This document shows positions 1 to 64,000 of a DNA stretch of 64,000 nucleotides, one piece after another. Origin of the DNA: a virus. Position 1 is the first letter of the stretch; each line of letters starts with the position of its first letter. The position numbers and the translations under genes are program-made. The stretch is taken from the IMG/VR virus record IMGVR_UViG_3300017971_000276, positions 8,928-72,927 of that record; one strand, given 5' to 3'. The notes below the pieces were generated by a model. That model had not been told where the DNA came from. It ran no database searches and saw only the letters and a list, made by a program, of their open reading frames with translations.

Positions 1-1082
1 CTTGGTGGAAACAAGTTGAAGGAGAAAAGAGTTCTTTTACAGAAGAAGAATGGACACATGAGTATTTAGCAGAATGGGGAACTTCTGAGTCTGGTGTTTA
101 TAAGCCAGCATATATAGATCGAGCTTTAGCTGATTACACATATGAAGGGATTAATAGAAATCCTTCGTGGAAATATACAATTGGGACTGACTGGAACGAA
201 AAACATGGTACTGAGATTGTGGTTCTAGGCTTTAATCCTTTCACAAATAGATTCCAAGTTGTAGATGCTCTTCATGTAGAAAGCTCTGAGTTTACGCAGC
301 TGACTGGTGTGTCTAAACTGCTTGAGATGAATCGCAAGTGGAGACCACATTTTATATATATTGATGCTGGGAATGGCAGTACTAACTATGAGCTTTTAAG
401 GAAAACTGCATATGAAAATATGCGTAGGGATGGAGACAGAGACACTGCTAACTTATTGAATATGCTGAAGAAATATGACGCAGGAGCTTCTATTGAGATT
501 CGGGATCCTGTTACTTCTCAAAAGAAGAAAAGCCCTGCTAAACCATTTATGGTAAATGCTTCTGTTCGTTTATTTGAGCAAAATAAAATTAGGCTATCGG
601 CTCATGATCATATTCTTGAAAAACAACTAAGAAGTTACATTATTGAAAGGATTACGCCCACAAAGACTCCTGTCTATGGGCTTGAAGATCCTAAAGCAAA
701 AGATCATAAATTAGATGCTTTAAATTTAGCAATAGTTGCATTTCAGTTAGAATTTGATAGTCTACATACTAGGAATGTTAATACTCAAGTTGCATCAGTG
801 CCAGACCCAAGGACTTTAAAGAATCAACAATCTCAAGATGAGAAAGAAAGATTTGCGACTCCACAAGAAAGAAGACTAGATGGTGGCTTTGAAAAAACAC
901 TTGTTGAAGAACAGCTATTTGCATCGACACCTGCTAGAATAGATAATGGTCTTGATGGAATTCGTACTAATAGACCGGGATGGTCTACAGATGAAGAGGA
1001 TTTACATATCCAAAGGTTTTTACAACGTAGGCGTGGTCGACAATCTATTAGAAGAAATCGGCCAACAAGATCAAATTTCTAG
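1..1082 (+). CDS. terL: Terminase large subunit, C-terminal nuclease domain (5'-truncated by window)
   Basis: Frame is open from position 3 (WWKQVEGEKSSFTEEEWTHEYLAEW...IGTDWN...) into the 219..1082 ORF. RNase H-like acidic motifs IGTDW, YIDAG and DHKLDALNLA are present, and the gene lies upstream of the portal. Confidence 0.85.
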   Translation, partial: WWKQVEGEKSSFTEEEWTHEYLAEWGTSESGVYKPAYIDRALADYTYEGINRNPSWKYTIGTDWNEKHGTEIVVLGFNPFTNRFQVVDALHVESSEFTQLTGVSKLLEMNRKWRPHFIYIDAGNGSTNYELLRKTAYENMRRDGDRDTANLLNMLKKYDAGASIEIRDPVTSQKKKSPAKPFMVNASVRLFEQNKIRLSAHDHILEKQLRSYIIERITPTKTPVYGLEDPKAKDHKLDALNLAIVAFQLEFDSLHTRNVNTQVASVPDPRTLKNQQSQDEKERFATPQERRLDGGFEKTLVEEQLFASTPARIDNGLDGIRTNRPGWSTDEEDLHIQRFLQRRRGRQSIRRNRPTRSNF

Positions 1083-1090
1083 GAGGCACA

Positions 1091-1555
1091 ATGAGCCTTG
1101 AAGTGTATTTCAGAGATTCAAATGGTTTAATGTCTTTAGCTACTGTTGGCACAGACTTAGCCAATCCAGTTACTACTACTCATGATGGGAAAGATGGAGA
1201 TGAAATTGCAATTGTTCTTTATCTTAGGAATAATGATTCCTCTAGATGGTATTCGAATATTAAAATTACTCCTGTAGATCTTATAGATGCAAACCCTTAT
1301 GGTGATGTTATATATAATGAAACTGGCTGGGGAGTAAAACTAAATAAAGGTGGATCAGAACCTACAGAAGCTGAATGGGATGATATTGATTGGGGATACC
1401 ATATTGATATGGACAACATTGGGTCTGATGGAATAGGAGATACAAGTACTTATTATCCATTTTGGTACCTTGTTTCTTGTCCGCCAAATACGAATGCACA
1501 AAACAAAACTGACATTGTTCTTAGAGTAGAGTCAACAGAGAACACGGTGATTTAA
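1091..1555 (+). CDS. Hypothetical protein, probably virion-associated beta-sandwich
   Basis: 154 aa ORF with AGGAGG SD; beta-rich composition; located in the structural module. Confidence 0.6.
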   Translation: MSLEVYFRDSNGLMSLATVGTDLANPVTTTHDGKDGDEIAIVLYLRNNDSSRWYSNIKITPVDLIDANPYGDVIYNETGWGVKLNKGGSEPTEAEWDDIDWGYHIDMDNIGSDGIGDTSTYYPFWYLVSCPPNTNAQNKTDIVLRVESTENTVI

Positions 1556-1965
1556 TGTCCGATCTTAAAAAACTCCTAAATCCTAATGATGCGGAAGCTT
1601 TAACAGAGCAAGCAGGAGTATCTTGGGTCCCTAAAGAACCAAGAGAGATTTTATTGCCTTATATGTCAGATGTTCCAAATCAAGAAGAGAAATCTGATCT
1701 AGATGCAAGAAGAGAGAAAGCAAAACAAGTAGTCGATGGATACACAGGAGTTATTGAAGACTGTAAGAGACTAGAGGCCGAAATTGAAGATCGCTGCAAA
1801 GATGCCACAGTTCCTCTTAATAGAGCACAACATCTTTCTGTGATAAAAGCATTGGGTCGTATCTTTGGTCTCGGCGAGCAAGAAGAAATTACATTTGAAA
1901 TGTATAAAATATGTATTCGTGAATTAGCAAAACTTTCTAATGATACAGGAGCTCCATCCCAATGA
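1555..1965 (+). CDS. Hypothetical protein
   Basis: 136 aa ORF, TAATG overlap with the upstream gene. Confidence 0.65.
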   Translation: MSDLKKLLNPNDAEALTEQAGVSWVPKEPREILLPYMSDVPNQEEKSDLDARREKAKQVVDGYTGVIEDCKRLEAEIEDRCKDATVPLNRAQHLSVIKALGRIFGLGEQEEITFEMYKICIRELAKLSNDTGAPSQ

Positions 1966-2354
1966 TGGCATTTGAACCAATTAATGAAGAAATTTATGAC
2001 GAAGCAGCAACATATATTACATATGCTAAAATTTTTCCATATATTTTAGATCATTTTGTTAGTCGTAAAGATGCAAAGCAAATGATGCTTCCTAGTAATT
2101 TGCCCGTCCAGACTTCTATTCAAGTAATACCAGGACAAGCTGTTGCTACCGCTGGAGGCCCTACTGCCCAATCTGGTACTACAGTCTCCCCTGGCTCTGG
2201 AAGCGGACAGGGAACCGTACAGGCTAGTTATAACGGCTCTTATGCGAATGCCGAAAGTCAGGTGCTTAAACAACAAGTCAAAGCGAAGAAAGAAGCTGGA
2301 GGAGTTGCTGTTGAAGGATTAACAGAGGCTGTCTCTACTGCTACAGGTGAATAA
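1962..2354 (+). CDS. Hypothetical protein with a Gly/Thr-rich segment (VIPGQAVATAGGPTAQSGTTVSPGSG)
   Basis: 130 aa ORF, ATGA overlap, GGAG SD. Confidence 0.6.
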   Translation: MMAFEPINEEIYDEAATYITYAKIFPYILDHFVSRKDAKQMMLPSNLPVQTSIQVIPGQAVATAGGPTAQSGTTVSPGSGSGQGTVQASYNGSYANAESQVLKQQVKAKKEAGGVAVEGLTEAVSTATGE

Positions 2355-4315
2355 TGGGTTTTACAGACGACGAAAAAATTATTCGAACTAATGAGAAGAA
2401 GGTTATTAAATCGTCAGATGGCAAAACAATTAGCCTGTCTGTAAATCCAAATAATCCTTTTGCACAACATGACTATGCTCTTGTTGTTAACACCTTTGAA
2501 TTAGAAGCAGCGAATTGGGCTGAAGAAGACTATGCTTTAGCCTATCATTATAAAGATGTATATTCTACTAGAAACTTTTCTGAGCGTGTCAGAGAACAAA
2601 TGAACTATTATCCTGGCATGCATCAAGCATCTGCTGTTCCTGCTGAAGATCCTGCATATACAAAAGCTAAAGAGATGTCTTCTGAAAGAATGTCTTTTTG
2701 GAATAATTCAATGGACCATCCAGATGCTTTTATGAATGGGCTGCGTTCTAGACAACAAGATTTTGATTATAGGGAAATTTTTGGTTCAGATACGAGTGCT
2801 AAAACAAAAGCAGAACAAGTTGGCAAAGTACTTACAGAATGTATTCCTTGTTTTGATAGGCTTCTTGATTTAGATGGTTTGCTTCCGGATGGAGATTTAT
2901 TAGAAGTTCATTTATTGAATCTTAATTTGCGAACAGACTTGCTTGGCCAGATTCGCGATTTGTTTAAGAGCCCAGGAATGTATTTAGATGTTTGTGAGCT
3001 AATTAATCTTTTGGCCCGTCTATGCCCACAAGACCTGTTGGCTATCCTTTCCTTATTGACACAATATCTTGCAAAACTTAATCTGGATATTAAATTCAAT
3101 ATCGATTTTATTGTTAATCTTGTTGGTACAATTCTAAGTCCGTTTCTAGATGCTTTGTCTCAATGGCTAGATAAATTCATCCAAATGTTATTGGCACCTA
3201 CACTTTGTGTTGTTGATCATATTAATGAAATTATTCTTACTGCACAAACAATGAAGATTCCATTGTCTCAAGCAACGGCAAGTCTTGATGCAGATATAGG
3301 GAATGCTGCTGGCGATCAAAATATGGCAGCGAATTTTACTGCAGGAGCAAATCCCGACGACCAATGGATTTCTGGAGAGCTAGAAAGATTCAATACTCCT
3401 GATGAACAAAAATATAATCCATCAAGACCTGAGTGGCCAGAGGAAGAGACGGAGCTTGCTGCCGAGGAGATGAAGGAATCGATAAATCCTAGTCTGTCTG
3501 AAGCAGAGAGAGAAGAAAGAAATAAGAGATGGGCAGAGCTTAGAGCCAAAGAGGCAAAGAAACGTAAAAAAGTTCCTCCTCCTTTAAGAGCTGGCAATCA
3601 AAGAGATGGTACAAGATGGAGTAAAGATGATATACCTCAATCAGAGAAGTGGAGCAAAGAATTCTCTGTTGGTAATGAGAACAATCCTCCTGAGAAACAA
3701 AACAAACCTCTTGAGGCTCGTGAATATTTTGATCCAGAACCACTTGTTAATTCTGTTGTTCAATTGAGAAATATTATGCAAGGAGCAATTAGATATGTTC
3801 AAGATTGGTTCGATTATGCTATACAAATGATCTATGATCTTTTAGGCACAGATGCAGGTTGGATGATTAAGAAAACAGATACTTCTATTGTTAAGTCTAG
3901 AATCATTCAATTGATCTCTATTATCAAAGCTATTATTGAAGCTGTTTCTCGCAATGGTTTGAAATGTGGAGTTAATAGTAACTTTGATGATGGACAACTT
4001 AAATTCATTCTTGAAGATGGACTAAATAAATTCAGTGCTACGCAATTTAAAGTGCTTGATGATGGTACTATTAATATTATTCCTCCAGGTTCAAAAGCTC
4101 CTCCTTCAGCAGAGCAAGTTGCTTCTGCAGTAGAGGATTTATCAGAGGCAGACAGGAATCAAACTGATACTCCAAAAGCCAAAGAAGTTAAGCAAAAATC
4201 TGTAGAATCAGGTATTATAGTCAAGAATTGTCTGCGTGATGTCACTGCAGAAGAATTAACTCAAGCCAGAGAATGGATTGCCGATTACGAGAGGAGAACT
4301 GGCGGTAATGGCTAA
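2354..4315 (+). CDS. Hypothetical protein with a Leu-rich helical region and a CIPC motif
   Basis: 653 aa ORF, TAATG-coupled, directly upstream of the portal. Confidence 0.7.
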   Translation: MGFTDDEKIIRTNEKKVIKSSDGKTISLSVNPNNPFAQHDYALVVNTFELEAANWAEEDYALAYHYKDVYSTRNFSERVREQMNYYPGMHQASAVPAEDPAYTKAKEMSSERMSFWNNSMDHPDAFMNGLRSRQQDFDYREIFGSDTSAKTKAEQVGKVLTECIPCFDRLLDLDGLLPDGDLLEVHLLNLNLRTDLLGQIRDLFKSPGMYLDVCELINLLARLCPQDLLAILSLLTQYLAKLNLDIKFNIDFIVNLVGTILSPFLDALSQWLDKFIQMLLAPTLCVVDHINEIILTAQTMKIPLSQATASLDADIGNAAGDQNMAANFTAGANPDDQWISGELERFNTPDEQKYNPSRPEWPEEETELAAEEMKESINPSLSEAEREERNKRWAELRAKEAKKRKKVPPPLRAGNQRDGTRWSKDDIPQSEKWSKEFSVGNENNPPEKQNKPLEAREYFDPEPLVNSVVQLRNIMQGAIRYVQDWFDYAIQMIYDLLGTDAGWMIKKTDTSIVKSRIIQLISIIKAIIEAVSRNGLKCGVNSNFDDGQLKFILEDGLNKFSATQFKVLDDGTINIIPPGSKAPPSAEQVASAVEDLSEADRNQTDTPKAKEVKQKSVESGIIVKNCLRDVTAEELTQAREWIADYERRTGGNG

Positions 4316-6491
4316 TACTGAAAAACACCAGGACCAGATAGCTCCAGCTCCAGAAAAGAATACAGGGTTTCGTACGCCTGAGAAGAAAAGTATTATTCCA
4401 AAACATCTTCCTTCTCCAACAAAAGTATATACCTCTAATATTGGAAGAGGTCGCGCTCCTACACTTAGATGGGAGTTCCCTGAATGGGATCTTGTTGAAA
4501 CTGGAAGAATCCTTGACACAGAATCATATGTGAGACGAGCGTTTCGTGTAAAGAAAAATCTGTTTCTTAAAGAAGGATATGAGTTTACTGGTTCTAATAT
4601 TGCTAGAGTTCGATATATCAAGAGACGCTTACAACAGATGGAGCAAGCAACAGGGGGGCCTTTCCCTGTTCTTCTATCTGAAACAATTGCATCTTTAATT
4701 AGAACATCAAATGCATTTTGGGTAAAAGTTCGCAAACAAGTTTCTTCTGGAGGAGGACCAAGAGTCACCCCAGAAGGCAAGAGGCTAGAGCCTGTAGCTG
4801 GTTATTTCTTACTTCCTGCTGAAACAGTTCGTATTAAACGAGATGAATTTGGCAAAATCGTTAAATACCAACAAGATATTCATGGCAAAGTTGAAAAAGA
4901 ATTTCGTCCTGAAGATGTTGTGCATTTTTATTTTGATAAAAGGCCAGGATATTCTGTGGGGACTCCCTCTTTAGTCCCAGTCAAAGATGATATTCGTGCT
5001 TTGCGTCGAATCGAAGAAAATGTTGAGTTGTTAATTTATCAACATCTTTTTCCTCTGTTCCATTATCGAGTTGGAACACAAGATGCTCCAGCAGCAGTAT
5101 TTCCTGATGGCTCTACTGAAATTGATGTTGTAAAGATAGAAGCAGCGAGAATGCCTTCAGATGGTTGTTGGGTTACACCTGAAAGACATGAGATTACTCC
5201 TCTACAAGCCTCTAGTTCTCCTTTGGCAGTAGATAAAGTAATTGATCATTTTAAGCAAAGAATTTTTACTGGACTTGGTGTCTCTTCTGTAGATATGGGC
5301 GAAGGGGGTACTGCTAATCGCAGCACTGCTCAAACTATGTCTCGAAATCTTATTGACGATACTAAAGCCGATCAAAAAGAGTTTGGAGCTTTATTCTATT
5401 CTTATATTATTCAAGAGCTTCTTTTAGAATCTACTTTCCCCTCTTCTACCCTTCTAGACGAGGAGAATAGAGTCTATCTTAAATTCAAAGAAATTGATTT
5501 AGAATCTCGTCAAGCTAAAGAGAATCATTATGTGGATATGTTTCTTAAGAATGCTATTACACATGATGAGATGCGACAAAGTATTGGTCTTGAGCCGTTC
5601 CAAGGGCAAGGCTGGCCGACAGGCACAAAGAAAACTCAAATGTTTACCAAGGGCGATGGAGACTGGGGCAATACTAATTATGGTCTTGTTGAAAGAGATA
5701 AGATTATTCTTCAATCCTTAGATGAACCTGGAACAGATGCTTCTCAAGCAGAATCTCAATCAAGAACCAAGCAAGCTAATGCTCAAACAGCTGGTGGCAA
5801 TGCAGTTGCTAATAAGAATGCTCCTGCCAATCAACATGGAGCTAGGTCTTCTGCTAAAATAAATAAAGATTCTTTAGATTTTATTTACAAACAGAGTCCT
5901 CCAGTAGAAAACATCTATACTGCTCTTAAAGAAGATATTGTTGATCAAGTACGAAGAACTGGTCTGGTTGTCTCTAAATTAGAACTAGCAATTAATATGT
6001 CATTCTCAGAGGCTCGTGATAGATTAGTTCGCCAAGCCAGTCAAGCATATAGAACTGGCCTCCGTGAAACAGGAAGAATGATTTGGGAAGTGCGTGTTGA
6101 CAAAATTGATGCTAAGATTCAAGATCATGTTGAAAGATATGTAAATAGACTCCGTGATAATTTATTTGATGCAATTAAAGCACATACTTTCAAAAGAAAA
6201 GCTCTTAAAATTGAGGATGCTATTTTTGTGGAAATAATTTTTAATGCACTTGAGCACAGGACTAGGATGATTGATAAGAGTGAAGTTATGCGTGCATACA
6301 ATTATGGTTTAGCTAGTGGGCATCGTTTGAATGGGTTTAATAAAATGCATTCTGTAAGAAACGGAAGCGATCCATGTGACACTTGTGACAACCACTCTTT
6401 GAAATACGAATCTACGGATGCTATAATTTACGAAGACTTACCTCCATTGCATCCTAATTGCACATGTACTATGCAAAAGGTAGGCCAATAA
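4308..6491 (+). CDS. Portal protein with C-terminal MuF-like (head morphogenesis) domain
   Basis: Likely start is ATG 4308 (GAGGAG upstream). Portal-like motifs: SNAFW, LPAETVRI, F.PEDVVHF, GTPSL.P, IFTGLGVS..MG...ANRSTA, ITHDEMR..IGLEP. C-terminus has CDTC...PPLHPNCTC. Confidence 0.85.
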   Translation: MANTEKHQDQIAPAPEKNTGFRTPEKKSIIPKHLPSPTKVYTSNIGRGRAPTLRWEFPEWDLVETGRILDTESYVRRAFRVKKNLFLKEGYEFTGSNIARVRYIKRRLQQMEQATGGPFPVLLSETIASLIRTSNAFWVKVRKQVSSGGGPRVTPEGKRLEPVAGYFLLPAETVRIKRDEFGKIVKYQQDIHGKVEKEFRPEDVVHFYFDKRPGYSVGTPSLVPVKDDIRALRRIEENVELLIYQHLFPLFHYRVGTQDAPAAVFPDGSTEIDVVKIEAARMPSDGCWVTPERHEITPLQASSSPLAVDKVIDHFKQRIFTGLGVSSVDMGEGGTANRSTAQTMSRNLIDDTKADQKEFGALFYSYIIQELLLESTFPSSTLLDEENRVYLKFKEIDLESRQAKENHYVDMFLKNAITHDEMRQSIGLEPFQGQGWPTGTKKTQMFTKGDGDWGNTNYGLVERDKIILQSLDEPGTDASQAESQSRTKQANAQTAGGNAVANKNAPANQHGARSSAKINKDSLDFIYKQSPPVENIYTALKEDIVDQVRRTGLVVSKLELAINMSFSEARDRLVRQASQAYRTGLRETGRMIWEVRVDKIDAKIQDHVERYVNRLRDNLFDAIKAHTFKRKALKIEDAIFVEIIFNALEHRTRMIDKSEVMRAYNYGLASGHRLNGFNKMHSVRNGSDPCDTCDNHSLKYESTDAIIYEDLPPLHPNCTCTMQKVGQ
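6399..6427 (+). promoter_or_regulatory. Sigma70/SigA-type promoter, TTGAAA-N17-TATAAT with extended -10 TG
   Basis: TTGAAA at 6399-6404, 17 nt spacer, TG at 6419-6420, TATAAT at 6422-6427; about 80 nt upstream of the protease start. Confidence 0.65.
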
Positions 6492-6504
6492 TAGGAGTAT
6501 AAGA

Positions 6505-8649
6505 ATGTCTGATATTGCTCTGTTTAGAGATTATTATAAGATTGTGAAGCCAAAAGAAGAAGAAGTTACAAAGTGGAAAGACTCATTAGTCGCTTCGCCA
6601 GTTAATAGTTACTCTTCTGCCAGTGCGGCAACAAAAGGTCTTGAGGTTACATTTGAGGCAACCCATGCAGCTTTGTTTAATGATAATTTAAGATTCTATT
6701 TGCCCTCTCGTATGATGGATGGAGTCAGTACTTTTATCAATCGTAAAAAGCCTGCTAAGATTCTTAAGCACCATGATTCTCAATCTGATCCTGTTGGTAT
6801 TATTGTAGGGGCCGAATATATTCCTACAATACCAGAGGGACTAGAGAATGATAAGAACATCCAAATTATGATGGATAGTTCTAATAGCATTACCAAGCAA
6901 GTTGCTGCTGCTAAAAGATTTTTAAGATCTGGAATTCCTTTCTCTGATGGATGGAGAGGACTTGGCTATATCCAATTAAAGGGCGTTCTTTTAGACGAAA
7001 AGGCTATTCAACAAGTCTCTGATGGTTTGTTTGATGCTGTTTCTACTTCTTTCCGCTCTCCTGGACATGCATATTGTTCTGAATGCCAACAAAACTGGGC
7101 AGCAGATGGTTTTTGTGAACATGAACCAGGAAAGAAATATGGGGACGACGATGATGACAAAGTAATTTGTGCTGTAGTTCCTGGAGTCCATAATTATGAT
7201 GAATGTAGTCTTGTTGTTTTTGATGGAGATCCTTTAACTCAAATCTCTATTGGACATCAAGATTCCGTAAAAGAATTTTCAGTCAATACAAAAGACTGGC
7301 AAAACAACTCTGTCGAGGATTCAAATAGCTTTGCGTTCTCATTCAGAGACTATAAGGAGGAAAATACCATGGCAGACAAAGCAACAGAGGTAATTCTTTC
7401 TGATGCTGAACAAGAGGTAATGGCTGCCGTTAAGAAGCTTCGTCCTGAGCTGGATGAGATGCAAGCTACAGACATTGTTAAAAAGCTAGTAGCAATGAAG
7501 ACTGAGGATGGTTTGTACCCTCATCAAGAGGAAGCTAATCTTAACGCAGAAACTGCTTTTGTTTATGCTCTAGAAGAGATTGAAACTGCTGATGAAAAAA
7601 TTGATGCAGATGCTATCTGTGACGAGATGCAAGCAGAATTAAAAGCAATGCTTGAGGAAGAGCTTCTTCCACAAGAAGAGTATGAGGCTGCTGATGCAAA
7701 ACTAAGCACAGCTCAACGGAAGAAATTATCTGAGTCTACTTTCTGTGGTCCTGATCGTTCATTCCCAGTTCCTGATTGTGCTCATGTTACTGCTGCACGT
7801 CGTCTTATTGGTCGCTATAAAGGACCAGGTAGTAAAGCTAAAATTCTTTCTTGTGTAAATCGTAAAGCAAAAGCTCTTGGTTGCGATAGCAAGAAAGATT
7901 GTAAATTGCCAGAGGTTAATGAACAGAATGACAAGTTTGAAATTCCTTCATGTGATATGATTGATACTCTCGAAGATAAAGAGGCGAAAGAATTATTTAA
8001 CATGATGGAAGCAGAAATGATCAGCCGCAACTTGAAACTTGAAAGACCTTGTGCTAAGTGTGCATCTCATGAAGATGAAGCAAATAGGTCTAACAAAAAA
8101 CTAGAGGATGCAGAAGTGAAAATTTCTGGACTAGAGAATACACTGGTTGTTCTGCGTGATGAACTAAGAAATCAAATCAATGATTATATGTCTTTGGTAG
8201 ATCAAAATGTAGAACAAGGTGTTCGGCTAGTAGCAGCGCAGAAGGATCATTTGGCTCTTGCTGGTACTGTGTCTGGTCAGTTTGAAAGTCTTGAAAAAGC
8301 TATGGATTCTTTAAAAGAATCTGACATTAAAGAACAACAAACACTTATTCTTAAAGACTTTAATCTTGAGAATATTATGAACAAAATTAACGATGGTATG
8401 GCCAATGAGCCAACAGAAGGCGTAGAAGATCCAACAGTGAATAAGGATATTGACAATAACCAACTTCCTGATGGTCTTTCTCGTACTGCTATAGAGGCAA
8501 TTGAAAACATGCGTGATTTCATAAAGAAAGGCGACCATGTGCAAGCAAAAAGACTTTATGGTAGTATGGTAACGTTGAAAGTAATCGACGAAAAGCTCGT
8601 ACCATTTGAAAATCTTTCAGCAAAAAACAACGCAGTTGACGCTGAATAG
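6505..8649 (+). CDS. Prohead protease fused to scaffold
   Basis: Lies between portal and capsid genes. N-terminal domain has ATHAA, KHHD..DPVG, AVSTSF, CSEC..FCEH and ECSLV, like herpes/HK97-type prohead proteases. C-terminal half is acidic and coiled-coil. Confidence 0.75.
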   Translation: MSDIALFRDYYKIVKPKEEEVTKWKDSLVASPVNSYSSASAATKGLEVTFEATHAALFNDNLRFYLPSRMMDGVSTFINRKKPAKILKHHDSQSDPVGIIVGAEYIPTIPEGLENDKNIQIMMDSSNSITKQVAAAKRFLRSGIPFSDGWRGLGYIQLKGVLLDEKAIQQVSDGLFDAVSTSFRSPGHAYCSECQQNWAADGFCEHEPGKKYGDDDDDKVICAVVPGVHNYDECSLVVFDGDPLTQISIGHQDSVKEFSVNTKDWQNNSVEDSNSFAFSFRDYKEENTMADKATEVILSDAEQEVMAAVKKLRPELDEMQATDIVKKLVAMKTEDGLYPHQEEANLNAETAFVYALEEIETADEKIDADAICDEMQAELKAMLEEELLPQEEYEAADAKLSTAQRKKLSESTFCGPDRSFPVPDCAHVTAARRLIGRYKGPGSKAKILSCVNRKAKALGCDSKKDCKLPEVNEQNDKFEIPSCDMIDTLEDKEAKELFNMMEAEMISRNLKLERPCAKCASHEDEANRSNKKLEDAEVKISGLENTLVVLRDELRNQINDYMSLVDQNVEQGVRLVAAQKDHLALAGTVSGQFESLEKAMDSLKESDIKEQQTLILKDFNLENIMNKINDGMANEPTEGVEDPTVNKDIDNNQLPDGLSRTAIEAIENMRDFIKKGDHVQAKRLYGSMVTLKVIDEKLVPFENLSAKNNAVDAE
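7369..8649 (+). CDS. Nested in-frame scaffold protein (internal start MADKATEV...)
   Basis: AAGGAGG at 7354-7360, 8 nt before an in-frame ATG at 7369, right after the protease domain. Confidence 0.6.
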   Translation: MADKATEVILSDAEQEVMAAVKKLRPELDEMQATDIVKKLVAMKTEDGLYPHQEEANLNAETAFVYALEEIETADEKIDADAICDEMQAELKAMLEEELLPQEEYEAADAKLSTAQRKKLSESTFCGPDRSFPVPDCAHVTAARRLIGRYKGPGSKAKILSCVNRKAKALGCDSKKDCKLPEVNEQNDKFEIPSCDMIDTLEDKEAKELFNMMEAEMISRNLKLERPCAKCASHEDEANRSNKKLEDAEVKISGLENTLVVLRDELRNQINDYMSLVDQNVEQGVRLVAAQKDHLALAGTVSGQFESLEKAMDSLKESDIKEQQTLILKDFNLENIMNKINDGMANEPTEGVEDPTVNKDIDNNQLPDGLSRTAIEAIENMRDFIKKGDHVQAKRLYGSMVTLKVIDEKLVPFENLSAKNNAVDAE

Positions 8650-8668
8650 ATAAGGGAGGTAACAAAAG

Positions 8669-10090
8669 ATGACTATTCCAAGAGGATATGTTGCAGATCA
8701 CAAGTTTTGGGACCGTATGGGCCGTATTACGCCTAATGTTGAATGGTCCGAATCTCATCGTCCGCACTTTGAAAGCATGCCAGCCCCATGGCTCCCCGTG
8801 CAACGCAAAGAAGAAGAAATCGAGTATTACATCGTAGTCTCTTCTGGTAAAGTTGTTGCTGAGTCTCGTGAGGGGCATGTTGTTCCTGCTGGCTTGCGGA
8901 AAGCCTGGAATGTAGCAGCTGGGTCTAATACTCTAGCTTATACAGCTACAGACGTAACCGAAGGCACAATTGACTTGACAACTGGTGTTGCGGTTACTGG
9001 TGCTGTGACTTATACACAGACACAGCTTACAACTGCTCTCCGTCAGCGTGGTCTGATTCGCCACAGCGAGTTTGCAATGGACTTCATTAGCAAGCCTATT
9101 GGATTCGCCTCTTATAACTATTACAAGGCAGCCGGATCTGATCATTTCAATCCAGCCAATCTTTATCAACACAACTTCCGTCCACAGGCCTTAGTTGCAG
9201 TAACATGTGACTATGTTTCTACATTCCCAGTGCTTCCAGCATTAGCGACTACAGAAACAATGGCCAATGACAATACTGGTGGAGCTGCTGCTGCTATGGA
9301 GAACTTCTTCAATGGCACTACTACTCCTCGTGTTGCTGGCTGGTTTAATGCGACACAAATTCATGCAGTAGACCGTTACGCAAGTGACGTTGCCGCTACT
9401 GACAATGTTGTTGCTTACATGTTTGTAAATTATCCAGTGGCTCATATTACAGAAGATAGTCCAATTACTGCTTCTGTTGCTGGTCTTACTCGTGAAGTTA
9501 GCGCAGTGACTGCAATTAGTGCAGCAGGCGATTACTTCATCGATTATGAGATGGGCGTCCTTTTCCTCTATGAGGCTGGCGGGAATGCTATTCCTTCTCC
9601 ATGGGCTGTGGGTTCTACTATTACTTATTATCACTATGCCACAACTGGAACAGCAACGAATACAGTAAGCACATATGCATGTGCAACTGGCAATCTAGAG
9701 TATGGCGATTTCCTAACATACGATAGTAATAGTAACCTTATCAAGGCTACTCTTGATATCGCCAATGCAGAAGGATACACATCTGCAGGTGCTGTTTATT
9801 CAGCAGATCCTGAGTATGATACCAATGCAGATAACGCAGCTGTATCTTCACAACTAGAACAAGCAATTGATAATCATATCTTTGGTGTTGTTGGTCAGAT
9901 CATCGGTACAACAGTATTTGGTGAAGGTCGTCACTCTAAAGATTATTTGGACCGTGTTGCTACTGCTTACCAAGGACAGACTGCTGCAAACATGCAGACT
10001 CCTGGTAGCGCAACTGGTGGACGTACGGACCAGCTAACTTATACAAATGCAGCTGAGCGCATGATCATTGTTAACTTGATCTTCCGCTAA
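8669..10090 (+). CDS. Putative head decoration / capsid-associated protein
   Basis: 473 aa, strong GGAGGT SD, Ala/Thr/Gly-rich, immediately upstream of the major capsid gene. Confidence 0.55.
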   Translation: MTIPRGYVADHKFWDRMGRITPNVEWSESHRPHFESMPAPWLPVQRKEEEIEYYIVVSSGKVVAESREGHVVPAGLRKAWNVAAGSNTLAYTATDVTEGTIDLTTGVAVTGAVTYTQTQLTTALRQRGLIRHSEFAMDFISKPIGFASYNYYKAAGSDHFNPANLYQHNFRPQALVAVTCDYVSTFPVLPALATTETMANDNTGGAAAAMENFFNGTTTPRVAGWFNATQIHAVDRYASDVAATDNVVAYMFVNYPVAHITEDSPITASVAGLTREVSAVTAISAAGDYFIDYEMGVLFLYEAGGNAIPSPWAVGSTITYYHYATTGTATNTVSTYACATGNLEYGDFLTYDSNSNLIKATLDIANAEGYTSAGAVYSADPEYDTNADNAAVSSQLEQAIDNHIFGVVGQIIGTTVFGEGRHSKDYLDRVATAYQGQTAANMQTPGSATGGRTDQLTYTNAAERMIIVNLIFR

Positions 10091-10114
10091 TGCCGAAGAA
10101 GGAGGATATTAAAA

Positions 10115-11377
10115 ATGGGTAGAAAGCAAATCGATCATGAAGTAGCCTTCGGCGACAGTTATGAGGTATTTCTTGATACATGGCTAAGCAATGGATTCAA
10201 CAAGCCAACACAAACTCAGCTTGAATTCAATGATATTATGGCCACACCAAATGCCGCATATTGGATGCCGAAAGTAGTCGAAGATATCGTTCGCGAACCT
10301 GTTGAGCCTATGCTAATTGTTCCAAGTCTTTTGGATCGGATTCAGTATACCCCAGCAGCACGGATTACCTTCCCTGCAATTGGAGCCTTAGTGGCTTACG
10401 ATCTGGGCGAAGGCCAATCATATCCCGAACAGCAGCTGAATGTAGCACCTGGTTCTATCACTATTAATGTGGGAAAAACTGGTGTTGCCTTCAAGATTAC
10501 TGAAGAGATGAGAAAGTATTCTCAGTTTGACGTAATCAATATGCACATCCGTGCAGCTCGTCGGGCTCTTGATCGTCATAAAGAACAAAAAGGTATGAAT
10601 TACATTACCTCTATGGGTGTTACTTTGTTTGACAATCTAACTCCAACAAGTTCTGTTTATGGGACATGCACAGGTCGCTCTATTACAGGTTCTGGTAACG
10701 GTTCTTGTCGCATGGAAGATCTTCTAAAAGCATATGCACATATTATGATGCAGGGTTATACCCCTGACACCATTCTAATGCATCCCCTCACATGGTCTAT
10801 GTGGATGGCTGATCCTCTGCTTCAAACCATCGTGAAGAATACTGGTAATGGTTCTTGGTTCCAACCACACAATATACCGAAGTCTGGTCTGCCATGGGCA
10901 AATGCTTCGCAGAACAAGATGGGTATTAGTAGTGGATATGGACAGTTTACTCCAACTGGGAATGCAGGGTCTGAGACTCCTAGTACTGTTTCTGAAATTG
11001 ATCAGAATCTAAATTCTGCCCCAGTAATTCCAAGTTACTTCCCACATCCATTACGTGTACTCGTTAGCCCCTTCGTTCCATTTAATGTGCACAATAACAC
11101 TTGTGACATGATGATCTTTGATTCTCAGAATCTTGGCGCTCTCGTTGTTGATGAGGACGTTAGTATGGATCAATGGGAAGACATGGCTACTGATATCACA
11201 AAAGTGAAGCTGAAAGAACGTTATGCATTCGCTATTTATGAAGATGGTCTGGCCATCGGTGTTCTTAAGAACATCCCAGTTAAAGCAAATGAGATTGCTC
11301 TACCCGTTAGTGCAACTATTTCTGCTGCTGGTTCACTCGATGATATCGATACCACAACTGCTATCAGCGGACTATAA
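10115..11377 (+). CDS. Major capsid protein (HK97 fold)
   Basis: 420 aa with GGAGG SD. HK97-like pattern: MPKVV..IVRE, EG..YPE, KTGVAFKITEEM, PDTILMHP..W, SPFVP, KERYAF. Followed by a terminator. Confidence 0.9.
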   Translation: MGRKQIDHEVAFGDSYEVFLDTWLSNGFNKPTQTQLEFNDIMATPNAAYWMPKVVEDIVREPVEPMLIVPSLLDRIQYTPAARITFPAIGALVAYDLGEGQSYPEQQLNVAPGSITINVGKTGVAFKITEEMRKYSQFDVINMHIRAARRALDRHKEQKGMNYITSMGVTLFDNLTPTSSVYGTCTGRSITGSGNGSCRMEDLLKAYAHIMMQGYTPDTILMHPLTWSMWMADPLLQTIVKNTGNGSWFQPHNIPKSGLPWANASQNKMGISSGYGQFTPTGNAGSETPSTVSEIDQNLNSAPVIPSYFPHPLRVLVSPFVPFNVHNNTCDMMIFDSQNLGALVVDEDVSMDQWEDMATDITKVKLKERYAFAIYEDGLAIGVLKNIPVKANEIALPVSATISAAGSLDDIDTTTAISGL

Positions 11378-11404
11378 TTCGTAGCGTCGTTATGACGTAG
11401 CATC

Positions 11405-11450
11405 GAAAGGGAGGAGGAGCGGTCGGTCTCCTTCTCCCTTTCTTCTTTCT
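11405..11450 (+). terminator. Rho-independent terminator after the capsid gene
   Basis: GAAAGGGAGGAGGAG (11405-11419) pairs with CTCCTTCTCCCTTTC (11428-11442) with one G-U pair, followed by TTCTTTCT. Confidence 0.8.
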
Positions 11451-11467
11451 AACCAAGGAGTAGAGCT

Positions 11468-12001
11468 ATGAAGCTCGTTAAGATTAAGCTGAGTGAAAGT
11501 CCTTTCTGGTTTCTTGGGAAGGCTATAAAGCTCAATCGTTCAAAGCCATTTAGCGATCTTATTAATGTTGATTCTCTGTCTGATGAAGACAAAAAAATTA
11601 TTGATAAGTCTATCTCTAGATGTGAGATTAAGCTTTTTGATTCAGAGGGGAATAGAATTCCTTCTTTGGAAGAGGCTGGCTATATTAGGGGAGAATTTTC
11701 TGTCAGTCTAGAAGATATTAAAGAAGATCAATCCGACACTGTTCCTGAAGTTTTTTCTGTTACTGTTGGTAATGATGACGAAGACGAAGAAGATGAGATT
11801 CTAGAACCTACAGAAACAGACTATGAAAATGCAGAATTAATTCTGAGTAAGAATGGGAATACAGTAAAGAAAATTATCAAAGAGACTTCTGACTCTGAAG
11901 AGGGTTTGTCCTTATTGCATGCATGCTTAACTATTGAAAAACAAAATAAGAATAGGATTGGGATTATTAATTCTATTGAACAAAGGATTATGGAGTTTTA
12001 A
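11468..12001 (+). CDS. Hypothetical acidic protein
   Basis: 177 aa ORF with AAGGAG SD. Confidence 0.7.
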   Translation: MKLVKIKLSESPFWFLGKAIKLNRSKPFSDLINVDSLSDEDKKIIDKSISRCEIKLFDSEGNRIPSLEEAGYIRGEFSVSLEDIKEDQSDTVPEVFSVTVGNDDEDEEDEILEPTETDYENAELILSKNGNTVKKIIKETSDSEEGLSLLHACLTIEKQNKNRIGIINSIEQRIMEF

Positions 12002-12002
12002 G

Positions 12003-12257
12003 ATGAAGGATGTTGATGTTAATAGTAGAGAATTTCGTGCGAAGTTAGAGCTTGAAGACACTGGAGAAATCACATTAAAAGTCACAGAAGAATTAATTTC
12101 TAAACTTCGTGCCTTGGCCAAGCAGCAAAAAGCAGAAAGTTCTGCTGAAAAATTTGCTGAGATTTTAGGCAATGGAGGCAAGGATACTCCGGAGGCTTTT
12201 GTAGAAGAAGCAAAAATTAATTCAATTGCAGACACTCTAGAGATTGAGGAGGAGTAA
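12003..12257 (+). CDS. Small hypothetical protein
   Basis: Likely start ATG 12003 (GGAG upstream) rather than 11934; 84 aa, acidic. Confidence 0.55.
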   Translation: MKDVDVNSREFRAKLELEDTGEITLKVTEELISKLRALAKQQKAESSAEKFAEILGNGGKDTPEAFVEEAKINSIADTLEIEEE

Positions 12258-12262
12258 TTTAG

Positions 12263-14062
12263 ATGGCCACAGTTCCAAGTGTAGTCAATGTTTATCCGGC
12301 TAATGGTGCTGTAGGCATCCCTATTGGCGACCAAATTACAGTTACATTTGACCAGGAGATGGATGAAGATTCCATTAACACTGGTACGTTTGTTCTTACT
12401 GGTCCAGATCAAGGTGTCTTCTTTGGTGGGGAATTAAATCCATTTGAAGAGCCTGGTCTTAATGCTGATGATATTTTAGACTCTCCGTATTTTGGAGGGT
12501 TTGTAAAATGCACTGTTTCTTTCTCAAGAGTTGATGCTTCTGGTTCTCCTGTTGCAGACACTGAAGTTGACTATACTGGAGCGGGCAACCTTTGGCGTAC
12601 GGTTGCTACTTTGACACCTGAAGCTCCTCTAGCCTCTAATAAGCAATATTCTGCTATCCTTGCTGGAGATGAAGATCCTACAAATGCTTTTGATAGTGGA
12701 GTTCGAACAAGAACAGTTTTTGATCCAAATCCAGTTTCTGTAACTGGCACTGGTGTAATTTATACTGGTGGAGGCTATACAGGAACGATTCAAAAAACCT
12801 ACACTGTAGAGATAGTAACAGGAGGACAAACAGGTAATGCTACTTATCAGTGGTGGGATAATTCTGATCCTTTAACTTTATATAGTGGTATTACTGTTAC
12901 GGGCCGTCGAGAGCTTGATAATGGGATGTACATTACTTGTGATCCTGATGGTACTTTTGTATCTGGAGACAGGTGGACAATTGTTTGCATCCCCTTCTTC
13001 TCTCTGTTAAATACTTACAGATGGACATTCTCTACGGGTAGTGGGGCTATTGCTACTCCTCCCTCAACATCTAGTACAAGTGGCATCCAAGAGCTTGCAG
13101 CAAGCGCTACAGCTTCAACTTTATCTATAGACTCCGTAGACCCAACAGGTGGAGAGTATGGAGTCGCTATCTCTACAGATCCTTATGTTGGAGAAAGAAT
13201 TACAGTTACATTTGATGATACTTATCCTATCAATGCTTCTACTTTAGTGAATGCTGTAAGTATTGAATCTAAGCCAGCAACAGGCGTGGATGATCTTACT
13301 TCTATTACCTATACTGGGGATTTAAGTTTCACAACTTCTTTAGTTGGAGACAATGTGTTAAGAATTGATTTGGATCCTGGTCAGCTTTATCAAAACAATA
13401 TAGTTATTGTTACTCTTGATGAAACTATTGCTAATACCCAAGGTACAACTTTGGGGTCTGACTATATTACTTATTTTGCAACAACCTATACTCCAATATA
13501 CACAACTCTTAGAAGGATCCGTCTTGATCTTGGTCCTTTATTAGTTAATGTACCAGATGAGACTATTATGCTTGCAATTCTAGAAGCTTCATTAATGGTT
13601 GATGCTATCTCATTTGTATCAACAACTGATAATGCTAACTTCTTAAATATGGCCAAGCGTGAATATGCTACATGTCTTGCAGAGCTTATGCTTGTTAACG
13701 GGATAGCATCTGATACTAATTCTTCTGATCGGATGAGTAAAACTCTTGGAGATCTTAATGTCTCTAGATCTGGTGGTGGAGGTAGTCTATCAGACGCTCA
13801 AGATAGACTGAATGGTTGTATAGAATATTGGAAAGTAGCAGTTCAAACAGGAGGAGAAATTGCTCCTGATACTTCCTTAAAACCAGGTTCTACTGTCAAA
13901 GGGGCAAATGCAGAAGATGCTATTGCTGTTGGCAGACAATGGGAGGCTACTTCAGGCCTTGGCTATTATCGGCCATCAACAAATACTTCTGTTAGAGGTA
14001 GCAGCTCTCGAAGAGCACTTAAGACATGGAGACATAAAAACTCTTGGAGGACTAACGACTAA
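12263..14062 (+). CDS. Ig-like (Big_5-type) domain protein with C-terminal head-tail adaptor-like domain
   Basis: VYPANGAVGIPIGDQITVTFDQEMDEDSI and a second copy SVDPTGGE..ITVTFD. C-terminal helical region ending SKTLGDLNVS resembles gp15-type adaptors; neck position. Confidence 0.65.
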   Translation: MATVPSVVNVYPANGAVGIPIGDQITVTFDQEMDEDSINTGTFVLTGPDQGVFFGGELNPFEEPGLNADDILDSPYFGGFVKCTVSFSRVDASGSPVADTEVDYTGAGNLWRTVATLTPEAPLASNKQYSAILAGDEDPTNAFDSGVRTRTVFDPNPVSVTGTGVIYTGGGYTGTIQKTYTVEIVTGGQTGNATYQWWDNSDPLTLYSGITVTGRRELDNGMYITCDPDGTFVSGDRWTIVCIPFFSLLNTYRWTFSTGSGAIATPPSTSSTSGIQELAASATASTLSIDSVDPTGGEYGVAISTDPYVGERITVTFDDTYPINASTLVNAVSIESKPATGVDDLTSITYTGDLSFTTSLVGDNVLRIDLDPGQLYQNNIVIVTLDETIANTQGTTLGSDYITYFATTYTPIYTTLRRIRLDLGPLLVNVPDETIMLAILEASLMVDAISFVSTTDNANFLNMAKREYATCLAELMLVNGIASDTNSSDRMSKTLGDLNVSRSGGGGSLSDAQDRLNGCIEYWKVAVQTGGEIAPDTSLKPGSTVKGANAEDAIAVGRQWEATSGLGYYRPSTNTSVRGSSSRRALKTWRHKNSWRTND

Positions 14063-14631
14063 TGGCTGGCACAAATCCATATACAAGTCTTTATCCAACA
14101 ACTCTTTCTGGCAAAGAACTTGATTTGAGGACAGAGATGCATCGTACGCTATATGGAGCTATAGATGAAGAACCCAAAGGACGTTTAGGACTTTTGCGAC
14201 GAATGCGTAGAGATTCAAATGGAGACCTTGTTCGTTGTCCCTGTCGAGATAATATTACTGACGAACCTGACAAAGATTATTATTGCAGGTATTGTCTAGG
14301 TATGGGCTATTTTTGGGACGAAGCCAAAATAGTGTATTATAGAAATGATGATTCTTTTCGCAAACGTGAAGGGAAAAATCAAGAATTTGAAGGCGATGAC
14401 TTCTTCTTGGAATATGATGTTGTTATTGCGCCGGAAGATTATATTGTTACAGTTGATTTGGATTCTGAGGGGAAGCCTACTCTTCCTGTAACAAGAAGTA
14501 AAATGTTTAAAATTTTAAGTGCTGATCCTTTTAGGTCAGATAATGGTAGAATAGAGTTCTGGAGAGTTCGCGCTGTAGAAGAACGTAAATGGAGTATTTG
14601 GTATGACGTCAAGAATAGACAACATAACTAG
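14062..14631 (+). CDS. Putative head-closure/neck protein with Zn-finger (CPC...CRYCLGMG)
   Basis: Cys motif and position between adaptor and tail-completion genes. Confidence 0.6.
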   Translation: MAGTNPYTSLYPTTLSGKELDLRTEMHRTLYGAIDEEPKGRLGLLRRMRRDSNGDLVRCPCRDNITDEPDKDYYCRYCLGMGYFWDEAKIVYYRNDDSFRKREGKNQEFEGDDFFLEYDVVIAPEDYIVTVDLDSEGKPTLPVTRSKMFKILSADPFRSDNGRIEFWRVRAVEERKWSIWYDVKNRQHN

Positions 14632-15316
14632 AGTCACCTCCTCAGAGGCAGTGGATATTCGAGTCAGACTTAATGAGTCTGAAATCCAGTCTCTTGTGAA
14701 TAGGTATCTAGAAAGTGTCGACACTGGCAAAAGGACTCCAGTTTCTGGTGCGGAACTATCTGATTTTTTTGAGTTGGTACAAAATTCTGTTGTCTCAAAA
14801 CAAAGACAAGAAGGGGTATTAGACGATAAACTTATTTTAGTTGTTGAAGATGATCCTCCAGAGACAGTAGACACAGAAGCAATAACATTCTATTTGAAGA
14901 CTAGAGTTCCTGGTAAATTTGACCAAGGGCCTTCAGGAGCAGGTAGGATTAAAGAAGTAACTCCTCATAGGAGAGCAATTATTGACCACCCTGAAGCTCC
15001 TGGTCAAAAACTTGTGACTATGGGAAGATATTATGACAATTGGGTTACTTTTAATGTTTTCGCTCGAACCAATAAAGTAGCAAGAGAAAGATTGCTTTGG
15101 TTTGAGAGAATGATGGATATTTATAATTGGTATTTCCGTCTCTATGGTTTCCGGGTTATTGAAGAAGGAGTTGGAAGCAGAGAGAAGGTAAAGATAGATG
15201 AACTTGTGGTAACAAAATACCCCATCACCTATATGGTGAGAACAGATGATACGTTCCATTTTAGCACTCAAGAATTAAGACAAATTCTTATTGATCTGGA
15301 ACTATCTACTAATTAG
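14603..15316 (+). CDS. Putative tail completion/terminator protein
   Basis: 237 aa, directly upstream of the sheath; TFNVFART...A pattern. Confidence 0.5.
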   Translation: MTSRIDNITRVTSSEAVDIRVRLNESEIQSLVNRYLESVDTGKRTPVSGAELSDFFELVQNSVVSKQRQEGVLDDKLILVVEDDPPETVDTEAITFYLKTRVPGKFDQGPSGAGRIKEVTPHRRAIIDHPEAPGQKLVTMGRYYDNWVTFNVFARTNKVARERLLWFERMMDIYNWYFRLYGFRVIEEGVGSREKVKIDELVVTKYPITYMVRTDDTFHFSTQELRQILIDLELSTN

Positions 15317-15327
15317 GAGGGTTCGTA

Positions 15328-17214
15328 ATGGCATATCCAAATCTTCCAGGAGTAAAACTTTCTAAGAATGATGGGAATTTGGCTCCTACAGCAGCAGCGA
15401 GAGCGCCTCGTGTATTAATTATTGGTACTGCTGGCCAAGGTCAGGGCGATGAACTATTCTTAGTTCCTACAACTTCTCAGGCCAAAAGTGAGTTTGGCAA
15501 TGAAGGAACTTTAATTCGCGGCATGTGGGAAGCTCTTAAAACAGGAGCTGAGGAAGTCGCTCTATATCGTATTGGTTCTACTTCTGCAGTCCTAGACCAT
15601 GTTGGTGATTCTGCTGGTTCAGCAGGATATAGGATTGAAACAGTAACTCAAGATGCATCTGCAGGAACAGATTATGCTTTGTATTTTGACGATACCTCAG
15701 ATCGATTGGTTGTTCGGCGCAATACTGACAATCTAGTTGTTTGGGATAACAACCCGTCTAACCCTATTGATCTATTTGAAGTAGTAGTGAGTGGGTATAG
15801 AGCTGCAGCAGGTGGGCCAGATATTGGTTCTGCTTCCGGTTTTATTAACCTTGCTAGTGTTGATCCGTCAACATATGCAGGCACAGAATTTACTGCAGGC
15901 ACAGATGGCTTAAGTCTTTCTAGAATGGAAATGTATGAAGAGCTATATGTTGCTTACAAGAATCTAATGTCTGAAGCATTTGATGTTATTGTTCCAATGG
16001 ATGTCTATTTAGATGACTATAATATAGTTAATCAAGGACACTTTAAAGGAGCAGTTTCTCCTGTAATCCCAGTCGGTCAGCAATATCCGACAGCTGGAGC
16101 ATTCTCTCCTACTGTTGATGTTGACTCTCTTGGTAAAGTTTTTGTTGAAGAGTATGAAGGCGAATTTTATTTCTGGTGGGATACTGATGGAGATGGCGTT
16201 GCAGAGGTATTTCCTACTCCAGCAATTGGGTCTTCTAGCTCAACAACAAAGATTGATGGAACGACTTTAACAACTGCTGATTTCCATGAAGTTAACTTCG
16301 GTTATCAGCTATCTCGTTTTCTGTATGACTATAGTGAAGAGATTGTTGACGCAACTGGTGTTATTGGTGTCCTTCCTCCCGACAGTAATTCTCTGCGAGA
16401 TAGAGCTCGTTGGTTAGGACAAGATCCAACATGGACATTAAACACAAACACAGGAGAATATTACATTGCTGCTCCATCTGCAAATGGGACTGGCTTACTT
16501 GGTAATAAGTTTATGGTTGGCCGTTTTGATCATAGAAGCGGAGCGTTTGGTGGCGGAATGATCCTAACTGATACTCAGTTTATGGATGGAACAGAACAAG
16601 TTGATGACAATAGTATTGCTGTTGATCTTGGTAAATACATTTCTGTTGTTTCTGAGACTGCATTCTTAAGAAACAATTGGTATCCTGCTGGCTATCGTGC
16701 ATCTATTGCATCTTCATATGCAGGATTTTATATTGGTCTTCCTCCATCAAGTGCACCAACGAATAAAAACATTTCTGGTTCTTCTATCATTTATAAAATG
16801 GCAATGGGAGCCTATGATAGTCTAACTGGTGCAGGCTATGTCTCATTACGGAATCGTCCACTTGGTGGAACCGTAGTAACAGATGCGCCAACAGCAACTC
16901 TGCCAAATTCTGACTGGAGACGTTTGTCAACAGTGCGGATTGTTAAAGAAGTTGTAGACAGAATTCGTTCTGGTCTTGATCCGTTTATTGGAGAAGGAAC
17001 TGGTGCTTCTGTACGCGCAAGTATGGAAAGTGTTGTCGGAGAGATTCTCCTGCAAGCAAAACGAGATGGCTATCTGCAAGATTATAAGGAGTTTAGTATC
17101 ATTCAGACTCCTCAACAAGAAGTTCTTGGCGTCGTTGAAGTCAATCTGACATTGATTCCAGCGTTTGAGATTCGCCAGATTAATCTAACAGTTTCACTAA
17201 GCAAGTCTGGCTAA
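15328..17214 (+). CDS. Contractile tail sheath protein
   Basis: N-terminal LPGV and IIGTAGQG...AKSEFG; C-terminal WRRLSTVRIV..FIGE..LIPAFEIRQINLTV, typical of sheath proteins. Confidence 0.92.
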   Translation: MAYPNLPGVKLSKNDGNLAPTAAARAPRVLIIGTAGQGQGDELFLVPTTSQAKSEFGNEGTLIRGMWEALKTGAEEVALYRIGSTSAVLDHVGDSAGSAGYRIETVTQDASAGTDYALYFDDTSDRLVVRRNTDNLVVWDNNPSNPIDLFEVVVSGYRAAAGGPDIGSASGFINLASVDPSTYAGTEFTAGTDGLSLSRMEMYEELYVAYKNLMSEAFDVIVPMDVYLDDYNIVNQGHFKGAVSPVIPVGQQYPTAGAFSPTVDVDSLGKVFVEEYEGEFYFWWDTDGDGVAEVFPTPAIGSSSSTTKIDGTTLTTADFHEVNFGYQLSRFLYDYSEEIVDATGVIGVLPPDSNSLRDRARWLGQDPTWTLNTNTGEYYIAAPSANGTGLLGNKFMVGRFDHRSGAFGGGMILTDTQFMDGTEQVDDNSIAVDLGKYISVVSETAFLRNNWYPAGYRASIASSYAGFYIGLPPSSAPTNKNISGSSIIYKMAMGAYDSLTGAGYVSLRNRPLGGTVVTDAPTATLPNSDWRRLSTVRIVKEVVDRIRSGLDPFIGEGTGASVRASMESVVGEILLQAKRDGYLQDYKEFSIIQTPQQEVLGVVEVNLTLIPAFEIRQINLTVSLSKSG

Positions 17215-17235
17215 TTAAGGGAGGAATGATAGACA

Positions 17236-17910
17236 ATGGCACTACAATCGGCATTCACAAGAGGCTATAATAGCTTCTCAGGCGTGGACATTAAGGCTGT
17301 TATCGGTTCTAATGTAATCGGTAGCATCCAAGGTATTTCATACCAAGTGTCCCGTGAAAAAGCTCCTATTTATACAATGGGTAGCGCAGATCCACGAGCA
17401 TTTGCTAGAGGCAAACGTGCAATTGCTGGTTCTTTGGTCTTCATTCAGTTTGATCATGAACCACTAATGTACGAACTAGCAAACCCTGATCCTAAAGAGG
17501 AGAGCAGAAGACTTTATTTCTTGTCTGATATTGATGACCTTCGTCCTGAATATCGAGCAGGAGAAAGAGTTGAAGTTGCGACAACAGGAGTAAGCCCAGT
17601 ATCAGCAGAAAGCACAAATGTACCTGGTGCTAATATTGGCCAACAAGAGAGTAATATTACAACTGCAGGGTCTGATCAACAAAAGGCATTACCTTGGTAC
17701 GCAGATCAGATTCCGCCATTTGATGTCGTTTTAGGCGCAGCAAATGAGTATGGCGCATTGTCTATTATGAAGATTCTTGGTTGTGAGCTTATGAACTCTG
17801 GATATGGTGTCTCTATTGATGATATCGTTTCCGAACATAGCTATACATATATTGCTCATGGTCTATTGCCATGGGTAAGCCAAGGTGTTCATGAAGACAT
17901 GTTAGGCTAA
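17236..17910 (+). CDS. Tail tube protein
   Basis: Follows the sheath gene; SFSGVDI, SREKAPIYTMGS.DPRAFARGKRAIAGSLVF, DQIPPFD; followed by a hairpin. Confidence 0.8.
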   Translation: MALQSAFTRGYNSFSGVDIKAVIGSNVIGSIQGISYQVSREKAPIYTMGSADPRAFARGKRAIAGSLVFIQFDHEPLMYELANPDPKEESRRLYFLSDIDDLRPEYRAGERVEVATTGVSPVSAESTNVPGANIGQQESNITTAGSDQQKALPWYADQIPPFDVVLGAANEYGALSIMKILGCELMNSGYGVSIDDIVSEHSYTYIAHGLLPWVSQGVHEDMLG

Positions 17911-17929
17911 TTGTCAGTTTGTCTATTTG

Positions 17930-17970
17930 CAGAGCTAGGGAATTGACTCTAGCTCTGTTCTCCCCTCTCT
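17930..17970 (+). terminator. Hairpin, probable terminator after the tube gene
   Basis: CAGAGCTAG (17930-17938) pairs with CTAGCTCTG (17949-17957), followed by a pyrimidine run. Confidence 0.6.
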
Positions 17971-17982
17971 ATAAGGAATAAA

Positions 17983-18903
17983 ATGATCAGTTATCGCGCA
18001 CCATTAGATAAAGGTCTTGTCGCATACGATGAAGGTGGAAGGGTCATAGGTCCTGTTAGCAATGCTACAGCTTCAGAATACTTAGGTTGGGGAAGCTATT
18101 CTGGTGCTGATATTAAAGTAATTGTGCATTATCCTAGAGATTTTAGCGCAATAAAACTTCTTAACGAAGACAGAAGAAAACATGAAATGGATTTATTCCA
18201 ACTTGATAATCAAATAGCAGTACTTCAAAATACTGTAAATGCTTATCAAGGATCTCTTTCTGACAATCAAGTTATTCAGTTAAATGATAGAAGAGCGGCA
18301 GTAACAAGCCAACTTGAACTAATTGACAAAGAGATTGTTAAGGCTAAAAATATTCCTACCTCAAAAGTTATTGGTGAGCTTCAAACAATGTCTTATAGTG
18401 TGTATCGTGAGAAGTCACCTGTTAGAACCCTTGGTTCTGTATATCCAAGAGCTTATGTTCGCGGCCCAAGAACTATTGGTGGCTCAATGATTTTTACTGT
18501 GTTTAATCAACATGTCCTTCATGAGATTCTAGAAATGAATCTAAAGTTCTATAACACAGGAACTAGTGATCATGACAAATATACTTATTCTACAAATCTT
18601 CCAGATCAGCTTCCTCCACTAGATATGAGTCTAGTGTTTGCAAATGAGTATGGTTCTATTTCACATATGGGCTTGTATGGTGTAGAATTTATGCAAGAGG
18701 GAACAACATTCTCTATCGAAGATATTTTTACTGAGAATGTAGTGCAGTATGTAGCAAGGGATATAGATCCAATGAGACTAGTAAGCAAACGAGAAGTTGA
18801 TGGTCAGGGAGTAAAAGATGAATGGAGTTCTACTGCCTCCTCTTTGTTAAAGAATAAACAGTTTAAAAACAATCATTTAGTCAGAAGGAATCAATTTATT
18901 TAA
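17983..18903 (+). CDS. Tail tube-like paralog with coiled-coil insertion
   Basis: SYSGADI, REKSPVRTLGS, RGPRTIGGSMIF, DQLPPLD and ANEYG are shared with the tube protein. Confidence 0.75.
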   Translation: MISYRAPLDKGLVAYDEGGRVIGPVSNATASEYLGWGSYSGADIKVIVHYPRDFSAIKLLNEDRRKHEMDLFQLDNQIAVLQNTVNAYQGSLSDNQVIQLNDRRAAVTSQLELIDKEIVKAKNIPTSKVIGELQTMSYSVYREKSPVRTLGSVYPRAYVRGPRTIGGSMIFTVFNQHVLHEILEMNLKFYNTGTSDHDKYTYSTNLPDQLPPLDMSLVFANEYGSISHMGLYGVEFMQEGTTFSIEDIFTENVVQYVARDIDPMRLVSKREVDGQGVKDEWSSTASSLLKNKQFKNNHLVRRNQFI

Positions 18904-19817
18904 TGGCACTTAGAGATCAAAATGGCAATTATGTTACTCCTCATGGCATTGGCTCTTTTGCTTATGAATATGACTGGTTTAGTGGCTCTCAGATTGGAGT
19001 CATGATTGGCGATGTCTTGATTGATAGTGGTGTCGCTATTAGTTTCAATGTAGAGCAGACAAAGACTCCTGTTTATGGATATGCCAACCAATATTATACT
19101 TTTGTCTCTGATGGCCATGTGCTTGTTCAAGGTGTTTTAACTATCGCCTTTAAAGAGGCAGGATACCTTTTATGGCCAATGCAAAGATACCAAGAGAAAA
19201 TTGGAAATATCAATTCTGTTAGCGATGAAGAGAATTGGCACCAAAGACATGGCGCTAATGTTTGGACGAGTCCTAGATATTCAGTTGACTCAAATGGTAA
19301 TATAATCAATTCTTATAACCCAAGCGAAGTAGGAACAAGTTTAACAGCAGCCGCTAAAGCAGCCAGACGTAAAAAGGTAATGGAAGCTAATGTAGAACAA
19401 ATGTTTGGCTGGCAAGAATCTTCTGTTCAGAATAGACAAAATAAAAACTTTAATCGATTCTGGCAAGAACTTGGTGCTCTTCCTGATGATGAATTTGAAG
19501 ACTGGGCAGAAGTATTTGAAGATGCCATTTGGTATGGTTCTGATGCTGCTAACCCAACTGTTAGAGATAAACTCTTTTCAAAAAACTTACCTTATGATAA
19601 AGAAATAACTGATGAGAATGTTTTGCGCCATAGAAGAGCAGACCAATATCCACAAATTGATATGTGGATTGTTTATGGCGATATGTCTCGTCAACCAGCG
19701 AATCATACTGTCAAGAAAATTCTTGATCTGTCATTTACTGGCCAGTCTCAAACTATTGAGATTTCTGGTCAGCCTATATATGAGCAATATAATTTTATTG
19801 CTAGAAACCTAGTTTAA
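18903..19817 (+). CDS. Tail tube-like paralog (possible tube initiator)
   Basis: WFSGSQI, QTKTPVYGY, G.VLVQG.L and DQYPQID motifs. Confidence 0.65.
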   Translation: MALRDQNGNYVTPHGIGSFAYEYDWFSGSQIGVMIGDVLIDSGVAISFNVEQTKTPVYGYANQYYTFVSDGHVLVQGVLTIAFKEAGYLLWPMQRYQEKIGNINSVSDEENWHQRHGANVWTSPRYSVDSNGNIINSYNPSEVGTSLTAAAKAARRKKVMEANVEQMFGWQESSVQNRQNKNFNRFWQELGALPDDEFEDWAEVFEDAIWYGSDAANPTVRDKLFSKNLPYDKEITDENVLRHRRADQYPQIDMWIVYGDMSRQPANHTVKKILDLSFTGQSQTIEISGQPIYEQYNFIARNLV

Positions 19818-19832
19818 ACAAGGAGTTAGAGA

Positions 19833-20597
19833 ATGGGAAAAGCACGTCTGAAACCGCAAGTTGCGGCGCAGTACGGTGAAGAACTTGCAGTCGCAGAGCA
19901 AATGGCACAAGTTGGTTTTGATCCGAAAACCAAGAAACTAGATGAGAGTATTTATGGTCCAACTACTATTGCTTTTAATCCAGTTGAAGAAATGAAGGCT
20001 ATGCGTGATGCTAATATTACAGATAATAGTTTTTTAGAAGCAAGCATGGAGGAGCTACAAATGAATCAACCAAACTTAGTTAATGATGCCCTAGACGCCG
20101 TCCAGGCCGAAGATCCTTCTTTCCCTATACCAGAGCCTGCGGTTTCTGTCCAGGCGCCTCAAGAGGAGGCACAGGCCGATACAGAAGAGACTGAAGAAGC
20201 TTCTGTAGTCCCTGAGAATCCAGAGCAGCGTCTTGAATGGGTTGCAGAGCAGTTGTCTCTTTTGAATCCACAAGCACCAAATGCTGCAGCATTAAGGCAG
20301 TGGAAGCAAATGCATGGGAATGTATTTGTTCTTCAGATTGAAGATCATGTGTTTATTTATCGTTATCTAAAGCGTCAAGAATGGGCACAGCTACAAGCTA
20401 ATGAAGCATTCCATAATCTTCGTCCTGACCAACAAGAAGATAGTATTGTAGAAAGATGTACTCTTTGGCCAAAATTCAATCCTCATACTAAAGGTGGATT
20501 GCCAGCAGGAGCAGCTTCTATGTTGGCAGAACAAATTAGAATTCAATCTATGTTCTTGGATCCAGCGCAAGTAGCAAATATTACGATTAAACTGTAA
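19833..20597 (+). CDS. Tail assembly chaperone
   Basis: Acidic N-terminus, then WKQMHGNVF...FIYRYLKRQEW; lies between tube and tape-measure genes. Confidence 0.65.
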   Translation: MGKARLKPQVAAQYGEELAVAEQMAQVGFDPKTKKLDESIYGPTTIAFNPVEEMKAMRDANITDNSFLEASMEELQMNQPNLVNDALDAVQAEDPSFPIPEPAVSVQAPQEEAQADTEETEEASVVPENPEQRLEWVAEQLSLLNPQAPNAAALRQWKQMHGNVFVLQIEDHVFIYRYLKRQEWAQLQANEAFHNLRPDQQEDSIVERCTLWPKFNPHTKGGLPAGAASMLAEQIRIQSMFLDPAQVANITIKL

Positions 20598-21292
20598 TGA
20601 GTTTTGTATCTATACTAGAGTCGATTCGACAAGAGAGCAAAAGTCTTTATGTTGTTTCTCTTCCTGATGATACTGAAATATCATTTCGGCTCCCGTCTAC
20701 AAAACAAGCTTCTCAATATGCTCAGGTCCTTTCTGTTGCTAAAGGAAATGGTAGTTTAGAAACAATTATCTACAATCATATTTTTGAAGAGTTTGTAACT
20801 GACAAGTATATTGCAATTCATAATGAGAATCTTAAAGCTGGTGTTCCAGAAACAATTGCAAAAGTTATCCTTTACCTTTCTGGTGCAGATGAACACTTCA
20901 AAGAATATACACAAACATTGTGGAATCTTTACAGAGAGCAGACAAATAGTATAAGCTCTATAATGAAACGTACAATCTGTAGTGTTTTTGGTGGATATAA
21001 GTTTTCTGATTTAGACGAGTTGACATATCAGGAGCTTGTTGAGATTTATATTGAGGCTGAGAAAGTACTTGTTAATCAAGGTATAATAGAACGAGAACTT
21101 GCTTTTGCAGATCAAGAAGAAGAGAAACCAGTTTCTGTTGAGAATATGATTTCTCAAGACACTAAAGATTATCAACAGTTTGACGCTCCTGAAGCTGGTC
21201 CGTCTATGAGAATGACAGAAGATCCTGCTTATAAAGCCAGGAAGGAAGAGCATAGGGTTATGCAAAAGTTACGTAAACGTCAAGGAGGATAA
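20597..21292 (+). CDS. Second tail assembly chaperone-like protein
   Basis: TAATG-coupled; shares LKAGVPETIA / LPAGAASMLA with the upstream chaperone. Confidence 0.55.
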   Translation: MSFVSILESIRQESKSLYVVSLPDDTEISFRLPSTKQASQYAQVLSVAKGNGSLETIIYNHIFEEFVTDKYIAIHNENLKAGVPETIAKVILYLSGADEHFKEYTQTLWNLYREQTNSISSIMKRTICSVFGGYKFSDLDELTYQELVEIYIEAEKVLVNQGIIERELAFADQEEEKPVSVENMISQDTKDYQQFDAPEAGPSMRMTEDPAYKARKEEHRVMQKLRKRQGG

Positions 21293-21297
21293 TTATC

Positions 21298-24200
21298 TTG
21301 GTAAACCCTAACCTTGCATATGGGGAGCAACCAAGCATGCCTGGTCAAGGGTTAGGACAAAACCAGGGTAGTTTGGCTGGTTTAGCTCTTGGAGCTGGTG
21401 CGATTGGTGCTGCTGGCTTTATTCCAACAAAAGGCGGTCGATTGTGGGATACCTATCTAGCAGGTATTCGTGCAGTTGAAACTGGATCCCCTGGTGGGAT
21501 TCTAAGAACCTTTCGTACTTCTGAATTTCTTTCCCCTTTAGAATCTTATTCTGCTGTCTCAGCAGCTCCTGCCGATATTGCTCGTGGTAAATATGGCAAA
21601 TATTTAAAGTCTACATTTGGAGAAGCAAGTAGCTATACTCTAGAACGAACTGGTTTAGCTTTTGGCCAAGTCAAAGATGCTTCTGGTAAAGTTATTGGCA
21701 TGGGTCTGCAAATTGAAGCTGGTACTCAAAAGGGTGCAGCTATTGCAGATTTCGCGGCAAGAATAGAAGGAATCCAACTTGGTAAATTTCAGTCTTTAAA
21801 TGATGCTATTCTTCGGAATAAATGGGAGACTTCTAAAACTCCATTGCCTTACCAAGAGTGGCTAAAGACTATAGAGCCACATCTTCGAAGACAACGTCTT
21901 ATTCTTGGATCAAAACTTCGAACCAAACTTACTATTGCAGGTAAAGATTTCCAGTTGTCTCAAAGGATGGCTGGGAATGTTGCAAAAGCAGAAACTCTTG
22001 GCAAGCTGCTCAGAGCTAAAGCAGCAACTACAGCCAGTCGTTTAAATATTCTTCTAAGGGCACCTGTTGAGCTTCCAGGAATTAAAACTCTTGCTGAGAA
22101 AGTTCCAGGTCTTCGTTCTCTAGCTGTCAAGCCAGGAACAAGCCTTCAGCTTCTAGGAAGATATACAGGCAAAGGTCTTGCTGTAGGTGCAGCATGGAAA
22201 GGGCTTGAATATGTAGATTATCTAAGAGCAGAAGGTTCTCCATGGGCTCCTGTGTTGGCAACTGCAGGAGGAGCTGGACTAGGTGCTCTTTTGGCCCGCA
22301 AACCGGGGATGAAGTTCTCAAAGGCTGGTTTGATTGCAGGTGCTGCACTTGGTTTGACTGCTGGTATAGCTCCTAGATTTGAGCATGGAATTATCCATGG
22401 TATTGCTTCTATGGCTACTGATGCTAATGTCACGAGAGCTCAATTGTCTCAGACAATGGGGTTCACAGATACGATTAGAGAACAAGAACAAATTACTCCT
22501 GGGTTTATGGATCTTAAAACAGCTCTTGGTTTCGGAGGAGTCGGAGCCTTAGCAACAGGTCTTGCTGATTACTTGTCTTTTGTCGGATCTTCTATGACTG
22601 CTCGTGTTGCAACAAAAACACCTCTCTCTCATATATTCGAATCTGCCAGAGAGAAAAGAGCAACTAGACTTGCAGATAAACTTTGGGGTTCTAAGTTTGG
22701 TACTGCAATTAAAAAAGTACCAGGACTTAGAAAGTTAACGAATATAAAAAGCCCTATGGCTCTTGGTTTCTTAGGAGGTATAACGGCATGGGGAGTTGCT
22801 GCCACAGCACTTGGAACTCTTTCTGGCAGACCTACTGCTCCTATTGCTGGCCTATTAGGAACTTCAGAAACTCCAGAAGAATTACAGGCTATCTATTCTG
22901 GCGAGAAAGAAGTAGCAATTCGCAAAGGTAGATGGTGGGAATTCGGGAGAAGTACTGCTTTTGAAGGTGGCAGGATACAATATTATAGACCTCATATGAT
23001 GGCTCGTTTAAAATCTAGAGCATATCAAAAAGGCATGTATGGGTCTGAAGAAGAAAAATGGGCACATGATCCATGGCTAAATCCTATGAAAGCTCTCTTC
23101 GGTTCTGATGAATGGAAGTATCATTATGAAGAGAAGTATCAATACGAAAGACCTGCTCCAACAACTGGTACCTATGGCGAGAGTGTACCATTCATTGGAC
23201 CACTAGTTGCTGCTACATTCGGCAAGCTATTTAAGCCTCGGAAGAAAGTCCGTGCAGAAGAGTGGGAACTTGGAGGAGGACAGTATCTACATCATCAAGA
23301 TGTTAGAGGGGAAGAAGAGCCTTCTTATATGCTCGGTGGTCTTGGACCAGGAGCCCCTGTTGCTAAAGAAGATCCTTCACAACTTCTAAACGAACTAAAT
23401 TACAGACGCAGAGAAGCTGTTGGTCTTATGGGCTTTATGGAAGGGGCTATTACCAAAGCTGCAATTGGCAGAGAAGAGTTTTTAGAAAACAAACAAACTC
23501 TTGCAGCGATGGGAGGAGAAACAGGAGCAGAATACTGGCTGTGGAAACATATGAATCTTGGTGGAGGGATGGGTACTACTGAGGCTGTGAGGCGTTTCCT
23601 CCCTCGTACAAGAAGCTATCTTGATACCTATAATCCTCTACGCAATGCAATGCCTTCTTGGGTACCAGAGGATTATTTCTTAGACTTACGTACAGGGAAT
23701 CCATTTGAGAAGATTCCTGAAGCCGAGCTTAGACTCCCTGGAGAAGGATATGCTGCTTTGCATCCTGAGGTAGAAGGTCTGTCTCCTGAAGAGTATCCCC
23801 TTGCTCATAGGGTAAAGATTCTTGGCGATATTGCTATGTATAGCAAAGAGTATGGTATTGCACTATCTCAAGCCAAACGTAATTTAAATAATCTATCTCA
23901 AGAAGAAGTTGCTATGGTTCGAGAAACTGAAAGACAAGTTAAAGAGAAGAAGAAGAGAAGAGGATTCCAAGAATATGTATTTTCTGGCGACCAGCTTGAA
24001 ACAATGGACGTAACAGTATCTGAGATTATTAGTCCTCGTAGGTTCCGGACTAAAGAACTTGGGGATGTAATGATTGATGTCCCAGGGATTGGAGCTATCA
24101 AAGATACTGCTGGTGCTTTAGAATTTGCGAAGGAGACTCTTCTTGGCCGACAGATCCAAATCCAGACTCCTTCTCTAGAGTCTAGAAGACTAACTATGAG

Positions 24201-26637
24201 TACTACTGGTCCTGTAATGAAAGCCGCACCAATGGTTGGGGGAACAGATTATGGACAGTTGTTATCTAGTGAAGGTCTTGCGGCACATAAAGAATTAGAA
24301 GATGAGTTTAAGAGAATTAGATTTACAGGCTCTGAACAGCTTGCTGGCAAATTGGGCGAATATATTACACATGGAATTGAAACTCCTCTTGAGTATTTAA
24401 CTCCTTTGTCTCCTGCTTCTAAATTAATTCGTCAACGTTCTGCTATTGAAGAATATGTTGCAACAGAAGCAATTGGTACAAGTAGTTCTTTCTGGGATAA
24501 GCCTATAGAGAATTTCCTGAAGCCTGCATTAAACATGGCCAAATATAAAGCAGGGATTACTGAAATCCCTGAAGAAGTAGAACAAAGAAGAGATATCCAA
24601 GAACATTTTGATATGCTGAAATGGGTAAAAGCTTCTCGTCTCGAAGCAAAAGCTCGTCAATATGGAGACTTGCAAGCAGCGTCAGGATTTAAAAGAACTA
24701 AAGAAAGAACTTTGTTTGGTGTTGATGTTTTTAAAAGCCCAACTAATATAATGAGAGCTCTTCCCCGTCGAGAAAGAGATTTCTTTGCTGAGTTTTCTAA
24801 TGCCAAAACAGAAGAAGACAGAGCACAAATTCTTCAATTAATTCCAGAGAATGAACGTAGGATTTATGTCTCTCAATGGATGAGGCAACAAGAAAGAACT
24901 GCATATGCTAAAAGAACAGCAAAACTTTCTAACGAACAAGACGATAGAGTTATTGCAACAACGGCTTTAATGCGTAAGGGTGAAGGTTTCTCTTACACTA
25001 ACAAACAAGAAGAACAATGGATGAACGAGACTCAAGGACAGGTTGAGTTCGATGAATGGCTAAGAGAACAGAAAGCAGAAGAGTATTTTCAAACTCATTC
25101 CCTTCCTGGTGCTGATTGGTTAGGCTGGTGCCTACCTGCAAACCAAGAAGTTTTAATATCAAACTATACTTTTTCGCATGCTTGTGATATAAAACCAGGA
25201 GACAAAGTGGTTACTTTACAAGGAGAGAACATTGTGAAAAAAGTATTTAAGAGAGAAATTAAAGAAGCAATTAGGACTCTAACAGTTTGTCATAATAGTG
25301 TTTATTGTATGAGTGCAACTAATAATCATTTAGTTCTGGGTATTGAAACAAAACCATGTAAATATAATTTGACTCCTAATTCGGTCTGTACTCATGAAAG
25401 TAATTCTTGGAAATGTCAGTTCTGTACAACAAAACATTATCAGTCTTATTCTGCTCGTTGGATGCCAATAGGAGAAGTTACAACAGACATCTATTTGCCA
25501 ATTCCATTATTAAAACATGCAGATAAGGATCCTACTATAGATATTGGATCTCTAGATTGCTTCCCAAAAAACACAGTAGTTTCTGATGATTGTCTTAGAC
25601 CTAAAAGCGGAAGGATTAAACCGGTTAATCGTTTCATTGCATTGAATGAATCTGTCTGCTGGTTGATTGGTTACTATCTTGCAGAAGGTAATGTGTGGGC
25701 AGTTGGAGATAGGATGCGTGGGGTTCAGTTTACTGCTAATATTAATGAAGTCTCAATCTTAGAATTAGCACAAAAAATTATCAAAGAGCACTTTGGTCTT
25801 AATAGTGAAATTCGTTATAAGAAGAATCCAAAATCAAAGAGTGCTTATCTGCAAGTTGCAAGTAGTATATTCGGATGGCTTATTGACCATTGGGTGGGAA
25901 GATTTTGTGATAAAAAATTTGCACCATCTTGGCTTCAAGATATAACTTATAATAGCCAAGTAGCATTACTAGATGGACTTAATACAGGAGACGCTTCAAA
26001 AGATCATCGTAACAGACTTGCTTTAGCAAATAGAGAATTATGTACTATGGCCAAAAGACTCTATGAAGCTCAAGGGATTCCTGCCAGTTTACATGGTCCT
26101 AAGAAGATAGAGAACAGGAAAGACCAATATGTTGTAGAGCCTTTAAGAAAGTCTTTATCTGCATTTGTTGGTAGTAACTTTATTGCTTATCGTATTAAAG
26201 ATATAGAAGAGACAGAATACCAAGGAACTGTATTCGATTTTGAAGTAGAACAAAATCATATGTATTGTTCTCCAATTGGAATATACCATAATAGCCCATC
26301 AGTAGACCTTGAAGATGTTAAGTTGCAATATGTAGAGATGGCTGGTCTTGATCACCATGATTTTGATCTTTGGGGACAACGCAAACGTGCTCTTGCCAGA
26401 AAGCCATATATCAATCCAACTCTTATTGGAGAGATGGAAGAAGCAAAAGAACAATATCAAGATTCTTGGAAGGTAGCAGCAAACTCTGATGTATTGTCTC
26501 GTATGTTCTCTGAACATAAAGCTGAAGTAATAATGTCAAAACTAGATGCAAACTTACCAGAAGACAGATACAATGTTCAAGTGCAAGATGGAAGAAGAGA
26601 TCTTGTTGAGCAAGCTTACAAACAACTTGGAGCATAA
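21298..26637 (+). CDS. Tape-measure-like protein 1, with degenerate SNase-like domain and an intein
   Basis: TTG start after GGAGGA. 1779 aa with several Gly/Ala hydrophobic segments; follows the chaperone genes. Confidence 0.7.
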   Translation: MVNPNLAYGEQPSMPGQGLGQNQGSLAGLALGAGAIGAAGFIPTKGGRLWDTYLAGIRAVETGSPGGILRTFRTSEFLSPLESYSAVSAAPADIARGKYGKYLKSTFGEASSYTLERTGLAFGQVKDASGKVIGMGLQIEAGTQKGAAIADFAARIEGIQLGKFQSLNDAILRNKWETSKTPLPYQEWLKTIEPHLRRQRLILGSKLRTKLTIAGKDFQLSQRMAGNVAKAETLGKLLRAKAATTASRLNILLRAPVELPGIKTLAEKVPGLRSLAVKPGTSLQLLGRYTGKGLAVGAAWKGLEYVDYLRAEGSPWAPVLATAGGAGLGALLARKPGMKFSKAGLIAGAALGLTAGIAPRFEHGIIHGIASMATDANVTRAQLSQTMGFTDTIREQEQITPGFMDLKTALGFGGVGALATGLADYLSFVGSSMTARVATKTPLSHIFESAREKRATRLADKLWGSKFGTAIKKVPGLRKLTNIKSPMALGFLGGITAWGVAATALGTLSGRPTAPIAGLLGTSETPEELQAIYSGEKEVAIRKGRWWEFGRSTAFEGGRIQYYRPHMMARLKSRAYQKGMYGSEEEKWAHDPWLNPMKALFGSDEWKYHYEEKYQYERPAPTTGTYGESVPFIGPLVAATFGKLFKPRKKVRAEEWELGGGQYLHHQDVRGEEEPSYMLGGLGPGAPVAKEDPSQLLNELNYRRREAVGLMGFMEGAITKAAIGREEFLENKQTLAAMGGETGAEYWLWKHMNLGGGMGTTEAVRRFLPRTRSYLDTYNPLRNAMPSWVPEDYFLDLRTGNPFEKIPEAELRLPGEGYAALHPEVEGLSPEEYPLAHRVKILGDIAMYSKEYGIALSQAKRNLNNLSQEEVAMVRETERQVKEKKKRRGFQEYVFSGDQLETMDVTVSEIISPRRFRTKELGDVMIDVPGIGAIKDTAGALEFAKETLLGRQIQIQTPSLESRRLTMSTTGPVMKAAPMVGGTDYGQLLSSEGLAAHKELEDEFKRIRFTGSEQLAGKLGEYITHGIETPLEYLTPLSPASKLIRQRSAIEEYVATEAIGTSSSFWDKPIENFLKPALNMAKYKAGITEIPEEVEQRRDIQEHFDMLKWVKASRLEAKARQYGDLQAASGFKRTKERTLFGVDVFKSPTNIMRALPRRERDFFAEFSNAKTEEDRAQILQLIPENERRIYVSQWMRQQERTAYAKRTAKLSNEQDDRVIATTALMRKGEGFSYTNKQEEQWMNETQGQVEFDEWLREQKAEEYFQTHSLPGADWLGWCLPANQEVLISNYTFSHACDIKPGDKVVTLQGENIVKKVFKREIKEAIRTLTVCHNSVYCMSATNNHLVLGIETKPCKYNLTPNSVCTHESNSWKCQFCTTKHYQSYSARWMPIGEVTTDIYLPIPLLKHADKDPTIDIGSLDCFPKNTVVSDDCLRPKSGRIKPVNRFIALNESVCWLIGYYLAEGNVWAVGDRMRGVQFTANINEVSILELAQKIIKEHFGLNSEIRYKKNPKSKSAYLQVASSIFGWLIDHWVGRFCDKKFAPSWLQDITYNSQVALLDGLNTGDASKDHRNRLALANRELCTMAKRLYEAQGIPASLHGPKKIENRKDQYVVEPLRKSLSAFVGSNFIAYRIKDIEETEYQGTVFDFEVEQNHMYCSPIGIYHNSPSVDLEDVKLQYVEMAGLDHHDFDLWGQRKRALARKPYINPTLIGEMEEAKEQYQDSWKVAANSDVLSRMFSEHKAEVIMSKLDANLPEDRYNVQVQDGRRDLVEQAYKQLGA
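25129..26292 (+). mobile_element. Intein with LAGLIDADG homing endonuclease (388 aa)
   Basis: N-terminal CLPANQEV; block B SATNNHLVL; LAGLIDADG-like WLIGYYLAEG and ALLDGLNTGDA; block F VFDFEVEQNHMY; terminal HN followed by Ser+1. Confidence 0.93.
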
Positions 26638-26641
26638 TTAA

Positions 26642-29600
26642 ATGCCATTTAATAATGACGAACGATCTCCTCTATGGGGTCTTGCTGCTGGTGGAGCTCT
26701 TGCTGGTGGGGTCGGATATGCTTTTCTTAAGAACAGGAGTTCTTTAGCTCGCGCTTGGAAGATGGGAAGTCAAGATGTTACTGGTCCTCCTTCTGGTCTT
26801 ATTGACGAGATAGCTGGATTTCAAACTGGCAAGATTCCAGTAGCACAAGGAGCAATATTTGATGAAGCAATGGAAGCAACTGCTGCTTCTTTTGAACGTC
26901 GTGTAGGATTGACTTCAGCAAAGCAAGACATTCAAGCAGCTGCATATGAAGCTATTCTTGGTGGAGGGCAAGCCTCTCATGAGGAAGCTATTTCGGCAAT
27001 AAAAAACATCTATGCACAAGAGAATGCGACAGGAGCATATAGAGCAGCTGTTGATGTTATTGGCCAACAAGGTGGAGACATTGCTACTTTTGAATCCAGA
27101 TTTGGTGCATTTGCAACAACTACAGATAGAGCTTCTATGTTGGCCGGAACAGAAGTCTCTTTAGGTGGTTATGGAGAGATGCCAATTAGTTCTACTCTTC
27201 TTCGTAATCTTCCAGAAGAAGCACAGCAGCGTGCCTTGGCACACCAAAAACATATTGGGCAAGTTGCTGCTGGTAAATTTGATGTCTCTTGGGATTATAA
27301 AGTTGTTAAAGATATAATTGGAGGCAAAGAGATAGAAACACCTATGGCAATTGTCTCAGCGGGGAAGCAACGTCTTGGAGAAATTCCTTTAGCAAGCACA
27401 GGTCTTACATATAGTGGCAAAGGTCTCGCCTCTAGACATTTTACTCGTAGAGGTTATATGGCAGGTGGAACTCAACTGAGTTTTGCAGAATTATATGAAA
27501 GAAATATAACTGATGCTATCAGTAAAGCTCATACACATGCAGAATTAAAACAGAATGTACTTAATTCTCATAGAATTCTTATTGAACAAATGAACGATAG
27601 AGATTCTTCTCGACGTGCAGCTGCTGTTTTTGGGAGTCCTTTTATGGCTCCTGGTGGTCTTGCTCAGAAGAGACTTATGACATATGAAGCTGTCCCGTAT
27701 GAACAACTTGATCCAGAAGACATAGAAAACCTTCTTGGCTCTAAAACAGGCCTTTATCCTTACACCTCACCTGGAGCTGCTGGCAAAGGAACCTTAACCA
27801 CAAGAAATGTTTCTGAAGAATTGTTTGGCCCTCTTGGCCGATTGGTTTCTGCTGAACAACGACCAACTCAATTTATAAGACCAGAATGGGGGGTTACAGC
27901 TGAAGCGAAGGGAGAAGCTAGAGGTTTCGCTGGTTTGTTCGGTCAGAAGTATCAACGATTTGATCGCAAAATCCAAGGAGCTAGATATCGTAGTTATTTA
28001 TATGGAGGGAAAGGAGCAAGTGCTCTCGATCCCGGAGCTTATAGTGCTCCTCAGCTGACTACCTTTTATGCGAAACCTGCAACAAAAGGATATGGTCTTG
28101 GCTATCAATCAGAAGCTCTAAATAAAATACTTGCTGCAGAAGAGGGGGTTATCTCTGGCAATGTAACAAACATGATGGAATATGAACGTGTTGTTCAGAA
28201 GAAAATTGCTCTTGATGAAGGCCTAAGAGTCAATAAAGATTTATTAAGGCAATTCCAAGATCGTCGCTTAGGAGCTGGCCCAATACAATTAGAGGGAGCT
28301 TTGCCTTCTGGATTTATGGGAATTGAGAGAGGAACTGGCAGAGAGGTTGCTGGAGAAATTATTGGAGCTGAGCTCACAGGCAAAAATGAAGCTAATATTT
28401 TCTTGAGGGAGAGAAAACAACTTTCTGAAAATCAAATGTGGAAGTTTTTCTCTGAAGAAAATAAGTTTATGGCTGCAGCAGCAAGTGAAGGAAGGATGAC
28501 AGAAGTTCTTGAAGCAGCTGGTGCTGAAAGAGCAATCGCTGGCCAACAGATAGAGGCTGTGTTCTCTGGCAAACTTGTGGCTAGAAATAAGATGGCTCTT
28601 ATTACCCAACAGACAGAAGCAGCATCTATGTTCTTAGGTCAAAAGCTTGATATGGGTGCGATACAAATGACTCCTCAGATTCAAGCCTTTTTAAATGATC
28701 CTTCAGCTGCTCTAGACGTTGCAGGGAAGATGAGACATGGTGGTGCCAACGCGGATATCCAAATTCAAAAGAGCCTAATGGGTCTAACTAAAGGCTGGGG
28801 CTTCTCTAATAGAGAGCTTGGCCTTACCTTCGGTCTTGCTCCTGAAGAAGCTCTTGAGTCTGGAGTCCTTACAGCAAGACAGAGAATGGCTGTAAGAGAA
28901 TCTGCTGGAGTTATTGGCCTTGGTAAAGGTCGTCTTGGCGACATTGCAACAGAGGGCGGAGCTGGTCGTTGGGGTTCTTTTGAACAAACTGGTTTTAGAG
29001 CTTTGTCTATGAAAGGTGAAGTTGGCCAAAGATATGCTTATGAATTATCAAGGCGTATTTCCGGCAAAGGAGAACTAGATCCAGCTAACAAAATGATTGA
29101 GTCTCTCCTTGGTGAAGAAGGTATGATCGCTGGATTACGAAGAGGACAAGTTCCTAACATTACTGATATTGGTGCAAAAGAATTAGTTCAACAAGAAGGT
29201 CGATATGTTGGTCTCGGACAAAAGATTAAAGCATTTGGTGGCTCTGACGTAATGTATGTTCCAGGTCTTAGTGAAGCTCCTGGTATCATGGAAGATATTA
29301 TTACTCCTCGTGGGGAACGTGTCCGCTCCCCGTTGGTAAGAGAAATGACTTCATTCCAGTCTTTGTTAAGAAGGGGCAAAGCTTCTTCTGAAGAGATTGA
29401 ACTTGCAGCAGAATCTTTAAGGAAAATTGCAGTTCAAACATCAGAGGCTCAAGCTGCGGCAAGAGGTAAAATTATTGGTTCTAAAGTTCTAACAGGCATG
29501 CGTAGGACTTTTGAAGAGGATGCAGATGCTTTTCGTATCTCTGGCCAAATGGGCGAAGAGATGTTTGAAGATCTTATGGGCCGAGCAGCTACAGAGGAGC

Positions 29601-31045
29601 AGGCTAATTTTCTGCGCGAGCAAAGAGATCTTTTCCGGAAAGGCAAGACTATGACTGGTGGGATGTGGCGGCATCCAACTACTGGCCCTGAATCTTTTCA
29701 GTTTGTAAAGTTTAAGAAAGATGCTCGTATTGCAAATGGCATGGTTGCTGCACCAACACAATTTGGCAAGCTTCAATTCCAAAGTGGAGAAAATCTTCCT
29801 GTCGATGTATCTGCTATGGTTGGTTTTAAAGGTGACTTCGATAAAGATACATTCGTTCTGTCTGCTATCTCTAATAGACGAACGAGCGACATGGCTCGTC
29901 GCTCAATAGATAACAAAATGAGAGCAGATTATTCTAAATATTTGTTTAACCATTATTCAATGAAAGATGCTATTGATGGCCGAGTTGGAAAGAAAGCAAT
30001 TCTAGACATGACTTCTGATCAAGCTCTTCAAGAAGGTTACAGAAGATTATCCACTGCTAAAACAGCGACAGGACGTGTAAATATTGCTTTGCAAAAACTT
30101 AAAATTGGTGTTCAGAGTTCGGCTCCTGAACAATATCGTCCTTTGGCTGAAATGTTTTGGCATCTTGAAGAAGCTGCTATTAGTGGCAAGCATGGTGTTC
30201 TTAGCTCTGATTTATATCAAGCTATTGCTCAGTCTGTAGAAGAAGGTGGGCCTTCAGGAATCTCTCGAATGGAAAATGTAATGAGAGAGTTAATGGGAGA
30301 GGAAAGAACTATTTCTGGGACAATTACAGATGCTTTTGGCAACGTTCGGCAACATTCTTTAGAGTATAATCCTCGTCAATGGGCTGAGATGGCAATTGCT
30401 TCACATGATGCTGTAAGCCAAGATGTAGATATTGCCATGAGATCCGTTGCAGCTGCGAGGGGAAGGAACCTTGACCAAAGAACTTTAAGTGATCTTGTAG
30501 AAATGTATCATGCCCGTAGAACTGGGTCGGTTGATTTTGCACAAGCGGTCATGGAAGCTAATGCTGCGAATGCAGATCAGTTTACAACTAAAGGGACTCG
30601 TCTTCTTAGAAAAGCACAAATTAAAACAAGGAGTGTGTTTAGTGCAGTTAAGAGAGCAGGAAAACCATTGTTAGCAGGAGCAGGGATTGCAGCAGGAGTT
30701 ATGCTTATGGCTCCCAGTACATCTGGAACACTTAGATCCCCTGAAGGCTCAAGCGCTGGCAGAGGAATGACTCCTGATGATTATGGTCCTCCTGGTGGCC
30801 AAGGCATGCTACCTCCACCTCCTGGAATGAATGCTTCTCCAAGGGCTTACGATCTGGGTGGCGGCAAAATGACTTCTCATGCTAATATAAGAATGCGGAT
30901 TAATGATCTTGACTCCTCGTCTAGAGATTTTATGAGAAGCGCTAGGCAGCTTAGCAATGGAGGTCAAGTTAATATTAGAACCCGAGACGACAGGTCTATT
31001 CTTGACCCCCGAATGCTTGCCAATAAGATCCATGAGAGGCTGTAA
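26642..31045 (+). CDS. Tape-measure-like protein 2 containing a putative single-chain two-barrel (beta/beta'-like) RNA polymerase
   Basis: Ordered motifs EEGVIS, KFFSEENK, IEAVFSG, GGAGRWGSFE, RGKIIGS, RHPTT, GFKGDFDKD, TAKTATGRV, AISGKHG; hydrophobic segments at both ends. Confidence 0.7.
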   Translation: MPFNNDERSPLWGLAAGGALAGGVGYAFLKNRSSLARAWKMGSQDVTGPPSGLIDEIAGFQTGKIPVAQGAIFDEAMEATAASFERRVGLTSAKQDIQAAAYEAILGGGQASHEEAISAIKNIYAQENATGAYRAAVDVIGQQGGDIATFESRFGAFATTTDRASMLAGTEVSLGGYGEMPISSTLLRNLPEEAQQRALAHQKHIGQVAAGKFDVSWDYKVVKDIIGGKEIETPMAIVSAGKQRLGEIPLASTGLTYSGKGLASRHFTRRGYMAGGTQLSFAELYERNITDAISKAHTHAELKQNVLNSHRILIEQMNDRDSSRRAAAVFGSPFMAPGGLAQKRLMTYEAVPYEQLDPEDIENLLGSKTGLYPYTSPGAAGKGTLTTRNVSEELFGPLGRLVSAEQRPTQFIRPEWGVTAEAKGEARGFAGLFGQKYQRFDRKIQGARYRSYLYGGKGASALDPGAYSAPQLTTFYAKPATKGYGLGYQSEALNKILAAEEGVISGNVTNMMEYERVVQKKIALDEGLRVNKDLLRQFQDRRLGAGPIQLEGALPSGFMGIERGTGREVAGEIIGAELTGKNEANIFLRERKQLSENQMWKFFSEENKFMAAAASEGRMTEVLEAAGAERAIAGQQIEAVFSGKLVARNKMALITQQTEAASMFLGQKLDMGAIQMTPQIQAFLNDPSAALDVAGKMRHGGANADIQIQKSLMGLTKGWGFSNRELGLTFGLAPEEALESGVLTARQRMAVRESAGVIGLGKGRLGDIATEGGAGRWGSFEQTGFRALSMKGEVGQRYAYELSRRISGKGELDPANKMIESLLGEEGMIAGLRRGQVPNITDIGAKELVQQEGRYVGLGQKIKAFGGSDVMYVPGLSEAPGIMEDIITPRGERVRSPLVREMTSFQSLLRRGKASSEEIELAAESLRKIAVQTSEAQAAARGKIIGSKVLTGMRRTFEEDADAFRISGQMGEEMFEDLMGRAATEEQANFLREQRDLFRKGKTMTGGMWRHPTTGPESFQFVKFKKDARIANGMVAAPTQFGKLQFQSGENLPVDVSAMVGFKGDFDKDTFVLSAISNRRTSDMARRSIDNKMRADYSKYLFNHYSMKDAIDGRVGKKAILDMTSDQALQEGYRRLSTAKTATGRVNIALQKLKIGVQSSAPEQYRPLAEMFWHLEEAAISGKHGVLSSDLYQAIAQSVEEGGPSGISRMENVMRELMGEERTISGTITDAFGNVRQHSLEYNPRQWAEMAIASHDAVSQDVDIAMRSVAAARGRNLDQRTLSDLVEMYHARRTGSVDFAQAVMEANAANADQFTTKGTRLLRKAQIKTRSVFSAVKRAGKPLLAGAGIAAGVMLMAPSTSGTLRSPEGSSAGRGMTPDDYGPPGGQGMLPPPPGMNASPRAYDLGGGKMTSHANIRMRINDLDSSSRDFMRSARQLSNGGQVNIRTRDDRSILDPRMLANKIHERL

Positions 31046-31048
31046 TAA

Positions 31049-34000
31049 ATGACTGATTCTGATACACTAAAACAATTTAGCGACTATAGAATAGGGACTA
31101 GAGATCGTGAAGATTATGAAGAAGGATTTGGTTTGTATGATGATTGGGCACTAGGAGTCTCAGATCCTAATTTGCCTGACGGGACAAACAGCAAAGAGCT
31201 ATTAGAAGAAGCTATTAATTCTGTCACTCCACAAGATGTATTTACTACTTCTAGTTTTTCTACTTTTCCAGATAGCTTTTTGATTGTTAATGATATTTAT
31301 TTTACTGATGTTCCTACAGCCGCTATATCTATTGATTCTCAAACAGATGTTTTTGTTGGCGAGACTCTAAGGTCTCCTGCTCCAGTAATTGATTCTGAAG
31401 GTCGTCAAGATTTTGTCTTAAGGCTCAGTCTTCCCTTCCCTCCTGGGGAAGCACAATCTATTAAGCTTAAAAGACTAGTCTCTCAAATCTCAAAACATCC
31501 ATTCTTGTTTATTTATAATAACAATATTAAACAAAAACTAGATGTTCCTGAAAATGAATCTACTGTTTTTGTGCTAGAGGCAGCAACATTACGTTCTACT
31601 CAAGAGACTGTTGGCCTTATCGTGTTAGATATGCAGTTGCATTATTTTAACTACAAGCCATTTAGTAAGCATTATTATTTTAATACTGCTCTTCCTGGAT
31701 ATACAGAAGAACCAGATCAAGTTTCTAGGCATGAAGATATAGAAATTGATCTTACTGAATTTGGCGGATATGAAGCTTCTGAGCATACAATATCTAAGCT
31801 TGCTGACCGAACAAGAAATAATATTCGACAAGGTATTAAAAACTTAACCAGAACTAAAAGGGAAAATGTTCCCGTTAATATGCCATCAGAGTCTGACGCA
31901 TGGATGTATTTTGCTAATCATCTTGAGACTCAAAGTGAAGCTATTACAGGAATCCCTTCTGACTATATTGGTTTTACTCTTAGAGAGTATATGCATTTTA
32001 ATCCACCTGATTCTAAATATGCAGACGGAGAGAGCACATTAGCTGACTTAATGAACTCTCGCTATGAAGAGGTAAGTCCTCTTTATCGTGCAGACAAATG
32101 GCAAGAAGCTCTTGCAAAGAAACATGATGAAGAAACTAAATATAGTGTAGAAGGGACAACTGCACAAGAGAGACGTTACCAAGAAGAGATAGACCTTTCT
32201 CTCGAAGGGGATATTACTGCTCCTGTTAAATTTACTAACCCTCGTGGCCAAAAATTAACTATTCAACTTCTTGATGAGAATGGGAATGTGCCAACGAATG
32301 CCAGATATGAACTTACAAAGTTTGCAGACAGAAGGAAACTGACAAAAGATGAAGCAGTCTTCCTCTCCCCTGATTTGATCCGCAAACTTGCTCTTGTCGC
32401 GAAACATTTCTCAGGAAGAACAATTGAAATTATTTCAACACAAAGAGATCCAGGATGGGTGAAGAAACGAATTCCTCGACCATCTAATTGGAAGCCTAGT
32501 TATCATATCCAAGGCAAAGCGATAGACTTTCGGGTTAGAGGCATTCCTAACCAATCTCTGTATGAATATATAAAAACATTACCGAATACTGGCGCTGGGT
32601 TTTATCCCAATTCTGTCTTCTGTCATATGGATGCACGAAACAGTAGTTTTTTCTGGGTTGATTTATCTGGCAAAGGCGAAAACTCGAACTATGCACTAAA
32701 GACAAATAATGTAAGAGAACTTAATAAATACCTAAATGATCATTATCGTCTCGCAGGAGATTCTGTTTCCTCAGAAATTGATTCAGATATTGAAGAGATT
32801 GAGTCTAATTTAGGCACAGACAAAGACAGGGAAAAACAGGCTAAAGATATTGCACAACAGAAAGGCAATGTAGCTGATTTAATAGAGAGACAGAAAGAGC
32901 TAAACAAGCACAAAACAGAAGCTGACTATCAAAAAGCACAACATCGTAAAGAACAAAAGACAGAGAAGAATAAAAATGACAGAATGGCATGGATTGAAAG
33001 TATTGAAAAACAACACGGAGTCCATTATTATTACGATGATCCAAAAGTAAGAAATGTTTTTTATAGAGATATGGGTCTAAATATTTCTAGTGATCCTACT
33101 GTCCAAAGATCAGGAGCTGCATTAAAAAACATGGTGTGTTCTGCAATCTCTGTATCCTTTGGGCATCGAATTGCTCCAATCCCTCTTCTTAGTCAGTCTT
33201 TCTATACTTATCAATTTTTGGGATCCGGTAACAAAAGTGGGCAGATTGTGCTAACTTTTGCAGGTGAAGAAGGCAAGACGTCTGCCCAATTGGTTAAGCG
33301 GTTAATTTGGAAAGCTAGAGATAACGCCAGAGACTTTACATCTGTGATTAAGAGTGTTGGATCAATTGGCTTAGAGCATACTGCTTTTGGAACAGGCGAA
33401 CAGAATACAATCATGGCTCTTGCTAATATTGATAATATTGTTGTAACAGATATCAAAGAGTCTAATTCCCCAGAAGGCGCTGACAAGCATCAATTGGTTA
33501 TTGAATTTATTGCTCAAGAATTTGCAGAAGAGAAACTTGAAGAAAGGTTTACTACTACTTTAGATACGAAGAAGAGAATAATTAGAGCAATATTACAACA
33601 TGTAAAATCAAGACAACCAAAAAATGCCTTGTCTGGGGCAGTTCAACATAGAGCAGGTCGTTCGACAGATCCATTAGACCTAAATGCAATCTTTGTTTCT
33701 CACGATCTTGTAAGTGCCAATACCTCTTCTGAAGGAAAACCTTACCGGCTTATTGGTGACACTCCTTTATGGGTTGCTAGATTGCTTGTAGAGGCAGCAA
33801 ACATTTGCAAGGAAGCTAATGATAAGATGCCTCCTGTTAATTGGCAGGTTTCAAAAGGGGCTAGTGCAACATGGCAAGAAGTATATAAAGCTTGGGGCGC
33901 TGGCAGTATCATGCGTGGCAAAACAGCTAATATCGATTCTTCTGAACGGAACGCTACTGGTATTCAAGCAGCTATAGATCAACCAGATATTGACCGTCAA

Positions 34001-37000
34001 AATAATACGGCTAGGGAATATTCAAAAGATAAAGACAGTGCCTCTTTAGTTGCTGATAGTGTTCAAGCATCTAGAACTCGTGAGCAAAATGGCATTTATG
34101 ATAAGAATGGAGGGCCAAAAACAAATAAGTTTCATAAGCAAGTTTTTGACGAATGGCTTTCTAAAATGAATCTTATTGTGAATGAGTTTAAGACTCATTT
34201 AAATGATGGAGAAATAGTTGATAAATATTTCTCTGGTGTTTTAGATAATCTGACAGCAGTGATAGCTGGAGATATTTCTTCTTGTTATCTAGATATCGGA
34301 TTGCCTAATGTTCCAGGAGCACCAGTTCCTTTGCCTCCAGAATTTTTCTTATATGATGATTCCCATGAAGATCCATTGGTTTCAAACATGACAGACGATA
34401 GCAATATGGAAAGGTTATTGAAACGACATGTCGAAACAGAGATGGCTTCAATCAAACATTATATAGATGAAAGTTTTCTTGGTGGTTCCTATTTGTCAAA
34501 GAACCTTCCGAGAATTCTAGAGCAGAGAGCCTCAGACCATGAACGTTTTGAAGGAGAGAGGAACTTTTCTACATACTATAACTATTTTACTCATGGAGCT
34601 AAGTCTTGGGAGCCTATATATACTCGTAGGGACGAACAAGATCCTGCTATTAAAGGTGTTCGTCAGTGGCTAGATTCCGTTGCGAGTCATTATGGCTCAG
34701 CCGATGACAAAGAACAAAGAATCAATTACCTGAAGAATATTATAGAGCTATCCCCTTATATCGCAAGCGGTAGGCATTGGGAGACTCCTCTAACTGAGCA
34801 AGACAATTCTGCTCTTGTAAGATCATTGTATAAAGATGCTGAAGACGTATTGGCCTTCGGGCCAAATCCGATTTATGGACATGTAGACGCAACAATGAGA
34901 GGACAGCTAGAAGATCCTGCAAACGAGCGCAGAGCCCAGGCAATTGAGAATAAAAAAGCTGTTGAAGCTATGAAGAAACCAATTCCTCCTCAATACAAGG
35001 CAGGGCTATTCCTTACTGGCAAACATGGTGAAGGGCCAAGAGAATCAATGGAGCTTCCAGGACGTACAGTCCTTGCAGATGGTGCAGTTACGTTTGGTCA
35101 AACAGAAGCAGAGAAGAAAGATAGCAAACCAAGTTTCTTTGATGAGCTTGTTCAAATGGGTAAAGATTTTGCAGATGCAGATTCTTCTGGTGCAGTTGGC
35201 GGGTTTGTGTTGAATGCACTGTCTGGCGGTAGTAGCCTTGGTGGCTCCTTGTCAGGATTGTACCAAGGCTCGAAGATTGTAGAGAAGGCAGCAGGAGCTA
35301 TTGATGCATATGCATTAGATGCAGGAGCTGCTAAATATGATCATGCTTTCTCAAAGATGGCACAAGAAGATGAGATAAAACAAATTGCTCAAACGGCTAG
35401 CCGAACTGCTCTTGGACGTAGGCGAAATGATCTGTCTATGAGAAGAGCCTATCCTACTTTTAAAATATATTTTATCGAAGATGATAGTGGAGAGACTGAA
35501 TTAATTGATGACGGCATCCTGAGGGCTTTTGATGACTTCTATAGTTATTCTGCCATCCAAGAAATCAAAGTTACTCGTTCTAGACATATTGCTGCAGACA
35601 TGGCTGTCATTAGGATGACAAATATTGGAGGCCTCTTATTAAGAAAACGCTTTGGAGAGAATGATAAAGACTTAACGAAGTATGGTATCAATGCAGAGAA
35701 ACAAGGAATCTTTGCAGATACAGAGCGAGAACATCCTTTTGAAAAGATGATTCTACAGGACGGTATTAAAGTTCAAATCCGTTTGGGTTATGCTGCTAAC
35801 CCAGAACATCTTGAGACTGTTTTCCTTGGCCAAATTGTAGAGGTAGGGCTTGCTGAGAGAGGAAAGATAATTGAGATTGCTTGCCAGGGATATGGTGCAG
35901 AATTAGAATCTGTTGAACTTGGCCCCCTAGAGAATGGAAAGTATTTCTTGTCTTCTCAACAAGTGTTGTCTGGTGCGATCATACAAGATTCTATTGCTAA
36001 TTTTGGAAGACAAGATAGATTCAATCGAGACAACCCTGCTGCTATGCGTCATTCTTGGACTGGAGGCCGAGCGACCGGATTCTTTAGTGGGTTGAGTCCT
36101 TCTAATATTCATGAAGAGTGGTCGGACAGAGGTTTAGAAACTATTTTCAATAGATACCAGTTCTTAAACTACCAACAAGATGACAATATTTATGCTCCTC
36201 CTCCTGAGACTTATTCTACTAGCTGGACTAAATTTTGGAACAATGCTTGTATCTATCGCCCGCTAAAACAAACTCCGTGGCAAATCTTCAAAGAACACGA
36301 GCTAAGACATCCTGGCTATATTTCTCTTGCTGTTCCTTATGGGCATTCTCCAAGAATGACAATGTTCTTTGGTAGTAAAATGCAACATTATTGGAGCAAG
36401 CCTCCTTCTTCATTAGAAATTGAATTAGCACGTGGAGCCAAGAACGATATTGTTCGGATGAGGAAACAAGGTCTTGAATTGTTTGAGAAAGGCATGGTTA
36501 AAGAACTTGTAAAATTTGTTGGCAAGTCTCCTAAATTAGGGGCAGCTATCTTTAACGATGTTATGACTATTGGTACTAGATATGATACCGGTTTCGCTAT
36601 TGGCGAATTATTTGGTAGATATGTCCCGTTCCGTAATTATCATTATTTTGATAGCTATCATCATATCTTAAAAAACAATATCCGATCTTCAGTTGATGGT
36701 ACATTTAATGAAGTTGAGATATATTACACAGAGGATGAGAATGATATCATAGACCCAGACAGAGACGATCTGGAAGAGAATGTCGCTTCTGTCGCTAGGG
36801 GATATGAAGGTTTGCTGGCAGTTAAACTAGATGAAAATATTCCAGAATCTGCTATTCGTTCTTTCCGTGGTGAATATCCCTCTTGTGTTACTGTTGATAT
36901 GGCACGAAGATATGCTCAAGGCATCTTTGGAAGAACATTAAGAGATGCTTACAAAGGGGAACTTTGTGTTATTGGAGACGAGAAGCTTAAGCCATATGAC

Positions 37001-37525
37001 GTGTGTTATCTCAATGATGCTTCAATCAACATGACTGGTCCAATTGAAGTAGAATCTGTAACACATATCTTCAACAGAGACAATGGTTTCGTTTCTATTA
37101 TTACTCCAGATCTTTGTTTAGAAGTAAATGATTATTATACTTCTAGTGTCTTTGATGTAACTGCTTCTGCTATGAACTTTACTTTTGCAGACTGGGTTAC
37201 TGGTGCGAATATATTAAAAGGCGTTGGTTTTCTTGGGTTGCTTGCTGGTGTAAAATTTATGACATGGACACAAGATGGCGCTCCTGTTGTGGCAACGCCA
37301 CTTACATTAGGCGGAAAGCCCTTTATAAGCAATTCTCTTGGTCCAAATAGAGTTTCATTGTTCTTCTCTCTAATGGGCAAGTGGAATCAATATTGGGATG
37401 ATCTTGGTGATGCATGGAGAAAATTTGATGTGTCTGAAGCTTTCTTCGAAAACAGAGTTAATCTAGTTAAGGGATTCTATGAAGCCCTTGGTTCTGGTGC
37501 ACAAGGAGGATTAGAGGAGGCGTAA
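31049..37525 (+). CDS. Giant baseplate hub / tail-associated lysin with peptidase M15 (YcbK/MepK-like) domain
   Basis: 2158 aa. SYHIQGKAIDF...GAGFYPNSVFCHMDAR is an H-x6-D...H Zn motif. Hub-like C-terminal motifs: VQIRLGY...VFLGQIVEV..IEIACQGYG and YKGELCVIGD..LKPYD. Confidence 0.8.
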   Translation: MTDSDTLKQFSDYRIGTRDREDYEEGFGLYDDWALGVSDPNLPDGTNSKELLEEAINSVTPQDVFTTSSFSTFPDSFLIVNDIYFTDVPTAAISIDSQTDVFVGETLRSPAPVIDSEGRQDFVLRLSLPFPPGEAQSIKLKRLVSQISKHPFLFIYNNNIKQKLDVPENESTVFVLEAATLRSTQETVGLIVLDMQLHYFNYKPFSKHYYFNTALPGYTEEPDQVSRHEDIEIDLTEFGGYEASEHTISKLADRTRNNIRQGIKNLTRTKRENVPVNMPSESDAWMYFANHLETQSEAITGIPSDYIGFTLREYMHFNPPDSKYADGESTLADLMNSRYEEVSPLYRADKWQEALAKKHDEETKYSVEGTTAQERRYQEEIDLSLEGDITAPVKFTNPRGQKLTIQLLDENGNVPTNARYELTKFADRRKLTKDEAVFLSPDLIRKLALVAKHFSGRTIEIISTQRDPGWVKKRIPRPSNWKPSYHIQGKAIDFRVRGIPNQSLYEYIKTLPNTGAGFYPNSVFCHMDARNSSFFWVDLSGKGENSNYALKTNNVRELNKYLNDHYRLAGDSVSSEIDSDIEEIESNLGTDKDREKQAKDIAQQKGNVADLIERQKELNKHKTEADYQKAQHRKEQKTEKNKNDRMAWIESIEKQHGVHYYYDDPKVRNVFYRDMGLNISSDPTVQRSGAALKNMVCSAISVSFGHRIAPIPLLSQSFYTYQFLGSGNKSGQIVLTFAGEEGKTSAQLVKRLIWKARDNARDFTSVIKSVGSIGLEHTAFGTGEQNTIMALANIDNIVVTDIKESNSPEGADKHQLVIEFIAQEFAEEKLEERFTTTLDTKKRIIRAILQHVKSRQPKNALSGAVQHRAGRSTDPLDLNAIFVSHDLVSANTSSEGKPYRLIGDTPLWVARLLVEAANICKEANDKMPPVNWQVSKGASATWQEVYKAWGAGSIMRGKTANIDSSERNATGIQAAIDQPDIDRQNNTAREYSKDKDSASLVADSVQASRTREQNGIYDKNGGPKTNKFHKQVFDEWLSKMNLIVNEFKTHLNDGEIVDKYFSGVLDNLTAVIAGDISSCYLDIGLPNVPGAPVPLPPEFFLYDDSHEDPLVSNMTDDSNMERLLKRHVETEMASIKHYIDESFLGGSYLSKNLPRILEQRASDHERFEGERNFSTYYNYFTHGAKSWEPIYTRRDEQDPAIKGVRQWLDSVASHYGSADDKEQRINYLKNIIELSPYIASGRHWETPLTEQDNSALVRSLYKDAEDVLAFGPNPIYGHVDATMRGQLEDPANERRAQAIENKKAVEAMKKPIPPQYKAGLFLTGKHGEGPRESMELPGRTVLADGAVTFGQTEAEKKDSKPSFFDELVQMGKDFADADSSGAVGGFVLNALSGGSSLGGSLSGLYQGSKIVEKAAGAIDAYALDAGAAKYDHAFSKMAQEDEIKQIAQTASRTALGRRRNDLSMRRAYPTFKIYFIEDDSGETELIDDGILRAFDDFYSYSAIQEIKVTRSRHIAADMAVIRMTNIGGLLLRKRFGENDKDLTKYGINAEKQGIFADTEREHPFEKMILQDGIKVQIRLGYAANPEHLETVFLGQIVEVGLAERGKIIEIACQGYGAELESVELGPLENGKYFLSSQQVLSGAIIQDSIANFGRQDRFNRDNPAAMRHSWTGGRATGFFSGLSPSNIHEEWSDRGLETIFNRYQFLNYQQDDNIYAPPPETYSTSWTKFWNNACIYRPLKQTPWQIFKEHELRHPGYISLAVPYGHSPRMTMFFGSKMQHYWSKPPSSLEIELARGAKNDIVRMRKQGLELFEKGMVKELVKFVGKSPKLGAAIFNDVMTIGTRYDTGFAIGELFGRYVPFRNYHYFDSYHHILKNNIRSSVDGTFNEVEIYYTEDENDIIDPDRDDLEENVASVARGYEGLLAVKLDENIPESAIRSFRGEYPSCVTVDMARRYAQGIFGRTLRDAYKGELCVIGDEKLKPYDVCYLNDASINMTGPIEVESVTHIFNRDNGFVSIITPDLCLEVNDYYTSSVFDVTASAMNFTFADWVTGANILKGVGFLGLLAGVKFMTWTQDGAPVVATPLTLGGKPFISNSLGPNRVSLFFSLMGKWNQYWDDLGDAWRKFDVSEAFFENRVNLVKGFYEALGSGAQGGLEEA

Positions 37526-37965
37526 TGGCTGAAAAATTTGCAGGACATAGTGTTTTTGGTAGCCGTCTTAATCAAATTGTCAGCAAGACTGATCACCTTG
37601 ATGTGGGCAGATTTAAAACTGCTCGTGCTATCCTTAGAGAGTCCTACAATGGACTGTATGTTTTCCGTATGGATCTCCTTAGTCCTGATGGGGAAGTCGT
37701 AAGAAGAACAGGTCCAATTCCAGTAATTGGTACAGAGGACCAGCTCGCTGCATCATACGGAAGTCCACAGAATATGGTTGGCCTTGAAGATGAAGTTTGG
37801 GAGGCTATTATTTTTTATCATGGGACTACAGTCAGTAACGGCATTGCTCTAATCACAAGAAGGCTACATCAGTTAGAAGGCGGAAGATTTGAAGCTACTA
37901 CCATTGCTAATGAATTAGTTGCTCGTGGAGCTGCATATGCTCCTCCTGGTTCTGGTATGATGTAA
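37525..37965 (+). CDS. Hypothetical baseplate-region protein
   Basis: 146 aa, TAATG-coupled, GAGG SD. Confidence 0.6.
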   Translation: MAEKFAGHSVFGSRLNQIVSKTDHLDVGRFKTARAILRESYNGLYVFRMDLLSPDGEVVRRTGPIPVIGTEDQLAASYGSPQNMVGLEDEVWEAIIFYHGTTVSNGIALITRRLHQLEGGRFEATTIANELVARGAAYAPPGSGMM

Positions 37966-37993
37966 TGGTATAATAAGCAAGAAGGAGTTTCTT

Positions 37994-38341
37994 ATGGCAG
38001 ATCCAAAAATATTAAAAGTGAATCCATCCTCAAAAGCAGGGATCGTTGTTTCTGAGAATACGGTTAGGTCGACTGTAAATGAAGACAATGGTATTATGAT
38101 TGACGAGAGAGGGACAACAATCACAGGCCCAATGAGCATTGCCGCAAGTCCAAATCAAATTAGAGTAGGAGGCTTGTTCACTTTTCAAAATTCAATTTCT
38201 GGGATGCTGCCATCTACTATTGCGACTCCTTCGCCTATGTATATGGTAGACCCGCCAATTAAACAAGTCCAAAATCTTGTGCAGCAAGTTGCTATTATGG
38301 GAGCAATGATTGGCGGAACAATTGCTATAGGAGCTGCATAA
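37994..38341 (+). CDS. Hypothetical baseplate protein (possible spike-related beta-strand repeats)
   Basis: 115 aa, AAGGAG SD, short beta-strand pattern. Confidence 0.5.
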   Translation: MADPKILKVNPSSKAGIVVSENTVRSTVNEDNGIMIDERGTTITGPMSIAASPNQIRVGGLFTFQNSISGMLPSTIATPSPMYMVDPPIKQVQNLVQQVAIMGAMIGGTIAIGAA

Positions 38342-38344
38342 TAA

Positions 38345-38785
38345 ATGGCTCAAATTTATGATAGAACAGATCTTACTTGGTCTCGCAGAGGAGATTTAGC
38401 TATCGGTCATAATGGAGACATTATGGATACTTATGAAGATCCTCTTCGTTCTTTGTATCAAGAGATTAGGACTAGAACGATGTCTGTTCTTGGAGACTGG
38501 AAGAACTACCCAGACTTGGGAGCCAACCTAGAAGATTTTGTTGGCGAACCAAATTCAAAACGCACAGCAGAAGCTATTAAAATTAGGATTGTTGCCTCTA
38601 TTACCCGCAATGGGCTTGTTAATAATTCTGATCTTAATGTAAAATATACACCAATTGATATCGATAAGATTATGTTTAGGATATCTGTAAAGGTTGCTCC
38701 TACCGCACAGAATGGCGGTAGCAATTATCTCGGAATAAACTTCTTATATGACTACTCCGAAAATCATGCATACTTTGTTAGTTAG
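38345..38785 (+). CDS. Baseplate wedge protein, gp25/W-like
   Basis: GDL..NGDI, Q.IR.R..S..GDW..YPDLGANLEDFVGEPN; directly upstream of baseplate J. Confidence 0.8.
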   Translation: MAQIYDRTDLTWSRRGDLAIGHNGDIMDTYEDPLRSLYQEIRTRTMSVLGDWKNYPDLGANLEDFVGEPNSKRTAEAIKIRIVASITRNGLVNNSDLNVKYTPIDIDKIMFRISVKVAPTAQNGGSNYLGINFLYDYSENHAYFVS

Positions 38786-38793
38786 GAGTTAAT

Positions 38794-40053
38794 ATGGCCT
38801 TTTTTGAAAGAACACAAAGAGACATTGTATCTGATGCTCTTGAGAATTTAAGCAGGACTACAAATATTACTCAGCTTGCTCCGGGGGCAAAGGCAAGATT
38901 TATTTTAGATAGTGTCGCCCAAGAGCAAGCTAACCAACATCGTATATTTGACGTTAACCTAATGCAGGCTTTTATTAAATATTCTGATGGCAAGTTTCTT
39001 GATTTCTTTGGGGATATGATGTCTCTTCCTCGCCGAGAGCCTACACATGCTGCTGACGATGGGGAGAACTTTATGTTCTATGTTAGCACTGGAACTTTTG
39101 GTAGTATCAATGGAGGGGCAAACTTTACCATCCCTGCTGGCACAACTGTTCAAACTGTACCGTATGAGGGATCTGTAATCACTCCAGGTATTGAGAACCA
39201 GGCTGTTATACGTTACACAACTACATCACAAGCAGTTGCAGAAGCAGGACAGTCTTTTGTCTATGTACCAGTTCGTGCCATGCTTGAAGGAAGAAATTCT
39301 GATGTCCCTCGGAATGTCTTAAACAAGCACCAATTCCAAAGTTATTTATCTTCTCAAAATGAGAGTTTAAAATGTACGAATCGCTATGCGATTTCAAATG
39401 GAGAGGATAGAGAGACTGACGACTCTTATCGATTCCGACTTTCAGAAGTTTTTGAAGCAAAAAATTTATCTGTATATGCTGCTATTCGTCTTGCTGCTTT
39501 GAGCGTCCCTGGTGTCGCAGATATTACAAGCGTTTTAGCAGAGCAAGGTCCAGGTACATATTCTATTTACATCAAAGGACTTACCCCAACAACAAGCCCT
39601 AAGTTATTGAGCGAAGTAACTGCAGCCTGTCAGAGTGTTTCTTCTTTTGGTGTTAGGCCATTTGTTTTAGCTCCTTCTCCTATCGGACTAGAATTGGTTG
39701 CTGCTGTTACTTGGAATCCAAGAGCAACTACAGCACAGATAGCTGCTGGCTATAGAGACATGAGAAATGCTCTTGAGAACTATTTAAACAATACAGACAT
39801 TGGTCAAGTGGTTTATTTTTCTGATATTGTTGATCTTTTGCTACAGGCTTCTCCCTATGCATTTAGCATTGGAGCAACAAACTCTAACCAGTTTGAAGAG
39901 GTTTATGCCTATAGAAGTGACCCTATTAAACAAGGGACAGTAAGAAATATTGTTGTAGGAGACAAGATTGAACCATTATATAATGAAAGAGTCATCTTAG
40001 AAACCTCTGGCCGACATAGAGGTATCCAATTCATGACTAGGAGTCGAGTATAA
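38794..40053 (+). CDS. Baseplate J-like wedge protein
   Basis: GKFLDFFG, FTIPAGTTV, NGEDRETDDSYRFRL, AALSVPGVAD. Confidence 0.88.
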   Translation: MAFFERTQRDIVSDALENLSRTTNITQLAPGAKARFILDSVAQEQANQHRIFDVNLMQAFIKYSDGKFLDFFGDMMSLPRREPTHAADDGENFMFYVSTGTFGSINGGANFTIPAGTTVQTVPYEGSVITPGIENQAVIRYTTTSQAVAEAGQSFVYVPVRAMLEGRNSDVPRNVLNKHQFQSYLSSQNESLKCTNRYAISNGEDRETDDSYRFRLSEVFEAKNLSVYAAIRLAALSVPGVADITSVLAEQGPGTYSIYIKGLTPTTSPKLLSEVTAACQSVSSFGVRPFVLAPSPIGLELVAAVTWNPRATTAQIAAGYRDMRNALENYLNNTDIGQVVYFSDIVDLLLQASPYAFSIGATNSNQFEEVYAYRSDPIKQGTVRNIVVGDKIEPLYNERVILETSGRHRGIQFMTRSRV

Positions 40054-41690
40054 TGGCACTCGGAACGTATCCCAGTAGACGTTATTCTAAATCATGGATA
40101 ACTCAAAGGATTGTCAATAGAGCACCCGAATGGGCACACATAAGGAAAAGCCCTGTCTCTGTTGGTCAACAATTATTAAATCCTTTGTCTTTATATATTC
40201 AAGATACCATCCAACAATTAACCAAAGAACGTTTTAATATGTTTGCTTCTTCTGCGGATTTAAATGAAGTCGATATCCTTTATCGTTTAGATTTGCCAGA
40301 CGAAATGGAGTTTACTTCTAGTCAAGATTCTTCTGGTGTTGCTACTTATACTCCTCCACATGTATACGCCACAATAAGCGGATCTGAATATGAGATCACT
40401 CAAGCAGAGTATAATAATATAGAGACATTAGCATATGACTGTATAGCTTCAAGAGTTGCTGATGGAGAAGTTTCTTATTCTTATTCAGAAGTAATCCCTC
40501 GTACTACTATTGAAAACCTTGCAAGTATTTCTCCTGGAACAATTGTTGTTAATGGGCATTTATATATTACTCTTGAAGACAATGAGACATGGGAAGAAAG
40601 ATCTGCTGATCGTATCTATTATGTAAAATGTTATATTACTGGTGTAACTAGAAAAGGGACTGAAGTTACAGAAGCAGTGCCATTAAGATACAATGGGACT
40701 TTCAAAACAGTGAATGAGTGGCAAAGTGTTACATCTGTAATGGTTAGCTATGCTGATGCTGAAGCATATCTTACAATAGAAACTTTTCCGTGGAATAGAG
40801 ATGGTCATTTAGATTCCCAAAATATTCTAGTCCCTCCAACTGGAGGAGAGAGACCATTGTTTGTTGATCTTAGCTCTAGGTCTTGGGGCTCTACGTTAGT
40901 AGGAAAAGGCTTTACAGTTAGTGACTTTGACATTATTCGATCTGGAATAGAAGAGAAAGAAGTCTTTTATGAGATTGAATTGCTTGACCAAAGTGGCTCA
41001 AACATCACTCTTAATGGATTCGTTCTAAAACCTAATAGCAGATTCATGTATGCGGTTGATGATAATAATTTATACATCTATGATACCTCTCTTGAATTTC
41101 CTGACACAAGAGGTTTAGAAGAAGATTCTCCAGAAACAAAAATTGACTTATGGTCAGACCGCTGGATTAACATGAGAGGAGACACAGCAAAGTTAAGAAC
41201 AAGGAATAATGCAGTGTTGGATCCTCCTTCTAGATTTAGATGGCACATGTTAGACCCAGATGGCAATGAATATTATATAGACACTAATGGCGTTCTTTGG
41301 CCAACAACAACAGATGCCTGGATTGAGAATAGCAAATGGAACGATGGTCTATTTGATGAGCAAGAAATTTCTTTGTCTTTTACTAAAAACGGTGTTTATG
41401 TAATTACATTTGAGTCTCAATATTGGGATGATAAATTTTCTGTTTCTGCAACATATAAAACAAAATATTTGTTCTTTGTTCCTTCTATCAGACCAGAAGC
41501 ACAGTTCTCATTGCCAATTGGACTTGTAGAGCCAGAAGAGATTGGGATTGATTCTGATTTGCGAGTCTGGCTAAAACGATATGGTTCTGTTCATTTATTG
41601 AATGTCTTCCATGATTATTTTTTGGTTGATTATCAAAACAAAAGAATTTGGTGCAAAGAGCAATATCCATCTATACGGGTGACAACATAA
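40053..41690 (+). CDS. Hypothetical baseplate protein
   Basis: 545 aa, TAATG-coupled to baseplate J. Confidence 0.65.
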   Translation: MALGTYPSRRYSKSWITQRIVNRAPEWAHIRKSPVSVGQQLLNPLSLYIQDTIQQLTKERFNMFASSADLNEVDILYRLDLPDEMEFTSSQDSSGVATYTPPHVYATISGSEYEITQAEYNNIETLAYDCIASRVADGEVSYSYSEVIPRTTIENLASISPGTIVVNGHLYITLEDNETWEERSADRIYYVKCYITGVTRKGTEVTEAVPLRYNGTFKTVNEWQSVTSVMVSYADAEAYLTIETFPWNRDGHLDSQNILVPPTGGERPLFVDLSSRSWGSTLVGKGFTVSDFDIIRSGIEEKEVFYEIELLDQSGSNITLNGFVLKPNSRFMYAVDDNNLYIYDTSLEFPDTRGLEEDSPETKIDLWSDRWINMRGDTAKLRTRNNAVLDPPSRFRWHMLDPDGNEYYIDTNGVLWPTTTDAWIENSKWNDGLFDEQEISLSFTKNGVYVITFESQYWDDKFSVSATYKTKYLFFVPSIRPEAQFSLPIGLVEPEEIGIDSDLRVWLKRYGSVHLLNVFHDYFLVDYQNKRIWCKEQYPSIRVTT

Positions 41691-42640
41691 TGGGCAACAA
41701 TGTAAAATTTCAAGGATTCTCGTTTCTTATTGAAGTTCCTTCTGAATACACTGGGACTCCAGAGGCAAAGAATATTGTTAATCATTTTGATTTGACTTCT
41801 GATCTTGTTTCATTGAATAGGATAGAGGGAGAATCAAATATTGATTTTAAACAAAGAATTATGGATGTTGCTGTTCATCCAGGCGGGGGAACATATGATG
41901 GTGTTATAAATGGCATTACCCGTGCCCTCGGATATGCTCGTGAGAAAGCAATCAAGATAGAGTTAGCTCTTGATAGCTCTGGCGACCCTATTGCTAGGAA
42001 TCCTAGAGTAGAAATTTTATCTAATAAAGTTATCTTGTACAGCGATCATCGTCCAGACGGGACTCAAACAATAGACAAGACTATTCGTATTTACCAACCT
42101 GAAGACGCAGGATATTTTGTCGAAGATTTAGTATCCCAAATTAATTCTTCTCAATGTTTTACAGCAAGTGCCTATAGCGGAATTCGTCCTAACATGCACT
42201 CTACTAATCTGGTAAGAGGAAATACAGATCTTTATATTCAAGGGGATCCTCTAATAACAGACACCCGTACCATCTTGTCGGCTCAAAACATAGTAGAAGG
42301 AAGTTTCGTTTTTGATGAAGACGATCTTTTCCAAACAGAGGTAACGACAACACCAAGCGCAGAAGGGGAGTATATGATCGACAGGGTCAATGGGAAGTTC
42401 TATACTTACTCTATTCCTCAAGGAGATCTTGGAGTCTCTTATCATGCTGGTGTTTTTCCATTTGAAGTAGACTATAGTCCTATAAAGATTTATACTCTTC
42501 AAGATGATGATTTCCAATATGAGCTCTTCGATCATGAAACTCTTGACTCAGGAGAGGAAGCAAATGCTCTTCCGAATCGAGAAGGTTCTGAAATCTACCA
42601 CCAGCTGTTTGACGAAACAGAAGTATTCTGGGGCGAATAA
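41690..42640 (+). CDS. Putative baseplate wedge protein (gpI-like N-terminus)
   Basis: Likely start ATG 41690 (TAATG); LNRIEGESNIDFKQRI...GTYDGVINGI motif. Confidence 0.55.
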   Translation: MGNNVKFQGFSFLIEVPSEYTGTPEAKNIVNHFDLTSDLVSLNRIEGESNIDFKQRIMDVAVHPGGGTYDGVINGITRALGYAREKAIKIELALDSSGDPIARNPRVEILSNKVILYSDHRPDGTQTIDKTIRIYQPEDAGYFVEDLVSQINSSQCFTASAYSGIRPNMHSTNLVRGNTDLYIQGDPLITDTRTILSAQNIVEGSFVFDEDDLFQTEVTTTPSAEGEYMIDRVNGKFYTYSIPQGDLGVSYHAGVFPFEVDYSPIKIYTLQDDDFQYELFDHETLDSGEEANALPNREGSEIYHQLFDETEVFWGE

Positions 42641-44923
42641 ATGACAATTTCAAGATCAACAATAAACGTGACCACAAAACAAATTGTCACCCGTGAAATG
42701 AGCACAAAACCATATGTTGGTTTTGAACATTTGACTGAGACTCCAGATGGATGGCGCTTTGATATCAAAAGATGGTGTAGCCCATTTGATCTAAGACTTC
42801 CCAGCCTCCCCCGTTTATCTGACCCTTCTACTCAAGGCATCTCTGCTTCTGAATACTTTAGGTCTGGAGTTGGTTCCGCTAGTTTAGGAGATTTGTTTGT
42901 TGAGGATTTTGAAGAAGTTTTAAGAGCAGGAGAAAGACATTGGTATCCAGAAGTCAGGCATGGCTCGTATTATAGATATAACACAGACTATTTCTATTAT
43001 GGAGACAATAGCCGAGTTCAATATATTGATCCAACAGAGAATAGGTCTGGAAGAAATTATATTGAGTTGGATAAAATGCCGGATGTTAGCTCTCCAGTTC
43101 TTGCTGCTACATTTAAGCGCAACCATTTAAAAGAATCTATTTACAAGACTAGGATTGCTCAAAGGTATCAGTTCACTGGCACTTATAGCGGAGGTATAGA
43201 ATTAGATACTGTTTCTGATATAGGCAAAATTAATTGGTCAAATGTAGACATGACCAAGAAAGAATTTATTGTAGACCATACGATAGACAATCTTACAAGG
43301 CTTTGGTTTAACAGAGACTATACTGAAACCTTTGGTGTTGTGCCTGCAACATATCAAGATCTAGGGGCTTGTGAGTATATTGGACTATCAACTGGCACTC
43401 CCTATCAATTGTTCTATCTTCCATATTTCCCAGTTCTAGCAAATGATTCTTTCCATTTGTATGTCGCAACAAATAATACTTGGGAGGAATGGACAAGAGT
43501 AGATTCTTGGTGGGAGCTTATTTCTACAGACTGGTCTTACCAAACAAGAAATAGGTATTTTTTAGATAAGGATCTTGGCATAGTTTATTTTGGTTCTGCT
43601 GAAAACGGCGGGGTCCCTCCAATTGGCAGGCATCTTGTAGCGACTTTCAAAACAACTTTAAGAATTGAATATGAAGAGTTAAGTCGCGAAACAAAAATCA
43701 TTGCAAAAGATGCTGATGTTAATCCTGTTACTCAGTCTGTAAATCAAGGGTTCGTTTGTATCTCTCATGCAGATCTTGAGGCAGCAGGGATAACTCTATC
43801 TATTGATAAACAAAAAATCATTGGAACTTCAGATCCAGTAGAGTATGGCCCAGTTACTGTTGGCTCAGACTATGCGATCTTAAAAGCTCATGTAACAACT
43901 TCTTCTGGATTGCCAGCAGCAAATATTGAAGTGGGATTTGAAATGAGTCCACAAGACATTGGCTATCTTGCAGGATCTAGTTCGTCTGTTGCAGCTACAG
44001 ATTCTTCTGGAGATGCATATACTAATTATCAGCCTCCTTCCTCTGCAGACTCCTTAGGGTTTTATACAAAGACAGTAAGGAATTCTACACACCCTTATTA
44101 TCCTGGAGAGAGAGAAGTCATTCTTAAAGTCTCTGACCCTGGTCTCCAAGGTAAAGAAGATGAGATATATCTTTATCAAATCTTAAAAGATGATCCGATT
44201 ATGGGATATGAGACAGTAGATGATTTCTTGTTGAATCTATACTATCAACAGACTCCTGTGTGGGTTCAAGATTCCACTGACTATGCTCGATGGAGTCAAG
44301 AGATGATTCAAGAATATGAATTAGAAGAATGGGTTAATTCGACAGAAGGCACCGAGATGAATGGCAGGAAGGTTGTTGTTTACCAAATTAGCGGAGCAGA
44401 CAATACAGACTCTTATGCTATAAATCCTGTGACCGGGCTTGCTGGAGCAGTTGTTCCTGTTCGACCTTATTTGGTTGAACAAATTAATGATGCAACTGAT
44501 CCTTACAATGGGTATTGGAGATTAATTTATCCTGCTGGGGCAATTTTAGACTGTGGTCCAACTTCTACTTATGATGTTGGCGGATACTGGGTTGCTTCAA
44601 GTAGAGTGGTTTCATTTCAAGCACATTGTTGGAGTCCGTATTATAATAGATATATCTATAGTAATACTATAACGGCTCGTGTTAGCTTGCCACAATATTT
44701 ACTTGGCGAATACTTAAACGATCTCGGAAAAATTCCATTTGGATGGAAAGTACTTACTGATACAGACAATGTTGCAGCTGGTCTAGATGGTGCGACATTT
44801 ATTACAATTAATCCACACGATGGCCCATATGAAGTCATTGACTTAGTTGGTGGAACTGGTGGAACCGGAGAATGGGCAGACGCCCCATTTAGAACACTGA
44901 GCTTCGGCTTCACAATCCTATAG
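42641..44923 (+). CDS. Hypothetical baseplate protein with Ig-like segment
   Basis: 760 aa; YFLDKDLGIVYFG..NGGVPP (wedge-like) and LKAHVTTSSGLPAANIEVGF...TDSSGDA (Big_1-like). Confidence 0.6.
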   Translation: MTISRSTINVTTKQIVTREMSTKPYVGFEHLTETPDGWRFDIKRWCSPFDLRLPSLPRLSDPSTQGISASEYFRSGVGSASLGDLFVEDFEEVLRAGERHWYPEVRHGSYYRYNTDYFYYGDNSRVQYIDPTENRSGRNYIELDKMPDVSSPVLAATFKRNHLKESIYKTRIAQRYQFTGTYSGGIELDTVSDIGKINWSNVDMTKKEFIVDHTIDNLTRLWFNRDYTETFGVVPATYQDLGACEYIGLSTGTPYQLFYLPYFPVLANDSFHLYVATNNTWEEWTRVDSWWELISTDWSYQTRNRYFLDKDLGIVYFGSAENGGVPPIGRHLVATFKTTLRIEYEELSRETKIIAKDADVNPVTQSVNQGFVCISHADLEAAGITLSIDKQKIIGTSDPVEYGPVTVGSDYAILKAHVTTSSGLPAANIEVGFEMSPQDIGYLAGSSSSVAATDSSGDAYTNYQPPSSADSLGFYTKTVRNSTHPYYPGEREVILKVSDPGLQGKEDEIYLYQILKDDPIMGYETVDDFLLNLYYQQTPVWVQDSTDYARWSQEMIQEYELEEWVNSTEGTEMNGRKVVVYQISGADNTDSYAINPVTGLAGAVVPVRPYLVEQINDATDPYNGYWRLIYPAGAILDCGPTSTYDVGGYWVASSRVVSFQAHCWSPYYNRYIYSNTITARVSLPQYLLGEYLNDLGKIPFGWKVLTDTDNVAAGLDGATFITINPHDGPYEVIDLVGGTGGTGEWADAPFRTLSFGFTIL

Positions 44924-44931
44924 GAGTTATT

Positions 44932-47900
44932 ATGAGTAGAGACCAAATGCAAGATGTTTTCCCTATTGTCTTTGATTTCAAGAAGGGCGAGCAACCAACA
45001 GCAGAAAAGCTCTCTGGGCTTGTTAAGCATGTCGATGGTGGCTTTGGCAGGATCACTCAAGGTGTTGGAGACCCTTGGGACTACCAAGCTCATACGGGCT
45101 CTGGTGGGGCTTTTGATCTAAGTCTTGAAAACCTAGGACAGTCTAGTCTGGCTAGAATTATTGGTCCTTCAGATTGGCTTTCTCCGTCTGCAAGTGATTG
45201 GAATCAGGCAGCAATAGGAACAGTCTCACTATCTCAAGACAGGAACCAATGGACACTAGGATTCCCTCTTGTCAAGGTCACTTCTGATATTAACGAGACT
45301 AGTCAGGTGTCTGGGAGTGTAACTCCTTTGGCATGGGGCTCTGAGATCCTTGTAACTCAGGATACAGGAAGTGTTCTTAATAATAGAGTAGCTTCTCCTT
45401 ATCTTGTTGTCTCTGATGGGGATTTTTATGTTGACTTTTATAAAGGAACAATTACTTCTTATAAAGTACCAACGAATACGATTAAGCTAGCTTTTGTTGG
45501 TATTCATATGTTTGGGCCTGGTGTCCCTTGGGGTACTCACAATGTAATCCCTACCTGGGAACAAAGTGTTTTATGCAATGTGACAAAGACACATGATGCA
45601 GGAAGCAATAGCTATTATACTCTTACCTTGCCAACATTTAGCAATCAGACAAGGTACTCTCATCTTCCGTCTTTTGGACAAAGTACTTTTGGTTCTGGTG
45701 CAGGTAGTGATACTTCTTGGACTCTGGTTCCTGGCTCCCTTTCTACTTATCGATTGCCCGCAGCATTAACAGGAGCGAGCTTGTCTGCAGGAGACACAGT
45801 CCCTGAAGGTTATTGTTTGTTATGGCAAGGAGATGCAGATGGAAGAGTAATTCCTCAGGTAGAATTCCAATATCTAAGTGCAACAACTATGACATTGGTA
45901 ACCCCAATAGACTGGTTGAACGAGGGAGATAATTATCGTCTTATTATTTCTGGAACAAGTGCTGCCGAAGCAATTAACTATCTGTTTCAAATCTCACGAA
46001 ATAATGAGCATGTAGGGCTCACTGACAACCCTACAGTCGGGTATACAATTCCTTTATCTCATGACAATCTACAAGACAGATATACCTCTAATATTAATTC
46101 TGCTCTTACTGATGTAGACAGATGGAAGTTTAGAGAGTCTGATTATGGTACTAATTGTCACCCTCAGTATATTCATCGAGGCGGTTATATGACTGATGAT
46201 GCTGATGGGAATAGTGCCAATGCCATGAGAGGCGCTTTAGCAATGGCAGGAGATATTGATGCCAACTTCTATCTTGGCACTGCTTTATATATGGGAGGAC
46301 TTTATAAAACAGCCGCTTTGTCTTTTGGTGGTGGCTCAGTAGACGAAAGAGATCAATATTCTAATGCAATGATAAGGCTAGATGGTACTTTTATAACAAC
46401 AACATATGATTCTTGGTCTTCAGGGATTGCTAAGCGCACACCATTTAGTTTGAATGGGACAGGAGCCGAATCAGATGTTGGATATGATTATGTAGCTCTT
46501 GGTGCTTTGTCTGTTTATCCTTCTCTATGTGCTCCATTATATTTAAGAGGTCATTATCCAGGAGGATCTTATGATGAAACTAAAAATGGTGCAGTTCTTG
46601 GATTTGATTTAGGTCAACGAAATGAAGCCAACTATGTCCGCTTGATGGAGAGTACACGTAGTGGCCTGAATGATGCTATCCATCAGCCTGCAAACACAGG
46701 ACAGTCTTCTACTAGTGCGTTGTCTATTATGCCTGGTTTAAGTGCGGTATCAGGCTTTAAAAGAATTTCTGACGAGCAGGTTCGTGAGTTTAGGTTTCGT
46801 GGAGTCCCTTATGTTTCAAGTGCGACTAACACAACAGATGCTCTAGGTGGTGCAACAATCAGAGGTGCTGGCTCTAATATTCCAGAATTTGAACATCACT
46901 TTACTTCTCCTAGTATTCTTGGTGCAGACTTCCTTAATGTTTATTCAAATGCAATCTTCTTCTCTGACACAGGAGATGGCAAGACAACTTCATTTACAGA
47001 CAATGGAACTGGCTGGTTAAATGGCAATTCTGGTGTTGGTACAGGATATACTCATACTCCTTCTGGACTTTATTATATCCCTGACACAGCAACAGTAAAT
47101 GGTTATTTGTCTTTCTATCAATGGGACACAGCAATTGGAAACGCAACCAATTGTTTCTCTGTTGGTCATGATCATGGGATGTATTACCAAGGAGCTAACA
47201 CACAGCTTATTCAAGGGAGTACTCCTACTAATCGATTAGCACATAAAGTATTATTAGATCTTACTACTTCAAAGTGTAGCCTATGGAGTCTTGGAAGTTC
47301 TAGCTCTTCTTTGTATATTGGTACAAGCGATACTGATGATACGACTGGCTGGCTAGCTAACATGGCTAATATAGCTGCTGGCAATTCTGTAAATGTATTA
47401 TCTCATGGTGGAGGGATTTCTCTAAGCGCAATGACAGAGACAGGCGGTTCTAGTAGAGACATCTATATTAGAACCTTCCATGCTAATGCAGCTGATACTT
47501 CTGGCAATGTTAACATTAGCAGTGAGGATTCAGATGTTATTGTTAATGCTGGCGATGCGATAGCCATGACATCAACAACAACAATGGCAATTGGCGCAGG
47601 CACTACAACAAATATTTATGGCAATGGTAATATTTCTTTAACTTCTGGATCTGGAGCAGATATCTTATTTGATTCTGGAGAAGATATTGTTTCTACTCCT
47701 GTTGGTGAATTTAGAGTTGGGGATTCTGCTTTAAGTGGCAGCAATACAACAACTAGCATTAACCTTTATGCAAGAACCGGAGCGAATATCTTAACTGGAC
47801 ATTCTGCTATCTCTAGTGCAGATATTACTATCTCTGGGTATGGAGACATTCTCCTATATTCTAGGCATAGCTCTAATGACATAGAAGCGAGAAGTTATCA

Positions 47901-48315
47901 TGATGTTATACTCTCTCCTAGTTATACTGACGTGACTGGTGCTGGAGGAGATCTGATTTTTAATAATCTTGTCGTTGGTACTGCTTCTGCTACTTTAACA
48001 ATTGCTGCAAGTGGAGAAGTAAGAAGAACTTCTTCTTCTAGAATAACAAAACAAAACATAAGTAGTTTAGAAAATGCCGATTGGATTTATGACTTAAATC
48101 CTGTTTCTTTTGAATTTAAAAACGATCCTTCTCAGCCCCATTATGGCTTCATAGCAGATGAAGTACATCGTGCAAATCCTATTGCTGCCTATATGCCAGC
48201 AGAAGAAAAAGATCAAAATGTTTTTTATAACTCTATTTTTTCTGCTTTAGTAAAAGCAGTTCAAGATCAAAAGAAAGAAATCGAAGATCTAAAATCCCAA
48301 TTAGAGAGTAAATAA
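44932..48315 (+). CDS. Tail fibre/spike with C-terminal intramolecular chaperone (Peptidase S74)
   Basis: 1127 aa, Gly/Ser/Thr-rich beta repeats; SSSRITKQNI...LNPVSFEFK...GFIADEV...LVKAVQ and a terminal coiled coil. Confidence 0.85.
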   Translation: MSRDQMQDVFPIVFDFKKGEQPTAEKLSGLVKHVDGGFGRITQGVGDPWDYQAHTGSGGAFDLSLENLGQSSLARIIGPSDWLSPSASDWNQAAIGTVSLSQDRNQWTLGFPLVKVTSDINETSQVSGSVTPLAWGSEILVTQDTGSVLNNRVASPYLVVSDGDFYVDFYKGTITSYKVPTNTIKLAFVGIHMFGPGVPWGTHNVIPTWEQSVLCNVTKTHDAGSNSYYTLTLPTFSNQTRYSHLPSFGQSTFGSGAGSDTSWTLVPGSLSTYRLPAALTGASLSAGDTVPEGYCLLWQGDADGRVIPQVEFQYLSATTMTLVTPIDWLNEGDNYRLIISGTSAAEAINYLFQISRNNEHVGLTDNPTVGYTIPLSHDNLQDRYTSNINSALTDVDRWKFRESDYGTNCHPQYIHRGGYMTDDADGNSANAMRGALAMAGDIDANFYLGTALYMGGLYKTAALSFGGGSVDERDQYSNAMIRLDGTFITTTYDSWSSGIAKRTPFSLNGTGAESDVGYDYVALGALSVYPSLCAPLYLRGHYPGGSYDETKNGAVLGFDLGQRNEANYVRLMESTRSGLNDAIHQPANTGQSSTSALSIMPGLSAVSGFKRISDEQVREFRFRGVPYVSSATNTTDALGGATIRGAGSNIPEFEHHFTSPSILGADFLNVYSNAIFFSDTGDGKTTSFTDNGTGWLNGNSGVGTGYTHTPSGLYYIPDTATVNGYLSFYQWDTAIGNATNCFSVGHDHGMYYQGANTQLIQGSTPTNRLAHKVLLDLTTSKCSLWSLGSSSSSLYIGTSDTDDTTGWLANMANIAAGNSVNVLSHGGGISLSAMTETGGSSRDIYIRTFHANAADTSGNVNISSEDSDVIVNAGDAIAMTSTTTMAIGAGTTTNIYGNGNISLTSGSGADILFDSGEDIVSTPVGEFRVGDSALSGSNTTTSINLYARTGANILTGHSAISSADITISGYGDILLYSRHSSNDIEARSYHDVILSPSYTDVTGAGGDLIFNNLVVGTASATLTIAASGEVRRTSSSRITKQNISSLENADWIYDLNPVSFEFKNDPSQPHYGFIADEVHRANPIAAYMPAEEKDQNVFYNSIFSALVKAVQDQKKEIEDLKSQLESK

Positions 48316-50873
48316 TGACTACAGTTACAGCTAGTTTTCAGTTCCGTTTAACAGGAGTCACCAGTGATCCTTTTGATACGCGAACTAGACAAAATGTAAA
48401 AAAGCAATACGCAAAGATTGTATATCTAGAGGAACCTCCTTCAGATGCAGTCAGGTTATCTTATGTTGGCTCGAAGGAGATAACTCCTAAAGATAATTTG
48501 TTTATTGGAGATAGATCTGATGCTTTGTATGCAAATTCAAAAACAAGCACTACAGAAGAATTTATTTCTACTTCTGATAGCGGGACAGAAGATGTTGCTA
48601 GTATAAACTTTCTAGTCACACAAGAATTCGTAGAAGCAGCATCTGGATATATACCATTATATTACAAGCACAACATAACTTCTGTCGTAATTCCAGAATC
48701 TATTAAAGTATTTGATCAAAACTACAATCTGGTTAAAACTGACAAGTGGAAACTAGTTGCAGAACATGATTATGACGAGGATACTGGAGTAAAGCTTACA
48801 ACGATAAGTCAATATAATTTATTTAACTCTTTAGAAAACTCTTTTAATTCTTCTAATGGTAGTTATGTCGTGTATTTTGTTCAGTATACATATGTGTCTG
48901 GTTCCTCTGAAATCACAGTCACAGAGATTCTGAATAATGAGAAAGCATATAAGCCAGCAGTAGCAGAAGACTTTTGGCATCTTACTCCTGGCCAATTAAA
49001 ACCTTGGGTCTATGCTTATTATCGTGATGACTATTCTGTTACCTTTCCTACAATTAGTAAATTTGCAATTAGGTATTTAGAGTCAGAAAGAGTATCTGTT
49101 AAGCATCCTGTTGACCTGACGGACACAGAGCCTTGGTTCCCAAGGATTACAAATGGTTCTTTTACTCATGGTTATGCAGGAGATGTTTCTACCTACAGCA
49201 TCCCAGAATTTGAGAATCAAGCTTTTAGTCCATTGGAGCCATATAAAATTGCTGCTCGTAAGCTTTGTCAGAAGATTGACAAACGTCTTTTAAAGCTGCC
49301 CCATGAAGAGATTCAGACTGGTTCTACTTTTAATAGTATTTCAATTGTCTTTGAGAAAGATGATACTGCTGAATACGCTATAACAACGGACTCTACTTTA
49401 GATGGGACTCCGTATTTTGACTTTGATGGTCATAGAGTTCTAGATTCTGATGGAGAAGAAATTACTTGGTCCACTAGCAATCTGCTTAGTTTTGATCGTC
49501 GCTCAGGAATAGTATATGTAGGATTTGATATCTCTGACTCTCATGATATCTATGCTACTTATCCTTATGAAGAAAAATATTATACTTTTACTAGTATGAT
49601 GATGAATCCTATCTTTGATAGTAATGTTCATAAAGAGACAAGAATTATCTATCTTGTTCCTAAGAACAGTGCGAATGAGAATTCTGCTACACAAACAGCA
49701 TCCATCATGTGGTTAAAAGCTTCCCGTGCAGATGTCATATTGAGCACTAATCAAGATGGGACATACGGTAATGAAAATGTAAACTTTGATGCTCGATTAA
49801 ACAATACTGATGGATATGTTATCAATGGTATTTTGGGAATGCATTATTCTTGGGAGGCATCAACTATTGCCCAAGCACAATCTCCAGCTACTGTCGTTGA
49901 AATTCTTCCAGGACAACCTGTATATGTTCAATCAACAGAAACATTTCCTAAAGAAGGCTGGCTTCGAGCACAAGATGTCGCAGGTCATTATAGATATTTT
50001 AAATATTCTAGCAAATCAGACACCTACTTTACTTTGTCTACAAGCTCTACAGAAGTACCTACAAATGGTCTAATTAATATTCCTGACGGGAATACTATTG
50101 AGCTTGTAAACTTTGTGCAGGAGCGCTCTACCCTCTCTGAGAGGACTTCTGCTAGTGAGGTTGCTGCGTATGGTGGAACTGGAGTTCCTTCTGTTTATTC
50201 TCAGTATTTTGTTTTAGCGGAGATGTCTGTAAATCCTCCTCACAGTAAAGAAGGATTAACAGTTATTGATGTAAGAGAAGATGGTGGGGGAATTGATGAA
50301 GATAAATATGACGAGGCTAAAGCTATAAATCCACAAGTACAATGGATGAATGACTATGAATCTTTTGATGGTCAAGTTTATCCATCTAATGCCGTTATTG
50401 TAGTTAAGCTTCCTAAGACTACGTTAGATGATTTTAGTCTTGATAACTTAAGAGAAATAATCAGCGAGAAAGTTCCTTATGGAATTTATCCATTGATTAG
50501 ATTTTATGGCTATGAACCAAGGGTTATCAGTATCCTTCCTACTTCAACTGTTGGCGCAATTGAGGTAAAATGGGAGAAGGAAGGTTCTGAGTTTGTTTAT
50601 GATATCTGGTATGCTCATAATGAAAGCGGCCCATGGACAAAAGCAAATAGTTATTTGCTAACTGATGGCACAGGTTCATATAATAGTTTTACAATAGAGG
50701 GACTCACTGACGAATCCCCATATCTTGTTAAGATAACAATGCAAGATAGATACTACTCATGGTGGTATGGTTATAATGGCTACAATAGTATTGCAGGTGG
50801 CCTTGGTCTTGATGAGACTGCTCCAACACCATCATTTGGAAATGTTGCTAATTTCCAGTTTAGAGTTCTGTAG
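48315..50873 (+). CDS. Virion structural protein with C-terminal FN3-like domain
   Basis: 852 aa; IEVKWE...YDIWY...FTIEGLTDESPYLVKITMQD. Confidence 0.65.
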   Translation: MTTVTASFQFRLTGVTSDPFDTRTRQNVKKQYAKIVYLEEPPSDAVRLSYVGSKEITPKDNLFIGDRSDALYANSKTSTTEEFISTSDSGTEDVASINFLVTQEFVEAASGYIPLYYKHNITSVVIPESIKVFDQNYNLVKTDKWKLVAEHDYDEDTGVKLTTISQYNLFNSLENSFNSSNGSYVVYFVQYTYVSGSSEITVTEILNNEKAYKPAVAEDFWHLTPGQLKPWVYAYYRDDYSVTFPTISKFAIRYLESERVSVKHPVDLTDTEPWFPRITNGSFTHGYAGDVSTYSIPEFENQAFSPLEPYKIAARKLCQKIDKRLLKLPHEEIQTGSTFNSISIVFEKDDTAEYAITTDSTLDGTPYFDFDGHRVLDSDGEEITWSTSNLLSFDRRSGIVYVGFDISDSHDIYATYPYEEKYYTFTSMMMNPIFDSNVHKETRIIYLVPKNSANENSATQTASIMWLKASRADVILSTNQDGTYGNENVNFDARLNNTDGYVINGILGMHYSWEASTIAQAQSPATVVEILPGQPVYVQSTETFPKEGWLRAQDVAGHYRYFKYSSKSDTYFTLSTSSTEVPTNGLINIPDGNTIELVNFVQERSTLSERTSASEVAAYGGTGVPSVYSQYFVLAEMSVNPPHSKEGLTVIDVREDGGGIDEDKYDEAKAINPQVQWMNDYESFDGQVYPSNAVIVVKLPKTTLDDFSLDNLREIISEKVPYGIYPLIRFYGYEPRVISILPTSTVGAIEVKWEKEGSEFVYDIWYAHNESGPWTKANSYLLTDGTGSYNSFTIEGLTDESPYLVKITMQDRYYSWWYGYNGYNSIAGGLGLDETAPTPSFGNVANFQFRVL

Positions 50874-50881
50874 GAGGAACA

Positions 50882-51406
50882 ATGACTGTCAACCTAACAT
50901 TATCAGAAACTTCAGGTGGCTATTCTTTGGCAGATACTACAGATTTAGGATCTGTTACTCCTGGGAATGCAGTAGGTCATCAAGATGTTTTTATTTCTCA
51001 TGATGCAGAAGTTAATCCAATTACAACTTGCACTCTTTATCTTGTTAGGTATGCAGGGAGTAATTATCTTGGCACTGATGCTGATGCTGATTTTACTCAA
51101 ATTATGGGATGGGGAGATGCTGCAACTGGAGGAGTGGAGCTAAGCATGACTCCTGATTCACCCTGGACTACAGGCAATAAGTTTGCTGCTGGATGGAGCT
51201 ATTTTAAAAATGGTGCAGGAGATATTAATAGCCAAATTCCATTAGACAAAGACTCTATTGTTGTTGGTACAGTGCCTGTAAGTGATGGAGAAATTCCTGT
51301 TGCAGGAGAGGCTCATATCCAAATTGATATTGATGTTCCCGCTTCTCCTGGGTCTTCTGGTTATAAGGCTTTTTCATTAGTCTTTGCATATTCGGCGACA
51401 TCATAA
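50882..51406 (+). CDS. Hypothetical structural protein
   Basis: 174 aa, AGGAGG SD, beta-rich. Confidence 0.6.
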   Translation: MTVNLTLSETSGGYSLADTTDLGSVTPGNAVGHQDVFISHDAEVNPITTCTLYLVRYAGSNYLGTDADADFTQIMGWGDAATGGVELSMTPDSPWTTGNKFAAGWSYFKNGAGDINSQIPLDKDSIVVGTVPVSDGEIPVAGEAHIQIDIDVPASPGSSGYKAFSLVFAYSATS

Positions 51407-51486
51407 TGGCTACTAATACTAAAAACAAAAAGTCTCCAGGAACACTTCCGTCTCCAAGCCATGAAGTTTTGCCTACTCAGTCTTAA
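51406..51486 (+). CDS. Possible 26-aa small ORF (MATNTKNKKSPGTLPSPSHEVLPTQS)
   Basis: TAATG overlap with the upstream stop, as at many real genes here; too short for the ORF track. Confidence 0.3.
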   Translation: MATNTKNKKSPGTLPSPSHEVLPTQS

Positions 51487-51502
51487 AAATATCTTATAAC
51501 AC

Positions 51503-51530
51503 TTGCGCTTTTTGGCTTCATGTGTAATAT
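51503..51530 (+). promoter_or_regulatory. Possible sigma70-type promoter, TTGCGC-N16-TAATAT
   Basis: Lies in the largest intergenic gap, upstream of 51575; imperfect consensus. Confidence 0.3.
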
Positions 51531-51574
51531 TTAAGTTTGAAATTATCACGTTAAATCAACAACAGGAGTAACTA

Positions 51575-52060
51575 ATGAAATTTACAAGAGAAAATCTAAT
51601 CAAAGTTTGGCATGCTCTTACAGTTCTCTCTACCGAAAAAACATCTGCTAAGGGAGCCTATGCTATTGCAAAGAACAAACGTCTTGCTGAGACAGAGGTT
51701 AAGTCAATTGAGGATGCTCAGAAGAATCAAAAAGAGCCAGAAGGTCTTATCGATTTTGAGAATGCTCGAATCAATCTTTGTAACGAACTTTGTGATAAGG
51801 ACGAAGAGACTGGGGCTCCGGTCCTGAATGGGAAAAACTTCTCCATGAGCGAGAATGCAGAAGAATTTAACAAGCGTCTTACGGAACTTAGATTTGAACA
51901 CAAAGAAGCTCTAGATGCTCAAGAGAAAATCATTAAAGATTTTGAAGACTTTGTAAAAGAGGAAGTTGAAATCGCATTCCACGAAATTAAAGTAGATCAG
52001 CTTCCCGATAGTGTAACTGCTGAACAAATTGGAGCTCTCGGCGATATTGTCGTCGAATAA
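51575..52060 (+). CDS. Hypothetical helical phage protein (DUF1617-like)
   Basis: 161 aa, AGGAG SD; AYAIAKNKR...EEVEI pattern seen in small genes near tail-fibre loci. Confidence 0.55.
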   Translation: MKFTRENLIKVWHALTVLSTEKTSAKGAYAIAKNKRLAETEVKSIEDAQKNQKEPEGLIDFENARINLCNELCDKDEETGAPVLNGKNFSMSENAEEFNKRLTELRFEHKEALDAQEKIIKDFEDFVKEEVEIAFHEIKVDQLPDSVTAEQIGALGDIVVE

Positions 52061-52073
52061 GGAGTGAGAAAAA

Positions 52074-52388
52074 ATGAAATTGGAAGTAACTCGTATCTAT
52101 AAGAATTCAGCAACTGATATTATTAGAGTAGATACAATTTACATGCAACCGACAACAAACCAATTAACTTCTGGTGTTAACGCAAGGACTTTCTATAGAG
52201 ATTTGTCTACATCAAAATTGCATGAGCCAGCAGATAGGGTCGTTGCTTCTATTCAACTTATTACTTCTGCAGATACTGTTGAGACTGCGACTGGTAATTA
52301 TCTTACTGCCACATGGACAGGAAGAAATGCGGGGGTCCCTATTCTCTGTGACATGTCTGATCTACCTCGTGTTGGCAACACCGTTTAG
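52074..52388 (+). CDS. Hypothetical protein
   Basis: 104 aa, AAGGAG SD. Confidence 0.6.
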   Translation: MKLEVTRIYKNSATDIIRVDTIYMQPTTNQLTSGVNARTFYRDLSTSKLHEPADRVVASIQLITSADTVETATGNYLTATWTGRNAGVPILCDMSDLPRVGNTV

Positions 52389-52399
52389 GATATTCTAAT

Positions 52400-52864
52400 A
52401 TGGGAGCCTGGATAAAATTCTTCAAGGACGGACCGTCCGAACATGGCTCTGATATCGATATCGCTAAAGGCAGAGCTTCTTGGTCACGCGGACGTCTAGA
52501 TAGCATTACAGCTGTCCAATTGTTTGACAATACAGTTTGTCTAGATGTTCGTGTGCCAAATACATCTTGGCACCAGTATGATAGGTATTTAGCTTTCCTT
52601 GGTGATTTTGGCGAGAATGCTTCTTCTCGTTCTGCTCGTGTTGTCCAAGCAGAAATAAAGCATCATCATGTCGGCCAGTCAGTTCGTTATATGAGAGTCA
52701 ATAACACATCCTTTATAAACATGGACAACTCTCAAACAGGGAAAATAATTTCTTCAGAAGATGTTGGATTGTGGATTACTGGATATATCCTTAGCAATGG
52801 GAAAACAGGGCTAGAGTTTTGTAGGAGAGGAGCCTTTAATGGCGACAAGCAAATACTTAAATAG
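52400..52864 (+). CDS. Hypothetical protein
   Basis: 154 aa ORF in the operon. Confidence 0.55.
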   Translation: MGAWIKFFKDGPSEHGSDIDIAKGRASWSRGRLDSITAVQLFDNTVCLDVRVPNTSWHQYDRYLAFLGDFGENASSRSARVVQAEIKHHHVGQSVRYMRVNNTSFINMDNSQTGKIISSEDVGLWITGYILSNGKTGLEFCRRGAFNGDKQILK

Positions 52865-54827
52865 CATTTTAAAAATCATGCCCGCAGTTCAGGCAAGGCA
52901 ACTGGCTGATTTATTGCAAGACTTACAGTCTAAAGGTACTGTTAGGAATGCAGAAGAATATAAGACTAAATTACAAGAACTATCTGTCATAGTAAACGAT
53001 GCCGTTCCTCAGCCTTCGTTTGAACAAGTCCGTGCTTTAGTCTGGAATCTTTGTTCCTCTGATGCTCACAACGCTATGATGCAAGCTTTTAAGAATGACC
53101 TTGAAGCTGCATTCTTGCAGGTAGATGAGATCGGAGAAAAGCTTGATGATCATAATGAACTTCTGATGAAGAACATGATGTCTGACCTTGAACGTGCGCT
53201 TGACGAACAAGAGAATCATATTAGAAAGCTAGAATGGCTTGCTGATCAGAGCAACGAATTTACTTATGTCTTGGTTAATTCTTTTACTTCTTCTTCTTTG
53301 CTTCATGTCTCTAGAACAGAATCTAATGCAGACTCTTTGTATTTTGACAATCGTACATATAAACAAAAAACATCTGTAGAGCTTCCTTCTGCCACTGTCT
53401 CTGAGAGAGGGAATAAACTTATGTTAGATGTTTCTGTGGATCCAGTCATTAAACCTGTTGGGGTAAAACTTCACACTGACCAATATTCTTATGCCACTGA
53501 AGTCAGTGTTGATATTGACAACCCGATCACAAATACAATAGACGGAGAACGTGGAACGTTTTGGTTTAAGAATACATATACAAAAAATAAAGTTCCAAAA
53601 GTATCTACTGTCCTGGAATTTGATTTAGGAAGAGGTACTGATGTTAATTACATCATTGTTGAGGGAGCGACACAAGAGCCATTTTTTGTTGAAAGGATCG
53701 AGGGCATCTCTCCTGGTGGACATCGGATAAGTCTGAAGTCAACAAGTATAGAAGTAAACGGAAAAACAAGAATAGATTTTGATCGTTCGTTTGTACAATC
53801 TGTTAAGGTTTTCTTTGCGGTTTATACTTATCACAAAGTAGACTATTGGACTCCTAAAGATACAGATGTGCACGATGCCTTTGACTCTTCAAATAGATAT
53901 GATCGCCTTAAACGAAAAGATTCTTTAGCCGCAGTCTCAAGGGAGGCTTTGTCTTCAGAGTCCTTGGCTGACTTGTGTAATGTTCCTGTTCCTGTATCAA
54001 AACAAGTCAATGCCCACCGCTATACTTTTGCATTGGATAATGTTTGGTTTGGTAATGATCTTTATAAAGATTCTGGTATCTTTGTATCAAAGCCGTTAAA
54101 GATAACCAATATTGGGTCCTTGGCTGTACGTGTTGATGAAGAAGTTCAATCTGGTGTTACACAAGACACTATCGAATATGAAATTATTAAAATAGACAAG
54201 GCCCCTAAATATAAAGAAACAAAATTTCCAATCCCTAAACTTAATCAAACATCTGTTGTGAGCGAAAGACTTGTCCTTACTAAAAGAGAATCTGCTTCTG
54301 TGAAAAATGATGTTGGAATGCTTAGGTTCTGTCCTTATATCCCTAGCGATTGGTCTTCCTCATATGCTGATCCAATTGTTGTATATGAGAATGGTCGAGA
54401 GTTAAATGCAGGAACAGAATGGGAGTTCGCTTTTGCAGAAGAAACTGCTGTAAATGGGACTCTTGATTGGAAAACTGTATTTACACAAGCTGTAGATTTC
54501 TCTAACTTTACATTAACGCCTCCTAAGATGTGGATCAAAATAAACAATGCCAAACTGAATGACGTCTATACTGTAGACTATACTCCTAGAACAAGCGATT
54601 ATAATATTAATGAAGCAGGAACTAACGAACAAGAAACAGTTTGGCTTGATGCGGACAAGACTGTGTATCTAGAGAATGGTGGCCGAGTATACTTTAAGAG
54701 AGAAGATCCAGATGTTACAATAGATTCTGAGATATATTTACAGATCACCTTAAGACGGAATAAGGCATCTCAGGCATCTACCCCAGAACTATATGAATAT
54801 GCAGTACTAGCTGCTAGTTATGATTAG
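52839..54827 (+). CDS. Virion structural protein, paralog A (helical N-terminus plus discoidin-like beta-sandwich)
   Basis: 662 aa; NTIDGERGTFW...LEFDLG...VNYI; SGIFVSKP. Confidence 0.6.
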   Translation: MATSKYLNSILKIMPAVQARQLADLLQDLQSKGTVRNAEEYKTKLQELSVIVNDAVPQPSFEQVRALVWNLCSSDAHNAMMQAFKNDLEAAFLQVDEIGEKLDDHNELLMKNMMSDLERALDEQENHIRKLEWLADQSNEFTYVLVNSFTSSSLLHVSRTESNADSLYFDNRTYKQKTSVELPSATVSERGNKLMLDVSVDPVIKPVGVKLHTDQYSYATEVSVDIDNPITNTIDGERGTFWFKNTYTKNKVPKVSTVLEFDLGRGTDVNYIIVEGATQEPFFVERIEGISPGGHRISLKSTSIEVNGKTRIDFDRSFVQSVKVFFAVYTYHKVDYWTPKDTDVHDAFDSSNRYDRLKRKDSLAAVSREALSSESLADLCNVPVPVSKQVNAHRYTFALDNVWFGNDLYKDSGIFVSKPLKITNIGSLAVRVDEEVQSGVTQDTIEYEIIKIDKAPKYKETKFPIPKLNQTSVVSERLVLTKRESASVKNDVGMLRFCPYIPSDWSSSYADPIVVYENGRELNAGTEWEFAFAEETAVNGTLDWKTVFTQAVDFSNFTLTPPKMWIKINNAKLNDVYTVDYTPRTSDYNINEAGTNEQETVWLDADKTVYLENGGRVYFKREDPDVTIDSEIYLQITLRRNKASQASTPELYEYAVLAASYD

Positions 54828-54835
54828 GAGAAAGA

Positions 54836-57800
54836 ATGGCCAATAAGCATCTTACAGTTCCACCTAATGAGGTAGCACTAGCACGGCTTAAAGTCCTCCT
54901 TGAGTCTGTAAATGATCTCTATCATTCTGGAGACATGGTTCTTGAGTCTAATATTGTTTCTTCCTATCATGAAGCCTTAAATTTATTTTATGAATCTCTT
55001 GATAGTTCTATCCTTGGTTCTGTTATGAAGATTTATAAGGGGGCTCCTGCTGACCCTGCTACTTATAATATTTTTACTACTGCGTTACAGAAAGATGCTA
55101 AAGCTTTATTCTCTGAGATTGGTGCGCTAGACAGGCTAGTCTCTTCTAGTTTTAATTCGATCACATCAGAACACAATCAGGCATTGCAGGCCAGCAAGAA
55201 AGTAGCCAATAAATTAGGCGATTATCTTCTTTATGCAGATGCTTCTTTGGGTGCAGGTTTTTTCTTTGGCGATAGTTTTAATAGTTCCGATCGAGTAGAA
55301 GTAGGTTCCTCTTTAGTTGATACTGATGAATGTTTAGTCAATACTGACGAAGGAATCGTCCTGCTTCCTTTAGACGGAAGCCCAGATATCCCTAGTGTAA
55401 AATCTATTATTGTTAATCAAAATAGCAATGGAGAAGCTGGAAGCAACTACCAGCTAGATGTGTTTGGTCACGAAGACATTGAAGTTGTCAGTGATGGAGA
55501 GCCGAATACATGGTTCGAATATGAGAGAGTCACAACAAACGAGCTAAGCGCCCCTCTAGTTTTAGACATTACTATTGCTCTTGATGAGGTGTCAGTAATA
55601 AACCATATTAATGTTAATCCAATTAATTTTGGGACTCCTACCCCTATCAAAGTAACTAGGATTGAGACATCAAAAGACGGAGCGGAATTTATCTCTATTA
55701 AAGATGAGATTCCAATCAAAGACTTTTCTTCTGAAGAAGAGAAGGAAGAGTTTGAGCTTTCTCCTGCTTCTTCGAAATTTTCTGGACAAGGCTTCTATTC
55801 TTTCCTTCCAAGGAAAGTCCAATATGTTCATCTCGTCTTAGAGCAGCATACTCCATATACTATTGAGACGAACAATGGTCTTCGTCTAAGATATTCTATT
55901 GGTATTCGTGACATCAATATTCTTGGCCGTCAGTTCCTTCCAGAGGGAAGTCTTGTCTCTACTCCGTTTGCTTCTTCTGACACAATACAAAAGGTATCTT
56001 TGTGGGCATCAGAGAATCCTGTGGAAGAGTCTACTTTAGCAGACCTAAAACACTTTATTTCTCATGATGATGGAGCCTCTTGGCTTGCTATTCAACCTCA
56101 ACGAAGATCTGGTTCTGACATCCCAGAGATTGTAAACTTCAATAATATTTCTCCTAACTCTGTTGAGACAGGAGAAGAAGTTACAACTCTGAGACACAAG
56201 ATCTCTATGAAGAGGGATACAGAAGCTTTTAATGGGGACATTACCATCAAGCAAGAGAGATTGTCTAAGATGGATATTGTTGATGTCCCAGCGGGTGGAC
56301 AGTTTGATGTCTCTCTTTCTCAAACTCCAATCGAAAAGTCAGTGAACGTTTTGCTTCCCTTCATGGGTAGCTTTAGTTGTCCACGAGCAAGGAATGGCTC
56401 TGTTGTTCGATCAGAGTCAGCTCCTATGGATCTTGATTTTGTTGAGTTTACAGTAGACGTCCCCGGAGAAAGAGTTAGAGAGTCAGATCAGTCGAGAGAA
56501 GGTTCTATCCGATTTAAACTCCCTTTCAAAGGATTGCCAAATTTAGAAGAGAAGATTAGAGTCTTTGTTAATGGCGAGCAAATAGAATATTGTCCAAAAA
56601 CATCTGCTGCTTTTACAAGCCCGCCAACTTCTCATACTTCTATCAATAGTGATAGTAAGGTATATTTCTTAAACAAGAAAGGTACAGAACTTCAGTTTGG
56701 ACATGCAGATACTTCTGTTAGTCCTGACAGTCCAACTCAGCGGGGGTATGTTCCAGTCGGAGGCTCTAAGATTCAAGTTTGTTTAGATGGAGATAATCCT
56801 TTCTTAAGATTAACAGACAAGGGCTATATTCTTACTTTGTCTACTCCCTCTGATGGACAGAAAGAGTCAATTAGTCTTGTTGCCCTTAATAACATGAGCG
56901 ACGATGAAGTTTCTGCATATGAGATTGAAGTTCCTCCTGGTGCTGAAAGATATAAATACCTGCCAGATATAGATCCGACAAAAAGCTTAACAGACCAAGA
57001 GAAGATTGCTTTAAATAGCGCTGCCAAGACTTCTCCTGCTTTTGTAAAACAGGTGTCTGCTTCTGCTATTGGAGTGTCAAATGTTTCTCTAACTGCCAAA
57101 GATATTGACCCTGTTAAGACAGCTCCTGTTCGGTCTATTGGTAAATGGATAGGCTCTAATCAATATTTCCAAAGCAAATCAAAATCTGAGAAAGCTTTAG
57201 AATCTAATACAGGACAAGACAATGAGCTTGCAGCAGAATATGATCTGCAGAACCAAGACTTATTTGGATTCCAAGGGACCTTCTTTGTTGATAGTTATGA
57301 CGGAGCATACCCTCCAGTATTCCTTGAAGGCATTAGTAACTTTGATATTACAGAATATGACCTAAGTGGAAATGTAATAACTGGTACCTCTAGGCAGTTC
57401 ACTGACAAGGTTGCTTTTCAAGACGGCTATACAGAGCTTAGAAACGAATCTGCAAGCTGGGTAAAGGTTGCTACTCGTTATACATTTGATCCGTACACAG
57501 GGGCTGTCTACTTAGGCTCAGCGCCTAGTGCAGATAGACGTGTCGTTTTGTCTTGCAAGAAGAGAGACCTAAAGGTTATTTCTCAAGACTTTTGGCAGTT
57601 CGATAGGAATACTGTTACAGGTAAGCCTAATACTCAAAAAATTATTTTAGATCCTCGTGTTGTTTTTACCGCAAAGAGAATTGAAGAAGTTTCTTTGTCT
57701 AGCTCTGATATCCGAAAGGTCTCATTAGCAGCGGATAATGATCTTAGCCATAATTGGACAAATTCTAAATTGGTTAGGGGAACCGTGAAGCCAAGTATTA

Positions 57801-58558
57801 CTTTGTTTGCAGTCGGAGCAAAGCCAATTGAGGTTAAATTTATAGATGGGGAAAGAGAATTCTCTAATATTTCTGAAGTAAATAGTGAAGAGATTTCATT
57901 TACTTCTCTTGGGAGCAATCTGTATTCTTTCCAGCTCGGCAAAATAGATGTAGCTAGTAATAAAACATTAATTGGAACTCCAGCTTTTGCTCCTGTAAGG
58001 TCAGTAAATAGTGCATCAACAACTGCTAGTCAATTTGATTTGACACCACAAGTATCTACAGCGACTCTTGCAGCAAACGGAGAATGGAAAGTAGATTCTT
58101 CTGGGCTGGTTACTCTATATCTAACTTCTACTCCTGGAAGTCATACTGTTTCATATCGAGTAAAAAATGCAGAACCTGGTATCGATATCTCTGGAATGTA
58201 TTCTGTTGACTATGATAGTGGCGTTTTCCACTTGGCTCAACCAGTAGTTGCTGCTGGCAATATTGCATTTGAAGTCTCAATGTACAGTGCTTTTTATAAT
58301 ATTGCAGAGCAAGTCTCTTATGGAAATATAGAGAATGTAGATACTTCTGCAAGAACAATCACATTCAATTCTGCATTTGGCATGAGATTTTTAAAACAAG
58401 ACACTGCACAGAAATCACGTCCACAAGTCTTAAAAATATTTTATGAGTATTACAAAAAAACAACAGAGTCGTTAAAAGACCTAGAGCCATATTTCTCTCC
58501 TATTTGTAAAGATCTTGCTTTCCGTGCAGTCACATCTAATTTATTAGAGGAGCTATAG
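54836..58558 (+). CDS. Virion structural protein, paralog B
   Basis: 1240 aa; VSDGEPNTWF..LDITIAL..INHI; EGSLVSTP. Confidence 0.6.
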   Translation: MANKHLTVPPNEVALARLKVLLESVNDLYHSGDMVLESNIVSSYHEALNLFYESLDSSILGSVMKIYKGAPADPATYNIFTTALQKDAKALFSEIGALDRLVSSSFNSITSEHNQALQASKKVANKLGDYLLYADASLGAGFFFGDSFNSSDRVEVGSSLVDTDECLVNTDEGIVLLPLDGSPDIPSVKSIIVNQNSNGEAGSNYQLDVFGHEDIEVVSDGEPNTWFEYERVTTNELSAPLVLDITIALDEVSVINHINVNPINFGTPTPIKVTRIETSKDGAEFISIKDEIPIKDFSSEEEKEEFELSPASSKFSGQGFYSFLPRKVQYVHLVLEQHTPYTIETNNGLRLRYSIGIRDINILGRQFLPEGSLVSTPFASSDTIQKVSLWASENPVEESTLADLKHFISHDDGASWLAIQPQRRSGSDIPEIVNFNNISPNSVETGEEVTTLRHKISMKRDTEAFNGDITIKQERLSKMDIVDVPAGGQFDVSLSQTPIEKSVNVLLPFMGSFSCPRARNGSVVRSESAPMDLDFVEFTVDVPGERVRESDQSREGSIRFKLPFKGLPNLEEKIRVFVNGEQIEYCPKTSAAFTSPPTSHTSINSDSKVYFLNKKGTELQFGHADTSVSPDSPTQRGYVPVGGSKIQVCLDGDNPFLRLTDKGYILTLSTPSDGQKESISLVALNNMSDDEVSAYEIEVPPGAERYKYLPDIDPTKSLTDQEKIALNSAAKTSPAFVKQVSASAIGVSNVSLTAKDIDPVKTAPVRSIGKWIGSNQYFQSKSKSEKALESNTGQDNELAAEYDLQNQDLFGFQGTFFVDSYDGAYPPVFLEGISNFDITEYDLSGNVITGTSRQFTDKVAFQDGYTELRNESASWVKVATRYTFDPYTGAVYLGSAPSADRRVVLSCKKRDLKVISQDFWQFDRNTVTGKPNTQKIILDPRVVFTAKRIEEVSLSSSDIRKVSLAADNDLSHNWTNSKLVRGTVKPSITLFAVGAKPIEVKFIDGEREFSNISEVNSEEISFTSLGSNLYSFQLGKIDVASNKTLIGTPAFAPVRSVNSASTTASQFDLTPQVSTATLAANGEWKVDSSGLVTLYLTSTPGSHTVSYRVKNAEPGIDISGMYSVDYDSGVFHLAQPVVAAGNIAFEVSMYSAFYNIAEQVSYGNIENVDTSARTITFNSAFGMRFLKQDTAQKSRPQVLKIFYEYYKKTTESLKDLEPYFSPICKDLAFRAVTSNLLEEL

Positions 58559-60724
58559 ATGTCATTAAAGACTACATATAAGGAATATATTCTTGAACAA
58601 CTAGCTCTTGAATATCTTAAAGATGGAACGATTCCAACAGCAGAACAGCTTGAACAAGATCTAGAGACATATCAAGAAATTCATCCTGACCTGTCGCTCC
58701 CGAAGTCTAAATACATTGATTTTAATGTAGATAGAGGAGACAATTCTAGTGCTAACAAGATCCATACAATAGCAGATACTGTCTCTAGTGATGTTGGCGT
58801 CGTAGTTAGAGAGGTCTATAGTTTAGCAAAGAAGGCATCTAAATTTTATGAGAGATGGTCCTTTGAAAGCAAACGTCTCGCTGCAAAAGCACAAAAACTT
58901 GAACAAAGAGTAGATTCGCTCCTCCTATTAGCTAATTATACTACAGGATACTTTGCTTCTGTTGCAGATGTTTTTACAGATATGAATCTTGTAGATACAG
59001 ATAACACAGATGCATACATAAATGTAGACGAGCAAGTTGTTACTCTTAATCCAGGAACTGAAGAAGTTGGGGCAGTTAAAGAAGTAAATATGAATGATCT
59101 AACTGATCTTGATGTTGAATTCTATCCTTTGACTCGTCGACCTGGAACTTCTGTTTTTGATGTAAGTAGTAATAATAATCTTGTTCAAGCATTTAAGACA
59201 CAAGACACCACTTGGGTTGGGAAGGTTACTTCTTCAATCTCTGGCAGCATGACATGTGAACTAAAAGCACATATCTCAAAGGACAAAGATGTGGAGGTTT
59301 CTCGTATTGCCTTTGACTATACAGGACCTACTTCTCAACGAGCAACTGTTACTGCTATGTATTCTCAAGATGGATATATTTGGAATATTGTTCCTACAAA
59401 TGAAGCAACCAAACCTCTCCTGTCTAATATGTCTTGGTCTTTCTCTTCTACTTCAATGCGATGGATTAAGTTTATTTTTTACAAGAACGCTTCTGACTCA
59501 GGACAGTATGAGTATGATTTTTCTTGTCGCCATATTCGGGCCTATGGGGCTTCTTATTATGAAGGTCGTGGAAACACATTTATTAGCAAGCCATTATCGA
59601 CTATGGATATAAAAGATAATATTGTTGGTTTTAATCTTGCTCAGCTAGATGTATGTGAGAATGTTCCTAACGATACAGATATAAAATATTATTTGTCTGC
59701 CTCTAAGGACAACTCAACATGGACTAATTGGTTTAATGTATTACCTTCTCAGAGAGACGAAGTTAAGTATCCTAAAGTAATAAGTTTTTCTGGGGCTGAC
59801 TGGAAAAGTAGTGAGGACTCTACTGTCATTGCTCTTAATAGTACTTATGGTGCCGATACTCTTGTAACTACCTTTGATTCTTCAATTACGGTAAACAGTA
59901 CTACACGTGATATTTTGCAGTATCGTTTTAAGAATAATACTTTCGCTGCAGTAAATACTGCTATTCCAGTCAGTGAAGAAGAAGATCCAGATACTATTTC
60001 GAATAGTATAGTCCTCTGGAGAAATATTAGGTACAAGGATTCTTATCCTGATACTTCTACTGTTCGTGGAGTTGCAAGAGGATGGGGGCTTCGTGAACAA
60101 GTTTATTCTTGTTATTTTGAAATCCTTTCCTCAGGAGGCAAACTTTTAGACTTTGGAGACAGAGAATGTGTGCTTGATGGGAAATCAGTTAGTGGTGTCG
60201 TTAAGATTCCTGCTGGGGTTCATAAGTTTGAGACGCTTCTTGATAATTGGTTTGACATCTCTGATAACTATGTAGAGGCTGTTGGTTCTGGAGGGACTGT
60301 AACAACGGAAGAAACTCTTAAGTCTATTGATCCTCTTTATCCTCATAATCACAAGTTGATTATTGAAGGTTTTCCATATGTGTCTGGTTTTAAAGGTGAC
60401 CAGGTTTATCCTGGCACTGATTATTCTGCAGAATTTTATACAACAAAGACAAGCCTCTTTGATCTTGAGAACAAGATTGAGGAATACGGTTATTTTGCAG
60501 TTAGAGGAGTAGGCAAAAATGACACAGCGGCTACGTTATCTGTTTTCGTTCGTTATGATCCTAGTGATCCTGATTATACCAATGAATTGTTCGTCACCAA
60601 ATGGAGAGTTGGACAATCAGGAAACGAGATGTACAAATATGTTAAACTCAAAGCAGAGTTTTTGTCAGAAAGTACATCACTAACACCAGCTTTAAATTCT
60701 TATCGAATAAAGCTTGGCTTATAA
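58559..60724 (+). CDS. Virion structural protein, paralog C
   Basis: 721 aa; DTTWVG..., GNTFISKP, C-terminal TPALNSYRI (compare TPELYEYAV in paralog A). Confidence 0.6.
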   Translation: MSLKTTYKEYILEQLALEYLKDGTIPTAEQLEQDLETYQEIHPDLSLPKSKYIDFNVDRGDNSSANKIHTIADTVSSDVGVVVREVYSLAKKASKFYERWSFESKRLAAKAQKLEQRVDSLLLLANYTTGYFASVADVFTDMNLVDTDNTDAYINVDEQVVTLNPGTEEVGAVKEVNMNDLTDLDVEFYPLTRRPGTSVFDVSSNNNLVQAFKTQDTTWVGKVTSSISGSMTCELKAHISKDKDVEVSRIAFDYTGPTSQRATVTAMYSQDGYIWNIVPTNEATKPLLSNMSWSFSSTSMRWIKFIFYKNASDSGQYEYDFSCRHIRAYGASYYEGRGNTFISKPLSTMDIKDNIVGFNLAQLDVCENVPNDTDIKYYLSASKDNSTWTNWFNVLPSQRDEVKYPKVISFSGADWKSSEDSTVIALNSTYGADTLVTTFDSSITVNSTTRDILQYRFKNNTFAAVNTAIPVSEEEDPDTISNSIVLWRNIRYKDSYPDTSTVRGVARGWGLREQVYSCYFEILSSGGKLLDFGDRECVLDGKSVSGVVKIPAGVHKFETLLDNWFDISDNYVEAVGSGGTVTTEETLKSIDPLYPHNHKLIIEGFPYVSGFKGDQVYPGTDYSAEFYTTKTSLFDLENKIEEYGYFAVRGVGKNDTAATLSVFVRYDPSDPDYTNELFVTKWRVGQSGNEMYKYVKLKAEFLSESTSLTPALNSYRIKLGL

Positions 60725-60750
60725 TGATAAAATATTTTTGGAGGTTATAG

Positions 60751-62187
60751 ATGTCACAGTGGAATTGGTCATGGGTATCAACCCAAGATGACACACTTAA
60801 AGCTTCTAACTCTGTTGATCAGAGCGGAGGTACTCTCTATACATATAGGGCTGCTACTAGAGGGCAACTTAGTGCAGCTGAATTGAGCACCTCAATTGAT
60901 TCTATTTCTACGAATATCAATCAACAGTGGAGGCTTTGGGGATCATATGTCCGTCCACTTCTTGATTCTTTGCCTGCAGGACCAAGAGATCAGCGATGGC
61001 GTCCAGGTGTTGGCCTTCCAGAAAAAATTGATGCTCTTAATTTTGGTATTCAAGGAACAACTCTATTTGTCTTTAATGATGCTACCGCAGACAATGCATA
61101 TGGTAGGTATTGGGATACTTCAGCTGAACGACCATTAACTGTTGCTGAAGCCTTTGAAGATATTTGGACTGCTATCTCTAACATCTCGACATCTACTTCT
61201 GCTGGCAGTGGAACATTTGATGACACAAATCTTTGGTATGCTATTGGCAATAGATATGAAGACTCTTCTCTTACAAGTGCATCTTCTTCTCTAGACTCTA
61301 GGACTAGTCAGCTTGAGTCAAACATTAGTCAATTATCAGATGATCTTTATGGAGCATCTGAAGGTTTCGGGCCTTGGAATTTTGGAGTCCCGCTTTCTTA
61401 TAGTTTGGCTAAAAATATTGATGAGCTTCTTAAGCTCCATAATGTTTCTAGTGGATGGCAAAATGATCCTGCTGGTGTTAACCACTCAGGAATTGGAGGT
61501 AGTTCTCCTCCGTTTGCATATACTGATATTAGCCCGATGCCATCTCAAACTCTCTCTCAAGCTCGGGTCTCGCCTTATAACTCTTTATACAATGAGATTC
61601 TTAGAATACGTTGGGAGATTGCAAGAACACGAGGATCGTTAAATTACTATACAGACGTTATAGATCCTGTTACTAGTTCTGCTGGTGACTTAAGCACTCA
61701 CATGAACTATACAGGTTCTGGTTCTTCCTCCTCTTCTAACCCACATGGCATCAATTATGTAGATACTGGCCAAGAAACTGTTAATACTGCCATTCGTAGT
61801 TTTACAGGGATGTCTAGTAATGCTGACAGCTCTCCAACCTATTCTTCAAATTACTATATTACAGATGGTGATAGTTTAGAGACTGGCCTTGGAAAGCTTG
61901 ATACTGCTATTCATTCTTTCGCTGGCAGTGGTACAGTTACTAGACTAGAACAAGATTATGATAGATCTAGTCTGTCTGAAACTGTACGGGAACAAAACGC
62001 TATTACAATTAGCCATAACAGAGGCAAGTATCCTTTGGTTCAAGTATTAGATATCAGCCCACAAGAAGAAGATTATTATGGACAGTATGTATCTCCTGCC
62101 GTAGATATTAATGTTGTCCATCTTGACGATGATACATTTGAGATCTGGACTGGGGCTGCAATTATTAAAGTCATTGCTCTCTTCTAG
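60751..62187 (+). CDS. Putative tail fibre-associated protein
   Basis: 478 aa; NPHG, SLETGLGKLD and ISHNRGKYPLVQV motifs typical of fibre proteins. Confidence 0.55.
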   Translation: MSQWNWSWVSTQDDTLKASNSVDQSGGTLYTYRAATRGQLSAAELSTSIDSISTNINQQWRLWGSYVRPLLDSLPAGPRDQRWRPGVGLPEKIDALNFGIQGTTLFVFNDATADNAYGRYWDTSAERPLTVAEAFEDIWTAISNISTSTSAGSGTFDDTNLWYAIGNRYEDSSLTSASSSLDSRTSQLESNISQLSDDLYGASEGFGPWNFGVPLSYSLAKNIDELLKLHNVSSGWQNDPAGVNHSGIGGSSPPFAYTDISPMPSQTLSQARVSPYNSLYNEILRIRWEIARTRGSLNYYTDVIDPVTSSAGDLSTHMNYTGSGSSSSSNPHGINYVDTGQETVNTAIRSFTGMSSNADSSPTYSSNYYITDGDSLETGLGKLDTAIHSFAGSGTVTRLEQDYDRSSLSETVREQNAITISHNRGKYPLVQVLDISPQEEDYYGQYVSPAVDINVVHLDDDTFEIWTGAAIIKVIALF

Positions 62188-62199
62188 GAGTTTGAATAA

Positions 62200-64000
62200 A
62201 TGGGCAAAGTAAAACTAGATAGATCTAATTGGAGCACAATACAATTTGGTTCAGGTGTTCCAACTGGTGCGACTCCAGGGAATATATATTTTGACTCAAG
62301 TTCTGGCGATGTCTATTACAGAAGGTCACGAAGTCATTCATGGGCCAAAAGTGTTACTGGATACTGGGGCAGAGCTGGAACCGTTTTAAGTCCTTTGACT
62401 TCTGGTGACACAGCTCAAGCAGCAGGCTTTTATGCAGTAGACTCTTCTGCTGCTGTTTTATCAGCTCAAATGACAGGAAATGGAGCAGAGGAAGTTGCTC
62501 GCCTAGAACTAGCTGGAGAGGATTCTGCGACTAATAGGGAAGTCTATGGGTATGTAGCTGTTGATGCAGTTACAACTACTTCAGGCGCGGAAGATGGGAA
62601 GTTAGAATTTGGTGTTGTATGGGATGGTGTTCTGACTGAATTTATGTCGCTTAACAACGGAGGTACTGGTGACTTTATTTTCAATAGTCCTGATGGTGGA
62701 GATTTTAAGGCGTATGCTAATGGAGGAAACGTTTTAATACGGTCACAGGGAGATGGAACTGGATCTCCAATCAGTGTAGATCTGATAGGTCAAGGGTATT
62801 CCTCCGGAGAGAGGATTGACTTAGATATTACATCTACTTCTGTAGGAGATACTAATATTGATTTATTGAGCCAGTCTACTGCAGGCAATGGTCTGATAAC
62901 AGCCATTACTAAAGCGGCAACTGGGACCTCCACATGGACTGGCGGTGCTACCTCTTATGGAGCAACAGGCCCCTCTTCTGTTACAACAAATTTGTATGCG
63001 TTGAATGAATCCACAGGAACTGCTTCCGCCACTTTAAATGTCTATACAGATACTAGTTCAGGTCCATCTTCCGGTAATGCAACGGGTAACTACTATGCAT
63101 TGGCTGATTCGGGAGTCGCTGCTTCTAGTTTCTATTCTGAAACTGATACTGGTGTTGAATCTAATACTTACCTAAAAGCGACTTGCTCAGGAGGAACTGG
63201 ATCTTCTCAGGTGTTCATTGAGTCTAGTGCAGTAGGGGGGAATGCAACCTCTACACTAAATGCAAAATCTTCTGGTGGCACAGCAAGAGTTAAAGTTGGA
63301 TTTGTCTCTGGTAGTACTGGGCCTGACCAAGTTCAATTCGCTGATGTAAATGTTGTAGGTTCGACCTGGGCTGGGACACAAAGTTATTTAGAGCTCTCAG
63401 ACAGTCAAGCTGAGTGGAGCACTCTACATACTAATTTCACTTCTGGCTCATCTCTGATCAGTATGCTTAATACTCTTTTTGCCTCTGGCGGTGGCACTCT
63501 AGATGATGCCTACGACTTTGGAGGAGCTGGATCTGGTAGAACTATTGATGCTGATTCTGGAGCAGTTCGTATTACAGTAGACGACACAGATAACAATAAT
63601 GTTCTCGAATTACAGAGCAGAGAGACTACAAACAATAACAATCTTTTAGTACTTGAGAATCAAACATCAGGATCTAGTAATCCTGATGAAGCCTGTGATA
63701 TTTACATAACAGGTACGGACTCAAAAATTATTGCCCACAATGTAGACTCTTTGTTGGTATCGGCTGTTTCTGATACAGCACCAATAACAGCAGGGTTCTC
63801 TGCTGCTTCTGTTACAGCTGGAGTAAATACTCTTACACAAATTCAGGCTACTTCTACTACAGGGACTTGTGATGTTGTTATCGGTTCACTTGCTTCTTCT
63901 TCAGGAAATGCCTATGTAGGTGTTCATGCTTATTCTGCAAGTGGGTCTTCGTCTCTTGAAGTGGGTAGAGGAGAATATGCAGGGCCTACTTACTTTTATA
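62200..64000 (+). CDS. Tail fibre-like protein (3'-truncated, absent from ORF track)
   Basis: ATG 62200 after TAGGAG; frame open to the window end (MGKVKLDRSNWSTIQFGSGVPTGATPGNIYFD...TLDDAYDFGGAGSGRTIDADSGAV...); Ser/Thr/Gly-rich. Confidence 0.75.
   Translation, partial: MGKVKLDRSNWSTIQFGSGVPTGATPGNIYFDSSSGDVYYRRSRSHSWAKSVTGYWGRAGTVLSPLTSGDTAQAAGFYAVDSSAAVLSAQMTGNGAEEVARLELAGEDSATNREVYGYVAVDAVTTTSGAEDGKLEFGVVWDGVLTEFMSLNNGGTGDFIFNSPDGGDFKAYANGGNVLIRSQGDGTGSPISVDLIGQGYSSGERIDLDITSTSVGDTNIDLLSQSTAGNGLITAITKAATGTSTWTGGATSYGATGPSSVTTNLYALNESTGTASATLNVYTDTSSGPSSGNATGNYYALADSGVAASSFYSETDTGVESNTYLKATCSGGTGSSQVFIESSAVGGNATSTLNAKSSGGTARVKVGFVSGSTGPDQVQFADVNVVGSTWAGTQSYLELSDSQAEWSTLHTNFTSGSSLISMLNTLFASGGGTLDDAYDFGGAGSGRTIDADSGAVRITVDDTDNNNVLELQSRETTNNNNLLVLENQTSGSSNPDEACDIYITGTDSKIIAHNVDSLLVSAVSDTAPITAGFSAASVTAGVNTLTQIQATSTTGTCDVVIGSLASSSGNAYVGVHAYSASGSSSLEVGRGEYAGPTYFY

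What the first reader, a model, noticed from the sequence alone, without database searches (positions are those of the whole stretch)
26642..31045. Candidate single-chain virion RNA polymerase inside a tape-measure-like protein, with a variant DFDKD active site
Seen in sequence: motifs collinear with cellular RNAP beta then beta' in one chain. Beta-like: AAEEGVIS (about 28133-28156; cf. NFEDSI), KFFSEENK (28442-28465; cf. the two Lys of GDKMAGRHGNKG), AGQQIEAVFSGKLVAR (cf. DGTPVDIVLNPLGVPSR), GGAGRWGSFE (28955-28984; cf. GGQRFGEME). Beta'-like: RGKIIGS...FRISGQMGEEMF (cf. LGKRVDYS...CGLPKKMALELF), RHPTTGPESFQ (from 29669; cf. RAPTLHRLGIQ), GFKGDFDKD (DFDKD at 29834-29848; cf. NADFDGD), LSTAKTATGRV (cf. 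bridge helix DTALKTANSGYL), EEAAISGKHG (trigger-loop position). All three catalytic Asp are kept, but Gly is replaced by Lys. Hydrophobic segments flank the core. Established: Thermus phage P23-45 has a virion RNAP fused to its tape measure protein, and crAss-like phi14:2 virion RNAP uses a non-canonical DFDID motif. Inference: this is a minimal RNAP packaged in a contractile tail and injected for early transcription, possibly a distinct lineage.
Basis: partly seen in the sequence, partly recalled or inferred. Interest (0 to 1): 0.95.

Follow-up and report, generated by a model that had tools for sequence, protein, structure and literature searches.

The report
Hidden RNA polymerase in phage tail module
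A 1,467-residue protein encoded among the tail genes of a large contractile-tailed phage is predicted to fold like both catalytic subunits of cellular RNA polymerase joined in one chain, so it is probably an unannotated polymerase that the phage carries into the cell to start its own transcription.

Summary
Every motif lies at the stated coordinates.

The ORF at 26642-31045 belongs to a metagenome-only family. A profile search found 174 clusters, almost all 1,430-1,640 aa. No Pfam, PHROG or PDB sequence match was found.

AlphaFold2 models are confident: pLDDT 84.7 for residues 225-1335 and 76.4 for residues 860-1335. In unbiased structure searches they match only RNA polymerases at the top. 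The first half matches beta/Rpb2-type subunits, the second half beta'/Rpb1-type subunits, and QDE-1 matches across both halves.

In 156 full-length members, D1065, D1067, D1069 and R1010 are kept in 156/156 and K601 in 154/156. The Lys in DFDKD is not conserved. Gly fills that position in only 26/156.

The gene always sits between a homologue of Bacillus phage 0305phi8-36 gp145 and a baseplate-hub homologue. Its C-terminal module matches the C-terminus of 0305phi8-36 gp146, a virion protein. Acinetobacter phage ME3 gp036 is a distant cultured member.

Virion packaging and early transcription are inferred, not shown. This scan also noted the same stretch from an overlapping window of the same genome.

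The parts
26642..31045 (+). Whole gene, 1,467 aa (P0001): candidate single-chain two-barrel RNA polymerase
   Evidence: ORF listing and translation. 51 homologues at 36-64% identity and 174 clusters by profile search.
26672..26731 (+). N-terminal hydrophobic Gly/Ala-rich segment (about residues 11-30), probably membrane-inserting
   Evidence: Kyte-Doolittle peak at residue 11. The motif ERSPLWG..A..A..GG.GY is conserved in the close family. ME3 gp036 has an equivalent peak at residue 26.
27314..28996 (+). Beta/Rpb2-like module (about residues 225-785), including the second catalytic barrel region
   Evidence: AF2 model 1. VIA matches on model residues 1/164..550: PhiKZ nvRNAP chain C at Z 12.4 (281 aligned) and AR9 at 11.7; beta/Rpb2-type subunits of Pol I, Pol III, Pol IV, plastid, vaccinia, ASFV and a bacterium at Z 8.9-10.4, with Pol II and archaeal second subunits at Z ~11 in the Foldseek-limited second look.
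28442..28465 (+). KFFSEENK: two conserved Lys (K601, K608) of the beta-like barrel
   Evidence: K601 is kept in 154/156 and K608 in 150/156 plus 4 Arg. K601 is invariant in the 32-sequence diverse alignment. The motif lies on strands at model residues 376-390.
28997..29470 (+). Connector between the two barrels (about residues 786-943; clamp-connector position), with invariant P874
   Evidence: Position in the model. P874 is kept in 156/156. Largest-subunit matches begin at model residue ~600.
29471..29908 (+). Beta'-like double-psi beta-barrel (residues 944-1089)
   Evidence: Generic DPBB domains (CDC48-N at Z 8.4-8.6, designed DPBB 7dww at Z 8.0) and RNAP largest subunits (Z 8.8-11.2) align on model-2 residues 85-230.
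29669..29701 (+). RHPTTGPESFQ motif inside the beta'-like barrel
   Evidence: R1010 is kept in 156/156, P1012 in 154 and S1018 in 150.
29834..29848 (+). DFDKD: candidate metal-binding Asp triad (D1065, D1067, D1069)
   Evidence: Each Asp is kept in 156/156. The fourth position is variable, with Gly in 26/156.
30014..30121 (+). Long helix at the bridge-helix position (about residues 1125-1160; contains LSTAKTATGRV)
   Evidence: Helix at model-2 residues 266-301. It lies within the range aligned to largest subunits (model-2 residues 79..398/450). The basic residue at 1154 is K or R in 152/156.
30125..30244 (+). Helix, flexible tip and helix at the trigger-loop position (about residues 1162-1201; EEAAISGKHG)
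   Evidence: Helices at model-2 residues 303-325 and 330-342, with pLDDT below 50 at 324-326. E1176 is kept in 153, K1183 in 154 and H1184 in 139 of 156.
30656..30724 (+). C-terminal hydrophobic segment (about residues 1339-1361)
   Evidence: Strongest Kyte-Doolittle peak of the protein. G1346 is kept in 146/156. It aligns with a hydrophobic stretch of 0305phi8-36 gp146.
30878..31042 (+). Conserved C-terminal module (residues 1413-1467, ...NIRTRDDRSILDP...), shared with the positional counterpart gp146 of phage 0305phi8-36
   Evidence: hhalign of A5 against gp146 residues 2476-2523: E 1.2e-4, probability 55%. A 156-sequence HMM hits gp146 residues 2364-2521 at 28.7 bits. D1449 is kept in 148/156 and R1451 in 136/156.
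21298..26637 (+). Upstream partner gene (1,779 aa). It is a homologue of 0305phi8-36 gp145 (virion protein) and carries a 388-aa intein at nt 25129-26292.
   Evidence: BLASTP against gp145 gives 3e-24 plus four further collinear segments at E 4e-18 to 1e-5. A homologue lies upstream in 11/11 related loci. The intein segment is absent from the G001 orthologue, and there are weak intein/LAGLIDADG Pfam hits.
31049..37525 (+). Downstream partner gene (2,158 aa): baseplate-hub homologue with a Peptidase_M15 domain
   Evidence: Pfam PF05951 at 2.1e-10 and endolysin PHROGs. BLASTP against 0305phi8-36 gp147 gives 4e-16. A homologue lies downstream in 10/10 loci that reach that far.

Best explanation
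The gene encodes a single-chain 'two-barrel' RNA polymerase. Residues ~225-785 correspond to the second-largest (beta) subunit of cellular RNAP and supply conserved Lys residues (K601, K608). Residues ~825-1325 correspond to the largest (beta') subunit. They supply the double-psi barrel with the metal-binding Asp triad (D1065, D1067, D1069), followed by a bridge-helix-like helix and a trigger-loop-like hairpin. This much rests on predicted structure and conservation. The rest is inferred. The enzyme is made late with the tail proteins and built into the virion, through its terminal hydrophobic segments and a C-terminal module shared with a known virion protein at the same gene position in phage 0305phi8-36. 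On sheath contraction it is expelled with or ahead of the DNA. Its two hydrophobic segments anchor it at the inner membrane, and it transcribes the first phage genes independently of host RNAP, possibly helping to draw the genome in. The non-glycine fourth position of DxDxD, as in crAss-like virion RNAPs, may go with an inactive stored conformation.
For: Fold. The AF2 model of residues 225-1335 has pLDDT 84.7 and pTM 0.82. The model of residues 860-1335 has pLDDT 76.4. In Foldseek against PDB, all 50 listed rows for both models are RNAP entries: beta/beta' chains for model 1 and beta'-type chains for model 2. In VIA-align against 48,161 representative chains without Foldseek prefiltering, ranks 1-18 for model 1 are all RNAPs. 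Beta-type chains align on model residues 1..550, beta'-type on 600..1100, and QDE-1 reaches Z 11.0 with 458 residues aligned across 51..1083. For model 2, ranks 1-10 are largest subunits (Z 8.8-11.2), followed by generic DPBB domains on residues 944-1089. Conservation. The Asp triad and R1010 are kept in 156/156, K601 in 154/156 and K608 in 150/156. The only invariant columns among 32 sequences at 16-41% identity are G560, K601, P874, R1010, D1065, D1067, D1069 and E1176. Virion context. The gene lies between tail sheath/tube/chaperone genes and baseplate genes. The triad of gp145-like, RNAP and hub-like genes is conserved in 11/11 and 10/10 related loci. 0305phi8-36 gp145 and gp146 carry the record note 'identified as virion protein by mass spectrometry'. 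The C-terminal module resembles that of gp146. Hydrophobic segments lie at both ends, and the same layout is seen in ME3 gp036. Precedent. P23-45 gp96 is a tape-measure-fused vRNAP (PMC10770324; abstract and sections 6, 11-13 read). phi14:2 gp66 is a virion-packaged RNAP with DFDID (10.1101/2020.03.07.982082; passages read). No other RNAP was detected in the complete 197.7-kb relative G001. PF00940, PF00623, PF00562 and PF05183 gave no match, and there is no paralogue of this family.
Against: There is no direct evidence that the protein is in virions or is active. The identity rests on predicted, not solved, structure. Foldseek E-values are modest (best 1.4e-4 and 4.2e-4) with low TM-scores (0.1-0.2). 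VIA Z of 11-12 is above, but not far above, the 7-8 the tool says unmatched models typically reach. No sequence or profile method links the family to any characterised RNAP. I had no model coordinates, so I could not check that the Lys residues and the Asp triad face one another. A compact ~1,100-residue core would have to unfold or be stored elsewhere to pass through a tail tube. The positional counterpart in 0305phi8-36 (gp146) has no DxDxD, so the gene position alone does not imply a polymerase. No recurrent promoter-like word was found in intergenic regions of G001.
Confidence: 0.6

Rival explanations
1. It is an active two-barrel RNA polymerase but is not packaged. It would be a non-virion enzyme that merely sits in the late structural operon and transcribes middle or late genes after being made in the cell.
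For: The RNAP fold and the catalytic conservation apply equally. No virion proteomics exist for this phage. No second RNAP was found in the complete relative G001, so one enzyme might serve later stages.
Against: A gene expressed with tail genes is made too late to transcribe middle genes in the same cycle. Terminal hydrophobic segments and a C-terminal module shared with the virion protein gp146 of 0305phi8-36 are not expected of a soluble cytoplasmic RNAP. The position between the gp145-like and hub genes is strictly conserved.
Confidence: 0.12
2. It is a two-barrel polymerase with a different activity. Candidates are an RNA-dependent RNA polymerase like QDE-1/RDR2, a primer-synthesising enzyme for replication, or a DNA polymerase like archaeal PolD.
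For: The single-chain matches that span both halves with the highest Z are QDE-1 (Z 11.0) and maize RDR2 (Z 10.7), both RNA-dependent enzymes. QDE-1 has both DdRP and RdRP activities (abstract of PMC9508822, seen in the listing). Template choice cannot be read from a fold.
Against: PF05183 (RdRP) does not match this family's genomes, although it does find the YonO-like gene of 0305phi8-36. No PolD chain appears among the 50 rows of either wide search. Each half separately ranks DNA-dependent multisubunit RNAPs first. A dsDNA phage has no obvious need for an RdRP.
Confidence: 0.1
3. It is a structural tail-lumen or tape-measure-type protein that descends from an RNAP and no longer catalyses anything.
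For: Its gene position matches that of 0305phi8-36 gp146, annotated 'hypothetical tape measure protein'. It shares that protein's C-terminal module. The fourth position of DxDxD is not Gly in 130/156 members.
Against: The three Asp, R1010, K601, K608, E1176 and K1183 are near-perfectly kept across sequences that are otherwise about 16-20% identical. That pattern signals selection on an active site, not on a scaffold. crAss-like gp66 is active with Ile at the fourth position. The protein is compact rather than a long helical ruler.
Confidence: 0.05

Closest known systems
Thermus phage P23-45 gp96, tape-measure-fused virion RNAP (PDB 8H2M/8H2N; PMC10770324)
   Same: It is a single-chain two-barrel RNAP encoded in the tail module, in a polypeptide that also carries membrane segments, and it has a DxDxD site. 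It aligns structurally: Z 7.3 with 196 residues on the beta' half and Z 5.6-5.7 with 331-332 residues on the whole model.
   Different: gp96 has 5,002 aa. Its RNAP sits at the N-terminus, followed by about 3,800 aa of tape measure with a metallopeptidase, and the phage has a long non-contractile tail. Here the protein has 1,467 aa, the RNAP is central and fills about 75% of the chain, and the phage has a tail sheath. There is no profile similarity (hhalign probability 0.2%). gp96 has the canonical DFDGD.
crAss-like phage phi14:2 gp66 virion RNAP (PDB 6VR4)
   Same: It is a virion-delivered single-chain two-barrel RNAP. The fourth position of DxDxD is not Gly (DFDID), which the authors tie to an inactive stored conformation. 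It aligns over 519 residues at Z 5.3.
   Different: gp66 has 2,180 aa, about 1,600 of them in extra domains including a cleft-blocking domain, and the phage is podovirus-like. crAss enzymes keep Ile or Val at position 4, whereas this family allows A, R, K, G, D and N. No PHROG family matches this protein.
Multisubunit RNAPs, especially the split RNAPs of jumbo phages PhiKZ and AR9 (PDB 7OGP, 7S00)
   Same: They are the best structural matches for each half taken separately. PhiKZ nvRNAP chain C gives Z 12.4 and AR9 gives Z 11.7 on the beta-like half. PhiKZ chain A and bacterial beta' top the Foldseek list for the beta' half.
   Different: Those enzymes are built from 4-5 separate polypeptides, whereas here everything is one chain in beta-then-beta' order. 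Pfam models for Rpb1 domain 2 and Rpb2 domain 6 do not match this family's genomes.
YonO / RdRP-type single-chain RNAPs (Pfam PF05183), including the 1,246-aa ORF of Bacillus phage 0305phi8-36
   Same: They are single-chain two-barrel enzymes in large myoviruses distantly related to this one by tail sheath.
   Different: PF05183 finds the 0305phi8-36 gene (E 1.1e-20) but nothing in G001, G002, G003 or ME3. hhalign of this family against that ORF gives probability 0.1%. That gene lies outside the tail module.
Bacillus phage 0305phi8-36 gp146 ('hypothetical tape measure protein', virion protein by mass spectrometry)
   Same: It occupies the same slot between the gp145 homologue and the baseplate hub. 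It has a similar C-terminal hydrophobic stretch and terminal '...N.n.sDDRS...' module.
   Different: gp146 has 2,537 aa, no DxDxD and no similarity to the RNAP core.
Acinetobacter phage vB_AbaM_ME3 gp036 (1,603 aa, 'hypothetical protein')
   Same: It occupies the same slot. BFVD models of A0A172Q021 match my model at E 5.5e-7 and 1.1e-4; I equate that entry with gp036 by organism and length (801+802 residues). It carries KFFSVGSK, REPAQGTMSSQ and DHDQD motifs in the same order and has hydrophobic ends. The family HMM hits residues 517-656 at 28.9 bits.
   Different: It is very divergent: hhalign against A5 gives only probability 3% and tblastn finds nothing. ME3 also has a second RNAP-like model, A0A172Q0S6 of 798 aa (E 2.6e-5), that I did not locate.

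Membership tests
Two-barrel (double-psi beta-barrel) RNA polymerase superfamily | A beta'-type double-psi beta-barrel | tested here: met
   Generic DPBB domains (Z 8.0-8.6, rmsd ~2 A, 82-89 residues) and RNAP largest subunits (Z 8.8-11.2) align on residues 944-1089. This rests on a predicted model.
Two-barrel (double-psi beta-barrel) RNA polymerase superfamily | A second, beta-type barrel in the same enzyme | tested here: met
   Residues ~225-775 align with second-largest subunits through their C-terminal catalytic region (Z 9.4-12.4, 281-413 residues). The barrel was not folded and searched on its own, so this rests on the whole-module match.
Two-barrel (double-psi beta-barrel) RNA polymerase superfamily | DxDxD metal-binding triad in the beta'-type barrel (as stated in PMC7824862, passage read) | tested here: met
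   D1065, D1067 and D1069 are each kept in 156/156. They lie inside the barrel between strands at model-2 residues 192-196 and 211-216.
Two-barrel (double-psi beta-barrel) RNA polymerase superfamily | Two conserved basic residues supplied by the other barrel | tested here: met
   K601 is kept in 154/156 and K608 in 150/156 plus 4 Arg. Their closeness in space to the Asp triad was not measured, because no coordinates were available.
Two-barrel (double-psi beta-barrel) RNA polymerase superfamily | Bridge helix and trigger loop after the beta'-type barrel | tested here: met
   Long helices at residues 1125-1160 and 1162-1184, a low-confidence tip at 1183-1185 and a helix at 1189-1201. They lie within the ranges aligned to largest subunits. 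E1176, K1183 and H1184 are conserved.
Two-barrel (double-psi beta-barrel) RNA polymerase superfamily | Template-dependent NTP polymerisation | not testable with these tools
   This needs a biochemical assay.
Phage virion RNA polymerase (functional class) | Protein present in the virion | not testable with these tools
   Support is indirect only: tail-module position, conserved synteny, and a C-terminal module similar to that of the mass-spectrometry-verified virion protein gp146 of 0305phi8-36.
Phage virion RNA polymerase (functional class) | Transcribes early genes independently of host RNAP | not testable with these tools
   No expression data were examined. A search for recurrent promoter-like words in G001 found none, which is uninformative.
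Tape-measure-fused vRNAP of P23-45 type | RNAP domain fused to a long tape-measure body in one polypeptide | tested here: not met
   Only ~224 residues precede and ~130 follow the modelled core. The ORF ends at 31045 and the next gene is a separate baseplate-hub homologue.
Tape-measure-fused vRNAP of P23-45 type | Sequence homology to gp96 | tested here: not met
   hhalign of A1 against gp96 residues 1-1200 gives probability 0.2%. Structural similarity is moderate, Z 5.6-7.3.
YonO / RdRP family (Pfam PF05183) | Match to the PF05183 profile | tested here: not met
   P0001 has no Pfam hit and 0/32 diverse members match. A genome search with PF05183 gave 0 matches in G001, G002, G003 and ME3, while 0305phi8-36 and the B. 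subtilis control did match.
Cellular-type multisubunit RNAP beta/beta' (Pfam PF00562, PF00623) | Match to Rpb2 domain 6 or Rpb1 domain 2 profiles | tested here: not met
   There was no match in 5 related records for each family, while all 14 control genomes matched.

The most novel reading that the evidence does not exclude
In this clade of large contractile-tailed phages, the protein in the tape-measure slot of the tail module has had its body replaced by a complete beta-plus-beta' RNA polymerase. The enzyme would travel in the tail and be fired into the cell envelope on contraction. Hydrophobic helices at both ends would hold it at the inner membrane, where it would transcribe, and thereby pull in, the entering genome. 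Together with ME3 gp036, the family would be an old, independent lineage of two-barrel RNAPs. Each of its halves resembles the cellular and jumbo-phage beta and beta' subunits more than the YonO, QDE-1, crAss or P23-45 enzymes, so it would be a natural fused-subunit relative of multisubunit RNAPs.
Probability: 0.3. Interest if true: 0.85.

Novelty: new variant of a known kind. Interest (0 to 1): 0.72.

Why it matters
Phage-borne RNA polymerases let a virus start transcription before, or without, taking over the host enzyme. Only a few kinds are known: N4-type, the multisubunit jumbo-phage type, crAss-type and the P23-45 tape-measure fusion.

This family would add a compact single-chain version carried in the tail module of contractile-tailed phages. 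It is widespread in metagenomes (174 clusters at 50% identity). It is invisible to Pfam and PHROGs, and one BFVD relative is labelled 'minor tail protein'.

Genome surveys that report 'no RNA polymerase, therefore dependent on host transcription' could therefore be wrong for such phages.

A distant member sits in a cultured phage, Acinetobacter phage ME3 gp036, so the idea can be tested directly with ordinary virion proteomics and rifampicin experiments. The free fourth position of DxDxD also extends the crAss observation that Gly is dispensable there.

Tried and rejected
Sequence routes that gave nothing:
- Pfam and PHROGs on P0001.
- phmmer and profile hmmsearch against PDB sequences.
- tblastn of P0001, P0101 and P0154 against 50,697 GenBank phage records.
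- Pfam and PHROGs on 32 diverse members. 0/32 matched an RNAP family; 1/32 carries an RNase_T-type exonuclease.
- hhalign against P23-45 gp96 residues 1-1200, 0305phi8-36 gp145 and the 0305phi8-36 YonO-like ORF.
- BLASTP of P0001 against gp146.
- ESM Atlas feature search. The best score was 0.76, against unnamed clusters. That is below the tool's own lead threshold, and no structure search was possible.

Search for a second RNAP in relatives. PF00940, PF00623, PF00562 and PF05183 gave no match in G001, G002 or G003. For PF00940 the control genomes did not match either, so that result is uninformative. The family HMM found no paralogue in G001. A DxDxD scan of G001 ORFs of 300 aa or more listed 10 ORFs. 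None other than the target looked like an RNAP by eye, and one with DLDID near its N-terminus looked to me like a DNA polymerase III alpha PHP motif (recalled, not tested).

Promoter search. No 11-mer occurs 7 or more times in G001. No 8-10-mer recurs in more than 4 of 87 oriented intergenic stretches, and the top words were tRNA T-loop sequence. I did not try degenerate or structure-based motif discovery.

Ideas rejected:
- That the Lys of DFDKD defines a lineage-specific active site.
- That P0001 is a fusion to a long tape measure.
- That 0305phi8-36 gp146 hides the same RNAP; it has no DxDxD.

Not done:
- No measurement of the Lys-Asp distance, because model coordinates are not exposed.
- No fold of residues 1-224 or 1336-1467.
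- No fold of the beta-like barrel alone.
- ME3's second RNAP-like protein was not located.

My literature searches found no paper describing an RNAP in this slot. Passages read in PMC7824862, PMC12390700 and PMC5795418 do not mention one for ME3.

Rows dropped:
- A1, A2 and A3 used 38 of the 51 proteins. The 13 left out were P0006, P0008, P0011, P0012, P0016, P0023, P0026, P0029, P0032, P0033, P0038, P0041 and P0051.
- The 156-sequence counts used proteins of 1,300 aa or more. That is 156 of the 192 family proteins held, so 36 shorter fragments were left out.
- Only the best 150 of the 174 hits were returned.
- L001 and L005 gave identical numbers and are probably the same phage.

Full report
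**Context**

The window is one strand-uniform structural module of a large tailed phage. PHROG matches identify a portal (4278-6491), a major head protein (10115-11377), a tail sheath (15328-17214, E 7.5e-67), tube-like paralogues (17983-19817) and a baseplate wedge (38794-40053). Three giant ORFs lie between tube and baseplate: 21298-26637 (1,779 aa), 26642-31045 (1,467 aa, the finding) and 31049-37525 (2,158 aa). The window's own contig has only 72,927 bases, so the rest of this genome is not available.

**Observation**

DFDKD (residues 1065-1069) is the only DxDxD in the protein. The two strongest hydrophobic peaks lie at residues ~11-30 and ~1339-1361, on either side of the core. A DxDxD alone means little, because ten long ORFs of a related complete genome carry one.

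**Family**

P0001 has no match in Pfam, PHROGs, PDB sequences or 50,697 GenBank phage records. A word-indexed search found 51 proteins at 36-64% identity, nearly all 1,440-1,510 aa and all unnamed or 'hypothetical'. A profile of the core, built from 12 sequences and searched against 1.84 billion cluster representatives, found 174 proteins at E <= 1e-3 and 155 at E <= 1e-10. Almost all full-length hits have 1,430-1,640 aa.

I aligned the 156 held members of 1,300 aa or more; 36 shorter fragments were left out. Their median identity to the query is 21%. Conservation in that alignment:

| Residue | Kept in |
|---|---|
| D1065, D1067, D1069 | 156/156 each |
| R1010 | 156/156 |
| P874 | 156/156 |
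| P1012 | 154/156 |
| K601 | 154/156 |
| K608 | 150/156, plus 4 Arg |
| E1176 | 153/156 |
| K1183 | 154/156 |
| H1184 | 139/156 |

In a separate alignment of 32 diverse members (16-41% identity), the only invariant columns are G560, K601, P874, R1010, the three Asp and E1176. This is the pattern of an active site. None of the 32 matches an RNAP family in Pfam or PHROGs.

**Fold**

AlphaFold2 with a 38-sequence alignment gave a confident model of residues 225-1335: pLDDT 84.7, pTM 0.82. A second model covers residues 860-1335 at pLDDT 76.4.

- Foldseek against the PDB listed only RNA polymerase entries in the top 50 for both models. Model 1 matched beta and beta' chains of bacterial, plastid, archaeal and poxvirus enzymes (best E 1.4e-4, 42 hits at E <= 1e-3). 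Model 2 matched beta'-type chains (best E 4.2e-4).
- VIA-align does not depend on Foldseek and compared 48,161 representative chains. For model 1 it ranked only RNAPs in places 1-18:
  - Second-largest subunits align on model residues 1..550: PhiKZ nvRNAP chain C at Z 12.4 and AR9 at Z 11.7; beta/Rpb2-type subunits of Pol I, Pol III, Pol IV, plastid, vaccinia, ASFV and a bacterium at Z 8.9-10.4. Pol II and archaeal second subunits score Z ~11 in the Foldseek-limited second look.
  - Largest subunits align on 600..1100 (Z 7.2-9.0).
  - The single-chain enzymes QDE-1 (Z 11.0, 458 residues, 51..1083) and maize RDR2 (Z 10.7) align across both halves.
  - P74-26 gp62 (Z 6.5), P23-45 gp96 (Z 5.6-5.7) and phi14:2 gp66 (Z 5.3, 519 residues) follow.
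- For model 2, ranks 1-10 are largest subunits (Z 8.8-11.2). Next come unrelated double-psi beta-barrel domains (CDC48-N, designed DPBBs, molybdoenzyme barrels; Z 6-8.6, rmsd about 2 A) on residues 944-1089. These isolate the barrel that holds RHP...S.Q and DxDxD.
- After the barrel, the model has a 36-residue helix (1125-1160) and a helix-tip-helix (1162-1201) with a low-confidence tip at the conserved GKH. These are the positions of the bridge helix and trigger loop.

The tool cautions that Z of 7-8 is common for unmatched models. The argument rests on the exclusivity of RNAPs at the top, the two halves matching the two different subunits in order, and the conserved residues falling on the catalytic elements.

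**The DFDKD variant**

The fourth position is A in 48, R in 28, K in 27, G in 26, D in 8 and N in 6 of 156 members. The canonical DFDGD occurs in only 3. So Lys is not a lineage signature, and the family simply does not need Gly. According to passages of the phi14:2 preprint, Gly occupied this position in all RNAPs studied before gp66, and crAss-like enzymes have Ile or Val there with a stored, catalytically incompatible loop conformation. This family therefore widens that exception.

**Genomic and virion context**

A tblastn search with the tail sheath finds the jumbo myoviruses Acinetobacter phage ME3 and Bacillus phage 0305phi8-36 as distant relatives.

0305phi8-36 has the same layout: sheath, tube and tube paralogue, two 'tail chaperonin' genes, and then three giants.
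- gp145 has 1,930 aa.
- gp146 has 2,537 aa and is annotated 'hypothetical tape measure protein'.
- gp147 is annotated as baseplate hub or endolysin.

The window's first giant is homologous to gp145 (3e-24, with four further collinear segments at E 4e-18 to 1e-5) and the third to gp147 (4e-16). The RNAP gene has no BLASTP similarity to gp146, and gp146 has no DxDxD. The two proteins do share the C-terminal end: hhalign gives E 1.2e-4 and probability 55% over 48 residues. The 156-sequence HMM scores 28.7 bits over gp146 residues 2364-2521, including the hydrophobic stretch.

The triad is conserved in related IMG/VR loci. The gp145-like gene lies directly upstream in 11/11 loci. The hub-like gene lies directly downstream in 10/10 loci that extend that far. 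L001 and L005 look identical.

I read this as a conserved slot for a virion protein whose ends are kept while its body is exchangeable. That reading is an inference.

**A cultured member**

BFVD's best matches to model 1 are unnamed or 'minor tail protein' proteins of metagenomic phages (E about 1e-11). Next comes ME3 protein A0A172Q021 (E 5.5e-7 and 1.1e-4 for its two halves). ME3 gp036 has 1,603 aa, is annotated 'hypothetical protein', and occupies the same slot between a gp145 homologue and the hub. It carries KFFSVGSK at 632, REPAQGTMSSQ at 1174 and DHDQD at 1217, with hydrophobic peaks at 26 and 1480. The family HMM hits residues 517-656 at 28.9 bits. hhalign against the 32-sequence alignment alone is not significant (probability 3%). 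I equate A0A172Q021 with gp036 by organism and length (801+802 residues), not by an accession table.

**Other polymerases**

In the complete 197,730-bp relative G001 and other records I found no second polymerase:
- no multisubunit-type RNAP;
- no RdRP/YonO-type RNAP;
- no paralogue of this family;
- the T7-type (PF00940) search found nothing, but none of its control genomes matched either, so that result is uninformative.

PF05183 does find a 1,246-aa ORF elsewhere in 0305phi8-36. By accession numbering (ABS83700 is ORF142), the YonO-like ABS83659 cited in PMC7824862 would be ORF101. I did not check that it is this same ORF. That ORF shows no profile similarity to the present family.

**Mechanism**

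Supported by predicted structure and conservation, not by experiment: a beta-then-beta' two-barrel polymerase fold with an intact, strongly conserved catalytic constellation.

Inferred:
- late synthesis with the tail genes;
- incorporation into the virion through the conserved termini;
- ejection on contraction;
- membrane anchoring by the two hydrophobic segments;
- host-independent transcription of the first genes, perhaps coupled to genome entry, as proposed for P23-45 (section 13 of PMC10770324).

Against the model: there is no proteomic or activity evidence; the bulky core would have to unfold or be stored outside the tube lumen; and I found no recurrent promoter word.

**Comparison and novelty**

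The protein works like the known phage single-chain virion RNAPs, but it fails the membership tests for each known family:
- It is not fused to a long tape measure, and it has no homology to gp96.
- It has no PF05183 match.
- It has no PHROG shared with crAss or other phages.
- It has no Rpb1 or Rpb2 Pfam matches.

I therefore rate it a new variant of a known kind: a new sequence family, with a new architecture (hydrophobic end, RNAP, hydrophobic end, conserved tail-slot module), in contractile-tailed phages.

One caveat applies. PMC10770324 refers to 23 previously described two-barrel RNAP families and to a survey of viral genomes in supplementary files that I could not open, so the family may already be catalogued there. 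My four literature searches and the passages I read found no description of it.

**Verdict**

- That it is a two-barrel polymerase: about 0.9.
- That it is a virion-delivered early RNAP as described: about 0.6.
- Interest: 0.72.

Noticed in passing
window 25129-26292 (residues 1278-1665 of the ORF at 21298-26637): A 388-aa intein-like insertion (Cys at the start, His-Asn then Ser at the end) interrupts the gp145-like giant tail protein between ...ADWLGW and PSVDLED.... The orthologue in the complete relative G001 lacks exactly this segment. Pfam gives weak Intein_splicing and LAGLIDADG_3 hits. Orthologues in other loci range from 1,379 to 2,618 aa, which suggests variable insertions.
   Followed up: partly
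window 31049-37525: The third giant (2,158 aa) combines a Peptidase_M15 (DUF882) domain at residues 421-529 with endolysin-type PHROG regions and a C-terminal part homologous to the 0305phi8-36 baseplate hub gp147. It is probably a cell-wall-digesting hub.
   Followed up: partly
window 17983-18903 and 18903-19817: Two adjacent ~305-aa ORFs both match phrog_9206, labelled 'major head protein'. In 0305phi8-36 the corresponding record notes call them tail tube and tube paralogue, so the PHROG label looks misleading here.
   Followed up: no
protein alignment A5 (one of 32 distant family members; member not identified): One distant member of the RNAP family also carries an RNase_T-type 3'-5' exonuclease domain (Pfam PF00929, E 1.1e-13; phrog_192 'DNA polymerase exonuclease subunit', E 2.1e-27).
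   Followed up: no
Acinetobacter phage ME3 (BFVD entry A0A172Q0S6, 798 aa; gene not located): A second ME3 protein also resembles the RNAP model (Foldseek E 2.6e-5, 815 columns, TM 0.42 on the target). ME3 may therefore encode two two-barrel RNAPs, as PMC10770324 says many phages do.
   Followed up: no
BFVD entries A0A075BUT7_2 (Microcystis phage MaMV-DC) and A0A7J4_2 (Microcystis phage Ma-LMM01): Large proteins of these cultured cyanophages give weaker matches to the RNAP model: E 4.5e-4, and E 4.8e-3 with probability 0.38. They may be further hidden polymerases or chance matches.
   Followed up: no
G001 (L012-L021), whole record: In the complete relative, all structural genes lie on one strand (about 62.8-132.8 kb) and nearly everything else lies on the other strand with many intergenic gaps. 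The terminal repeat is only 127 bases, which looks like an assembly overlap of a circular or permuted genome rather than a long physical repeat.
   Followed up: partly
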